A DNA stretch of 41,414 nucleotides from an uncultured bacterium (GCA_903832035.1 CAILAD010000012.1:1-41414), one strand, 5' to 3'; counted from the stretch's first letter, positions 1 to 41,414 are shown. The notes: a model not told the origin generated them from the sequence alone. Numbers and translations: made by a program.

Positions 1-507
1 CGGATACGACAAGGTACTATTCGTTTTCTTTCTCTCTTCCTTTCTTTCAGCACACACACCTATACATTCATAGCCACCGCCTCTAACAAACAATACGATA
101 CTAGACAGCGCCAGGATAGATTTAGATCCAATTGCAAAACCCTGACGACCAAGGGGCTTTATGCTCATATTTTCTTCAATCAAGTTGTCTCCAGCTATCT
201 GTCGTTGCTGCTTATAGCTCATGCGCTCTTTTTTGTACATGTTAGTAATTAGAGCCGTATCAAAGCCAAGATGGTCAGCGTAGCTCTTCACATATCCCAG
301 AGCGTAAATATCATCCGGTAAATTTTCATAGTCAGCCGCTTCTATAAGTTCTAAGTAGCGCTTCCTAACCTGAGTAGTTTTTTCCACTTCTTTTAAAGTT
401 TGGCCTAGCTTCTCTCGCTGCGCTTTTAATAGCTCTGCAACCGTGTGGCTATGGCCAAGGCCAGCACTACTTAAAGATTTGTTTGGTTTATGGGCATTTG
501 GACTCAT
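1..507 (-). CDS. RodZ-like HTH (XRE-type) membrane protein, N-terminal part; the CDS runs off the left edge
   Basis: Not in the ORF track because it is open at the window edge. Reverse-strand ATG at 507. My translation is MSPNAHKPNKSLSSAGLGHSHTVAELLKAQREKLGQTLKEVEKTTQVRKRYLELIEAADYENLPDDIYALGYVKSYADHLGFD..., a RodZ-type HTH block, followed by a hydrophobic span SILALSSIVLFV. Confidence 0.6.
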   Translation of the reverse strand, partial: MSPNAHKPNKSLSSAGLGHSHTVAELLKAQREKLGQTLKEVEKTTQVRKRYLELIEAADYENLPDDIYALGYVKSYADHLGFDTALITNMYKKERMSYKQQRQIAGDNLIEENMSIKPLGRQGFAIGSKSILALSSIVLFVRGGGYECIGVCAERKEERKKTNSTLSYP

Positions 508-517
508 AGTTTTAGAG

Positions 518-2620
518 TTACTCTTCTGACGAACCACTAATTTCGTCTAGACTACTAACTATCACCTCTCTGGGTTTACTGCCGTTAGCAGGACCGACTA
601 TCCCTTTGTTCTCAAGGATATCAATTAACTTAGCAGCCCTAGAAAAACCGATACCCAGACGGCGCTGCAAGAGACTACTAGAACCTTTGTTGCTGGCAAT
701 TACCACTTCAGCAGCTTCCTCCCAAAGATCATCGTGCATGACATCACTGCCGCCAGAACCACCCTTAGCACTACTAGACTGTGTGAGAATTTCCTCATTG
801 TACTGAGGCTGTCTTTGCTCTCGTAAGAATTTAGCGACTGCGCTAACCTCATCATTGCTAACAAACACCCCCTGTACACGCTTTGGCTTAATAGTCTCTG
901 AATTCATAAACAACATATCGCCCTTACCAAGTAGCTTGTCTGCTCCACCGACGTCTAAAATTGTTCTGGAGTCGACACTGCTAGTTGTTGTTAGTGCAAT
1001 CCTAGCTGGAACGTTGGCCTTAATTGTACCTGTAATAACGTTTACGCTTGGTCTTTGGGTGGCTAGTACTAAGTGTATTCCGGCTGCACGAGCTTTTTGA
1101 GATATTCTCTGTATTAGATCTTCGACTTCTTTACCAGCCTGCATCATCAGATCAAAGAGCTCATCAATTACAATTACAATGTATGACATCTTATCAACAT
1201 CTTTTAGTTGATTATATTCCCCGACATCTCTCTTACCATGCTCGGCCATTAATTTAAGTCGGCGTTCCATCTCAGCAACTGACCACTTAAGGGCCGAAAC
1301 AACTTTATCTGAATCAGTAATAACTGGTGTTAGGAGGTGTGGGATATCCTTATAAAGTGACATTTCAACATGCTTAGGATCTACCAAGATAAGTTTTAGC
1401 TCACTAGGAGAATTATGATAAAGCAAACTAAGAAGTAATGCATTAATCATTACGGATTTACCAGTTCCGGTAGCTCCGGCAATAAGTAAGTGTGGCGCTC
1501 GTCCTAGATCATAAAAAACCATATTACCAGCTACGTCACGACCTATGGCAAAGTTCAACTTAGACTTTTGGGTGGTATACTCTTTTGAAGAAATTATATC
1601 TTTAGCACGGACTATAGCGCCCTTCTTGTTAGGCACTTCAACACCCACAAAAGGAGTGCCAGGGATTGGAGCTTCTATTCTAACCTGAGTAGCCTCTAGG
1701 GCTAGGGCTAGGTTTTTTTCTAAGCTCTGGAATTTACTTAGGTTCACCCCTGCTGGCGGTTTAAGTGAGTACTGAGCAACAGTTGGACCCACATCTACCC
1801 CATCCATCTTCACTTCATAGCCAAAGTCATGAAACGTCTCAGCTATTGTTTTTTGAATTACATGCGCATCACCTGGGTCTGGCTGGGTTGAGGTAGCTGC
1901 GAGTAAATCTATGGACGGATATTTCCAGTCCTTATCTACTGAATACATAATTGGTTCAGTACTTTTTACAAGGTCTGCATCGGTTTTTTCTTCAGAACCA
2001 ATAGTTCCTTTGATAGGCAGATGGGTTTTGATTTTGAACTTACTATCTTCCTCATCCTTATCGTTGTCTTCATCACTACTACCGCGTCTAAATACTCTTC
2101 TAAACAGCTCCTTGGTGCTAGCATTGGCAGCAATCACTAAGCTAATAATAAGCAGCATCACTAGGATAAAAACAGATACGGGCTTGTTTAGAATTGGAGA
2201 CATTACAGCGTAAATTGCATAGCCAATTATTCCACCATATTTACCAATCTCTGAAATTGCTGGATTTTCCGGTGCCAGAATAGCCTGAAGTAGGGTGCTT
2301 AGAAAAATAAAGAAAGTAACGGTACCAAGCAAGTTGTTGTACTTATATCCACGATTTTCCTCTTCATTTGTTCTAAACAGCAGGTAGGCTGATGCTAGTA
2401 ATGCAGCTGGTAGTACGTATACTGACTGTCCAATTACGAACTTTGTAGCAACCAATACCCAAACACCAAGCTGCCCAGCCACACCGACTAGAGCAATAAT
2501 TAAAAACACCGCAATCATTATTAAAAATATCGCAATCACCTCACGACTAGCGCCAGAGGAAAGCTGCAGCTTCTTTTCTTGATCTTTTTTACGAGTATAT
2601 TTGCGTTTTTTACGGGCCAT
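518..2620 (-). CDS. ftsK: DNA translocase FtsK/SpoIIIE
   Basis: N-terminal TM helices and an acidic linker. Walker A is GATGTGKS and Walker B is VIVIDEL. The C-terminal gamma winged helix is SSLLQRRLGIGFSRAAKLIDILE. Confidence 0.95.
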   Translation of the reverse strand: MARKKRKYTRKKDQEKKLQLSSGASREVIAIFLIMIAVFLIIALVGVAGQLGVWVLVATKFVIGQSVYVLPAALLASAYLLFRTNEEENRGYKYNNLLGTVTFFIFLSTLLQAILAPENPAISEIGKYGGIIGYAIYAVMSPILNKPVSVFILVMLLIISLVIAANASTKELFRRVFRRGSSDEDNDKDEEDSKFKIKTHLPIKGTIGSEEKTDADLVKSTEPIMYSVDKDWKYPSIDLLAATSTQPDPGDAHVIQKTIAETFHDFGYEVKMDGVDVGPTVAQYSLKPPAGVNLSKFQSLEKNLALALEATQVRIEAPIPGTPFVGVEVPNKKGAIVRAKDIISSKEYTTQKSKLNFAIGRDVAGNMVFYDLGRAPHLLIAGATGTGKSVMINALLLSLLYHNSPSELKLILVDPKHVEMSLYKDIPHLLTPVITDSDKVVSALKWSVAEMERRLKLMAEHGKRDVGEYNQLKDVDKMSYIVIVIDELFDLMMQAGKEVEDLIQRISQKARAAGIHLVLATQRPSVNVITGTIKANVPARIALTTTSSVDSRTILDVGGADKLLGKGDMLFMNSETIKPKRVQGVFVSNDEVSAVAKFLREQRQPQYNEEILTQSSSAKGGSGGSDVMHDDLWEEAAEVVIASNKGSSSLLQRRLGIGFSRAAKLIDILENKGIVGPANGSKPREVIVSSLDEISGSSEE

Positions 2621-2628
2621 ATATTAAT

Positions 2629-2634
2629 ATTATA
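2629..2634 (-). promoter_or_regulatory. -10 box (TATAAT) 8 nt upstream of the ftsK ATG; candidate leaderless promoter
   Basis: Reverse strand reads gggTATAATattaatatATG. There is no SD in the gap. Confidence 0.45.
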
Positions 2635-2773
2635 CCCTCTCGAGGTTAGTGTAGCTATAAGGTAGAAACAAAAAGTCCCACAAAAATGGCCATTTCGCTA
2701 CTTGGCTGTAATTTTGTGGGCTAAATATAATTTCTACATGTAAATAATACCTTTAACATAACAATTATAGCAT

Positions 2774-2803
2774 ATTGACACAATAATAACAAGTATTGTC
2801 AAT
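2774..2803. promoter_or_regulatory. Inverted repeat ATTGACA-N16-TGTCAAT in the ftsK/ABC divergent intergenic region
   Basis: 7-bp perfect arms at 2774-2780 and 2797-2803. The right arm overlaps a TTGTCA -35-like hexamer (2796-2801), which lies 18 nt before TAAAAT. Confidence 0.35.
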
Positions 2804-2819
2804 TTAGAGCGGAACCAGG

Positions 2820-2825
2820 TAAAAT
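2820..2825 (+). promoter_or_regulatory. -10 box (TAAAAT) 6 nt upstream of the ABC exporter ATG; candidate leaderless promoter
   Basis: Sequence is ggTAAAATtaccttATG, with no SD. Confidence 0.4.
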
Positions 2826-2831
2826 TACCTT

Positions 2832-4592
2832 ATGAGAAGTTTATTTTCTCTATCTAAATATGTAAAAAATGCTAGAAAGAATTTAGCTATAATTGCTTTT
2901 TTTAGTATTTTTTATGCTATCACTAACTCAGTCTGGCCACAATTTATAAGGTGGATAATTAATAATGCTCCAGCACATTTTGTAAATAAGACTTCACAGC
3001 AAAATATTATTTTCATATTAATATTCACGCTGGCAATGGTTACTCTGGGTTTACTACTTAGCTTATTTGACGCTTTGAGTTGGTGGTACTCCAGCCGAAC
3101 AAATGCCTTAATTCAAACTGACTTGAATAAGAAGATATATGCTAAATTACAGTCATTATCTATTTCCTATTTTGAAAATAATTTGTCAGGATCTTTGCAG
3201 CAGAAGCTGTATGGAGGTGTAGCAGCATTCCAGGATTGGATGATGTCCATGAGCCAAAACTTAATAGAGCCTGGTGCAATTATTGTTATTTCAACAGTAC
3301 TAATATTTATTAATAGCCGTGAAGTAGGAACACTGCTATTAGTTAGCATTTTAATTTTTATATTGAGTTTTCTTAGAACTAATAAAAAAAGTGATCCACT
3401 ATATACCTTGGTAAATAAAAATACAGAACAGATAAACGGTAGAATTTCTGAGAGCTTTTCTAGTTTCACTACAATCAGAACTATGTCTGCAGAAAATATC
3501 TTTAAAAAATCAATATATAAACTTGTAGACTCATTACAAAGAAATAATTACGATTTGTCGGATCTATGGGGAAAATCTATCGGACGAAGAAGTTTACTGA
3601 ACCGAACAGTACTCTTTTCGAGCCTAGGCATCATGCTATTTAAACTTTCTAAAGGTCGTACAAATGTAGCTGATATCGTACTAATAGTAATCTATCTGGA
3701 ACAAGTGCAGAGCAATCTTTTGTACTTTAGCCGATTTTTTACCAGTACGATAAATAATGAGAATAGAGCTAAGAGACTTTTGGAATTTATTAATACCGAA
3801 CCAGATTTTAAAGACACTGATAACGCTCAGTCTTTGAGATTACTAGATAATTATGAATTGATTGATGTATCATTTGATTACCCTGATGGTAAAAAAGGAG
3901 CCGTGAGTCAGATTGATATATCCATACCAAAAGGTAAGACTATTGCCCTTGTTGGACCTTCAGGCGTGGGCAAATCAACAATTATAAAACTCTTGCTTCG
4001 CTTCTATCCTCCCACTAGAGGAGAGCTTAGGATTAACGGCCATAATGCTGAAGAATACACTCAGAACTCAATTAGACAACATATAGGGGTAGTTATGCAG
4101 GATGTTGCGCTTTTCAATGATACTATCTTAAAAAATCTACAAGCTGCATCTCCAAAAACTACAAGATCTAAAATTATCGCTGCTGCCAAACAGGCGCATG
4201 CTCATGAATTCATAAAAGAGCTGCCCCAAGGTTATGACACCTTAGTTGGTAATCGCGGGATTAAATTAAGTGGTGGCCAGAAACAACGGATTGCTATTGC
4301 AAGAGCCATATTAAAAAATCCTCAGTTGATTATTCTAGATGAAGCGACAAGTGCTCTAGATAGCGAAAGCGAGAAACTAGTTCAAGAAGGTTTACAAGGA
4401 TTATTAAAGAACAGATCAGCACTAATCATTGCCCATAGGTTAAGTACAATCCAACACGCAGATGAAATAATTGTTTTACAACGAGGTAAAATAGTTGAAC
4501 GAGGCACGCATCAAGAGCTAATCAACAAGCAAAAGGGTGTTTACAAGAAATTATTTGAATTACAATCCTATAGCGGAAAGATAACTCTTTAA
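2832..4592 (+). CDS. ABC transporter, fused permease/ATPase (MsbA-type exporter)
   Basis: About 300 aa of six-helix TMD followed by an NBD. Walker A is GPSGVGKST, the signature is LSGGQKQRIAIARA, Walker B is LIILDEATSALD and the H-loop is IAHRLST. Confidence 0.9.
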   Translation: MRSLFSLSKYVKNARKNLAIIAFFSIFYAITNSVWPQFIRWIINNAPAHFVNKTSQQNIIFILIFTLAMVTLGLLLSLFDALSWWYSSRTNALIQTDLNKKIYAKLQSLSISYFENNLSGSLQQKLYGGVAAFQDWMMSMSQNLIEPGAIIVISTVLIFINSREVGTLLLVSILIFILSFLRTNKKSDPLYTLVNKNTEQINGRISESFSSFTTIRTMSAENIFKKSIYKLVDSLQRNNYDLSDLWGKSIGRRSLLNRTVLFSSLGIMLFKLSKGRTNVADIVLIVIYLEQVQSNLLYFSRFFTSTINNENRAKRLLEFINTEPDFKDTDNAQSLRLLDNYELIDVSFDYPDGKKGAVSQIDISIPKGKTIALVGPSGVGKSTIIKLLLRFYPPTRGELRINGHNAEEYTQNSIRQHIGVVMQDVALFNDTILKNLQAASPKTTRSKIIAAAKQAHAHEFIKELPQGYDTLVGNRGIKLSGGQKQRIAIARAILKNPQLIILDEATSALDSESEKLVQEGLQGLLKNRSALIIAHRLSTIQHADEIIVLQRGKIVERGTHQELINKQKGVYKKLFELQSYSGKITL

Positions 4593-6721
4593 ACTTCGAT
4601 TACAACAGGTAAAACGATTGGACTTCGTTTAGTAACCTTGTAAAGCAGGTTACTCAACTCATCGCGCATTCTAGCCTTCACTACTGGTGAGTTGGGAGGA
4701 GTCTTTGGATTGCGGTGGGCAAATATGTTTTTAACTATTGTACGGGAGCTATTGAGTAGCTCTTCATTATCTTTAACATATATAAACCCACGGCTTATAA
4801 TGTCCGGACTGGTTACCAATTTACCAGTTTTACGGTTAACAGTAGCAATTACTGTAAATATACCGTCACTCGCCATGGCCAAACGGTCCTTTAAGACGAT
4901 CTCTTGAACATCACCTATACCACTACCATCAATTAGCACTGATCCTGATTGAACGATTGGGCCTAGCTTAATAGAGCCGTCTGCTACCGCTTCTAGTGTT
5001 TGGCCGTTTTCGATAACGAAAACGTTTTCTGGTTTAACTATTCCGCCACGCTTGGCGATTTCGGCATTATGAACCATGTGGTGGATTTCACCGTGGATTG
5101 GCAGGTAGTACTTAGGTCGAACCAGTTCAATCATTTCTTTTACTTCTTCGTAGTAGGCGTGGCCCGAGGTGTGCATAATCCCTAGATCATCAAAAGTTCT
5201 AGTTGCTTGTTGGTAAACGTAAGGTCCCCATCTGAATAGGTCATCAACCATTCCCCAGACTGATTTTTCATTACCGGGAATAATTGAACTAGAAAGCACA
5301 ACTACATCAGTAGCTTTTAGCTTAATATCTTTATGTTCACCCTTACCCATACGTACTAATCCAGAATTTTCTTCGCCTTGGTGACCAGTTGTAAGTACAG
5401 CTACTTCACCGTCTTGGTATTTATTAATATCTGCAGACTTAATCAGAACTCCTGGTGGCACCTTAACATACCCAAGCTTCACGGCTATTTCCATGTTAGA
5501 TAGCATGCTACGACCAGCTAGGGCCAGCTTGCGCTTAGCCTTGTGGGCAGCATCAACGAACACTTGAATTCTATCTACTTGAGATGCGAATGAGCTAATT
5601 ATTACACGCTTGTTATAATTACGAACAAAAATTTCATCAAGAGTTTCAATTATTTCTTGCTCCGTTGGGCTCTTACCCATATTTTCACAGCTAGTACTAT
5701 CACACATCAGCATCAATACACCTTCATCACCAAGCTCTTTTAGTCGAGCCTTATTACTAGGCTTGCCGCTTAGTGGGTCATCGTCAAATCTCCAGTCACC
5801 GGTGTTTATAATTGTACCGACTGGTGTTTTAATGGCGATACTACAGGCGTCTGGAATTGAGTGGGTTATTCGTATAAACTCTATCTGGAAAGCTCCCAAC
5901 TGAATCTTGTCACCTGAATCTTGATCAACAATACGAAAATCTGGCTTAAATGGTAGTTTGTATTCCTCAAGCTTGCGTTCCATATATTTAACAGTAAAGT
6001 GCGCTCCATATATTGGGGCTGGCATCTTAGGTAAAATAAATGGTGTACCTCCAACATGATCCTCGTGAGCGTGAGTTATTAGATAACCGCGTAGCTTATG
6101 CTTACGTTCTTCGAGGTAGGTAGTGTCAGGTATGATGTAATCAATACCTGGCATATCTGGACCTGGGAACATAAAGCCCATATCCATAATAATAATGTCA
6201 TTTTCATACTCTAGGGCCATCATGTTTTTACCAATCTTATCTAGTCCGCCAAGAGGTATTATCTTCAGTTTACCAGCATCAGCCTTACTCATTGCTACCT
6301 TATTTGAGGTAGCAGTTACTGCTACGCCAGCTGCTGGACGACTATTAGTATTGAAGCTTCCTTCAGAAAATACTGCTGGACCTCGGTCGTACTTACGTCG
6401 TTGGGCAAAGTTATCGCCGCCGCGACCTACGCCACGTGGACCAATTCCGCCACCCTGTCTATTTTGGTTATTCCTAGGCTTATTCTGATTATTTTGACCA
6501 GCGTATTGCTTCCTAGGGCCTGCCTGCTGAGGGCTGGGCTTATCTGCTACTGGGGTGCTATCATTTTTATTTTGAGTCGACATACCCAAATCTTGGGCTG
6601 TTAGCGGTCGACTATTGAATTGTTTTTTATTGTTTGAATCCATTAGGTTTAATGTTTTCTCCTTTTTCACCATAGATTGGTGATTTTTATTAATTATAAT
6701 GACGAATGCCATTTCGACCAA
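4589..6721 (-). CDS. rnj: Ribonuclease J with a long low-complexity N-terminal extension
   Basis: Metallo-beta-lactamase motif HAHEDHVGG. The canonical RNase J start block KLKIIPLGGLDKIGKNMMALEY begins only at residue 151. The true start is uncertain: TTG 6721, ATG 6673 or ATG 6643. Confidence 0.9.
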   Translation of the reverse strand: MVEMAFVIIINKNHQSMVKKEKTLNLMDSNNKKQFNSRPLTAQDLGMSTQNKNDSTPVADKPSPQQAGPRKQYAGQNNQNKPRNNQNRQGGGIGPRGVGRGGDNFAQRRKYDRGPAVFSEGSFNTNSRPAAGVAVTATSNKVAMSKADAGKLKIIPLGGLDKIGKNMMALEYENDIIIMDMGFMFPGPDMPGIDYIIPDTTYLEERKHKLRGYLITHAHEDHVGGTPFILPKMPAPIYGAHFTVKYMERKLEEYKLPFKPDFRIVDQDSGDKIQLGAFQIEFIRITHSIPDACSIAIKTPVGTIINTGDWRFDDDPLSGKPSNKARLKELGDEGVLMLMCDSTSCENMGKSPTEQEIIETLDEIFVRNYNKRVIISSFASQVDRIQVFVDAAHKAKRKLALAGRSMLSNMEIAVKLGYVKVPPGVLIKSADINKYQDGEVAVLTTGHQGEENSGLVRMGKGEHKDIKLKATDVVVLSSSIIPGNEKSVWGMVDDLFRWGPYVYQQATRTFDDLGIMHTSGHAYYEEVKEMIELVRPKYYLPIHGEIHHMVHNAEIAKRGGIVKPENVFVIENGQTLEAVADGSIKLGPIVQSGSVLIDGSGIGDVQEIVLKDRLAMASDGIFTVIATVNRKTGKLVTSPDIISRGFIYVKDNEELLNSSRTIVKNIFAHRNPKTPPNSPVVKARMRDELSNLLYKVTKRSPIVLPVVIEV

Positions 6722-6764
6722 AGTTGAGTACTACTCCACCTTGCTCGGGATGTCACACTTTTCT

Positions 6765-7334
6765 CTATATTGTTTTCAATATTTCAGGGATACGCGAGAA
6801 ATCTTCTTTTACTATACTACGCATCGATCCGTTATATAGTGCTGCTGCTGGGTGGTAGAGTGGTAACATAGCCACACCTGACTTATTCTGCAAGCGACCG
6901 TGCACTTCAGATATCTTTAATCCTGGTAGAAACACATTCATGCTATGGCGACCTAGAAAGACAAGTAACTTAGGCTTAATTATTTCAATTTGTCGATTTA
7001 GATAGGGTAAGCAGATATCTATCTCTTCAGCATTTGGATCTCGGTTGTCGGGTGGTCTGAACTTAACAATGTTAGTTACAAACACATCTTCACGCCTAAG
7101 GTCGATACTCACAAGCATTTCATCGAGAAATTTACCACTAGCACCTATGAACGGCTGGCCAGCTTTATCTTCTTGGGCACCTGGCGCTTCACCAATAAAC
7201 ATCAGTTCGGCATCAGGATTACCATTTCCAGGTACGGGGTTTAGGCAAGTCCTTGCAATTTCAAGACTGCATTTTCTAGAGATTATCTCTTCTGCAATAC
7301 TGTCTAACTTAGCTTGTTTTTCCTTCGTATCCAT
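6765..7334 (-). CDS. Uracil-DNA glycosylase, family 4-like
   Basis: Motif A is FIGEAPGAQEDKAGQPFIGASGKFLD and the motif B region is LYHPAAAL. Size is 189 aa. Confidence 0.8.
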   Translation of the reverse strand: MDTKEKQAKLDSIAEEIISRKCSLEIARTCLNPVPGNGNPDAELMFIGEAPGAQEDKAGQPFIGASGKFLDEMLVSIDLRREDVFVTNIVKFRPPDNRDPNAEEIDICLPYLNRQIEIIKPKLLVFLGRHSMNVFLPGLKISEVHGRLQNKSGVAMLPLYHPAAALYNGSMRSIVKEDFSRIPEILKTI

Positions 7335-7388
7335 CTTTTACCCCAGTGATGCTCCACTTTTTAAAGTGGGGCACGGCTGGAATAAGAG

Positions 7389-9530
7389 CTACTTGTCGGC
7401 TAATTTCTTACTGAGGTTAAGTCGGCCCTTGTCATCTATCTCGGTAAGTTTAACTCTGAATTCATCACCTTCCTTAACTACATCATGAATGTTCTCTACC
7501 CGTTGATCAGAAAACTGACTGATGTGAACTAGGCCTTCTTTGCCTGGAAGTATTTCGACAAATGCGCCAAAATCCATAACTCTTATAGCTCTACCATTGT
7601 AGGTCTTACCAATTTCTGCCTCTGCGGTGATTGATTCTATCCATTCTTTTGCAGCATTAGCCTTAGCTTCATCCTCAGAGTAAATAAGAATTAGACCAGA
7701 GTCTTCAATGTCTATCTCAACGCCAGTTTCACCAGTAATCTTTTGGATAGTCTCACCGCCCTTACCAATAACCTCACGAATTTTTTCTGGGTTTATTGTA
7801 AGCTTGGTAATTCTTGGTGCATACTGACTAACTTCAGGCTTTGGTGTGGCGATAATTTCTAGCATCTTACCCATTATGTGCATTCTGCTCTCTTTTGCCT
7901 GACTTAAAGCCTCGGACATAATCTTCGGTGAGATACCCTTTACCTTTATATCCATTTGCAAAGCAGTAATACCTTTTTTAGTACCAGCAACCTTAAAATC
8001 CATATCGCCCGCAAAATCTTCAGCGTCTTGTATGTCGGATAAGATGACGTAATTCTCTGGTTTATCGTGGTCTATCATTAGTCCCATGGCAATACCTGCG
8101 ACAGGTGCGCTTATTGGCACACCAGCATCCATAAGACTCATAGTGCTACCACAAACGCTTGCCATCGAAGTAGAACCGGCACTACTAAGTAGCTCGGAGA
8201 CCACTCGAATGGTATATGGAAAGTCTTCAGTTTCTGGAATAACTGGAATAAGAGCTTTTTCGGCTAAGTAGCCATGGCCAACTTCTCGACGACCTGGGGA
8301 TCGTACTGGACGAACTTCGCCAGTACTGAATGGAGGGAAATTATAGTGATGCATATACCGCTTACTAGTATCCTCTTCCATGGTATCAATTAGCTGGGCA
8401 TCAGATAATGCTGCAAGGGTTGTAACGGTAAGGGCCTGAGTAGTTCCTCTAGTAAATATAGCTGACCCGTGAGTACGCGGTAGCATACCGGAATCACCTG
8501 AAATTGGACGAACTTCTGTAGTTCCTCTGTTGTCTGGTCGTTTCTTGTCTTCTAAAACAGCTCGGCGAATTTCCCCGTCGATTATTTTTTCAAATGACAA
8601 TTTTATATCAGCATGACTAAACCGAACCCTGCCATCATCGGCTACTTCTTCAGGTAACATACCTAATTCCTGGATTGCCTTATCCTCAAGTTCAGCAATA
8701 GCTTCATGTCTGGACTGCTTATTCTCATGCCTTATTCTCTCGCCTAAGTCATCTTTTAGGAGGGTCTTTAGGGCTTCGTAAGCATCTGGGTTAGGAGTAT
8801 ATAATTCAAAATTCATAGGCACTACGGCCATTTTTTTAACTAATTCATTCTGTAATTTGATTACTGGCTGCCAACTTGTTACAGCTAGTTCTAGAGCTTC
8901 AACTACAACTTGTTCAGATACTTCGTGCGAGGCACATTCGACCATCATTATGGCATCTTCAGTACCAGCTACAGTTAGGTTTAAATCACTATTTTCCTGC
9001 TCAGTTACAGTCGGGTTAACTACTAGCTTACCGTCAATTTGGCCGATTCTTGCAGCTGCTACCGGCCCATCAAAAGGAGCGCCTGTTAGCATCAGTGCGG
9101 TACTGGCAGCAATGACTGCGGCAATATCTGTTTCATGCTCTAGATCGGCACTAAGAACGGTCACCATAACCTGGACATCATTACGAAATCCTTTTGGAAA
9201 AAGTGGACGAATCGGACGATCAATAATCCGACTAGTCAAGATAGCTTTATCTGAAGGTCTACCTTCACGTTTCATAAATCTACTACCAGATATCTTACCG
9301 CTCGCATACATGCGCTCTTCATAGTCTATTAGTAGAGGGAAGAAGTCAGTTTCAGGTCTTGCCTTCGGGGCAACCACTGCTGTAGCAAGTAGCACCGTAT
9401 CACCGTACTGAACAGTTACTGCGGCGTCCGCTCGAAAAGCCAATCTTCCAGTTTCAATGGTTAATTTTTTACCAGCGAAATCGGTTTCAAGCTTTATTTG
9501 CTTTCCGTCAAAAGGATGAATTATCTTCAT
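7389..9530 (-). CDS. pnp: Polyribonucleotide nucleotidyltransferase (PNPase)
   Basis: 713 aa with two RNase PH domains and C-terminal KH (IGKGGETIQKI) and S1 (YNGRAIRVMDFGAFVEILPGKEGLVHISQ) domains. Lies downstream of rpsO. Confidence 0.97.
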   Translation of the reverse strand: MKIIHPFDGKQIKLETDFAGKKLTIETGRLAFRADAAVTVQYGDTVLLATAVVAPKARPETDFFPLLIDYEERMYASGKISGSRFMKREGRPSDKAILTSRIIDRPIRPLFPKGFRNDVQVMVTVLSADLEHETDIAAVIAASTALMLTGAPFDGPVAAARIGQIDGKLVVNPTVTEQENSDLNLTVAGTEDAIMMVECASHEVSEQVVVEALELAVTSWQPVIKLQNELVKKMAVVPMNFELYTPNPDAYEALKTLLKDDLGERIRHENKQSRHEAIAELEDKAIQELGMLPEEVADDGRVRFSHADIKLSFEKIIDGEIRRAVLEDKKRPDNRGTTEVRPISGDSGMLPRTHGSAIFTRGTTQALTVTTLAALSDAQLIDTMEEDTSKRYMHHYNFPPFSTGEVRPVRSPGRREVGHGYLAEKALIPVIPETEDFPYTIRVVSELLSSAGSTSMASVCGSTMSLMDAGVPISAPVAGIAMGLMIDHDKPENYVILSDIQDAEDFAGDMDFKVAGTKKGITALQMDIKVKGISPKIMSEALSQAKESRMHIMGKMLEIIATPKPEVSQYAPRITKLTINPEKIREVIGKGGETIQKITGETGVEIDIEDSGLILIYSEDEAKANAAKEWIESITAEAEIGKTYNGRAIRVMDFGAFVEILPGKEGLVHISQFSDQRVENIHDVVKEGDEFRVKLTEIDDKGRLNLSKKLADK

Positions 9531-9651
9531 TTATATATATTTCTTTCTAATAGCTGTAGATCATTTTAGTTAGTTGAGAGAGTTATGCTATCAGCTCGTG
9601 ATGGTACAACTCTACCCCTAACTTCAGGGCTATTTTTTATTTAAATATCAA

Positions 9652-9918
9652 TTAGCGTCTTAGTTTAAGTTTTTTAACTAGAGCTGCGTATCTGTCTGGT
9701 GACTTCTTTTGCAAGTAGTCTAATAGACGACGTCTTTTACTTACCATAGCTAACAAGCCACGACGACTGTGGTTATCTTTCTTGTGCTCTTTTAGGTGTT
9801 CTGTTAACTCGTTTATTTTTTCGGTAAACAAAGCTACCTGAACTTCGGCTGATCCAGTGTCCTTCTCGTGTAGAGAATGGCTAGTTATTACTTTTTTCTT
9901 TGTTGTTTTTGCTAGCAT
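9652..9918 (-). CDS. rpsO: 30S ribosomal protein S15
   Basis: 88 aa. Contains [48 protein letters not shown], the classic S15 block. rpsO-pnp synteny is present. Confidence 0.95.
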
Positions 9919-9950
9919 ATGATTACCCTATATTAGCAGATAAAGGGATA

Positions 9951-10586
9951 TTAATCAAGGGTAATTGCCTCTTCAATGTGATTATCTCCTATTCTAGTCC
10001 TGACTATCTGAGTACAATAAGCTCCCGTGCCAAGGCTTTTTCCGATATCTTCAGCTAAGCTTCTTATATATGTACCCGATGATACATCTGTGGCGAATCG
10101 AGCAAATGGGTATTTATAGTCAAGTAAAACAATGTCATCAATAACTACTTTACGAGCTTTAATATCTGCAACCTTACCATCACGAGCCAACTTATAGGCC
10201 CTCACGCCATTCACCTTTATGGCGCTGTACTGAGGCGGCATCTGCTCTATCTCGCCGAAAAAATCACCTAGGGCTAGCTCTATCTGATCGGTGGTAGGTT
10301 TATTGCCACCAACCTTGAGCTTTTCACCCTGCTCATCACCGGTTGTTGAAGTCTCACCGAATTTAACCTCAAACTCATACGACTTATCAAGTTTCAGATA
10401 GGAATCAGACTTCTTCGTAAAGTCTTTACCTACCATTACTATTAGTAGACCTTCGGCTTCTGGGTCAAGGGTTCCAGCATGCCCTACCTTCTTAATGCCA
10501 CTTAAGCGTCGCACCTGAGCAACAATACTAAAACTACTGCGCCCTCTTGGTTTATTTATAAGATAAATACCTTCAGTGAATTCCAT
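9951..10586 (-). CDS. truB: tRNA pseudouridine(55) synthase TruB (short form, no PUA domain)
   Basis: Catalytic block GHAGTLDPEAEGLL and the YSA.KV.G..AY motif (QYSAIKVNGVRAYKLAR). At 211 aa it ends before a PUA domain. Confidence 0.9.
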   Translation of the reverse strand: MEFTEGIYLINKPRGRSSFSIVAQVRRLSGIKKVGHAGTLDPEAEGLLIVMVGKDFTKKSDSYLKLDKSYEFEVKFGETSTTGDEQGEKLKVGGNKPTTDQIELALGDFFGEIEQMPPQYSAIKVNGVRAYKLARDGKVADIKARKVVIDDIVLLDYKYPFARFATDVSSGTYIRSLAEDIGKSLGTGAYCTQIVRTRIGDNHIEEAITLD

Positions 10587-10592
10587 AATTAT

Positions 10593-10598
10593 ATTGTA
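10593..10598 (-). promoter_or_regulatory. -10 box (TACAAT) 6 nt upstream of the truB ATG; candidate leaderless promoter
   Basis: Reverse strand reads taTACAATataattATG. Confidence 0.4.
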
Positions 10599-10678
10599 TA
10601 GCTATTTAATGTATTAAAGATATTAATTGGCTAGTAGTTGTCCGTTAATTATTCGGCCCTTAAAATTTCCAGCTGATA

Positions 10679-11626
10679 CTACTTTTTCGGGTTGGGATTT
10701 TTGAACTTTTTTGGGCTCTGCTTATCCCCTTGTTCTAGTTTTTCTTGCAAAATCTCACCAGTATCGGAGTCTTTAACACCTACAGGAGTTAACTCCAACC
10801 CCTGTTTGGCTAGTTTTTCAGATATAGTTTCTGACTTAGGAGCAGAATCTGGTTTACTTGCCGGTTTATTCTGAGTAAATAATGCATTCACAATTTCTTG
10901 TTGCTTGGCACCTGCACTCATCATTTGTGCAGCAATTGTTAGGCTTTTAGCGCTAGTGTTGGAACCGGTAAAGCCCTGGGTAGAGCTCATAATGCCGGCA
11001 AGTAGTGCGGTAGCAACATGATTATCTACCATGCCTTGGGCAATAGATTCGATTACACTTACTAACATTTCACAGACACTGCTAGCTTGAGGGTCAACAA
11101 AGTTAACGCTACCATACAGCTCATTACTTCTGTGAGTATCTATATTTATTAGGTGGATTCCATCAAAGATGGTTGGATTCTTTTCTAAGATTGCGTCGAT
11201 TTTAGCAATCTGGCTAACACCAAGTACAATTACTAGATCGAACTTATACGCACCATAATCAAAGCTAGCGTCTTGGGCGCTGAAATTACCAGCAAAGGGA
11301 GATATTACTACCTCGATATTGCCTTCATTTACTTCGTATCTGAGCTTATCCACTTCAACTTTTGAGGTGTCTAAACGAATAATAAAATCTCTTATACCAG
11401 AAAGGTCACGGCTAATACGCTTAGTATCTAATAGGCTACCAATTTTTGGCATTTCACCTGTTACGATCGCACTTACCTGCTTACCAGCTCTGGCGAGGAT
11501 TATTTCTAGGGCTGCCATCGCACTTAGCTGGTCATTACTTGGTTGCTTACCAGCAACTAGCAAGATGTGATTTGCTTGTTTAATGAGTTCTACGGCCTGT
11601 TGTTTTGTGGTTAATTCTTGTTGCAT
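10679..11626 (-). CDS. DHH-domain protein (NrnA-like fold) with degenerate catalytic motifs and a K/P-rich tail
   Basis: Layout resembles the DHH domain of NrnA/GdpP. INIDTHRSN sits in place of DHH, and LLVAGKQPSNDQLSA in place of H..PD.D..GS. A TAAAAT box at 11635-11640 lies 8 nt before the ATG. Confidence 0.6.
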   Translation of the reverse strand: MQQELTTKQQAVELIKQANHILLVAGKQPSNDQLSAMAALEIILARAGKQVSAIVTGEMPKIGSLLDTKRISRDLSGIRDFIIRLDTSKVEVDKLRYEVNEGNIEVVISPFAGNFSAQDASFDYGAYKFDLVIVLGVSQIAKIDAILEKNPTIFDGIHLINIDTHRSNELYGSVNFVDPQASSVCEMLVSVIESIAQGMVDNHVATALLAGIMSSTQGFTGSNTSAKSLTIAAQMMSAGAKQQEIVNALFTQNKPASKPDSAPKSETISEKLAKQGLELTPVGVKDSDTGEILQEKLEQGDKQSPKKFKNPNPKK

Positions 11627-11745
11627 AATCGATTATTTTATACTGAAAGCGATATTATAGCAAACATAACAGTAATTGTCAATATTTATAAGATATGGAA
11701 TTAAAAAAGGCCACTAGAATAACTAGTAGCCTTACTACTTACTGC

Positions 11746-12219
11746 CTATATAACCAGCAGCTCATCAAAGCCATCTTCATGGCTGGGTGGCTGGCTCAGC
11801 AATTCGTAATGCATGCGCTCAATAGCCCAAGTGGGCACCTTCCGTTCGCGCCTAGCATTACGCTTTTGGCACTCTTCGATTGGGGTGTCGAGATAGATTC
11901 CCTGGATGTGTCCAGCGGTACCCATGGCATCACTTAAGTGCTGCAGAAGCCTGACTCGGTCAGTTCTTTTGGCATTAGTAGAGTCAAAGACTACCAGGCC
12001 GTAGTTAGCCAATATTTTAGCTGACCTGTAGTATGCCTCCTCCCAGACTTCGGTATTCATACTCTGGTTTGATGCACTTCCAGTCAACTCCTCACGGATG
12101 TCATCTGGACAGACAATCTGTTGCGGGTGCGTGAGTAGAGGTAGTAGGTGCTTTGCAATATAGGTACTCTTACCCGAACCGGGTATTCCAATCAGGACAA
12201 TTGCCTGAATCAGTTTCAT
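11746..12219 (-). CDS. P-loop kinase (AAA_33 / polynucleotide-kinase-like)
   Basis: Walker A is GIPGSGKST at the N-terminus. CPDDIREELTG and VVFDSTN blocks are typical of small Pnk-like kinases. The SD AAGGGGGA precedes the ATG. Confidence 0.6.
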   Translation of the reverse strand: MKLIQAIVLIGIPGSGKSTYIAKHLLPLLTHPQQIVCPDDIREELTGSASNQSMNTEVWEEAYYRSAKILANYGLVVFDSTNAKRTDRVRLLQHLSDAMGTAGHIQGIYLDTPIEECQKRNARRERKVPTWAIERMHYELLSQPPSHEDGFDELLVI

Positions 12220-12314
12220 GTTTCCCCCTTTAAGGGTATCAATTGTAACAGGTACAAACTTCTGCTCATTTATTGAGCAACAGTATCAAATATTAGCATT
12301 ATCAATTAAGAAAA

Positions 12315-13076
12315 TCAAGTACTGACGTTGCCATTCCAGGCTAGCTCAAATAACTGCTTCATAGAGGATGCGAGTTTAGTGCTCTCGATTAAAACGCCTG
12401 AGTTCTCGTTGTCATAGTTTGAAACAACAACTCCATCTTCGTAGATTGTAATATCTGTATTGACTGCTTCATTTATTTTCTTAGTTTTCCTTAAGTACTT
12501 AGACGTCGACACAATATCACCACCTGAATATGAATATAGTAATTTTGTCGTCAAATTTTTACTTTGGCTTGAGCTCAAATCCTTTTCTAGGTAATCAGGG
12601 CTTCGTTTTAGAGTCTCATCGATGTTTGTTATCTGATAAATGGTGGAGCCGGGCTTAGCCTTCCGGATAAAAGCCTTCTGGATCTCTTCACTTTCTAGCT
12701 TGCCTGAATAAAACCTAACGGAAGGCACATCATCGCCCGTTGATGATCTAGTTACTTCTCTAAGCTTGGGCATTAACGCATTGAGCTCTGCTCTTTTCGC
12801 CTGTAAAGATTTTTCCTGGGCTTCAATATGCTTTTCAATTGACTCGGCAGGCTCAGCGACAAATACAGTTTTCTTGCCTCTTATTGATTCAGTAACCAAG
12901 CCTAAATTTTGTAATTCATACAGTATCACGTAGGTTGTAGCTCTATTTATGTCAGCTTCTGCGGCAATTTTTTGAACTGCGCTAGGGCCCAGGAAGAGAG
13001 CCGTAACATAAACCCTAGCCTGTTTGTCGCTTAATCCGACCGATTGTAATTTAGAAGCTAACTGTAGTATTTGCAT
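12315..13076 (-). CDS. TrmB-family transcriptional regulator
   Basis: N-terminal winged HTH: LGLSDKQARVYVTALFLGPSAVQKIAAEADINRATTYVILYELQNLGLV. This is followed by a coiled coil and a C-terminal domain. Confidence 0.7.
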   Translation of the reverse strand: MQILQLASKLQSVGLSDKQARVYVTALFLGPSAVQKIAAEADINRATTYVILYELQNLGLVTESIRGKKTVFVAEPAESIEKHIEAQEKSLQAKRAELNALMPKLREVTRSSTGDDVPSVRFYSGKLESEEIQKAFIRKAKPGSTIYQITNIDETLKRSPDYLEKDLSSSQSKNLTTKLLYSYSGGDIVSTSKYLRKTKKINEAVNTDITIYEDGVVVSNYDNENSGVLIESTKLASSMKQLFELAWNGNVST

Positions 13077-13083
13077 TAATACA

Positions 13084-13089
13084 ATTATA
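13084..13089 (-). promoter_or_regulatory. -10 box (TATAAT) 7 nt upstream of the TrmB-family ATG; candidate leaderless promoter
   Basis: Reverse strand reads ggcTATAATtgtattaATG. Confidence 0.45.
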
Positions 13090-13103
13090 GCCTATGAATC
13101 ATT

Positions 13104-13125
13104 TTTGTTATACTTTTATAACAAA
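13104..13125. promoter_or_regulatory. Perfect inverted repeat TTTGTTATA-cttt-TATAACAAA; candidate operator
   Basis: 9-bp arms at 13104-13112 and 13117-13125. It lies 15 bp upstream of the TrmB-family -10 box, in the divergent region shared with rpsT. Confidence 0.4.
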
Positions 13126-13182
13126 TTTTACGATCATGCTTTTTAGCTCTTTAGGGTATATTCTTTATACAAATTATATCTA

Positions 13183-13211
13183 TTTACAATCTGGTGCTAA
13201 TCTGCTATGAT
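13183..13211 (+). promoter_or_regulatory. rpsT promoter TTTACA-17-TATGAT
   Basis: -35 at 13183-13188, a 17-nt spacer and -10 at 13206-13211. The leader is about 55 nt, unlike most native genes here. Confidence 0.5.
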
Positions 13212-13273
13212 GGGCTTTGTTATATTACTTTAGAGAAACAATAACTCTATAAATAAGGAATACATAAACTAAT

Positions 13274-13624
13274 ATGCCAATAATCAAATCAGCTAAGAAG
13301 CGAATGCGCCAACAGGATGCAAAACGTAAATATAATGTAGCCATTAAGTCTACTGTTAAAAAAGCTACCCGTGTAGTAAAAGATGAAGTTGCTGCAGGCA
13401 AAACTACTGCAACCTCTCTATCTGCTGCAGTATCTCAAATCGATAGAGCTGTAAAAAAGGGTGTTCTACACAAACGTACCGCAGCTCGAAAAAAATCACG
13501 TCTAAGCCAGCAGTACAATGCCGTAGCCAGCAAGCCCTATGGAACCGAAAAACCAGCTAAGCCTACTACGACTAAGAAGCCAGTAGCTAAAAAAGCTGCT
13601 CCAAAAAAAGCCGCAAAGAAGTAA
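13274..13624 (+). CDS. rpsT: 30S ribosomal protein S20 with a Lys/Ala/Pro-rich C-terminal tail
   Basis: The N-terminus MPIIKSAKKRMRQ and the block VKKGVLHKRTAARKKSRL are the S20 signature. About 30 extra residues follow: KPAKPTTTKKPVAKKAAPKKAAKK. Confidence 0.9.
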   Translation: MPIIKSAKKRMRQQDAKRKYNVAIKSTVKKATRVVKDEVAAGKTTATSLSAAVSQIDRAVKKGVLHKRTAARKKSRLSQQYNAVASKPYGTEKPAKPTTTKKPVAKKAAPKKAAKK

Positions 13625-13632
13625 ATTATCTA

Positions 13633-13664
13633 AAAAAGACCCGCACTGTAGCGGGTCTTTTTTT
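13633..13664. terminator. Bidirectional intrinsic terminator between rpsT and holA
   Basis: Sequence is AAAAAGACCCGC-actgta-GCGGGTCTTTTT. The stem is flanked by an A-run and a T-run. Confidence 0.8.
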
Positions 13665-14610
13665 ATATTGTAGATAAATTATATATAAGGTCGAGCATGG
13701 CTGAGTTAGAGTCTTGGATGCCAGTTTTAACTGACAAGTCCGAAGATAAAATAAGACCATAGGCCTTCTTTATTTTTGCTAAATCCATATTTCTAACCAG
13801 ATTGCGTGACTTAGTTATGGCATAAGGGCTTATTGATAGTTCTTTTTGCCAATCTGAGACATCTCCGCCCTGCTTAACGAGAGCCATCACCCGGTATTGG
13901 TAAATGATAGCTCCAAGTATCTTTTGATCGGCCTCTCCGGCTAGGCTGAGATTATTATATAATTCAGTGGCCCTTCTTGGGTCACCTCGGCCAATGCAAT
14001 CTATCATCATAAACGCTGTCTGGCTAAGTCTGGGTACGACCATCTCGTCAATACTACTAATTGTAATTGTTTTAGAGTAGCTACTGAGCTTTAAGATTTC
14101 TTGCTCCAATTGCCATTGATCACTCCCTACTCTATCAATAAGAACATTTATTACATTATTTTCAATCTGGGCAGCATTATCTGTTGCAATCTTTTTAATC
14201 CATGCCACTAGTTGGTGTGGGCTTAATGGAGAGAACTCTTTTGCGCCACTAAGTCTGGAGAGGGTCTTAAAATACACACTGCGCTTATCCACGCTGCGGT
14301 CATCAATTATAATATTGGTAGAATCTGGAACCGAAGCTATAAACTTCTCGATCTTTTCTTTTTCAAGCTTTAACGTACTAAGATTTTTTACTACTATCAG
14401 TCGGCTACTTACAAACATCGGTACCACCGCTAGAGAATTTAATAAATCGCTCATCGTTCTTTCGCTCATGTCAAAAACTTCCATGTCTGCACTACCGCCT
14501 GTCTTGGATATATAAGTCGACTTTATCTTTATTATTTGCTGGGCTTTAGCGTAGCTGTTATCACCATAAAAATAGAAAATCATACCTAATAGTATAGCCA
14601 TACATACCAA
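13663..14610 (-). CDS. holA: DNA polymerase III delta subunit (HolA)
   Basis: The size and the N-terminal IFYFYGDNSYAK block match the clamp-loader delta pattern (..l.GeE.yl). The likely true start is ATG 14583 (MIFYFYGDN), 7 nt after a TATACT box. Confidence 0.65.
   Translation of the reverse strand: MVCMAILLGMIFYFYGDNSYAKAQQIIKIKSTYISKTGGSADMEVFDMSERTMSDLLNSLAVVPMFVSSRLIVVKNLSTLKLEKEKIEKFIASVPDSTNIIIDDRSVDKRSVYFKTLSRLSGAKEFSPLSPHQLVAWIKKIATDNAAQIENNVINVLIDRVGSDQWQLEQEILKLSSYSKTITISSIDEMVVPRLSQTAFMMIDCIGRGDPRRATELYNNLSLAGEADQKILGAIIYQYRVMALVKQGGDVSDWQKELSISPYAITKSRNLVRNMDLAKIKKAYGLILSSDLSVKTGIQDSNSAMLDLIYNLSTI
14591..14596 (-). promoter_or_regulatory. -10 box (TATACT) 7 nt upstream of ATG 14583 in holA; candidate leaderless promoter
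   Basis: Reverse strand reads ggcTATACTattaggtATG. Confidence 0.4.
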
Positions 14611-14684
14611 TGTATCAAGCAGTTTATTACTTTTGTATTATACGAATTACTAAAACTCACAAATATAGATTTAATCTATAAAGT

Positions 14685-14697
14685 AAGGGCCCTGGCT
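14685..14697. repeat. 13-mer AAGGGCCCTGGCT, copy 1 (copy 2 at 15121-15133)
   Basis: The identical 13-mer starts the terminator hairpin of both GC-rich minigenes. Confidence 0.7.
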
Positions 14698-14715
14698 GTA
14701 ATTACAGCCAGGGCC
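14688..14715 (-). terminator. Hairpin terminator of the 14774-15046 minigene
   Basis: Perfect 12-bp stem GGCCCTGGCTGT-aatt-ACAGCCAGGGCC. Two shorter hairpins precede it in the 3' UTR (14730-14742 and 14747-14762). The trailing tract on the minus strand, CTTACTTT, is only moderately U-rich. Confidence 0.5.
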
Positions 14716-14773
14716 AGTTGATGGGACAAGTAGCAATGCTACCTTGAGCTGCTAAAGCAGCTTGTGTTCTTGT

Positions 14774-15046
14774 CTAGCGCCAGGGGTCTTGACGGTCACG
14801 TGCACGGTCCAGATCTCTCTGGAGCTCACGAGCCCGTGCCCTGTCTTTGGTACGAGACCTGTTCAAGAACACAGCAACGGCTGTCAGACCAACGATAGCA
14901 ACCAGCAACACCGCCACCTCAGGCTTCGTTGACACGAAGACCATGATGAGCACTACTGCTGCCAGCGCCATAATAGCCCTGAACATTCCGTCAAAGAACT
15001 TATCCATGGATAAAGCTCTCCTTTCTCTTTTCTCTAGACGTTGCAA
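14774..15046 (-). CDS. Small 2-TM membrane protein with an Arg/Asp-rich tail (orphan, GC-rich)
   Basis: Hydrophobic spans AIMALAAVVLIMVFV and VAVLLVAIVGLTAVAVFL, with the tail RSRTKDRARARELQRDLDRARDRQDPWR. The likely start is ATG 15007, preceded by AAGGAG (15018-15023). Line 14821-14880 has 35/60 G+C. Confidence 0.55.
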   Translation of the reverse strand: MQRLEKRERRALSMDKFFDGMFRAIMALAAVVLIMVFVSTKPEVAVLLVAIVGLTAVAVFLNRSRTKDRARARELQRDLDRARDRQDPWR

Positions 15047-15073
15047 TCAAACTACGGTAGCTTGATCAGTAAC

Positions 15074-15102
15074 ATATTACCATAATTATACACAAAAGTC
15101 AA
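15074..15102 (-). promoter_or_regulatory. Near-consensus promoter TTGACT-17-TAATAT for the 14774-15046 minigene
   Basis: On the minus strand, -35 is at 15102-15097 and -10 at 15079-15074, with a 17-nt spacer. Confidence 0.55.
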
Positions 15103-15120
15103 ATAAATGCTACAAAATAA

Positions 15121-15133
15121 AAGGGCCCTGGCT
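15121..15133. repeat. 13-mer AAGGGCCCTGGCT, copy 2
   Basis: Identical to 14685-14697. Confidence 0.7.
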
Positions 15134-15173
15134 AGGGGTGTGAAGCGAACTTCAGTGACTCCAGGCCAAGGCC
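15121..15173 (-). terminator. Imperfect long hairpin + U-tract terminator of the 15180-15458 minigene
   Basis: On the minus strand, GGCCTGG pairs with CCAGG(G)CC around an inner TGAAG-ttcg-CTTCA stem. CTTTTATTTTG follows. Confidence 0.4.
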
Positions 15174-15179
15174 ATGTCT

Positions 15180-15458
15180 TCAAGCTATCGGCGAAGTGGG
15201 TTTACTACCAAGCTTCAGCTTGCTTGCGATTCGAGCGCGGGTGAACAAGTACACAACAATTGCAAGCAACGTGATCGCCGTGACCTGCAAGACGCCAACT
15301 TCGTGACGCAGGTAGTAGTGCCTGGACCACTTAGCAGCTGCGAATGCCAGCTCGCTGAACTTCCATGCGCCAAGCGCTAGAAAAACAATGACCAGGCTGT
15401 ACTTGATCTTTCTCTTGTCAACTAGAGACTTCATGGGTGCGAAGCCCTTTCTTAACAC
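15180..15458 (-). CDS. Small membrane protein (orphan, GC-rich)
   Basis: Hydrophobic spans YSLVIVFLALGAW and VLQVTAITLLAIVVYLF. Starts are GTG 15458 or ATG 15434. Stop is TGA. Confidence 0.5.
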   Translation of the reverse strand: MLRKGFAPMKSLVDKRKIKYSLVIVFLALGAWKFSELAFAAAKWSRHYYLRHEVGVLQVTAITLLAIVVYLFTRARIASKLKLGSKPTSPIA

Positions 15459-15492
15459 AATGCTAGATGTATTTCACCTAACAGATTTTTAT

Positions 15493-15521
15493 ATATTATC
15501 ACTATTATTACTTTTTGTCAA
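15493..15521 (-). promoter_or_regulatory. Consensus promoter TTGACA-17-TGaTAATAT for the 15180-15458 minigene; overlaps the mutM 3' end
   Basis: On the minus strand, -35 is at 15521-15516 and -10 at 15498-15493, with a 17-nt spacer and an extended TG. Confidence 0.55.
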
Positions 15522-16407
15522 TTGATGTTTTTAGCTTCTGACACCTGTTACAGACGTGCGTACCCCGGCCAGCCACCCTAATTTTACTTATTTTACCACC
15601 ACATTCTGGGCAGTCCTGACCCTCTCGCCTGAAGACTTTAGCAAACTTTAGATAACTACCTCTCTTGCCCTCGGCGTCCACATAATTTCTATCTGAGCTG
15701 CCACCCAAACTAATACTAAGACTCATGATTTCTATTAAGGCTTTAAAAAGTCTCCTAAGCTTAATTTGACTAATATTTTCTACTTTTTCAGCCGGATGTA
15801 TTCTAGCGGCAAATAATCCTTCGTCCGCATAAATATTTCCTACGCCTGCCAGTACAGTCTGATCTAGTATTACAGCTTTTATCGTAGACTTCTTTCGACT
15901 CGAGAGTGCGTTGCGAAATTGTTCGTATGTATAGTCCTTTTCCAGCGGTTCTGGTCCAAGCTTTTTTAAAAAAGCATTATTTTCATAAAGCCCATTACTA
16001 GCTTCTAGTTTTACCCAGCCAAACTTCCTTTGGTCATTAAAATACAGCCTTGCATCATTATTAAATACAAATGTTACACGGGTCGACCGATCTGGAAGCT
16101 TACTTACTAAACTGTCGTTTGGATGCCCTGCACCAAAGCGATCATGGTCTTTTGTAAAAACTAGCTGACCGGTCATCTTAAGGTGAATAAGCAGGCTATA
16201 GCCCGAAGATAAAGGAATGATAATGACCTTACCACGCCTGTCTACCTTCAAAATACTTGAGCCGATAAGCTTTGTGTCTACCAGTCTCTTTGAATTAGGA
16301 AAACCTTTCGGCCAATCAAAACTAACCGACTTTACTTTAAGTCCTGGCAAGAATTTGTTTAAACCCAACCTAACTGTCTCTACCTCTGGTAACTCTGGCA
16401 TAATCAT
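15508..16407 (-). CDS. mutM: Formamidopyrimidine-DNA glycosylase (Fpg/MutM)
   Basis: The catalytic N-terminus PELPEVETV fits the true start ATG 16401 (MPELPEV). H2TH region is present. The C-terminal zinc finger is CPECGGKISKIRVAGRGTHVCNRCQ. Confidence 0.93.
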   Translation of the reverse strand: MIMPELPEVETVRLGLNKFLPGLKVKSVSFDWPKGFPNSKRLVDTKLIGSSILKVDRRGKVIIIPLSSGYSLLIHLKMTGQLVFTKDHDRFGAGHPNDSLVSKLPDRSTRVTFVFNNDARLYFNDQRKFGWVKLEASNGLYENNAFLKKLGPEPLEKDYTYEQFRNALSSRKKSTIKAVILDQTVLAGVGNIYADEGLFAARIHPAEKVENISQIKLRRLFKALIEIMSLSISLGGSSDRNYVDAEGKRGSYLKFAKVFRREGQDCPECGGKISKIRVAGRGTHVCNRCQKLKTSIDKK

Positions 16408-16410
16408 TGC

Positions 16411-16416
16411 ATTATA
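16411..16416 (-). promoter_or_regulatory. -10 box (TATAAT) 9 nt upstream of ATG 16401 in mutM; a second TATAAT lies at 16421-16426
   Basis: Reverse strand reads TATAATcaggTATAATgcaATGattATGcca. A TSS about 7 nt after the proximal box would leave ATG 16401 as the first AUG. Confidence 0.4.
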
Positions 16417-16439
16417 CCTGATTATAGACTTTTTTTAAA

Positions 16440-16468
16440 TTGACTTTACATTATTTTTATGCTAATAT
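16440..16468 (+). promoter_or_regulatory. Near-consensus promoter TTGACT-17-TAATAT (cassette 1)
   Basis: -35 at 16440-16445 and -10 at 16463-16468. Confidence 0.6.
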
Positions 16469-16503
16469 ATTGGATCGAACCTTGAATTTTGTTAGGAGGC
16501 CTT

Positions 16504-16653
16504 GTGTCTATTTTTAATATCGCATTGGTGGTAATTTTTTTTATCATCCTTGCATTTAGTATAGTATACGGTTTCTTCGGGAGTCTGGTGTACTCGGCAT
16601 TTGCAGTTTTTCTTCTTCACATCGTTTGGGATGAAACTAGAAAGGACAAGTAA
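16504..16653 (+). CDS. 49-aa hydrophobic peptide (below the ORF-track cutoff)
   Basis: GTG start 4 nt after AGGAGG (16494-16499). My translation is MSIFNIALVVIFFIILAFSIVYGFFGSLVYSAFAVFLLHIVWDETRKDK. Its TAA stop directly abuts the GTG of the Fic-like ORF (TAAGTG). Confidence 0.45.
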   Translation: MSIFNIALVVIFFIILAFSIVYGFFGSLVYSAFAVFLLHIVWDETRKDK

Positions 16654-17169
16654 GTGATAATTGTAAACATTGTTGACACAAAACTAACTCCACTTGAGCT
16701 AGCCCTAGTTTGTGAGGAGTGTATGTTGCAAGAAGATGCCACTCCTCAAGCACTCAAGGGTCTAGCTAAGGCGCTGGTACTGACAAAAATCTCTGCTAGC
16801 ACTTGGGGAGATGAGCCAGTCGACGGCCATATGCTTGAAGAGCTTATTTATTGTCTCGGCCAAATCGTAAAGCCCGAAAACAAGACTGGCTGGCGAGTTA
16901 TGCCCGTTAGCTTCTCTAGTCTAGAGCTTGCTACAGACCCTCAAAGCATTCCCCGCGCAATGCGTAGTTATTGTGAGGCCTTTGTGGAGATGCGTTTTGA
17001 CAGTCCTGATCTGGCATATTACCACTTTGAGATGATTCACCCCTTCAAAGATGGCAACGGTCGGGTCGGCTGGCTAATGTGGCTACTATATAGCTTCATC
17101 ACCACTGGTGATTGGCCAGAGGCGCTGGCTCCAAACTTCTTTAACCTTAGGAGGGAATTTATCTCTTAG
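16654..17169 (+). CDS. Minimal Fic/Doc-fold (Fido) protein with a degenerate active-site motif
   Basis: HPFKDGNGRVGW, compared with the Fic motif HxFx(D/E)GN(G/K)RxxR. Only 33 residues follow the motif. GTG start. Confidence 0.7.
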   Translation: MIIVNIVDTKLTPLELALVCEECMLQEDATPQALKGLAKALVLTKISASTWGDEPVDGHMLEELIYCLGQIVKPENKTGWRVMPVSFSSLELATDPQSIPRAMRSYCEAFVEMRFDSPDLAYYHFEMIHPFKDGNGRVGWLMWLLYSFITTGDWPEALAPNFFNLRREFIS

Positions 17170-17178
17170 GTTAAAGTC

Positions 17179-17212
17179 TAGGACCCCGTATTATTTACGG
17201 GGTCCTATTTTT
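17179..17212 (+). terminator. Intrinsic terminator of cassette 1
   Basis: 12-bp stem TAGGACCCCGTA-ttatt-TACGGGGTCCTA followed by TTTTT. Confidence 0.8.
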
Positions 17213-17213
17213 A

Positions 17214-17243
17214 TTGACTTAAAAATATAGGTTGTGATATGTT
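17214..17243 (+). promoter_or_regulatory. Promoter TTGACT-18-TGaTATGTT (cassette 2)
   Basis: -35 at 17214-17219 and an extended -10 at 17235-17243. Confidence 0.45.
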
Positions 17244-17279
17244 TATGCAGATCTAGAGCTCGATTTTAGATAGCAAGGA

Positions 17280-17516
17280 GTGGTCATGGACTTCGAAATA
17301 TTCAATAAGCATATTACGCGCATCCTGGTATCAACCGCGGCATTTCTAGTTATTCTAAACTGTTTAGCAAACAATTTTATTTTGTCGGTCTTAGGTCTAG
17401 GCTTCATGGCAATGATTTTATTGTGCTATAGTCAGTATCGAGAAAACCAGAATCTACAGGAATGGGTAGAAAGCCTAGAACGGCAGCTCAATGATGAGCG
17501 AGGTATGTGGCAATGA
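17280..17516 (+). CDS. Small 2-TM protein with a helical C-terminal tail (orphan)
   Basis: The likely start is ATG 17286, 5 nt after AAGGAG (17275-17280). TM spans are ILVSTAAFLVILNCL and ILSVLGLGFMAMILLCY. The tail is SQYRENQNLQEWVESLERQLNDERGMWQ. Confidence 0.5.
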   Translation: MVMDFEIFNKHITRILVSTAAFLVILNCLANNFILSVLGLGFMAMILLCYSQYRENQNLQEWVESLERQLNDERGMWQ

Positions 17517-17698
17517 ATCTTTTTATCGTTTACGTTCTCATCCTTACAGTATTGGCGGTATTTTACTTATTGATGAGAGCTGCTGGAGTCCAAAGTAGCA
17601 AGATTATGCTCTCGATCATGCTGATATTCTTGATTCTACCTATAGGCATAGTCCTGTCGGTCAAGTTTGTCGGTGATGCCAAGAAAAATAATCTTTAA
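17507..17698 (+). CDS. Small 2-TM protein (orphan), translationally coupled to the previous ORF
   Basis: ATGA overlap at 17513-17516: ATG 17513 against TGA 17514-17516. The ORF-track start is GTG 17507. Sequence is MNLFIVYVLILTVLAVFYLL...MLIFLILPIGIVLSV. Confidence 0.5.
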   Translation: MAMNLFIVYVLILTVLAVFYLLMRAAGVQSSKIMLSIMLIFLILPIGIVLSVKFVGDAKKNNL

Positions 17699-17702
17699 CA
17701 TA

Positions 17703-17731
17703 CTCTGGGAATTATATCCCAGGGTTTTTTT
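17703..17731 (+). terminator. Intrinsic terminator of cassette 2
   Basis: CTGGGA-attata-TCCCAG followed by GGTTTTTTT. Confidence 0.7.
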
Positions 17732-17743
17732 AATACATTATTA

Positions 17744-17772
17744 TTGACTTATTATATTATTTATGCTATTAT
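17744..17772 (+). promoter_or_regulatory. Near-consensus promoter TTGACT-17-TATTAT (cassette 3)
   Basis: -35 at 17744-17749 and -10 at 17767-17772. The spacer ends in tttatgc, like cassette 1. Confidence 0.6.
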
Positions 17773-17822
17773 ATTGACGTAAATATAGAGGCAAGTCGTC
17801 TTTATATCCGAACATTAAGGAG

Positions 17823-18413
17823 TTGGTCCAATTGGCCACTTTCGAGTCAGTCTTGCTGCAGTTCAGCTTCAGCAACAAGAAACTAGTTCCAGTATCTGCC
17901 CAGCAGCTTCCAGTCGAAACAATCGACAACATGAAGCAAAGGGTTGCTGCCGGAAATGGCAACTGCCTGCTTGAGCCTGTGGTTCAGACCGATGTTTCTG
18001 AGATCCAAAAGGACCTTCAGAGTGCTGGCTACGTGCTGGTTGGCGGGTCAACACAGGAAAGGCTGAAAAAAAAGGATGGTTCACCCTACTGGATGGTACG
18101 ATTCATATTCGTTCCCTCCGACCGGGCTGAAGTCTCCGATCAGTTCAGCGTTGAAGATGCCACGGCTGCCCTCGACGAGATCACTAGCATGTCTTTCTGG
18201 CGTGCTAGGGGGTTTGACAACCCTGCTGAAAACGATGGCAGAATGCTCTCGATAAACCTTGAGGCGCGAGTCCAGCGCTACATCGGTGAGAACATTGAGC
18301 AGCCGGTGTCAGCAAGGCATCGAGACGAAGACGGCAAGCCCTTTGGTGAACCCCTTCCCATCCGACCCCAAGGCATCCTTGGATTCCAGGATCAGTCCCT
18401 GATCCTCAAGTAA
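17823..18413 (+). CDS. 196-aa orphan protein, GC-rich with C/G-ending codons
   Basis: Long clean ORF after AAGGAG (17817-17822). The likely start is TTG 17832 or ATG 17931, because TTG 17823 abuts the SD. I recognise no motif. Line 18121-18180 has 36/60 G+C. Confidence 0.55.
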   Translation: MVQLATFESVLLQFSFSNKKLVPVSAQQLPVETIDNMKQRVAAGNGNCLLEPVVQTDVSEIQKDLQSAGYVLVGGSTQERLKKKDGSPYWMVRFIFVPSDRAEVSDQFSVEDATAALDEITSMSFWRARGFDNPAENDGRMLSINLEARVQRYIGENIEQPVSARHRDEDGKPFGEPLPIRPQGILGFQDQSLILK

Positions 18414-18420
18414 CATTCAC

Positions 18421-18474
18421 GCCCCGAGACCACAAGTCCCGGGCAACAGCCCCGAGACCCAATGGTCTCGGGGC
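18421..18474. repeat. GCCCCGAGACC present twice direct (18421-18431, 18449-18459) and once inverted (18464-18474)
   Basis: Read directly from the sequence. Confidence 0.8.
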
Positions 18475-18483
18475 CTTACTTTT
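18449..18483. terminator. Terminator shared by convergent cassette 3 and polA
   Basis: 11-bp stem GCCCCGAGACC-caat-GGTCTCGGGGC followed by CTTACTTTT. The polA stop is at 18485. Confidence 0.7.
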
Positions 18484-18484
18484 G

Positions 18485-21220
18485 TCAGTCGAGCTCACCC
18501 CAATTAGCCCCTACCTTGATTCCTACTTCGATTGGGACTTCAAACTTATGCACTGCTATCATTTCTTTAGAGATCAATTTAGATACTAACTCAACCTGGT
18601 CTTTATCGCATTCCACTATTAATTCATCATGGATCTGCAATATTAAATTAGCTCCAGCTGGAAGCTTTTTATGAATGCTTACCATAGCCAGCTTCATCAT
18701 ATCTGCAGCTGTACCCTGCAGAGGCATATTTACAGCTGCTCTCTCTGCTGAAGAACGAACCATAAAGTTACTCGAATGCACGTCGGGACATGGCCTCCGT
18801 CTACCAAAAATTGTCTCGGTATAACCCTTATCATGAGCCATCTTTTTAATACTCGCTATATAGTCAGCAACACCTCTGCGGAGGTTGAAGTACCGGTCAA
18901 TAAAATCCTTGCTTTTTGCATAATCGAAACCAGTAGCCACAGAAAGTCCGTGCGTATTCATTCCATACAGGACCCCAAAATTAATTGCTTTTGCCGCATA
19001 GCGTTGCTCCGGCTTTACATCAGAGGGCTTAATATCAAACATTTCTGCAGCTGTGGCGGTATGAATGTCAGCCCCCTCTTTAAAGGACTTAATCATTGGC
19101 TCGTCACCCGCTAGGGCGGCTGCCAACCTAAGTTCAATCTGGCTATAATCAGCTGAGACAAATAGCTTACCTCTACCAGCCACAAAAGCTCTTCTTATCT
19201 CTTTTCCCATATCTGTTCTTGTTGGGATATTCTGAAGATTAGGATTGGTGCTGCTTAGTCTTCCGGTCTGGGCTATAGTCTGGTTATAGCTAGTGTGAAT
19301 ACGGTTATCTGCCTTGACTAGTCTCGGCAGCGAATCAACGTAGGTGCTCTTTAATTTAGTTAATTCGCGATATTCAAACATCATATCGATAATTTCATGC
19401 TTACCCTTGAGCTTATCTAGCTCGCTGGCAGCCGTACTAATACCGGTCTTAGTTTTTTTAAGTCCCGACGTATCTATATTTAACTTCTGAAAAAGAATCA
19501 CCTGAAGTTGGGCTGGGGAGCTAATATTAAATTCTTCGCCAGCTATCTTCCAAATATCTCTCTGTAACTTATTAATTTTCTTTTCATATTCACCTGATAA
19601 CTTAATAAGAAAATCACTATCTAAACCAATACCCTGTTTCTCCATATCTCCAAGGACCTCAATAAGGGACCACTCCATATCCTTAGCAAGTCTCGTCAAA
19701 TTCCCAATCGAAGCTAATTCCTTTTCTAGCTTTATATAAAGCCGCCAGGATATATCTGCATCTTCTGCTGCATACTGAGTTGCTTTTTTAATATCTATAT
19801 CATCAAAAGTTACCTGATTTTTTCCTTTAGGGCCAATCAGCTCTTCTATTCCTATCATTGAAATACCTAACTCGCTGTATGCTAACTGACTCAAGCTCTG
19901 AGCCCTACCTATAGGATTAATAAGAAATGCTGCCACCATAGTATCAAATATTATTGAGTCAATTTTTTGATCATACTTTCGTAATACCACGTAGTCATAC
20001 TTAATATTATGACCGACCTTGCCGATCTTTGGATTCTGCAGGATTGGGCCTACTAACCTCTTAAAATCAGAGATACTTATCTCAGTTTTTTGTTTATGGT
20101 TTAAGGGAACATAGTATGCCTCCCCTTCTTTAAAGCTAAACGATGCGCCGACTAGATTTGCATCTATTTCATCTGTGCTGTCTGTTTCGGTGTCAAAAGC
20201 AAAAACCTTTTGCTTTTTTAATTTATCTACCAATAACTCCAGCTCCGATATCTTTGTAATTGCTTGGTAATTAGATTTTTTTAAATGTTCCCGATTAAAT
20301 TCTGTAGCTTTATTTTCTTTTACCAAGTCATCATCTGATATATCTGAGTTTACCTTTTCTTCGGGCAGCTTAGCCAATAGGCTTTTAAACTCCAGGTGAT
20401 GAAAAAGGTCATACACCTTCTTTTTGTCATACTCATGTAGGAGTGCATCACTTAGGTTAAAGTCTAATTCTACATCTCTTTTTATCGTAGAGAGGTCCAG
20501 ACTAAGATAGGCGCTAGCCTTACCTGCAGTTAGCTTTTTAGCTAGTGCTGGCTTGATTAGATCGATGTTGCTGTAAATCTCATCAAGAGTCTTATACTCG
20601 GACACTAGTTCGGTAGCTCCTTTGTCACCAATTCCAGCAACACCCGGGATGTTGTCACTTGTATCACCCTTAAGGGCTTTATATACGATAAACTCCTCGG
20701 GTGTCACGCCATACTTGTCTACAACTGCTGCCTCATCGTAAACAAACGTATCTGTAAAACCCTTGCGCATCGTGTATATTTTTACATGGTCGGATACAAG
20801 CTGAAGCTCATCCATATCACCAGTTACTACGACAACGTCTAGACTCTTCTCATAATCCTTGGTGAGAGTACCAATAATATCATCAGCCTCAAAGCCTGAT
20901 GACTCCAGCAGTGGAATATTAAACGCCGCGACCACCTCTTTAGTTAGTGGCATCTGCGAATACAGCTCATCAGGAGCCTTTTTACGAGTTGCCTTATACT
21001 CTGAATACTGAACATGTCTAAAAGTCTTACCAGGGGCATCCCAAGCCACTACGGCATAGTCTGGTTTGAGTTCCCTAAGAGCTAGGAGCATCATAGTTGT
21101 AAAGCCATAGACTGCGTTGGTTGGTGTGCCGTCTTTGGTAGTTAAGTGTGGGATGGCATGAAAACCACGATGGACGAGGGCATGACCATCAAAAATTACT
21201 AATTTTTTTCTGTCTGACAT
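18485..21220 (-). CDS. polA: DNA polymerase I (5'-3' exonuclease, 3'-5' exonuclease and polymerase domains)
   Basis: GDTSDNIPGVAGIG (5' nuclease), FAFDTETDS (Exo I), DYSQIELRLAA (motif A), RYAAKAINFGVLYG (motif B) and QIHDEL (motif C). Confidence 0.97.
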   Translation of the reverse strand: MSDRKKLVIFDGHALVHRGFHAIPHLTTKDGTPTNAVYGFTTMMLLALRELKPDYAVVAWDAPGKTFRHVQYSEYKATRKKAPDELYSQMPLTKEVVAAFNIPLLESSGFEADDIIGTLTKDYEKSLDVVVVTGDMDELQLVSDHVKIYTMRKGFTDTFVYDEAAVVDKYGVTPEEFIVYKALKGDTSDNIPGVAGIGDKGATELVSEYKTLDEIYSNIDLIKPALAKKLTAGKASAYLSLDLSTIKRDVELDFNLSDALLHEYDKKKVYDLFHHLEFKSLLAKLPEEKVNSDISDDDLVKENKATEFNREHLKKSNYQAITKISELELLVDKLKKQKVFAFDTETDSTDEIDANLVGASFSFKEGEAYYVPLNHKQKTEISISDFKRLVGPILQNPKIGKVGHNIKYDYVVLRKYDQKIDSIIFDTMVAAFLINPIGRAQSLSQLAYSELGISMIGIEELIGPKGKNQVTFDDIDIKKATQYAAEDADISWRLYIKLEKELASIGNLTRLAKDMEWSLIEVLGDMEKQGIGLDSDFLIKLSGEYEKKINKLQRDIWKIAGEEFNISSPAQLQVILFQKLNIDTSGLKKTKTGISTAASELDKLKGKHEIIDMMFEYRELTKLKSTYVDSLPRLVKADNRIHTSYNQTIAQTGRLSSTNPNLQNIPTRTDMGKEIRRAFVAGRGKLFVSADYSQIELRLAAALAGDEPMIKSFKEGADIHTATAAEMFDIKPSDVKPEQRYAAKAINFGVLYGMNTHGLSVATGFDYAKSKDFIDRYFNLRRGVADYIASIKKMAHDKGYTETIFGRRRPCPDVHSSNFMVRSSAERAAVNMPLQGTAADMMKLAMVSIHKKLPAGANLILQIHDELIVECDKDQVELVSKLISKEMIAVHKFEVPIEVGIKVGANWGELD

Positions 21221-21226
21221 TACTCT

Positions 21227-21235
21227 ATTATAGCA
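21227..21235 (-). promoter_or_regulatory. Extended -10 (TGcTATAAT) 6 nt upstream of the polA ATG; candidate leaderless promoter
   Basis: Reverse strand reads aTGcTATAATagagtaATG. Confidence 0.5.
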
Positions 21236-21241
21236 TTACAG

Positions 21242-21553
21242 ATGGGCATGTGTTTAAATAAAAGTATGAGTGAATTCAGCGATGTAAGAAGCGATATTGG
21301 CTATGGTCCTTCAAATGAAGAGACAAACAAAAAGCTACGCGCATTGAAAGCCAAGCAAAAATCGACATCAAGCCCAACCGTTCCTGTTAAACCAGAGACG
21401 CAGCTGTCAGCAGAGGAACAGCGGGATCTAAACAGGAGGGGTATAGCATACGTAAGGGCTAATATGAAACTAAATAGGGGCGAAGAACTTACCCCAATAG
21501 AGCAAGAAATTATCGATAATTGGCCGAAACAAGACTCCGAGGACATACAATAA
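21242..21553 (+). CDS. Hypothetical small acidic protein
   Basis: 103-aa ORF, with ATG 21266 (MSEFSD) as a possible start. A terminator follows immediately. No motif recognised. Confidence 0.4.
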   Translation: MGMCLNKSMSEFSDVRSDIGYGPSNEETNKKLRALKAKQKSTSSPTVPVKPETQLSAEEQRDLNRRGIAYVRANMKLNRGEELTPIEQEIIDNWPKQDSEDIQ

Positions 21554-21580
21554 ATAACCCGCTCTTAGCGGGTTATTTTT
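21553..21580. terminator. Bidirectional terminator between the 21242 ORF and rpoD
   Basis: 10-bp stem AATAACCCGC-tctta-GCGGGTTATT followed by TTT. Confidence 0.75.
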
Positions 21581-22688
21581 AAACTATGTAGTCTTTTAAT
21601 TTTTTAGAATCTTTATGTTTTCTCAATTTAGTTAGGGCTTTAGCTTCTATCTGACGAATTCTTTCTCTAGTCACGCCAAACTCTTGTCCAACCTCTTCTA
21701 GGGTGTGGCTTCGGCCGTCTTCAAGACCAAAACGCATTCTTAATATCTTCTGCTCTCTGGGAGTAAGCATACTTAGGGTTTCGTCGATATGTTCTTTCAG
21801 TAATTCAAAAGTTGCTGCCTCGTGCGGGCTAACGGTATCCTGGTCTTCAATAAAGTCACCAAGGCTACTGTCCTCATCTTCACCGACTGTAGCATCTAAA
21901 CTGGTGGTGTCTTGGGAGATTTTTAAGATGTGATTTACCTTATCGACATCTATTTCCATTTCTTTAGCTAGCTCTTCTGGTAAGGGCTCGCGGCCAAGCT
22001 CAGTAGTTAGTCTTCTTTGGGTTCTGATTAATTTATTAATTGTTTCTACCATATGAACAGGTATTCGAATAACTCTAGCTTGGTCGGCTATTGCACGAGT
22101 AATAGCTTGCCTAATCCACCAAGTGGCGTATGTACTAAATTTAAAACCTCGAGTGTAGTCAAATTTTTCTACCGCTCGCAGTAATCCAGTATTGCCTTCT
22201 TCAATAAGATCTAGCAAGTCCAGACCACGGCCAATATATTTTTTAGCGATACTAACTACCAGTCTCAAGTTGGCCTCGGCTAGGGCATCTTTGGCCGCCT
22301 TATCACCCTTCTCAATTCGTTTGGCGAGCGACACTTCTTCTTCGGCCGTAATAAGTGGAATCTTACCAATTTCTCTTAGGTAAAGTCGTACTGAGTCATC
22401 TGCGATATCTTTAATGTAATCATCGCTTGCGGCATTTTCTACATCTTCTTCAGGTTCTGTCTGCCATATCATTTTGTCTTTCTGATCAACAACCTCAACA
22501 CCTTGATCGATTAGGGCTGAATACAAATCATCTAAGCCTTCGATGTTATTTTCGGCGTCTGGTATATCAGACATTATTTCTTGCTGAGTCACGAAACCTT
22601 TTTGACGACCCTTGGCAACTAATTTATCTATTGCTATCTGTAAAGTCTGGTCTTCTTCCAAAGGTGCTGGGGTAGCTTTTTTAGGCAT
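21579..22688 (-). CDS. rpoD: RNA polymerase primary sigma factor (sigma70/RpoD)
   Basis: Region 2 is [31 protein letters not shown], and region 4.2 is [24 protein letters not shown]. The SD GAGGAG precedes the ATG. It lies 3 nt after the dnaG stop. Confidence 0.95.
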
Positions 22689-22691
22689 ATT

Positions 22692-24446
22692 TTACTCCTC
22701 GTTTAAAATGGACTGGTATTTCTTTAGTAAGCTCTTAACTTTGGCCTGGTCTTTTTGTTCTTCGGCCTCAGAAATTTCTCTAGAGAGCTGTCGTTTGATT
22801 TTTTCGCGGACTATTTTACTTAGTCTATGTATCTGGGTGAAGGCTTCGAGCCGTGCGTCGTGTTCTGATATATCAGAGTACACGTGATCTCCCCGTAATG
22901 AAAGTATCTTAACATAGTCAGACAATTTTGGCAATAATTTAGCTATCTCTACCGGGTTAGACTTGCGATTATCCTTAATTACTTGAAAAATTGGTCTGTG
23001 CAATTCAGATAAGCTATCGAAGTCCAGATCTACGATTGCATCACGGGCTGGAAAACTAGAGAGCATCAATTCTAGCGTAATCCTCTCAATCTTCTCGCTT
23101 CTAGTTAACTGTCTTTTTACTTTATGATTTGTACTATCATCATCTAAACTAACTACTTCTACCGGTCCATCGTTGGATGTTTTATTACCTATTTTTTTTA
23201 TTATCGATTCTTCTGATACATCAATTGCCTGGGCAAGTTTTTTAACATAATGGCTGGTCTCAATATCGTCACCCAGGTTAATTATGGTGGGTATAACAAA
23301 GCTAGCAAAATCTTTTTTTCCTCTTGCGGACTTAGTATCAAACTTTCCTTTGGCAACTGAGAAAATATAATCTGGTGCATACTGCGCTTCTTTAACTGCT
23401 GCCTGCCAGGCCTCGGGGTCTTTTCGTATTAGCTCATCTGGGTCTTTGGCGCCAGTATAACTTACAACCATTAACTTAACATCCAAGCCTGATGCTGCAG
23501 ATAGTGCCCTCAAGGTAGCACTTAGGCCGGCTTCATCTTGGTCAAAACATAATTTAATGTTTTTCGTGAGCCTTGAGAGAATTTTTAGTTGATCATAAGT
23601 TAGAGCCGTACCACTGGAAGCTATCACATTTTTAGTACCATTATTGGCTAGTGCTAAAACATCCATATTACCCTCAACAATTATTACTTCATCTTGACTT
23701 CGAATGGCTTGTTTAGCCTGCATCAAGCCGTAAAGAGCTGTACTTTTATGGTAGACAGCTGATTCTGGTGTATTGATATACTTTGCTCCAGTATCGTTAT
23801 CGTTTAGAATTCTAGCCGAGAACCCAACCGTCCTCGCTTGGGTGTCAAATACGGGAAACATAATGCGACCTCTAAACATGTCATAAACACTATCCCGACC
23901 TGACTTTTGACGCACCAGACCACTATCTATTAGTTCTTGCCTGGTAAAGCCTTTTTGTATTAAATATTTACTCAAGGAATCCCAGGACTCTAGGCTGTAG
24001 CCTAGGCGGTACTCTTTTATAGTCTCAGACTTAAGACCCCTGATCTTTTTAAAGTAGTCTAGGGCCTGTTGGTCCTTAGATAAATTTAAGTGGTAGAACT
24101 TCATAGCCTGTTCGATAGCGTCATAGACTCTTGATTTTGACTTTCCGCTTTTGCCGTCTGAAGATCTAGCCTTTAGCTCTACACCGGCTTTCTTGGCTAG
24201 GAGCTCTAAGGCCTCTCTAAACTCCACCCCCTCCATAGCCATAACAAATGAAAAGATATCTCCACCCTGTCCACTACTAAAATCATGCCAAATACCCTTA
24301 TCGCTACTAACCATAAAGCTAGGAGTTTTTTCGGTCTTAAAAGGACTTAGTCCCTTCCAGTTACTACCCGACTGTTTTAGTGGCACGTAACCTGAAACAA
24401 CCTCGACTATGTCTAATCGATTCTTTATTTCTTCTACTTCATTCAT
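22692..24446 (-). CDS. dnaG: DNA primase DnaG (zinc-ribbon ligands substituted)
   Basis: EKTPSF block, TOPRIM EGNMDVLAL and DQDEAG. dnaG-rpoD synteny is present. Confidence 0.93.
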   Translation of the reverse strand: MNEVEEIKNRLDIVEVVSGYVPLKQSGSNWKGLSPFKTEKTPSFMVSSDKGIWHDFSSGQGGDIFSFVMAMEGVEFREALELLAKKAGVELKARSSDGKSGKSKSRVYDAIEQAMKFYHLNLSKDQQALDYFKKIRGLKSETIKEYRLGYSLESWDSLSKYLIQKGFTRQELIDSGLVRQKSGRDSVYDMFRGRIMFPVFDTQARTVGFSARILNDNDTGAKYINTPESAVYHKSTALYGLMQAKQAIRSQDEVIIVEGNMDVLALANNGTKNVIASSGTALTYDQLKILSRLTKNIKLCFDQDEAGLSATLRALSAASGLDVKLMVVSYTGAKDPDELIRKDPEAWQAAVKEAQYAPDYIFSVAKGKFDTKSARGKKDFASFVIPTIINLGDDIETSHYVKKLAQAIDVSEESIIKKIGNKTSNDGPVEVVSLDDDSTNHKVKRQLTRSEKIERITLELMLSSFPARDAIVDLDFDSLSELHRPIFQVIKDNRKSNPVEIAKLLPKLSDYVKILSLRGDHVYSDISEHDARLEAFTQIHRLSKIVREKIKRQLSREISEAEEQKDQAKVKSLLKKYQSILNEE

Positions 24447-24452
24447 AGATAT

Positions 24453-24458
24453 AGTATA
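24453..24458 (-). promoter_or_regulatory. -10 box (TATACT) 6 nt upstream of the dnaG ATG; candidate leaderless promoter
   Basis: Reverse strand reads gtTATACTatatctATG. Confidence 0.45.
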
Positions 24459-24483
24459 ACCCGTTTTAAAAAAATAATAAGCA

Positions 24484-24511
24484 AATAAAAAAGGTCCCGT
24501 ATTACGGAACC
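24484..24511 (-). terminator. Strand-specific intrinsic terminator of the 24522-24830 ORF
   Basis: The minus-strand RNA GGUUCCGU-aau-ACGGGACC forms 8 bp including one G-U pair, followed by UUUUUUAUUU. On the plus strand the same position is a C-A mismatch. Confidence 0.7.
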
Positions 24512-24521
24512 TAAAAGTGAA

Positions 24522-24830
24522 CTATCGAGGTCGCTGGTGTTCCAAGAGATTAGTTCGGATTCTTGACTCTGGTTGGAGAAAGTTAGGCCTCTTTTGAAGG
24601 AAATCCCTGACAGCTTGAGTACCAACTCTGATATAAAGGGCCTCGTTTGCGTGTGGCTTCATTTCTAGCATAGCATTTAGGGCAATGCTATCCAGGATAC
24701 TAATGCAGCCATACTTGTATATACCTAAGTCTGGACCGAGCTCTTGGCGGATTGCTCTTGCAGAAAAACTAATTAGGTCTCTTCTTGAGCAGGTGATTTC
24801 AAATTTTTCAACACTAGGGTTTGATACCAA
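24522..24830 (-). CDS. 102-aa hypothetical protein (orphan)
   Basis: TTG start 5 nt after a perfect AAGGAG (24836-24841). It has its own promoter and terminator. No motif recognised. Confidence 0.5.
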   Translation of the reverse strand: MVSNPSVEKFEITCSRRDLISFSARAIRQELGPDLGIYKYGCISILDSIALNAMLEMKPHANEALYIRVGTQAVRDFLQKRPNFLQPESRIRTNLLEHQRPR

Positions 24831-24869
24831 CTTATCTCCTTAGGTTCGCCTAGTAAATAGGTAGAAATA

Positions 24870-24897
24870 ATTTTACAGAAAAAAAATATATTTACAA
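24870..24897 (-). promoter_or_regulatory. Promoter TTGTAA-16-TAAAAT for the 24522-24830 ORF
   Basis: On the minus strand, -35 is at 24897-24892 and -10 at 24875-24870. Confidence 0.45.
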
Positions 24898-24921
24898 TGT
24901 TTTTATTACGGTTTAACTGTT

Positions 24922-26883
24922 ATGGTTTTGATTATATGCATATGTATATATAGTATAAATATGTATTCACACCTAAGACTCGAGAGAAAGATTGCCAGAC
25001 TCAAACCTAACGTAATTACCGTAGATATATTCGATACGGTACTGTTAAGGAAGTGGCGCCCTGAGTCCTGGAGATTTTACTGCCTTGCCACCTTAATGAC
25101 TACTGAGCTCGCTAAATATGATATCAAAACTAGCCCCCTGTTCTTATATTCACAAAGGTTAGAATCCAGCAGTATTTTAAAGTCATATAATGCCATAAGT
25201 GGTAAAGACTATGAGGCAAGGCATGCATCAATTATTGAAAACATGGTGTCAGAGCTCGAAAGAAGAAAAAATACTAAACTATCCAAATCTAGAAAGAGTC
25301 GGCTATTGAATTCATTGCTAAAAATAGAACTTAGCTATGAGTTAAGTCAGCTGCAAGTGAACAAAAAACTGATTAGGATACTCCGAGATAATAAGTCTAG
25401 TGGTCAAAAGATATACTTTATCTCGGATATGTATTTCGAATATAAAGAACTATCAACCCTATTACGTGCCAAGGGTATAGATATTTTTAATGGAGGGATT
25501 AGTTCTTCTGATAAGCTGGTGGGTAAATACAGCGGCCGTTCATTTCTAGAGCTTCAAAAAAAACATACTAATATATCCTTAATTGATAGCCTTCATATTG
25601 GCGATAATAAACAATCAGACCTTATCATACCGTCTAAACACGGAATGTCTGCGCATCACCTTTATATGACAAGGCACCGCGCAAAACTATTTATTGGTAA
25701 GCTAATTTTTGGGCTACTGCTAAAAGTAAGGTTAAAGATTACACGATTAAAGCAACGAAGTGAGTTTATTAAAGTTTTAAATGAAAAAGATAATGAGGAT
25801 TTTGTAGCCTGGCTACTGGGTCCAGCCATAATTCATTACCTAGGTACATTGCGCGATAAATCATTATCAAAAAACAAGACAGTAGTTTTTATATCGGGCG
25901 AAAGCAACGCACTTATGGGCATATATAGATTTATGGGGTATGAAAACGCTAAGAAATTACCCTATATCAATAGGGCATCTCTACTACGATCATATGCTGC
26001 CATACTAAATAAAAAGGGTATTAAACTGAGTAATATTCTGCCATTAGCTGATAAGGCCTTTCGTAGAAAGAGTGTCTCTTATGCACTTAAGGTGCTAGGG
26101 GTTGTGGACATAAATAGCAATCAAACAGAATTACTTAGCGATAGTTACGATAGTAGATATCAAATAGACAAACAAGACTATGAAAAAGCCAAGCGACTTT
26201 GGTCAATCGAACTTAAAAAGACACTGGCTCAATGGAAATCACTGAGGCTGAACAATAAACCCGTAATACTTGCTGATGTGGGGTGGAGCTGTTCTCTGCA
26301 AATACTGCTAGAAGAAATACTGCTTCAATCTGGTTTAAATAATAAGCTTGAATCAATATTTATAGGTAGGACTTCACATAATGCCTTTAGTGATGATATC
26401 AGTCCGGAGTCTGAGGGTATAATATTCAATTCACTCAAGCAAAAGGGTGCAAAATATCTATTTCAGCCAGAAGTCTGGGAGAGTTTTTTGAATACCGATA
26501 ACCTAGGCAGCCCAATTAGAGAAAGCATACTAAAACATATTGAGGAGCTAGTAAAATATACCCATGTAAATGATATTCACTATAAAGACATATTTACTTA
26601 TAGCAACAAAAGACTTAATAAATTCATGAAGCGGCCACCCAGAAAGATAATCCGACTACTGTCAGGGCTAAATTTTTATTACGCAACGCATGACGAAAAA
26701 ATCCATCCAATGGTAGATATGTCCTACCGGACAAGGTCGGTCTGGAAATGGCTACTAGTTGATCGTGACCGGTTTAGAGAGATTTATACTAATCAGGCCT
26801 GGAAGTGGGGTGTGGCTACAAATTATCATTTCCGGATAATTTACAGATTCTGGAGACTCAAGAGCAAAAAACATAGCTTCTAA
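24922..26883 (+). CDS. Large HAD-like hydrolase fusion protein (N-terminal HAD-like region plus about 400 aa of unknown domain)
   Basis: VITVDIFDTVLLRKW (motif-I-like), IYFISDMY and HIGDNKQSD (GDxxxxD-like). The C-terminal 400 aa are unrecognised. The likely start is ATG 24961. The sequence is AT-rich: 21/60 G+C at 25301-25360. Confidence 0.6.
   Translation: MVLIICICIYSINMYSHLRLERKIARLKPNVITVDIFDTVLLRKWRPESWRFYCLATLMTTELAKYDIKTSPLFLYSQRLESSSILKSYNAISGKDYEARHASIIENMVSELERRKNTKLSKSRKSRLLNSLLKIELSYELSQLQVNKKLIRILRDNKSSGQKIYFISDMYFEYKELSTLLRAKGIDIFNGGISSSDKLVGKYSGRSFLELQKKHTNISLIDSLHIGDNKQSDLIIPSKHGMSAHHLYMTRHRAKLFIGKLIFGLLLKVRLKITRLKQRSEFIKVLNEKDNEDFVAWLLGPAIIHYLGTLRDKSLSKNKTVVFISGESNALMGIYRFMGYENAKKLPYINRASLLRSYAAILNKKGIKLSNILPLADKAFRRKSVSYALKVLGVVDINSNQTELLSDSYDSRYQIDKQDYEKAKRLWSIELKKTLAQWKSLRLNNKPVILADVGWSCSLQILLEEILLQSGLNNKLESIFIGRTSHNAFSDDISPESEGIIFNSLKQKGAKYLFQPEVWESFLNTDNLGSPIRESILKHIEELVKYTHVNDIHYKDIFTYSNKRLNKFMKRPPRKIIRLLSGLNFYYATHDEKIHPMVDMSYRTRSVWKWLLVDRDRFREIYTNQAWKWGVATNYHFRIIYRFWRLKSKKHSF
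24949..24954 (+). promoter_or_regulatory. -10 box (TATAGT) 6 nt upstream of ATG 24961; candidate leaderless promoter
   Basis: Sequence is TATAGTataaatATG. Confidence 0.35.
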
Positions 26884-27743
26884 AGATCTTTGATGTTAAA
26901 GCCTAGCTGCCTGTAAAGATCGATTAACGAGGGTGTTTCAAGGATAATTTTCATATACTTCGCATGCATTATTTTAGCTTTTGAAGTATTGATAATCTTA
27001 CTAGTTAGTCTTATGGGGTTAACATCAAAATATTTCTGGCCGAGTTTTTTATTACGGATAGATATTCTGTCTATGTCGAAGGTGCCTATGTATGCTCCTG
27101 GGTTTCCGCCTATCGCGTGGAGGGGCTGCTTCTTGCTATTAACCATTCTTTTTTCATACTTTAGGTTCAGGAAGTTTGTTATTTTTCTTAAAATTTTTTC
27201 TGGATTAGCAACAAAGTCCTCGTGTCTTATAACTAAAGTTGGTAGGCCATACAAATTAACTAGTGAAAAGATATTAAAATAAGTATCCCTCCAAACAGTA
27301 GCCTCGTGCTCCATATTACCAATACCCCTGTCTGAGCAGCTACTTAAGTAACTGGTGGGATTTTTAGCCAGTATTATAGCTCTAATTCCTGAGATGTCTT
27401 CTCTTTGTTTTAATACATGCTCCAACCATCTGGCATGCTTACTACCGTCTATAAGCACGGGCTTATTATAGGCTTTCCTAAGTCTAAGGTAGCTTTCGGC
27501 TGGACTATAGTTGTTGGTACCTTTTAAAAAATTATCTGTAAATATAGAGCACGATTTGCCATCGATATGGCAGTACATGCAGCCGTCTGGCGAATTATAA
27601 AATCTATGCAAATCATAGTACCCCTGGGCTCGAGATAACTCTCCGACATAGGCTATTTTACTATGCATATTTAGCGCTTCGCCCAATATAGTGGAGCCTG
27701 TATAGGCGGTGCCTAATATGTAACACTCTATTTTTTGATTCAT
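26880..27743 (-). CDS. Sulfotransferase-family protein (putative)
   Basis: The N-terminal ILGTAYTGSTILG resembles the PAPS 5'-phosphosulfate loop. AIILAKNPTSYLSS resembles the 3'-phosphate block. VIRHEDFVANPEKILRKITNFLNL resembles the conserved YEDL..dP....FLg block. Confidence 0.55.
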   Translation of the reverse strand: MNQKIECYILGTAYTGSTILGEALNMHSKIAYVGELSRAQGYYDLHRFYNSPDGCMYCHIDGKSCSIFTDNFLKGTNNYSPAESYLRLRKAYNKPVLIDGSKHARWLEHVLKQREDISGIRAIILAKNPTSYLSSCSDRGIGNMEHEATVWRDTYFNIFSLVNLYGLPTLVIRHEDFVANPEKILRKITNFLNLKYEKRMVNSKKQPLHAIGGNPGAYIGTFDIDRISIRNKKLGQKYFDVNPIRLTSKIINTSKAKIMHAKYMKIILETPSLIDLYRQLGFNIKDL

Positions 27744-27749
27744 TACATA

Positions 27750-27778
27750 AGTCTAGTCAGACTTAACTTTCAAATCAA
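27750..27778 (-). promoter_or_regulatory. TTGATT-17-TAGACT promoter, with the -10 6 nt upstream of the sulfotransferase ATG
   Basis: Reverse strand reads TTGATTtgaaagttaagtctgacTAGACTtatgtaATG. Confidence 0.35.
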
Positions 27779-27790
27779 CCCTATTTATAT

Positions 27791-29002
27791 TTATTTCCAA
27801 GTCCAGGTAGAAGCAAGAGTGTCGCTAGCCTTTTTTGAGGCATCATCGCTATAGGTTGTCGATATCAAAAATCCATTCACAGCCGTACCGCTGGATTGGT
27901 AATTTTTACCTGGTGTTAGGACTGCTATGACTTGCTGATCTACACCAGCTACATTCATGACGACTTTTTTGGCATCTAGTCCGTTAAGCTTTATATCGCT
28001 TTGGGTCGATATTGTGCCGTTATAAGTTGTCTTTGCCTTATCAACCAAGGCTTGAAGGTCTGTAGTGGCATCGGTTACGGGATCCACGAGTAAGCTATAT
28101 TGAGAGGTTGCGCCGAATTTTGCACCCATCTTACAGATAGTTTTTTGGAAATCTACTGTTGTTGGCAGTAGTACGCCGAATGAAAAACAATCTCTAGTCA
28201 CTTGCTGGTAGCCATCAGGTATGACCGCAGGCGCTGTGGTGGTACTAGTGGAAGCCTGTTGATTCTGGTCGACGGTTTGGTTATTAAGATTAACAGATGT
28301 TTTATTAGCGTTTCGACTGTAAAATAGTGCAACCAGGCTAGCAATAACTACAATTGCTATAACAACCACTGCGATGATAATAAATTTCAAAGGTCCACTT
28401 TTCTTCTTGCTCTGCTGAAGGGCTAGGTTGTTGGCCATGGCATTATTGCTGACACCAAAGTCGACTGGAATCGAGCCAAGCGAGTTATCTTGGTAGGGTG
28501 CAGCGCTAGTAGCTTGTGGCTCTGGCTGAACGGGAATACCAGGTTGCATATCACCGGGCTGAGTGTAGGGTAAGGGCTGATCGGTGGGGCTTGCTTGAGG
28601 ATTAGTCTGCTGATAATTAGGCTGGTTACTAAGGTCTAGTGTATTTGAAGTAATTGGAGCTGGTTGTGAAGCCGGTTGGGGCTGAATTGGAGCAGGGGTA
28701 GTAGGCGGAGTGTAGACATCTTGTGGCGGGGCGGCGGAGGGTGGGGACATACTCTCTAGGGGATTACCTGTTAGGACCGGTGATGCAGTCGGCTGAGGTG
28801 CAGGAGTTGTTGGGTAAGCATTAGGCAGCTCGGGTGTTTGCATCTCTGCAGCAGGCGTAAACGTCGAACCTGCCAGTGGCGCTGTCTGGGCGGGCTGAAT
28901 TGGCGGCTGCCCTGTAGTAGGTGCCGGCTGAGCAACAGACCCCCCTGCTATGTTGTTGTCAGTACCTGGTATTGGAAATGTATTGTCTTGTGGATCTTGC
29001 AT
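27791..29002 (-). CDS. Single-pass membrane protein with a 190-aa P/Q/T/A-rich N-terminal region and a C-terminal extracytoplasmic domain
   Basis: Low-complexity N-terminus, then KKKSGP followed by the TM span LKFIIIAVVVIAIVVIASLVALFY, then a 180-aa domain with two Cys residues. Confidence 0.65.
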   Translation of the reverse strand: MQDPQDNTFPIPGTDNNIAGGSVAQPAPTTGQPPIQPAQTAPLAGSTFTPAAEMQTPELPNAYPTTPAPQPTASPVLTGNPLESMSPPSAAPPQDVYTPPTTPAPIQPQPASQPAPITSNTLDLSNQPNYQQTNPQASPTDQPLPYTQPGDMQPGIPVQPEPQATSAAPYQDNSLGSIPVDFGVSNNAMANNLALQQSKKKSGPLKFIIIAVVVIAIVVIASLVALFYSRNANKTSVNLNNQTVDQNQQASTSTTTAPAVIPDGYQQVTRDCFSFGVLLPTTVDFQKTICKMGAKFGATSQYSLLVDPVTDATTDLQALVDKAKTTYNGTISTQSDIKLNGLDAKKVVMNVAGVDQQVIAVLTPGKNYQSSGTAVNGFLISTTYSDDASKKASDTLASTWTWK

Positions 29003-29083
29003 ATTTATAAAGTTTAATTAAATTATATCAACCATTTAATAATATGGCTATGCTTATTTATAAATGTGTTTTGGCTGCAGCAG

Positions 29084-29092
29084 TGGTAAAAT
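29084..29092 (+). promoter_or_regulatory. Extended -10 (TGgTAAAAT) 6 nt upstream of the Mur-ligase ATG; candidate leaderless promoter
   Basis: Sequence is TGgTAAAATgtaaaaATG. Confidence 0.45.
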
Positions 29093-29098
29093 GTAAAA

Positions 29099-30406
29099 AT
29101 GAAAAGAATTAAAAAATTAGTTCCAAAAACCTTAATAGACAGCTACCACTATCCCGAGGCCCTACTCTCCTCTAGGAAATATGGTAATCCATCAGCAGGT
29201 ATGATTATTATTGGTGTCGTCGGAAGCAAAGGTAAAACCACAACGGCCAATATGTTGTGGTCAATACTAGATGCAGCTGGATACAAAACAGGCCAGATAG
29301 GCACTGCAAACATCAGGATTGGCCAATTCGAAGAGCTAAATAAATGGCACATGACCATGCCGGGTACAAAAATATTACAAAACATACTGAGCAAGATGAA
29401 TAAGGCTGGTTGTAGATATGTCGTAATGGAAGTGCCGTCCGAGGGGCAGACTCAATGGCGACACATTGGCATAAACTTCGACATGCTTATATTTACAAAT
29501 GTTGAGCGCGAAATCCTAGCGGCCCATGGTGGTAGTATGGACATCTTACACAGGCACAATAGGAGAGTTTTTGACTATTTATCCAAGGGAGCCATCAAAA
29601 CTGTCGGCGGCAAGACAGTTCACAAGCAGATAGTATATAACTCTGACCGACCTGAGAGCAAAAGATATATTGATTATAAAAACGTTGAGCTAACAAACTT
29701 TGGCTACCAAGCAAATGACTTTAAACTAGTATCTTCCTCTGCCGACGAGGATGGAACCAACCTTACTGTAAACAATATGAAATTTCATATTAATTTAGTG
29801 GGCAAGATTAACGCCTTAAATGCTACCGGAGCTATAGCTGCCGCCCAATCACTGGGTGTGGATATAGACAAGATTAAGGTTGGCTTAGATAAACTTAAGA
29901 CCATTCCGGGCAGGATGGAAAAAATTGACATGGGCCAGAACTTTACGGTGTTTGTGGATTACGCCCACGATCCTGCCGGCATGACCGAACTCATGGAGAC
30001 CGGAAAAGAACTACAAAAAAACAAGGGTCGACTAATAGTCTTATTTGGAGGTCAGGGTGGCGGAAGAGATATCGAAAAAAGACAGGTCCTAGGAAATATT
30101 ACTGGCAAAGCCGCTGATATCGTTATTATTAGCGATGACGATCCATACGATGACGATCCTCTGGCGATAATTGAGGATATCGCTAAGGGCGCAAGGGCAG
30201 CAGGCAAAAAAGAAGATAAAGACCTTTACCTAATTGCAGATAGACGTGATGGAATAAGAAAGGCTCTAGAGATAGCCCGTAAGGGAGACATAGTCTTCAT
30301 TGCCTGCAAGGGGGCTGATCAACTAATGATGCTAGCTGATGGAAGATCTATACCTTGGGATGATAGAAAAGTTACTAGCGAAGAGCTAAGGAAAATATTG
30401 GGCTAA
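29099..30406 (+). CDS. Mur ligase family protein, MurE-like but lacking the N-terminal UDP-binding domain
   Basis: P-loop GVVGSKGKTTTANM, MEVPSEG (compare EVSSH), VDYAHDPAGM, DDDPYDDDP (compare DNPRxEDP) and IACKGADQ (compare GKGHE). Confidence 0.75.
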   Translation: MKRIKKLVPKTLIDSYHYPEALLSSRKYGNPSAGMIIIGVVGSKGKTTTANMLWSILDAAGYKTGQIGTANIRIGQFEELNKWHMTMPGTKILQNILSKMNKAGCRYVVMEVPSEGQTQWRHIGINFDMLIFTNVEREILAAHGGSMDILHRHNRRVFDYLSKGAIKTVGGKTVHKQIVYNSDRPESKRYIDYKNVELTNFGYQANDFKLVSSSADEDGTNLTVNNMKFHINLVGKINALNATGAIAAAQSLGVDIDKIKVGLDKLKTIPGRMEKIDMGQNFTVFVDYAHDPAGMTELMETGKELQKNKGRLIVLFGGQGGGRDIEKRQVLGNITGKAADIVIISDDDPYDDDPLAIIEDIAKGARAAGKKEDKDLYLIADRRDGIRKALEIARKGDIVFIACKGADQLMMLADGRSIPWDDRKVTSEELRKILG

Positions 30407-31272
30407 TTTTTAGCTAGTTCTTTTACTGCAACAGGACAAAGGCCAGCGTACTTAGAGTCACAGCCCTTGCAACAAATAAAGAGTTGGTGGCAGTCTGGCT
30501 TAGCGCAGTCGATATACCTATCGCTTGACTCACTACAGTGAGCGCATTTACCTAGTACTTTTTTACCGCTTTCAGTATCAGTATTTGTAACCATACGATC
30601 ATCGAAAACGAAATTCTTACCCACGAAATGTCCATCCGGGTACTTTTCTAGATATTTTACAATTCCACCCTCTAGCTGGTAGACGTCACTAAATCCTTCT
30701 TCTGCAAGTAGGGCTGTAGCTTTTTCACAGCGGATACCACCCGTACAGTAAGTTACTACCTTTTTATCTTTATCTATTTTGAGATTCTTTATTTTTTCCG
30801 GTAGCTCATAAAATTTGACGGTATCTGGTTGAATTGCACCTCTAAATCTACCTACCTCGAATTCATAATTATTACGCATATCTACCACAACCATGTCTTC
30901 ACCTTTTTCAAAAAGTTCATGCATCTGTTCTGGCTTGAGGTATTTGCCAGTTTTTTTAAGATCTACCTTTTTACCCAAAGTAACAATCTCGTCTCGGTAT
31001 TTAACTATCATCTTCGGGAATGGCATCCTTGCAGCTGATGATCTCTTGAAAATGATGTTTCCAAAAATTGGGTGTGAATCCATATAGTCTGTGTACTGTT
31101 TTAACTGGGCTCTAGTTCCGGCCACCGTACCGTTTATACCCTCTTCTCCAATTAGAATACGACCCTTAAGGCCGATACCATTACAAACTAGCTTATGCTG
31201 AATAGCTTCGAACTTAGAATTAGGAACTTCGGTAAATTTATAATAAAGTAATACGAAAATGTTTGAACTCAT
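30403..31272 (-). CDS. trhO: Rhodanese-domain tRNA uridine(34) hydroxylase TrhO (YceA/UPF0176)
   Basis: Active-site loop YCTGGIRCEKA, an N-terminal UPF0176 fold and a C-terminal Cys cluster. A TATAAT box at 31282-31287 lies 9 nt before the ATG. Confidence 0.85.
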   Translation of the reverse strand: MSSNIFVLLYYKFTEVPNSKFEAIQHKLVCNGIGLKGRILIGEEGINGTVAGTRAQLKQYTDYMDSHPIFGNIIFKRSSAARMPFPKMIVKYRDEIVTLGKKVDLKKTGKYLKPEQMHELFEKGEDMVVVDMRNNYEFEVGRFRGAIQPDTVKFYELPEKIKNLKIDKDKKVVTYCTGGIRCEKATALLAEEGFSDVYQLEGGIVKYLEKYPDGHFVGKNFVFDDRMVTNTDTESGKKVLGKCAHCSESSDRYIDCAKPDCHQLFICCKGCDSKYAGLCPVAVKELAKN

Positions 31273-31404
31273 AATAAGTGGATTATACCTGATAAATAGC
31301 TATTTTCCAACATCTTAAACCACAATTATCTACTAGCTTATGCTTGAGATAACACAAGATAGATGATATAAAGATGAGCGACGTCCACAACTCAGGAAGA
31401 GGTT

Positions 31405-32157
31405 ATGACGAGTACATCAAAGTACAAGAGAGTGTTATTAAAACTGTCTGGCGAAGCACAGGGTAATACCTATCGCCTAGAAGATGGCACTTCGCTAGTA
31501 GCCGGCTTTAATATCGAAAAAATGCGTTCCGAAGCTAGAGAAATTAAAGAAGTTATCTCCGAGCTAAAGGTTGAAATGGCTATCGTAATCGGTGGTGGCA
31601 ATATCTTTCGCGGTAAAGATGCCCGGGGTATTGATAAAAACACTGCAGATTACATGGGCATGCTCGCAACAGTCCAAAATGCGATGGCTTTCGAAGATAT
31701 TCTTGTCCAAGAAGGCATTCCTGCAGCAATGAATTCTTCTATTAGGATCGAAGAGGTTGCAGAGCCCTACCTCTACAAGAAAGCTAAGCATCGCCTCGAA
31801 AGAGGCCAAGTAGTGATCTGTGCTGGAGGACTTGGTGAACCTGGCTTTACCACCGATACAGCCTCAGCGCAAAGAGCAATGAACTTGGATTGCCAAGCTA
31901 TTTTAATGGCCAAACAAGGTACCGACGGTATTTATACTGGTGACCCCAACAAAAACCCTGATGCTACTAAGTTCGATGAGATGACACATCTCGACATTAT
32001 CGAGCGAGGCCTAAAGGTTATTGATGCAACAGCGGCTACCCATGCGAAAGAACATTCTATCGATATTGTTGTTTATGATGGAAATCAGCCGGGTATGCTA
32101 GCCAAGGTGCTGTGCGAGCCAGACGTCTATGGCACCCTAGTCCGAACTAAGACTTAA
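31405..32157 (+). CDS. pyrH: UMP kinase
   Basis: YKRVLLKLSGEA, GGGNIFRG and DYMGMLATVQNA blocks. The SD GGAAGAGG precedes the start. Confidence 0.93.
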   Translation: MTSTSKYKRVLLKLSGEAQGNTYRLEDGTSLVAGFNIEKMRSEAREIKEVISELKVEMAIVIGGGNIFRGKDARGIDKNTADYMGMLATVQNAMAFEDILVQEGIPAAMNSSIRIEEVAEPYLYKKAKHRLERGQVVICAGGLGEPGFTTDTASAQRAMNLDCQAILMAKQGTDGIYTGDPNKNPDATKFDEMTHLDIIERGLKVIDATAATHAKEHSIDIVVYDGNQPGMLAKVLCEPDVYGTLVRTKT

Positions 32158-32163
32158 TATAGT

Positions 32164-32193
32164 ACCCATTTCTAAAATAGAAATGGGTTTTTT
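32164..32193. terminator. Terminator after pyrH, shared with the convergent 32192 ORF
   Basis: 10-bp stem ACCCATTTCT-aaaat-AGAAATGGGT followed by TTTTT. Confidence 0.8.
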
Positions 32194-32662
32194 ATTTTGC
32201 TAAAGCCACAATCTCAGACATATCCTCTGACCCAGACCATCTATTAACCATATCACCACTGGGGTCTACCTGAACAAAAGTATCTTCAAACGGAACGCTG
32301 TATTTTTTTTTCAGGGCGTAATTCTTATCATAATCAACACTCATTATTGTGAAGTTGCTAGGCAGCTTAGAAACATTCGATTTAAGGGCCTGGTCAAGTT
32401 GCTTACAAGTACTGCTCCACTTAGCATTGAAAAATAACACAACCTTACCATCACTGGCCTGGGCAAGCACGGCTGGGTCATATGCTACGTAACTACCGGG
32501 TCTCTTGCTTACTTCTTTCTGTGGGGATGCAACTGTCTGAGAACCCTGCGCCGCAGCTGGGGTTACTGCTTTAGACCTGTGCAACTTCTTATATAAAAGT
32601 AGGCCGCCAGCTGATGCAATGATAAATAAAATAATTAATACTATTACTACTTTCTTTTTCAA
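32192..32662 (-). CDS. Membrane-anchored thioredoxin-fold protein with WSSTC in place of WCxxC
   Basis: An N-terminal anchor is followed by VVLFFNAKWSSTCKQLDQAL. TTG start. Confidence 0.5.
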   Translation of the reverse strand: MKKKVVIVLIILFIIASAGGLLLYKKLHRSKAVTPAAAQGSQTVASPQKEVSKRPGSYVAYDPAVLAQASDGKVVLFFNAKWSSTCKQLDQALKSNVSKLPSNFTIMSVDYDKNYALKKKYSVPFEDTFVQVDPSGDMVNRWSGSEDMSEIVALAK

Positions 32663-32670
32663 CTAAGAAG

Positions 32671-33117
32671 TTACTTTCTGCCGAGTCGGGCGGTTAGTAG
32701 TACTTTTAAAAGCACTATAAAAATCAATATAGCCACTAGCCAGACGTCTAGTGTTTTTGTAAGAAACTGAATTACTACTGCTAGCGCCAATACACTTACA
32801 ACAGATAGATAGACAAATCTTTCCATAAGCGGCATCGCTGGATGGTCTTTTTGCTTTTTTAACCTACGCCAGTGCGTGACTACAAAAGCCAATATCGATA
32901 GCACAAATATCGCGAGCAGTACGGACTGGAATGAGACTGTTGCTGAGGAATATATCGGCACCATAAAAAATAGCCCCATTGCAAAAATTATTAAAGCAAT
33001 AAGAACTTCACTTCCAAGTCTATGTTCTGTAAAAACATCTTCCTCAGAAATATCAGATGGTGCTGCATTAGTGTGTCTTTTTATTGACTCATGTTTTTTG
33101 TGACTAGTTTTGCTCAT
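32671..33117 (-). CDS. 4-TM membrane protein, hypothetical
   Basis: Four hydrophobic spans and a basic N-terminus. Confidence 0.5.
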   Translation of the reverse strand: MSKTSHKKHESIKRHTNAAPSDISEEDVFTEHRLGSEVLIALIIFAMGLFFMVPIYSSATVSFQSVLLAIFVLSILAFVVTHWRRLKKQKDHPAMPLMERFVYLSVVSVLALAVVIQFLTKTLDVWLVAILIFIVLLKVLLTARLGRK

Positions 33118-33123
33118 AACTAA

Positions 33124-33132
33124 ATTGTATCA
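33124..33132 (-). promoter_or_regulatory. Extended -10 (TGaTACAAT) 6 nt upstream of ATG 33117; candidate leaderless promoter
   Basis: Reverse strand reads gTGaTACAATttagttATG. Confidence 0.45.
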
Positions 33133-33149
33133 CAATCTATAAAGAATCA

Positions 33150-33182
33150 TTTTATATAAAATTACCCACCTAGTGGTGGGTA
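33150..33182 (-). terminator. Intrinsic terminator after the 33185-33577 ORF
   Basis: 8-bp stem TACCCACC-tagt-GGTGGGTA. The minus-strand RNA continues AUUUUAUAU. Confidence 0.65.
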
Positions 33183-33184
33183 TA

Positions 33185-33577
33185 TTAGTTGGCCAAACTC
33201 AAGCCATGGTGGGCTAACTTAGACTTTATTTCTTCAACTGCTTTAATGCCAATCCCAGCATACTTCTTTAGATCATCTTCAGATTTACTGCAAAGATCAT
33301 AGATCGTACTGATACGCATATCTGGATCGACTTTAAGAACTCCGTTTTGAGTCCTTCTTGGCAACATCAAGCAATTAACTATCTTGTTATTTATACCAAT
33401 AGACATAATATCTGATGTGATATTAATCTGTGTGGCGTGAGCTTCTTGTTCAGGGATCGGTTGGAAATCTGCACTAATTAAACTTAGAAAGCCGTTCCGG
33501 CTCTCCTGCAAATCATTAATCTTGTTAATGGCTCCAAGCACACCTTCATCTACGACTAAGATAATTTTCGTATACAT
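33185..33577 (-). CDS. Stand-alone protein with an RpoA alpha-CTD-like helix-hairpin-helix C-terminus
   Basis: INNKIVNCLML...ISTIYDLCSKSEDDLKKYAGIGIKAVEEIKSKLAHHGLSL parallels the alpha-CTD pattern LsvRs.NcLk...i.tv.dL....e.eL.ki.nfGkKSl.EI...L...GL.L. The SD AAAGG precedes the start. It lies downstream of dus. Confidence 0.4.
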   Translation of the reverse strand: MYTKIILVVDEGVLGAINKINDLQESRNGFLSLISADFQPIPEQEAHATQINITSDIMSIGINNKIVNCLMLPRRTQNGVLKVDPDMRISTIYDLCSKSEDDLKKYAGIGIKAVEEIKSKLAHHGLSLAN

Positions 33578-33623
33578 TTCAACCTTTCGGTAGGTACAAT
33601 TTCAGAATGATATACTACTGCTT

Positions 33624-34589
33624 CTAGACTATATTGTCAATCATTTTAATTAGATCGACATGGCTCTTTGCGGCAAATAATTTAGCCCGGATTTCCGATG
33701 AGCCAGCAAATCCAGAAATATACATTTTTATAAATTTCTTTAATGGCTCAAACTTTTCACCGCCCCAAGTTTTTTGGTGCAACTCAATATGTTGCTTCAA
33801 ATACTTCAGCATCAATTTTAAGTCAGCCTTCTTAGCAGTTTTAGAAAATATAAAAGGGTCATGGAATATGCCCCGGCCTACCATAACTCCGTCAACCCCG
33901 CTCATCTTAGCAAGTGATTCCCCTTGGGCTCGGGACATGACGTCACCATTACCAACGATAACAGTTTGGGGCGACAATTTATCGCGCAACTTAACAGCTC
34001 TAGCTATCTCCTGCCAATCGGCAGGGACCTTGCTCATTTGTTTTCGGGTACGGCCATGGACAGTAATAGCATCTAAATTCTGCTTTAGTAAAAATCCAAT
34101 CCAACTCGTAACGTCTGGCTCATTGTAGCCTATCCTAGTCTTAACGCTTAGTGGTATATCGCCACCCGCGTCTAATATTCCGGCTCTCGTTTCAGAGATT
34201 ACCAGTGCTGCTAACTCATGATTTAAAATCATAGCTGAACAGGCACCTTTTTTTACAACGTCTTTTACAGGGCATCCCATATTAATATCGATGCCAGCAA
34301 AACCCATTCCGACTAAATCTTTGGCCATCTGGCGATAGTTAACGGGATTTAGGCCCCATATTTGGGCAATTAAGGGCTGTTCTTTTTTAGTATACCTAAG
34401 TCTTCGGCCTACCGCTTCTCTACCCGGCGAACAGTACCCATCAGCATTCACAAACTCTGTAACCATTAGATCGGGTGGGGATAATTTAATAACCATTTGG
34501 CGAAAAACTGTGTCGGTAACGTCCTCCATTGGTGCTAGCACAAAAAAAGGTTCATTCTCTTTTTTTAATTTCTGCCAAATGTTGTTCAT
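33624..34589 (-). CDS. dus: tRNA-dihydrouridine synthase
   Basis: VLAPMEDVTDTVFR, DINMGCP and the TVHGRTR blocks of the Dus TIM barrel. Confidence 0.9.
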   Translation of the reverse strand: MNNIWQKLKKENEPFFVLAPMEDVTDTVFRQMVIKLSPPDLMVTEFVNADGYCSPGREAVGRRLRYTKKEQPLIAQIWGLNPVNYRQMAKDLVGMGFAGIDINMGCPVKDVVKKGACSAMILNHELAALVISETRAGILDAGGDIPLSVKTRIGYNEPDVTSWIGFLLKQNLDAITVHGRTRKQMSKVPADWQEIARAVKLRDKLSPQTVIVGNGDVMSRAQGESLAKMSGVDGVMVGRGIFHDPFIFSKTAKKADLKLMLKYLKQHIELHQKTWGGEKFEPLKKFIKMYISGFAGSSEIRAKLFAAKSHVDLIKMIDNIV

Positions 34590-34597
34590 AGTCGAAA

Positions 34598-34606
34598 ATT
34601 ATAACA
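34598..34606 (-). promoter_or_regulatory. Extended -10 (TGtTATAAT) 8 nt upstream of the dus ATG; candidate leaderless promoter
   Basis: Reverse strand reads aTGtTATAATtttcgactATG. Confidence 0.5.
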
Positions 34607-34667
34607 TATTCTTGCTGTAATTTCTAGTCTCAAAATTGCCAAATATACGATATAATACATTAACAAT

Positions 34668-36131
34668 ATGAAAAAATCCCATAAACCAGAATTTATATAC
34701 GACCCTAGTAAGAAAGAGCTAGAAGCTGTTCCTGAAGCTACTGACAAGGTTGCGGGCACAGCCGACGAAGACTTTCTATTTGATCTAAAAAATTCAGAAA
34801 AAAAAGACATGCCAAAATCACACAAAACAAACGACTTTTCTGATTTACAAAAAAAGCCCAAGCCGCTCTGGAAGAAAATCATGAAGTGGTTTGGAATTAT
34901 AATGTTAATACTCGGCGTAATTGCGGCAATAGCATTCACCTACATTTATCTACATGCCAGTAAAATATCTTCTAACCCGTTTGATTTAAGTAGCCGACTC
35001 AAAGGCGAGGGCGACGGTCGAGTAAATATTCTGCTACTCGGTATTGGTGACCCAGGACATGCCGGTGAAACACTATCTGACACTAATATGGTAGTAAGTA
35101 TTGATACCAAATCCCAACCTAATAAAGTCACCATGATAAGCATACCAAGAGATACTAGAGTCTATATTCCCGGACATGGCTACAATAAAATAAATGAAGC
35201 TAATGCTCTAGGTGGATCAAAGCTAGCAGAACAAACTGTTGCACAAACGCTAGGAATACCAATCCAATACTACATAACTGCCGACTTCACTGGTCTTAAG
35301 CAAGCTGTAGATGCAGTGGGCGGTATAGACATTAATGTCAAAGACACCCTAATAGACACTGAATACCCCTGTGAGAATAATGAGGGTAAGAGCTGTGGGC
35401 TAAAAATACTTGCCGGTCAACAGCACATGAATGGATCGACTGCTCTCAAGTATGCTAGATGCAGAAAAGGTACTTGTGGTGATGACTTCGGTAGGGCAGC
35501 GCGACAACAGGAAGTATTACAGGCAATTAGAGAAAAGGCTATTTCTACGCAGACGCTGTCTAATCCATCCAAAGTTAATAATCTAATCAATGCTGCCAGT
35601 AACAATATAAAAACTGATTTAAGTTTAAAAAATATCCAGAGATTAATAGACATAACTAAAGGTACTGGTGCTTCAGACATTATTAATGTAGTCTTTTCTA
35701 TTAAACCGAATGGTTTTCTTGTTGGTGATAACTCTAGTAGTGATCTATTGCCGGCCGGAGGTAACTTTGATGCCATTCAAAAGTTTATTGGCAATGTATT
35801 CGAGCTGGCTCCAATATGGAAGGAGGACAGTAGCATTATCGTTCTTAATGGCACGACAACGGTTGGACTCGGAGGTAAATTCAAAAATACCCTGATAGGC
35901 GACGGAATACCAATTACGATAGATTCGCTTGGTAACGCAAAAACTCCTACCTTTACTACGTCACAAATAATAGATTATACTGGCGGCAAAGACCCCAATA
36001 CTGCAAACTATCTATCCAAACTTTTGGGTGTGCAGGTCACTCAACCCACAACCCCAGTAAAATACCCTGTCACTGATTTTGAAGTAACATTGGGCAGTGA
36101 TTACGCCGCAAAAATTTCTCCAAAGAATTAG
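34668..36131 (+). CDS. LytR-CpsA-Psr (LCP) family cell-wall polymer ligase with a LytR_C-like C-terminal domain
   Basis: TM anchor, NILLLGIGDPGHAGETLSDTNMVVSI, MISIPRDTRV, and ARCRKG...DFGRAARQQEVL. Confidence 0.85.
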   Translation: MKKSHKPEFIYDPSKKELEAVPEATDKVAGTADEDFLFDLKNSEKKDMPKSHKTNDFSDLQKKPKPLWKKIMKWFGIIMLILGVIAAIAFTYIYLHASKISSNPFDLSSRLKGEGDGRVNILLLGIGDPGHAGETLSDTNMVVSIDTKSQPNKVTMISIPRDTRVYIPGHGYNKINEANALGGSKLAEQTVAQTLGIPIQYYITADFTGLKQAVDAVGGIDINVKDTLIDTEYPCENNEGKSCGLKILAGQQHMNGSTALKYARCRKGTCGDDFGRAARQQEVLQAIREKAISTQTLSNPSKVNNLINAASNNIKTDLSLKNIQRLIDITKGTGASDIINVVFSIKPNGFLVGDNSSSDLLPAGGNFDAIQKFIGNVFELAPIWKEDSSIIVLNGTTTVGLGGKFKNTLIGDGIPITIDSLGNAKTPTFTTSQIIDYTGGKDPNTANYLSKLLGVQVTQPTTPVKYPVTDFEVTLGSDYAAKISPKN

Positions 36132-36373
36132 TACTTTCTGCCCCAGCCAATCCTGTCCCATATCCGTTCATGAAGATAATAAAGTATTGTCCCTGTAATA
36201 GTGGTAATGCCAGTTATTGACAGTGCATCATTTAACCTATGGGTGGTAAGATAACTGATCGTAAAAATAGATACAATAATTACCAGCCGGTAAGTTACGG
36301 CCTTCACTATGCTGCGGGTATGGGTATCTAGAGGGGGACAGAACTTAATATTATTATTATTTTTTTTCATCAT
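36128..36373 (-). CDS. DUF2061-like small membrane protein
   Basis: SIVKAVTYRLVIIVSIFTISY and HERIWDRIGWG resemble the DUF2061 pattern. Confidence 0.5.
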   Translation of the reverse strand: MMKKNNNNIKFCPPLDTHTRSIVKAVTYRLVIIVSIFTISYLTTHRLNDALSITGITTITGTILYYLHERIWDRIGWGRKY

Positions 36374-36390
36374 TACTTACTATTCTATAT

Positions 36391-36417
36391 AAAATGGCCA
36401 CCTATTTCTAGGTGGCC
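36391..36417 (-). terminator. Intrinsic terminator of the 48-aa minigene
   Basis: GGCCACCT-atttct-AGGTGGCC. The minus-strand RNA continues AUUUUAUAUA. Confidence 0.65.
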
Positions 36418-36423
36418 GGGTGC

Positions 36424-36570
36424 TCAGAGAGACGTAAGGGTTTTGACTATTCGTTCTTCTTCTCTGTGCAACTCCATAAGACGCTTCTCTAGACAATGTC
36501 GCCTGAAGGCGAGCTGGTCTGGATCAATCTGACCTGGAGTTGTTTCATTGTTATCTTCTACGATTGCCAT
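36424..36570 (-). CDS. 48-aa soluble orphan protein (below the ORF-track cutoff)
   Basis: ATG 36570 lies 7 nt after GGAGG (36578-36582). My translation is MAIVEDNNETTPGQIDPDQLAFRRHCLEKRLMELHREEERIVKTLTSL. A TAATAT -10 sits at 36616-36621. Line 36481-36540 has 32/60 G+C. Confidence 0.4.
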   Translation of the reverse strand: MAIVEDNNETTPGQIDPDQLAFRRHCLEKRLMELHREEERIVKTLTSL

Positions 36571-36712
36571 GCTCTCACCTCCTATGGCGCTTTGTGTAGA
36601 TATGATATCAGGTAAATATTACTACCTGAAAAGGTGCATCACTAAAGATGAGGAGATTATACCGCTTTTTAATATTTATTGCAATACTTTAATAGGTTTA
36701 GGGGTAATTTAT

Positions 36713-36721
36713 TGGTATAAT
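36713..36721 (+). promoter_or_regulatory. Extended -10 (TGgTATAAT) 3-6 nt upstream of ATG ATG at 36725/36728; candidate leaderless promoter
   Basis: Sequence is tTGgTATAATtaaATGATG. Confidence 0.45.
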
Positions 36722-36724
36722 TAA

Positions 36725-37090
36725 ATGATGAAAAACAGTAAAACATCCATAATTATTGGAATAACATTAATTGTATTTAGTTTTTACCTACTAGTTAAAC
36801 TTCTACATATGTTAGATAACACAACTGACCTTACTCAGTATTGGCCGGTGTTCTTAATTTTTATAGGTGTGTTAAGTATGAGTCCAAAGAATCCAGATAC
36901 TAATGCAGTCTCACTTAGTCTTATCGCATTAGGTACATTTGGTGGCTTATACAGAGTCGGTTTTTTCAAGACACCAAACGGTGAAGCCGCACTAGCTGTT
37001 CTGGTCGGACTATTTGGACTAGTAATACTGGCCATGGTAGCCTCTAAACCTTCTAAGCCCTCGCTTGATTCCGACAAATCTAGGAGATAA
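36725..37090 (+). CDS. Small multi-TM membrane protein, hypothetical
   Basis: Four hydrophobic spans and a C-terminal S/K/P tail. Confidence 0.5.
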   Translation: MMKNSKTSIIIGITLIVFSFYLLVKLLHMLDNTTDLTQYWPVFLIFIGVLSMSPKNPDTNAVSLSLIALGTFGGLYRVGFFKTPNGEAALAVLVGLFGLVILAMVASKPSKPSLDSDKSRR

Positions 37091-37105
37091 TCTCTCCCTG
37101 CTGGA

Positions 37106-37522
37106 TTATTTTGAAACTTTATTTAAGTATGACTGGTAGTAAAGTATAGGTAGACTGAGTAGTAGAGTTCCAATAGCGTAAGAGCTTAATGAGCTATTAC
37201 CTAAACTAAATGATTTAATATCAGTATTGGTTAAGACAAACATTACAGCAACCACTAAGCCAATTACTATAGGTGCGAAAAATGCTGTCCATTTATTTAG
37301 CTCACCTTTAGTTACGTAGCTCATCGCCTTACAAAACCTATACAGCCACCAGATATTAATTGGGCTAATAAAGAACCATAGAAAGAAAGGCACTTTTTTA
37401 TCCCTGGGGTTTAGTACGTTCATCTCAGTTTTAGTAATAAAATACCAATATACTTGATACAAGTTCAGTGTAATGCAGTTTAGGACAAATATTGAAACTA
37501 GTGATCTATGTTTTAGACGCAT
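37106..37522 (-). CDS. DUF4234-like membrane protein
   Basis: LNCITLNLYQVYWYFITKTEMN resembles the DUF4234 signature. Several TM spans are present. Confidence 0.45.
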   Translation of the reverse strand: MRLKHRSLVSIFVLNCITLNLYQVYWYFITKTEMNVLNPRDKKVPFFLWFFISPINIWWLYRFCKAMSYVTKGELNKWTAFFAPIVIGLVVAVMFVLTNTDIKSFSLGNSSLSSYAIGTLLLSLPILYYQSYLNKVSK

Positions 37523-37540
37523 AATTAAATAAATTTACTA

Positions 37541-38020
37541 TTAGCATACCCCAAGATTACGCTTATGCAAATACTGCTGGTGGTACTCCTCTGCCTTCCA
37601 GAAAGTCTGAGCTGGTACTACCTGGGTAACTATAGGGTTCTTGTATTTTTTACTCGACTCTAGCTGTTTTATTCTTTCAGTAGCGGCGTCTCGCTGCGCA
37701 TCATTGTGATAGAATATTACGCTTCGGTAATTTTCCCCTACGTCAGCTCCCTGCATGTTGAGTTGAGTTGGGTCGTGGTGTTCGAAAAAAATATCTAGTA
37801 GTTTTTCATAACTAATCTTATCTGCATCGAATTCAATCTGAACTGTCTCAGCGTGCCCAGTGTTGTGTGCGCATACTTGCTCATAGGTGGGGTGATCTAC
37901 ATGCCCGCCCTCATAGCCAACTGTAGTTTTACTGCCCTTAGCCTCGGTCCGAAAAGCCTCTTCTACGCCCCAGAAGCAACCTCCACCAAAATCCGCTAAT
38001 GATAATTTTTTATTTTTCAT
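37541..38020 (-). CDS. msrA: Peptide-methionine (S)-S-oxide reductase
   Basis: GGGCFWGVE active site and HDPTQLNMQG..G..YRS. The SD AGGAGG overlaps the upstream stop. Confidence 0.95.
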   Translation of the reverse strand: MKNKKLSLADFGGGCFWGVEEAFRTEAKGSKTTVGYEGGHVDHPTYEQVCAHNTGHAETVQIEFDADKISYEKLLDIFFEHHDPTQLNMQGADVGENYRSVIFYHNDAQRDAATERIKQLESSKKYKNPIVTQVVPAQTFWKAEEYHQQYLHKRNLGVC

Positions 38021-38027
38021 GAACCTC

Positions 38028-38630
38028 CTATGCTGATTTATGCTTAATTTTTACTTTAGCTGCTGCCCTTCTGCCAAAACAGTATAAAAGTAATTCTCCA
38101 GCTGTACCAGACAGAGTAACTACTTTATCACTATTTCGATTTTCTACTGTAATTCTATCATCGTTTAAATCATTGGTAATAATGACACTGCCCAGGTCTG
38201 CTAGCATGGGCTTATTTATTTTAACCAAACCTTTAAGTGCACCCCATAGTAGATTTTCAACATCTTTTGAGGGTTTTGGCCTAGACATCTTTAGGGAACC
38301 CCTAAGGAAATCTTCATTGTGCACCCAAAATTCAGCAACATTAAGACTAGCGGGCATCCACCATGGATAATGGGATAGCTTTTCTATAATGTATTTATGT
38401 CCATTACTTTCTAAGGACTTAATTTTATTATTGTGAGAATTCATGAATCTTGGTGCGATTAAGCCTAGGTCATTGAGTGGATGACGCTCTCTTACGACAA
38501 GGTGTGTTGCCAAATCTTCAACTGTCCAGCCTTTACAGAGTGTTGTAGCTTGCCACTTAGGCCCTGGTAGCTTTTTTAGTAGATCAATTGTGAATTTTCT
38601 CTCAGATTCTACAAATATTTTTTTGTTCAT
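38028..38630 (-). CDS. DinB/MDMPI-N-like (maleylpyruvate-isomerase-type N-domain) protein
   Basis: TLCKGWTVEDLATHLVVRERHP resembles the actinobacterial-type TIGR03085/MDMPI N-terminal pattern. Confidence 0.5.
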   Translation of the reverse strand: MNKKIFVESERKFTIDLLKKLPGPKWQATTLCKGWTVEDLATHLVVRERHPLNDLGLIAPRFMNSHNNKIKSLESNGHKYIIEKLSHYPWWMPASLNVAEFWVHNEDFLRGSLKMSRPKPSKDVENLLWGALKGLVKINKPMLADLGSVIITNDLNDDRITVENRNSDKVVTLSGTAGELLLYCFGRRAAAKVKIKHKSA

Positions 38631-38636
38631 AGAAAT

Positions 38637-38645
38637 ATTGTACCA
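38637..38645 (-). promoter_or_regulatory. Extended -10 (TGgTACAAT) 6 nt upstream of ATG 38630; candidate leaderless promoter
   Basis: Reverse strand reads caTGgTACAATatttctATG. Confidence 0.5.
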
Positions 38646-38677
38646 TGCAACATTAGCGCAACTATGTCATAAAGTAG

Positions 38678-38683
38678 TAAAAT
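38678..38683 (+). promoter_or_regulatory. -10 box (TAAAAT) 6 nt upstream of the msrB ATG; candidate leaderless promoter
   Basis: Sequence is agTAAAATagaactATG. It sits back-to-back with the 38637 box in a 59-bp intergenic region. Confidence 0.45.
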
Positions 38684-38689
38684 AGAACT

Positions 38690-39073
38690 ATGAATAAAGA
38701 AGAAATCAAAAAAAGAGTTGAGGCCTTGGATTCAAAAACCAGAGATATTACACAAAATAAAGTAACTGAGGCTCCATTCACGGGCAAGTACCTAGATGAA
38801 CATAGCGATGGTAGCTACCACTGTATTGTATGTGGGCAGAAGCTTTTTGAGTCAGATGCAAAATTTGATAGTGGTTCTGGCTGGCCAAGTTTTGACCAAG
38901 CAGTGCCCGGTTCTGTCAAGATGATTCCAGATAACTCAGGTGGTATGAATCGCACCGAGGTTGTTTGTAGTCAATGTGGTTCACACCTAGGGCATCTTTT
39001 TGAAGACGGCCCTAAGGAAACTACCGGCCAAAGATTTTGTATTAATTCAGCCTCACTGGATTTAAAGAAATAA
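38690..39073 (+). CDS. msrB: Peptide-methionine (R)-S-oxide reductase
   Basis: Zinc CxxC pairs (CIVCGQ and CSQCGSHLGH), GWPSF, and the catalytic RFCINS. Confidence 0.95.
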   Translation: MNKEEIKKRVEALDSKTRDITQNKVTEAPFTGKYLDEHSDGSYHCIVCGQKLFESDAKFDSGSGWPSFDQAVPGSVKMIPDNSGGMNRTEVVCSQCGSHLGHLFEDGPKETTGQRFCINSASLDLKK

Positions 39074-39082
39074 AAAAGCGCC

Positions 39083-39712
39083 CTAAAATATAGAGCGCTG
39101 ATGATCAATTACCTGGTACCAATTATTAACTTCTATAATATTACCAGGCAGTGAGCCGAGATTTCTATTCCACGGATGAATAAACATGTATACATAGTCG
39201 ACAACATATGACGCATCTAGTGCATACTCGATAACATCCTCAGCGAAAAAATTTGCGCCAATTTCTTCAAGCACTTCAGCCTTAGTCTTGCCACTTGCTC
39301 TAGGGGTATGAATATTGCTACTAAAGTAGTTACCAGTAAATATTCTAGGGAAATATTTGCTCAGCCACTGATTGGTTTGTTGGCGAATTTCATCGTGTCG
39401 AGAGGTGAGGGTATACAGCTCACTACCCATACCCTTAAGCGTGTATATTGACTCCAGCGCATCGACTCTAGGGAGGATGCTCAAGAAATCTTTTGAGCTG
39501 AAATATTTATCAATAATTTCTGTACACCTATCATCACTCACTTCCCAGACCAAAGAAGCATCTGAGGAAAAATGATTACTATAGCTGGAGGAAATATTAT
39601 ACTCTCGCTCGGCAAAAGTCGATAGAGAGCCAACAAAATCAATTAAAACATCATCGATGTCAGTTACAAAAATACTCACAATGGTCCTCTCTAAAAAGGT
39701 ACAAATACTCAT
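39083..39712 (-). CDS. HAD-superfamily hydrolase, 5'(3')-deoxyribonucleotidase-like
   Basis: Motif I is FVTDIDDVLIDF. The likely true start is GTG 39679 (MSIFVTDIDD), 6 nt after GAGG (39686-39689). Confidence 0.5.
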   Translation of the reverse strand: MSICTFLERTIVSIFVTDIDDVLIDFVGSLSTFAEREYNISSSYSNHFSSDASLVWEVSDDRCTEIIDKYFSSKDFLSILPRVDALESIYTLKGMGSELYTLTSRHDEIRQQTNQWLSKYFPRIFTGNYFSSNIHTPRASGKTKAEVLEEIGANFFAEDVIEYALDASYVVDYVYMFIHPWNRNLGSLPGNIIEVNNWYQVIDHQRSIF

Positions 39713-39750
39713 CCAGTATGAACTGAAGGCGACCCGAAATCAAACTTAAG

Positions 39751-39759
39751 TGTTATACT
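39751..39759 (+). promoter_or_regulatory. Extended -10 (TGtTATACT) 6 nt upstream of ATG 39766; candidate leaderless promoter
   Basis: Sequence is gTGtTATACTaaaaatATG. Confidence 0.5.
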
Positions 39760-39765
39760 AAAAAT

Positions 39766-40317
39766 ATGAAACTAAAAATTATACTCGCATCTATAAGAAA
39801 GAACCGTCTTGGAGGACGTGTAGCTAAATGGGCAACAACCGAGCTAGACAAAAATGATATAGTCTACGAGCTAATAGATTTAAAAGATTACAATCTGCCC
39901 TTTTTAGATAGTGATACTGTTCCTTTTGATTTAAACAAAAAATACCCTTACGACATAGTTCAATACTGGTCAAACAAAATAGATGAGGGTGACGCTTACA
40001 TAATTATCACCTGCGAGTACAATCGTGGATACCCTGCTACCTTAAAAAATGCTATTGATTGGCTAGGCATGGAGTTATGGGGTAAGCCAGTAGCATTTAT
40101 AAGCTACTCCGACGGTCCGTTTGGAGGAGTGAGATGCATAGAACAGCTGAGATCAGTCATTAGTAACTTTGATATGTATGGAATCCGGAATGCCATATCC
40201 ATAGGCAAAGCCAATGATATTATATCAACTGAAGGCAAAAACAGCGTTAAGGCTTTTGATGTCCAACTTAAAAAAATGGTTGATGAACTTGCTTTATTAT
40301 CCTCTAAATTGAAATAA
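39766..40317 (+). CDS. NAD(P)H-dependent FMN reductase family protein
   Basis: KIILASIRKNRLG and CEYNRGYPATLKNAIDW blocks. Confidence 0.8.
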   Translation: MKLKIILASIRKNRLGGRVAKWATTELDKNDIVYELIDLKDYNLPFLDSDTVPFDLNKKYPYDIVQYWSNKIDEGDAYIIITCEYNRGYPATLKNAIDWLGMELWGKPVAFISYSDGPFGGVRCIEQLRSVISNFDMYGIRNAISIGKANDIISTEGKNSVKAFDVQLKKMVDELALLSSKLK

Positions 40318-40341
40318 AAAAAGCCAGATAAAATATCTGGC
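40316..40341 (-). terminator. Intrinsic terminator of the 40353-40580 ORF
   Basis: 8-bp stem GCCAGATA-aaa-TATCTGGC. The minus-strand RNA is followed by seven U residues. Confidence 0.7.
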
Positions 40342-40352
40342 CAAATCGTAAT

Positions 40353-40580
40353 TTACCAGCCAAGATTCCTTAGCCAGAGAGCAACTTTATCACCGCCCAC
40401 CAAGTCAGCAAGCATAGCTAGTGCATCTTGAAAGTCCTGCGAACCAACTTTAACAAACTTACTTTTGCCATCAAGCATGATCCTAGCGTACCGACCATCG
40501 CCCGAGGGAATAATACGGATGTAGCTGGTGTTGATAACTAGTGGGCCTGCATCTTTCTTTTGTGTCTTGTGCTTTGCCAT
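40353..40580 (-). CDS. 75-aa hypothetical protein
   Basis: ATG lies 5 nt after AGAGG (40586-40590). It has its own promoter and terminator. No motif recognised. Confidence 0.5.
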   Translation of the reverse strand: MAKHKTQKKDAGPLVINTSYIRIIPSGDGRYARIMLDGKSKFVKVGSQDFQDALAMLADLVGGDKVALWLRNLGW

Positions 40581-40596
40581 AATTACCTCTTTTTTT

Positions 40597-40612
40597 AGAA
40601 AGGTACGTTTCT
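40597..40612. promoter_or_regulatory. Near-palindrome AGAAAgGTACgTTTCT in the leader of the 75-aa ORF
   Basis: 14 of 16 positions are symmetric. It lies between the -10 (40618-40623) and the SD. Confidence 0.3.
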
Positions 40613-40617
40613 GATTA

Positions 40618-40647
40618 ATATTATGTGCTATTTAAATCAGTTTGCAA
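40618..40647 (-). promoter_or_regulatory. Promoter TTGCAA-18-TAATAT for the 75-aa ORF
   Basis: On the minus strand, -35 is at 40647-40642 and -10 at 40623-40618. Confidence 0.45.
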
Positions 40648-40866
40648 GTGCCTAATGCTTTGACCCCAGTCGACCATGCAGTGCTAACTGACATCGACGA
40701 TGCTTACAATCGAGTAAATGAATATGTACTACCATTGGAAAGCAAAAGAGCCCAAGCTGCCTATGGCGCAAAAGAAAGCCGCACAGATAAGTGGTTGGTG
40801 ATTGAAAAAGAACTCAATCCAGCCAGGATTACAGTAGTAATAGTTGGCGAAAAAATAGGATACTAG
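40642..40866 (+). CDS. 74-aa hypothetical ORF (doubtful)
   Basis: TTG start with no SD. It overlaps the -35 of the divergent promoter and the stop of the next gene. Confidence 0.25.
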   Translation: MQVPNALTPVDHAVLTDIDDAYNRVNEYVLPLESKRAQAAYGAKESRTDKWLVIEKELNPARITVVIVGEKIGY

Positions 40867-41255
40867 AGATTTTTTATTTGTTCTTCAATCGACCGAAACT
40901 GAGTATAGCGCAACGTTAATAACCCAGCTTGTTTTGCAGCTGATAGATTCTCAGCAGAATCATCTACTAGCAAGACTTCGCTGGGTTTTAGCTTATAGCT
41001 TGCCAGTACCATCTGGTAAAGTCCGGGGTCTGACTTAGGCAGACCTAACTCCCCTGTCGTCTTGATGAATTTAAAGTTCTTTTGGGCATTCTTTTCCTTT
41101 AGCCAGCCGGCTAGATCTGACTGAATAGCCGAGATAACACCAAAATTATATTTCTTATTGTTATTGTCCATAAATTTTAAGATATCTGGATTGAGCTCAT
41201 CCTTGTTTGTAAAGTACAGCACTCCATAGAAATCAAAAATTATAAACTTTATCAT
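40863..41255 (-). CDS. Small HAD-like hydrolase (motif I variant DFYGV)
   Basis: FIIFDFYGVL, LLVDDSAENL. Its ATG overlaps the upstream stop as ATGA (41252-41255). Confidence 0.55.
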   Translation of the reverse strand: MIKFIIFDFYGVLYFTNKDELNPDILKFMDNNNKKYNFGVISAIQSDLAGWLKEKNAQKNFKFIKTTGELGLPKSDPGLYQMVLASYKLKPSEVLLVDDSAENLSAAKQAGLLTLRYTQFRSIEEQIKNL

Positions 41256-41414
41256 AACTGCTCTAACTGATTCACCCAGCTTTCGATTATAGTGAAGCTA
41301 CTCTGCCAAAAATCAGCGCTAGTCATATCTACACCTACCATGGCTAGTATTTTGGCCGGTTCTTCTGACCCGCCCGCAGAAAGGATCTGCTGTAGCTTAG
41401 GTATGAACACCTCA
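41252..41414 (-). CDS. C-terminal fragment of an unidentified protein; enters from the right edge
   Basis: My translation of the open frame is ...EVFIPKLQQILSAGGSEEPAKILAMVGVDMTSADFWQSSFTIIESWVNQLEQL*. It is ATGA-coupled to the HAD-like gene. Confidence 0.4.
   Translation of the reverse strand, partial: EVFIPKLQQILSAGGSEEPAKILAMVGVDMTSADFWQSSFTIIESWVNQLEQL

Follow-up and report, generated by a model that had tools for sequence, protein, structure and literature searches.

Among characterised Fic enzymes, the class II AMP-transferases (FICD/HYPE, SoFic, CdFic) are proteins of more than 330 residues with an N-terminal inhibitory helix motif and TPR or winged-helix extensions, whereas NmFic, of class III, is a small single-domain Fic protein in which GNGRxxR is complete and an SxxxEG inhibitory helix is present at the C terminus. 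In the class I pairs FicT/FicA and VbhT/VbhA a small gene directly precedes the Fic gene and is translationally coupled to it; its product carries an (S/T)xxxE(G/N) motif, the Glu of which engages an Arg of the Fic partner. Two Fic-fold enzymes of non-AMPylating chemistry, the kinase Doc and the phosphocholine transferase AnkX, deviate from the motif after its first Arg and bind their donor differently.

A second group of described loci is of concern here. The cREC_REC domain (PF20274), predicted to process cyclic phosphates and experimentally uncharacterised, is found in neighbourhoods devoted to RNA-end and ADP-ribose processing (Iyer et al., PMC7824862, PMC9503650); no mention of Fic was found in these two papers.

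The window analysed here is a stretch of 41,414 nucleotides from an uncultured bacterium which, judging by its MutM protein, whose best relatives are from Saccharibacteria, is a member of the Saccharibacteria (TM7). A sequence-only reading had taken the five genes between mutM and polA for one acquired module centred on a Fic-like enzyme. The analysis presented below makes it likely that this gap is a variable spacer in the conserved rpsT-holA-mutM-polA neighbourhood, occupied by three independently transcribed units with different histories. In agreement with the earlier reading, the locus matches no named system.

Organization of the mutM-polA gap

The gap measures 2.08 kb, and every sizeable open reading frame in it lies on the + strand. 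Three successive units of promoter, SD sequence, reading frame and terminator are present there just as previously described (Table 1; the SD context served to refine the start codons).

Table 1. Features of the mutM-polA gap and its left flank, numbered from the first nucleotide of the window
Feature	Coordinates	Strand	Remarks
Extra unit left of mutM	14688..15102	-	Promoter 15102-15074; TM77 gene 15007-14774; terminator 14715-14688
Extra unit left of mutM	15180..15521	-	Promoter 15521-15493; p92, small membrane protein, 15458-15180
mutM (left flank)	15508..16407	-	Pfam Fapy_DNA_glyco, H2TH, zf-FPG
Unit 1 promoter	16440..16468	+	TTGACT-17-TAATAT, extended -10 TG; matches strict pattern
p49	16504..16653	+	49 aa, two predicted membrane helices; GTG 16504; AGGAGG 4 nt upstream; stop abuts Fic start
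mini-Fic	16654..17169	+	171 aa; motif HPFKDGNGRVGW; GTG 16654, directly after p49 stop
Unit 1 terminator	17179..17212	+	12-bp stem, then T-run; -22.7 kcal/mol
Unit 2 promoter	17214..17243	+	TTGACT-18-TATGTT with TG; strict-pattern scan
p76	17286..17516	+	Two predicted membrane helices, charged C-terminal tail; ATG 17286; AAGGAG 5 nt upstream
p61	17513..17698	+	Two predicted membrane helices; ATG 17513; ATGA overlap with p76 stop
Unit 2 terminator	17702..17732	+	9-bp stem, then T7; -13.9 kcal/mol
Unit 3 promoter	17744..17772	+	TTGACT-17-TATTAT with TG; strict-pattern scan
193-aa protein	17832..18413	+	Most likely start TTG 17832; 196 aa if from 17823
Unit 3 terminator	18449..18483	+	Between the convergent 193-aa gene and polA; 11-bp stem; -24.3 kcal/mol
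polA (right flank)	18485..21220	-	Pfam DNA_pol_A and exonuclease domains

A generic promoter scan of the window gave 20 sites, to be compared with 17.3 ± 4.2 in shuffled sequences, i.e. no enrichment. The strict, extended -10 pattern TTGACN(15-16)TGNTANNNT occurs six times in the 41.4 kb against 0.26 ± 0.58 expected, a number that none of 100 shuffles reaches, and five of the six matches fall within 15074-17772. The promoters of units 1 and 3 are 79% identical over 34 nt. A duplicated CCCCGAGACC permits a longer alternative hairpin over 18412-18484 (-37.4 kcal/mol). The gap does hold three separate transcription units, each having its own promoter and strong terminator, and all three are probably strongly promoted. 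No match came from scanning the window for Rfam families and tRNA genes, so that no riboswitch, leader RNA or tRNA integration site is indicated.

The same style of promoter, small reading frame and terminator continues left of mutM, on the - strand, between 14688 and 15521, a continuation that had been overlooked. Strict promoters also precede the two small-gene units found there, the products of which, TM77 and p92, both have genes with a GC3 of 0.62. Two membrane helices are predicted in TM77, which also has an Arg-rich tail, and the cluster of p92 includes one member named 'hypothetical protein [Candidatus Saccharibacteria bacterium]'.

The Fic protein of unit 1

The assignment of a Fic fold to the product of unit 1 is genuine: the protein matches Pfam PF02661 with 31.9 bits (cut-off 24, E = 2.5e-7), its AlphaFold2 model reaches a pLDDT of 95.5 and a pTM of 0.91, and Foldseek retrieves FICD, Coxiella Fic2, SoFic and IbpA with a probability of 1.0 and TM values of about 0.6. 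A profile search against the PDB gives E = 3e-8 to 3e-9. The best structural and profile matches are class II enzymes, with which the protein, called mini-Fic hereafter, has the core helices, the flap region and the HPFxDGNGR active-site loop in common. It is however only about half their size, shares roughly 20% sequence identity with them and lacks both the N-terminal inhibitory helix motif and the TPR or winged-helix extensions. In size and in its single domain it is comparable to the NmFic type, but it has neither the SxxxEG inhibitory helix nor a complete GNGRxxR; NCBIfam and Foldseek matches to this type are weak and cover part of the protein only.

Relative to FicT/FicA and VbhT/VbhA, the coupled small gene upstream is a shared trait, but its product here is hydrophobic, lacks (S/T)xxxE(G/N) and has two predicted membrane helices, mini-Fic is devoid of the Arg engaged by the antitoxin Glu, and sister genomes have not conserved the pairing of p49 with Fic. 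As to Doc and AnkX, which like mini-Fic deviate after the first Arg, the motif reads GNGR and not ANKR (Doc) or ANGR (AnkX), and there is no sequence affinity beyond the Fic core; the Doc-type motif HxFx(D/N)(A/G)NKR is absent from mini-Fic, and the PHROG Doc-like match has E = 0.35. PADLOC gives no full-length match to SoFic or PDC-S04: most matches comprise 19-50 residues around the motif, out of profiles of 202-361 positions, one PDC-S04 model spans 88 residues, and the other four reading frames are without match.

Mini-Fic belongs to a clade of proteins of 142-208 residues whose members come from Patescibacteria and from viral contigs of IMG/VR. This clade retains the catalytic His, the Asp and the anion hole GNGR. 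With respect to HxFx(D/E)GNGRxxR, the window protein lacks the last R, whereas H, F, D, GNG and the first R are in place; the same applies to all 43 clade members checked, none of which has the second Arg, its position being occupied by Trp in the window Fic and by D, A, N, K, S, M, E or L elsewhere. A regular-expression search for the (S/T)xxxE(G/N) inhibitory motif retrieved none of 24 cellular mini-Fics, and the three hits among 19 viral ones are at unconserved positions and correspond to stray matches; inspection by eye of p49 and of the membrane proteins TM65, TM55 and TM64 did not reveal the motif either.

About 27 near-full-length mini-Fics were recovered from viral contigs, together with partial matches to long canonical Fics, all of which retain GNGRVGR. 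Members of the clade also occur on contigs of jumbo-phage size. No match was obtained by tblastn of Fic against the INPHARED phage genomes, and a fold search of BFVD returned generic Fic matches only. Literature searches on Fic in Saccharibacteria or Patescibacteria, on cREC with Fic and on phage Fic with tRNA yielded nothing relevant, and no description of this compact clade was found.

Genomic context of mini-Fic in relatives

The polA-to-mutM order is general in Saccharibacteria, with gap sizes varying from 1.7 to 5.5 kb. Comparison was made with four or five independent sister loci, several of them short contigs, the identities to the window being 70-76% for MutM, 68% for PolA, 45-55% for Fic and 31-38% for the 196-aa protein. 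In these genomes Fic is located beside mutM as in the window, and is accompanied by a CCA-adding enzyme, a cREC_REC protein and a small membrane protein of a different kind. In L084, holA and mutM, both pointing left, are followed by rightward genes for a 211-aa protein, TM64, cREC and Fic, then by the leftward CCA enzyme gene, a rightward 179-aa gene and leftward polA. In L085 and L086 leftward mutM precedes rightward cREC, TM and Fic genes and the leftward CCA enzyme gene; L003 repeats this arrangement but lacks the CCA enzyme, and in L089 Fic alone, pointing right, separates leftward mutM from the leftward CCA enzyme gene. L203 and L204 show RmuC, Fic and rpsT in one direction, facing holA. 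Neither a cREC_REC nor a CCA enzyme gene was found elsewhere in the window, where tblastn with three cREC proteins gave nothing better than E = 1.

The viral contigs show related associations. On L123 (184 kb), a reading frame of 1490 residues combines the PolyA_pol head, RNA-binding and HD domains with a mini-Fic at residues 863-1020, i.e. a mini-Fic domain fused to a CCA-adding enzyme, and on L126 a cREC_REC gene (Pfam E = 3.4e-24) is situated 1.5 kb upstream of mini-Fic. Over the whole clade the neighbours are heterogeneous (CCA enzyme, cREC, RmuC, DnaE, HAD, PDDEXK). The contexts of L092 and L093 were considered as phage, given their suggestive runs of small genes on one strand, but not retained, as they contain just two weak matches to PHROGs of unknown function.

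The retained catalytic residues and the missing regulatory elements suggest that mini-Fic may be an active phospho- or nucleotidyl-transferase that is not self-inhibited and that would bind its donor in another way than the classical AMPylating enzymes of the Fic family do. Its target may lie in nucleic-acid metabolism, because the clade adjoins cREC_REC and CCA enzyme genes, is fused to a CCA enzyme in one case and elsewhere neighbours RmuC or DnaE; the heterogeneity of the neighbours and the ability of large phage proteins to join unrelated domains weaken this suggestion. A more specific proposal would be that mini-Fic, together with cREC_REC and the CCA enzyme, performs a non-classical chemistry in the modification or repair of RNA or tRNA 3' ends, is no protein-AMPylating toxin, and is kept by Saccharibacteria beside mutM as a chromosomal housekeeping or anti-phage function. 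We regard this extended version as unlikely.

Small membrane proteins

Exact sequences of the three small gap proteins are present as called genes on public contigs, 6 for p49, 8-12 for p76 and 16 for p61. Family searches with p49 (Pfam, NCBIfam, PADLOC, PHROG level) gave no match and those with p76 only matches below threshold. None of the three has a detectable relative in any sister locus, only same-species copies being found, which does not fit the earlier view of dedicated membrane partners of Fic; the term species-specific rests here on about 200 loci and on clusters at 90% identity. In this restricted sense p49 would be a species-specific membrane peptide translated just upstream of Fic, perhaps as an anchor, a regulator or an unrelated product, and unit 2 a species-specific pair of small membrane proteins. 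An equivalence of p49 with the membrane protein that adjoins Fic in relatives was tested and rejected (E = 1.5). It is TM77 that is a true relative of this protein in L003 and L085 (HMM E = 5e-11; tblastn 5e-5).

Given the tight coupling, and since three of the relatives have some small membrane protein close to Fic, p49 and Fic could form a functional pair. That unit 1 by itself is a toxin-antitoxin or abortive-infection pair of phage origin, in which p49 restrains or localises Fic, seems to us improbable. The abutting of the p49 stop and the Fic start, the small upstream gene of the classical FicT/FicA and VbhT/VbhA pairs, the lack of a built-in inhibitory motif in the clade, its frequency on viral contigs and the small membrane protein of some kind near Fic in L003, L084 and L085 would all be in keeping with such a pair, but p49 has neither an [ST]xxxE[GN] motif nor a relative in sister loci, and the Fic-adjacent membrane protein of relatives is of another family, whose copy in the window, TM77, is found across mutM on the other strand and whose members also occur without Fic in L091. 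Moreover, L089 and L087 are without any small upstream membrane reading frame, the second Arg, which is the partner of the antitoxin Glu in known systems, is missing clade-wide, and toxin-antitoxin loci do not usually keep a stable place next to core genes.

The 196-residue protein

The product of unit 3, previously called an orphan, has at least 361 homologous clusters by phmmer at E ≤ 1e-3, of which 159 at E ≤ 1e-10 cover residues of approximately 5-190, and thus belongs to a family of about 200 residues, at least part of which is found in Patescibacteria. The family alignment (A5) is characterised by the motifs QFSFSN, WRVRA..NP and LSINLEAR; the window protein carries QFSFSN, WRARGFDNP and LSINLEAR and scores 217 bits against the HMM, in accordance with its membership. 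No Pfam, NCBIfam, PHROG or PDB match was found for the family: scanning 61 members against Pfam, NCBIfam and PHROGs gave stray single matches only, and the A5 profile retrieved nothing among PDB sequences. A scan of viral contigs did not detect the family, and the single-sequence AlphaFold2 model of the window protein is unusable (pLDDT 35.7).

In both L084 and L091 a counterpart is located next to polA as in the window, L091 being without Fic. Relatives without Fic are also encountered in L090 and about 25 metagenome loci; conversely, L003, L085 and L089 possess Fic without the 196-aa gene, so that the two genes do not belong together as had been assumed. No recurrent neighbour of the family emerged from 28 metagenome loci, whose contexts are housekeeping-like. 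Unit 3 would accordingly be a solitary gene from an unnamed and widespread family, some members of which are found in Patescibacteria.

Origin of the gap genes

The four G+C values counted by hand in the sequence-only reading are exact. The off-background composition it reported is strong for the 196-aa gene (G+C 0.53, GC3 0.60) and only modest for the other gap genes (GC3 0.47 for Fic, 0.46 for p76 and 0.48 for p61), the window background being 0.40 for G+C and 0.28-0.43 for GC3. Codon bias of highly expressed genes is ruled out as a cause by the GC3 of rpsO (0.34) and rpsT (0.28), and a strand effect by the other + strand genes, which are GC3-poor. In relatives the GC3 of the Fic, cREC and membrane genes stays high (0.64 in L085 against 0.38-0.42), and therefore simple vertical descent is not a sufficient account. 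Pfam domains of integrases and transposases are absent, as the earlier reading had it, and the promoters are the sole direct repeats; no hallmark of a mobile island (integrase, transposase, flanking repeats, border tRNA gene) was found in the window.

A recent acquisition is not supported, since Fic beside mutM and the 196-aa gene beside polA have been kept at a MutM identity of 70-76%. The gap might nevertheless be a recombination hotspot, the shared positions of the two genes resulting from repeated insertion and not from inheritance. This we also hold to be improbable. Gap content does vary widely among Saccharibacteria (none of the five genes is present in the mutM-polA gap of L005-L011 and L018), the gap genes of all relatives have a high GC3, both sides of mutM vary (the window has TM77 and p92, L091 a 202-aa gene and L084 nothing), and the 196-aa gene is the segment most divergent between strains (2.5% versus about 0.3%), 11 of its 15 differences being at codon position 3. 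On the other hand, in a neighbour-joining tree the mutM-adjacent Fics form one clade of mutually closest relatives, Fic divergence scales with MutM divergence, the borders contain no repeats, integrase or tRNA gene, and a distant Patescibacteria Fic is likewise linked to rpsT and holA. Mini-Fic would thus have resided by mutM since the common ancestor of this Saccharibacteria subclade; an old acquisition from phage is possible, as the clade is common on viral contigs.

That the five genes constitute one acquired toxin/immunity, abortive-infection or host-effector module, with the membrane and 196-aa proteins serving Fic, is very improbable, for although they are adjacent, on one strand opposite to both flanking genes, strongly promoted, off-background in composition, matched to SoFic and PDC-S04 by PADLOC and intact in order on four contigs of the same species from different samples (L001, L002, L095 and L096, at least 97% identical to the window), outside the species they never occur together, a result that the earlier reading had itself named as refuting. 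Fic is encountered alone, as is the 196-aa gene, both in sister genomes and elsewhere, a separate promoter and a strong terminator belong to each unit, the PADLOC matches span only 25-50 residues around the Fic motif, and the 196-aa family is found in housekeeping-like contexts without recurrent neighbour. The variable spacer with three independent units is the reading that we prefer.

Significance

The Fic-based system that had been proposed would have been new; the locus is no such system. In the reduced genomes of Saccharibacteria, strong promoters, terminators and an odd G+C content around small genes do not imply that these genes form one system. Having at least 361 clusters but no Pfam model, the family of about 200 residues is a candidate to be defined as a new one. 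The sole lead worth following from this locus is the mini-Fic clade, which is compact, common to Patescibacteria and phages, and devoid of both regulatory hallmarks of characterised Fic enzymes. If its link with cREC_REC and the CCA enzyme is functional, Fic chemistry would be extended towards RNA ends.

Gene content of the mutM-polA gap

The 2.08 kb gap between mutM and polA holds five ORFs, all on the + strand. p49 and Fic constitute the first transcription unit, p76 and p61 the second, and a gene for a 193-aa protein the third. The exact sequences of p49, p76 and p61 are called as genes on 6–16 public contigs, and four contigs from other samples, belonging to the same species (98.8–99.6% identity), retain the five-gene order. 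Among GTDB representatives, the closest relatives of the window MutM come from metagenome-assembled Saccharibacteria genomes, with at most 63% identity. In these relatives polA followed by mutM on one strand is the general arrangement, and the gap is occupied by 1.7–5.5 kb of variable genes (a ~190-aa membrane-anchored protein, a HAD hydrolase, NUDIX, dUTPase and others), none of which is related to the five ORFs of the window.

Features of the mutM-polA region and of other parts of the window
Feature	Position	Strand	Basis or remark	GC3
Kinase-like gene, 157 aa	11746-12219	-	AAA_33/KTI12 (Pfam hits on same-species contig L001)	0.53
TM77 and p92 units together	14688-15521	-	Promoter and small membrane ORF each	
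TM77, small membrane ORF	14774-15007	-	Between holA and mutM; own strict-consensus promoter	0.62
p92, small membrane gene	15180-15458	-	Between holA and mutM; own strict-consensus promoter	0.62
mutM	15508-16407	-	Pfam	
p49	Start GTG 16504	+	SD spacing	
Fic	Start GTG 16654	+	SD spacing; directly after p49 stop	0.47
p76	Start ATG 17286	+	SD spacing	0.46
p61	Start ATG 17513	+	SD spacing; ATGA overlap	0.48
193-aa gene	Start most likely TTG 17832	+	SD spacing	0.60
polA	18485-21220	-	Pfam	
403-aa ORF with GC-rich patch	27791-29002	-		

Transcription signals and base composition

Scans recover all three promoters and all three terminators where a sequence-only reading had placed them, the terminator hairpins of units 1–3 having folding energies of -22.7, -13.9 and -24.3 kcal/mol. 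A generic promoter scan of the window reveals no enrichment (20 sites vs. 17.3 ± 4.2); the strict extended -10 form TTGACN(15-16)TGNTANNNT is enriched, with 6 occurrences in the window vs. 0.26 ± 0.58 in shuffled sequences, and five of the six fall within 15074-17772. Since TM77 and p92 both carry strict promoters and the TM77 unit has a terminator of -26 kcal/mol, this cassette style reaches both sides of mutM. The spot between holA and mutM is empty in L084, a 64-kb Saccharibacteria contig, and is occupied by a 202-aa gene in another relative, L091.

The window promoters at 16439-16472 and 17743-17776 have an extended consensus in common, ATTGACTT..(N)..TTTATGCTAnTATATTG, which probably represents the strong sigma-70 promoter form of the lineage; sequences resembling it by eye are present near 517 and 1786 of the sister contig L003. 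Two copies of CCCCGAGACC lie in 18412-18484, which comprises the 3'-terminal part of the 193-aa gene and the spacer behind it, and either copy can pair with the single GGTCTCGGGG; the alternative hairpins that result, at -24.3 and -37.4 kcal/mol, separate the 193-aa gene from polA, which converges on it.

The G+C values counted by hand in the sequence-only reading are exact. Genes of the window have GC3 values of 0.28–0.43, with the few exceptions listed in the table. Codon bias of highly expressed genes is ruled out as the cause of the excess, because ribosomal protein genes are GC3-poor. In relatives, the cREC_REC (PF20274), membrane and Fic genes show a like excess (0.64 vs. 0.38–0.42 in L085), and an old foreign origin, possibly from phage, followed by slow adjustment to the composition of the host, is plausible. 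The persistence of the excess is thereby explained only in part. The GC3 of the kinase-like gene lies well over that of its neighbours. Another patch of high GC (0.55 at 28501-29000) lies within the N-terminal Pro/Gln/Thr-rich low-complexity part of the 403-aa ORF; an RNA gene at this place was ruled out, Rfam and tRNA scans being negative.

The 193-aa protein belongs to a family

A word-indexed search with the 193-aa protein returned only the same-species copy. Exhaustive phmmer searching yielded 361 homologous clusters at E <= 1e-3, of which 159 reach E <= 1e-10, so that the protein, previously regarded as an orphan, is not one. All relatives are ~200 aa in length and match end to end, with the conserved motifs QFSFSN..VP, WRVRA..NP and LSINLEAR.P. 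The family has no match in Pfam, NCBIfam, PHROG or PDB, and the one member that carries a name is a hypothetical protein from Patescibacteria. L084 (31% identity) and L091 (38%) have genes at this position that likewise converge on polA, the gap of the latter containing only a TM77-family and a 193-aa-family gene and no Fic. No neighbour of the family recurs across 28 metagenome loci. On one metagenome contig, L102, a member (2874-3581) and a Fic-like ORF (8745-9335; HMM E = 1e-9, cut by the contig end) lie 5 kb apart; this is the sole other co-occurrence seen, and the genes are not adjacent.

Strain differences in the 193-aa gene fall at third codon positions in 11 of 15 cases, and the gene is therefore real and under purifying selection. 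In comparisons with the same-species contigs L095 and L096, divergence between strains is highest at 17832-18413 (~2.5% vs. ~0.3% in mutM and Fic), and most differences are synonymous, which suggests import of the allele by recombination.

The mini-Fic clade

The 171-aa protein scores above the Pfam Fic threshold, and its AlphaFold2 model, built from a 24-sequence alignment (pLDDT 95.5), matches FICD and other Fic structures with probability 1.0 and TM ~0.6, in agreement with the Fic fold first assigned to it. Its motif, HPFKDGNGRVGW, retains the catalytic His, the Asp, GNG and the first Arg; the second Arg of HxFx(D/E)GNGRxxR is replaced by Trp in the profile alignment to FICD. A profile search identified 33 short Fic proteins, and a scan of IMG/VR added ~27 near-full-length relatives of 142–208 aa. 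All 43 clade members compared have W, D, A, N, K, S, M, E or L in place of the second Arg, and the longer canonical Fic proteins caught as partial matches all retain GNGRVGR. The inhibitory motif [ST]xxxE[GN] occurs in 0 of 24 cellular members; 3 of 19 viral ones contain it, at positions that are not conserved. These features mark the mini-Fics as a distinct clade. In two Saccharibacteria relatives, P0007 and P0010, Arg replaces the catalytic His (IRPLEDGNGR and IRPFKDGNGR), and these may be inactive copies.

Genomic neighbourhoods of the mini-Fics

In sister genomes the mini-Fic also lies beside mutM. The gene orders are rpsT, holA<, mutM<, >211aa, >TM64, >cREC_REC, >Fic, <CCA-adding enzyme, >179aa, <polA in L084; mutM<, >cREC_REC, >TM, >Fic, <CCA enzyme in L085/L086; mutM<, >cREC_REC, >TM65, >Fic, >194aa in L003; and mutM<, >Fic, <CCA enzyme in L089. 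In these loci MutM is 75–76% and Fic 45–55% identical to the window proteins; cREC_REC and CCA enzyme genes are absent from the window. The mutM-adjacent Fics constitute one clade in a neighbour-joining tree, and a more distant Patescibacteria mini-Fic has the order RmuC>, Fic>, rpsT>, <holA. Their presence beside mutM in sister loci, their single clade and the distant member linked to rpsT/holA argue that the Fic is an old resident of the mutM neighbourhood, and was not inserted recently. In the distant lineage (L203:1-2506 and L204:512-2181), the mini-Fic starts 2 nt after RmuC (1613-1614) and is followed by rpsT and holA, a core neighbourhood that the window shares.

On viral contigs, mini-Fics mostly lie among series of small uncharacterised genes, and three cases are more informative. 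L126 carries cREC_REC 1.5 kb upstream, L148 has DnaE directly upstream, and L123 (IMGVR_UViG_3300037755_000305, 184 kb) shows a fusion, in which one 1490-aa ORF at 2415-6887 comprises an entire CCA-adding enzyme, with its PolyA_pol head, RNA-binding and HD domains, and a full mini-Fic domain at residues 863–1020. About 900 residues of this ORF have no assigned domain.

Separate units rather than one module

Outside the species, none of the ~200 loci compared contains a relative of p49, p76 or p61, and the three belong to 90%-identity clusters of 1–3 members. The membrane protein adjoining Fic in L003 and L085 is of another family than p49: an HMM built from these two matches TM77 at E = 5e-11 and an L091 ORF at 3.5e-9, and p49 only at E = 1.5. 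Because they relate to TM77 and not to p49, the idea that Fic has dedicated membrane partners is unsupported; p49 may anchor or modulate Fic. Each of the three units, or five with those left of mutM, has its own promoter and in most cases its own terminator, and their gene contents have differing distributions across genomes. The three transcription units stand as first described, and their interpretation as a single toxin/immunity or host-interaction module fails the refutation test set for it. What lies between the two genes is a variable spacer, rich in promoters, within a Saccharibacteria core-gene neighbourhood.

Putative activity and target of the mini-Fic

The mini-Fic is putatively catalytically competent and would be free of class I–III Glu-Arg autoinhibition, as both the inhibitory motif and the second Arg are missing from its sequence. 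Loss of the second Arg would change the binding of the donor's terminal phosphate, for which Doc and AnkX are precedents. The neighbours, together with the single CCA-enzyme fusion, point to a possible target in nucleic-acid metabolism and, in particular, in the processing of RNA or tRNA 3' ends. The CCA enzyme restores the ends of tRNAs. For cREC_REC, the predicted activity is the opening of cyclic phosphates (PMC7824862, PMC9503650). The link to RNA-end metabolism is speculative, and the RmuC, DnaE and PDDEXK neighbours leave room for a role on DNA as well. The noteworthy element of the region is the mini-Fic clade, a new variant within the known Fic enzyme family.
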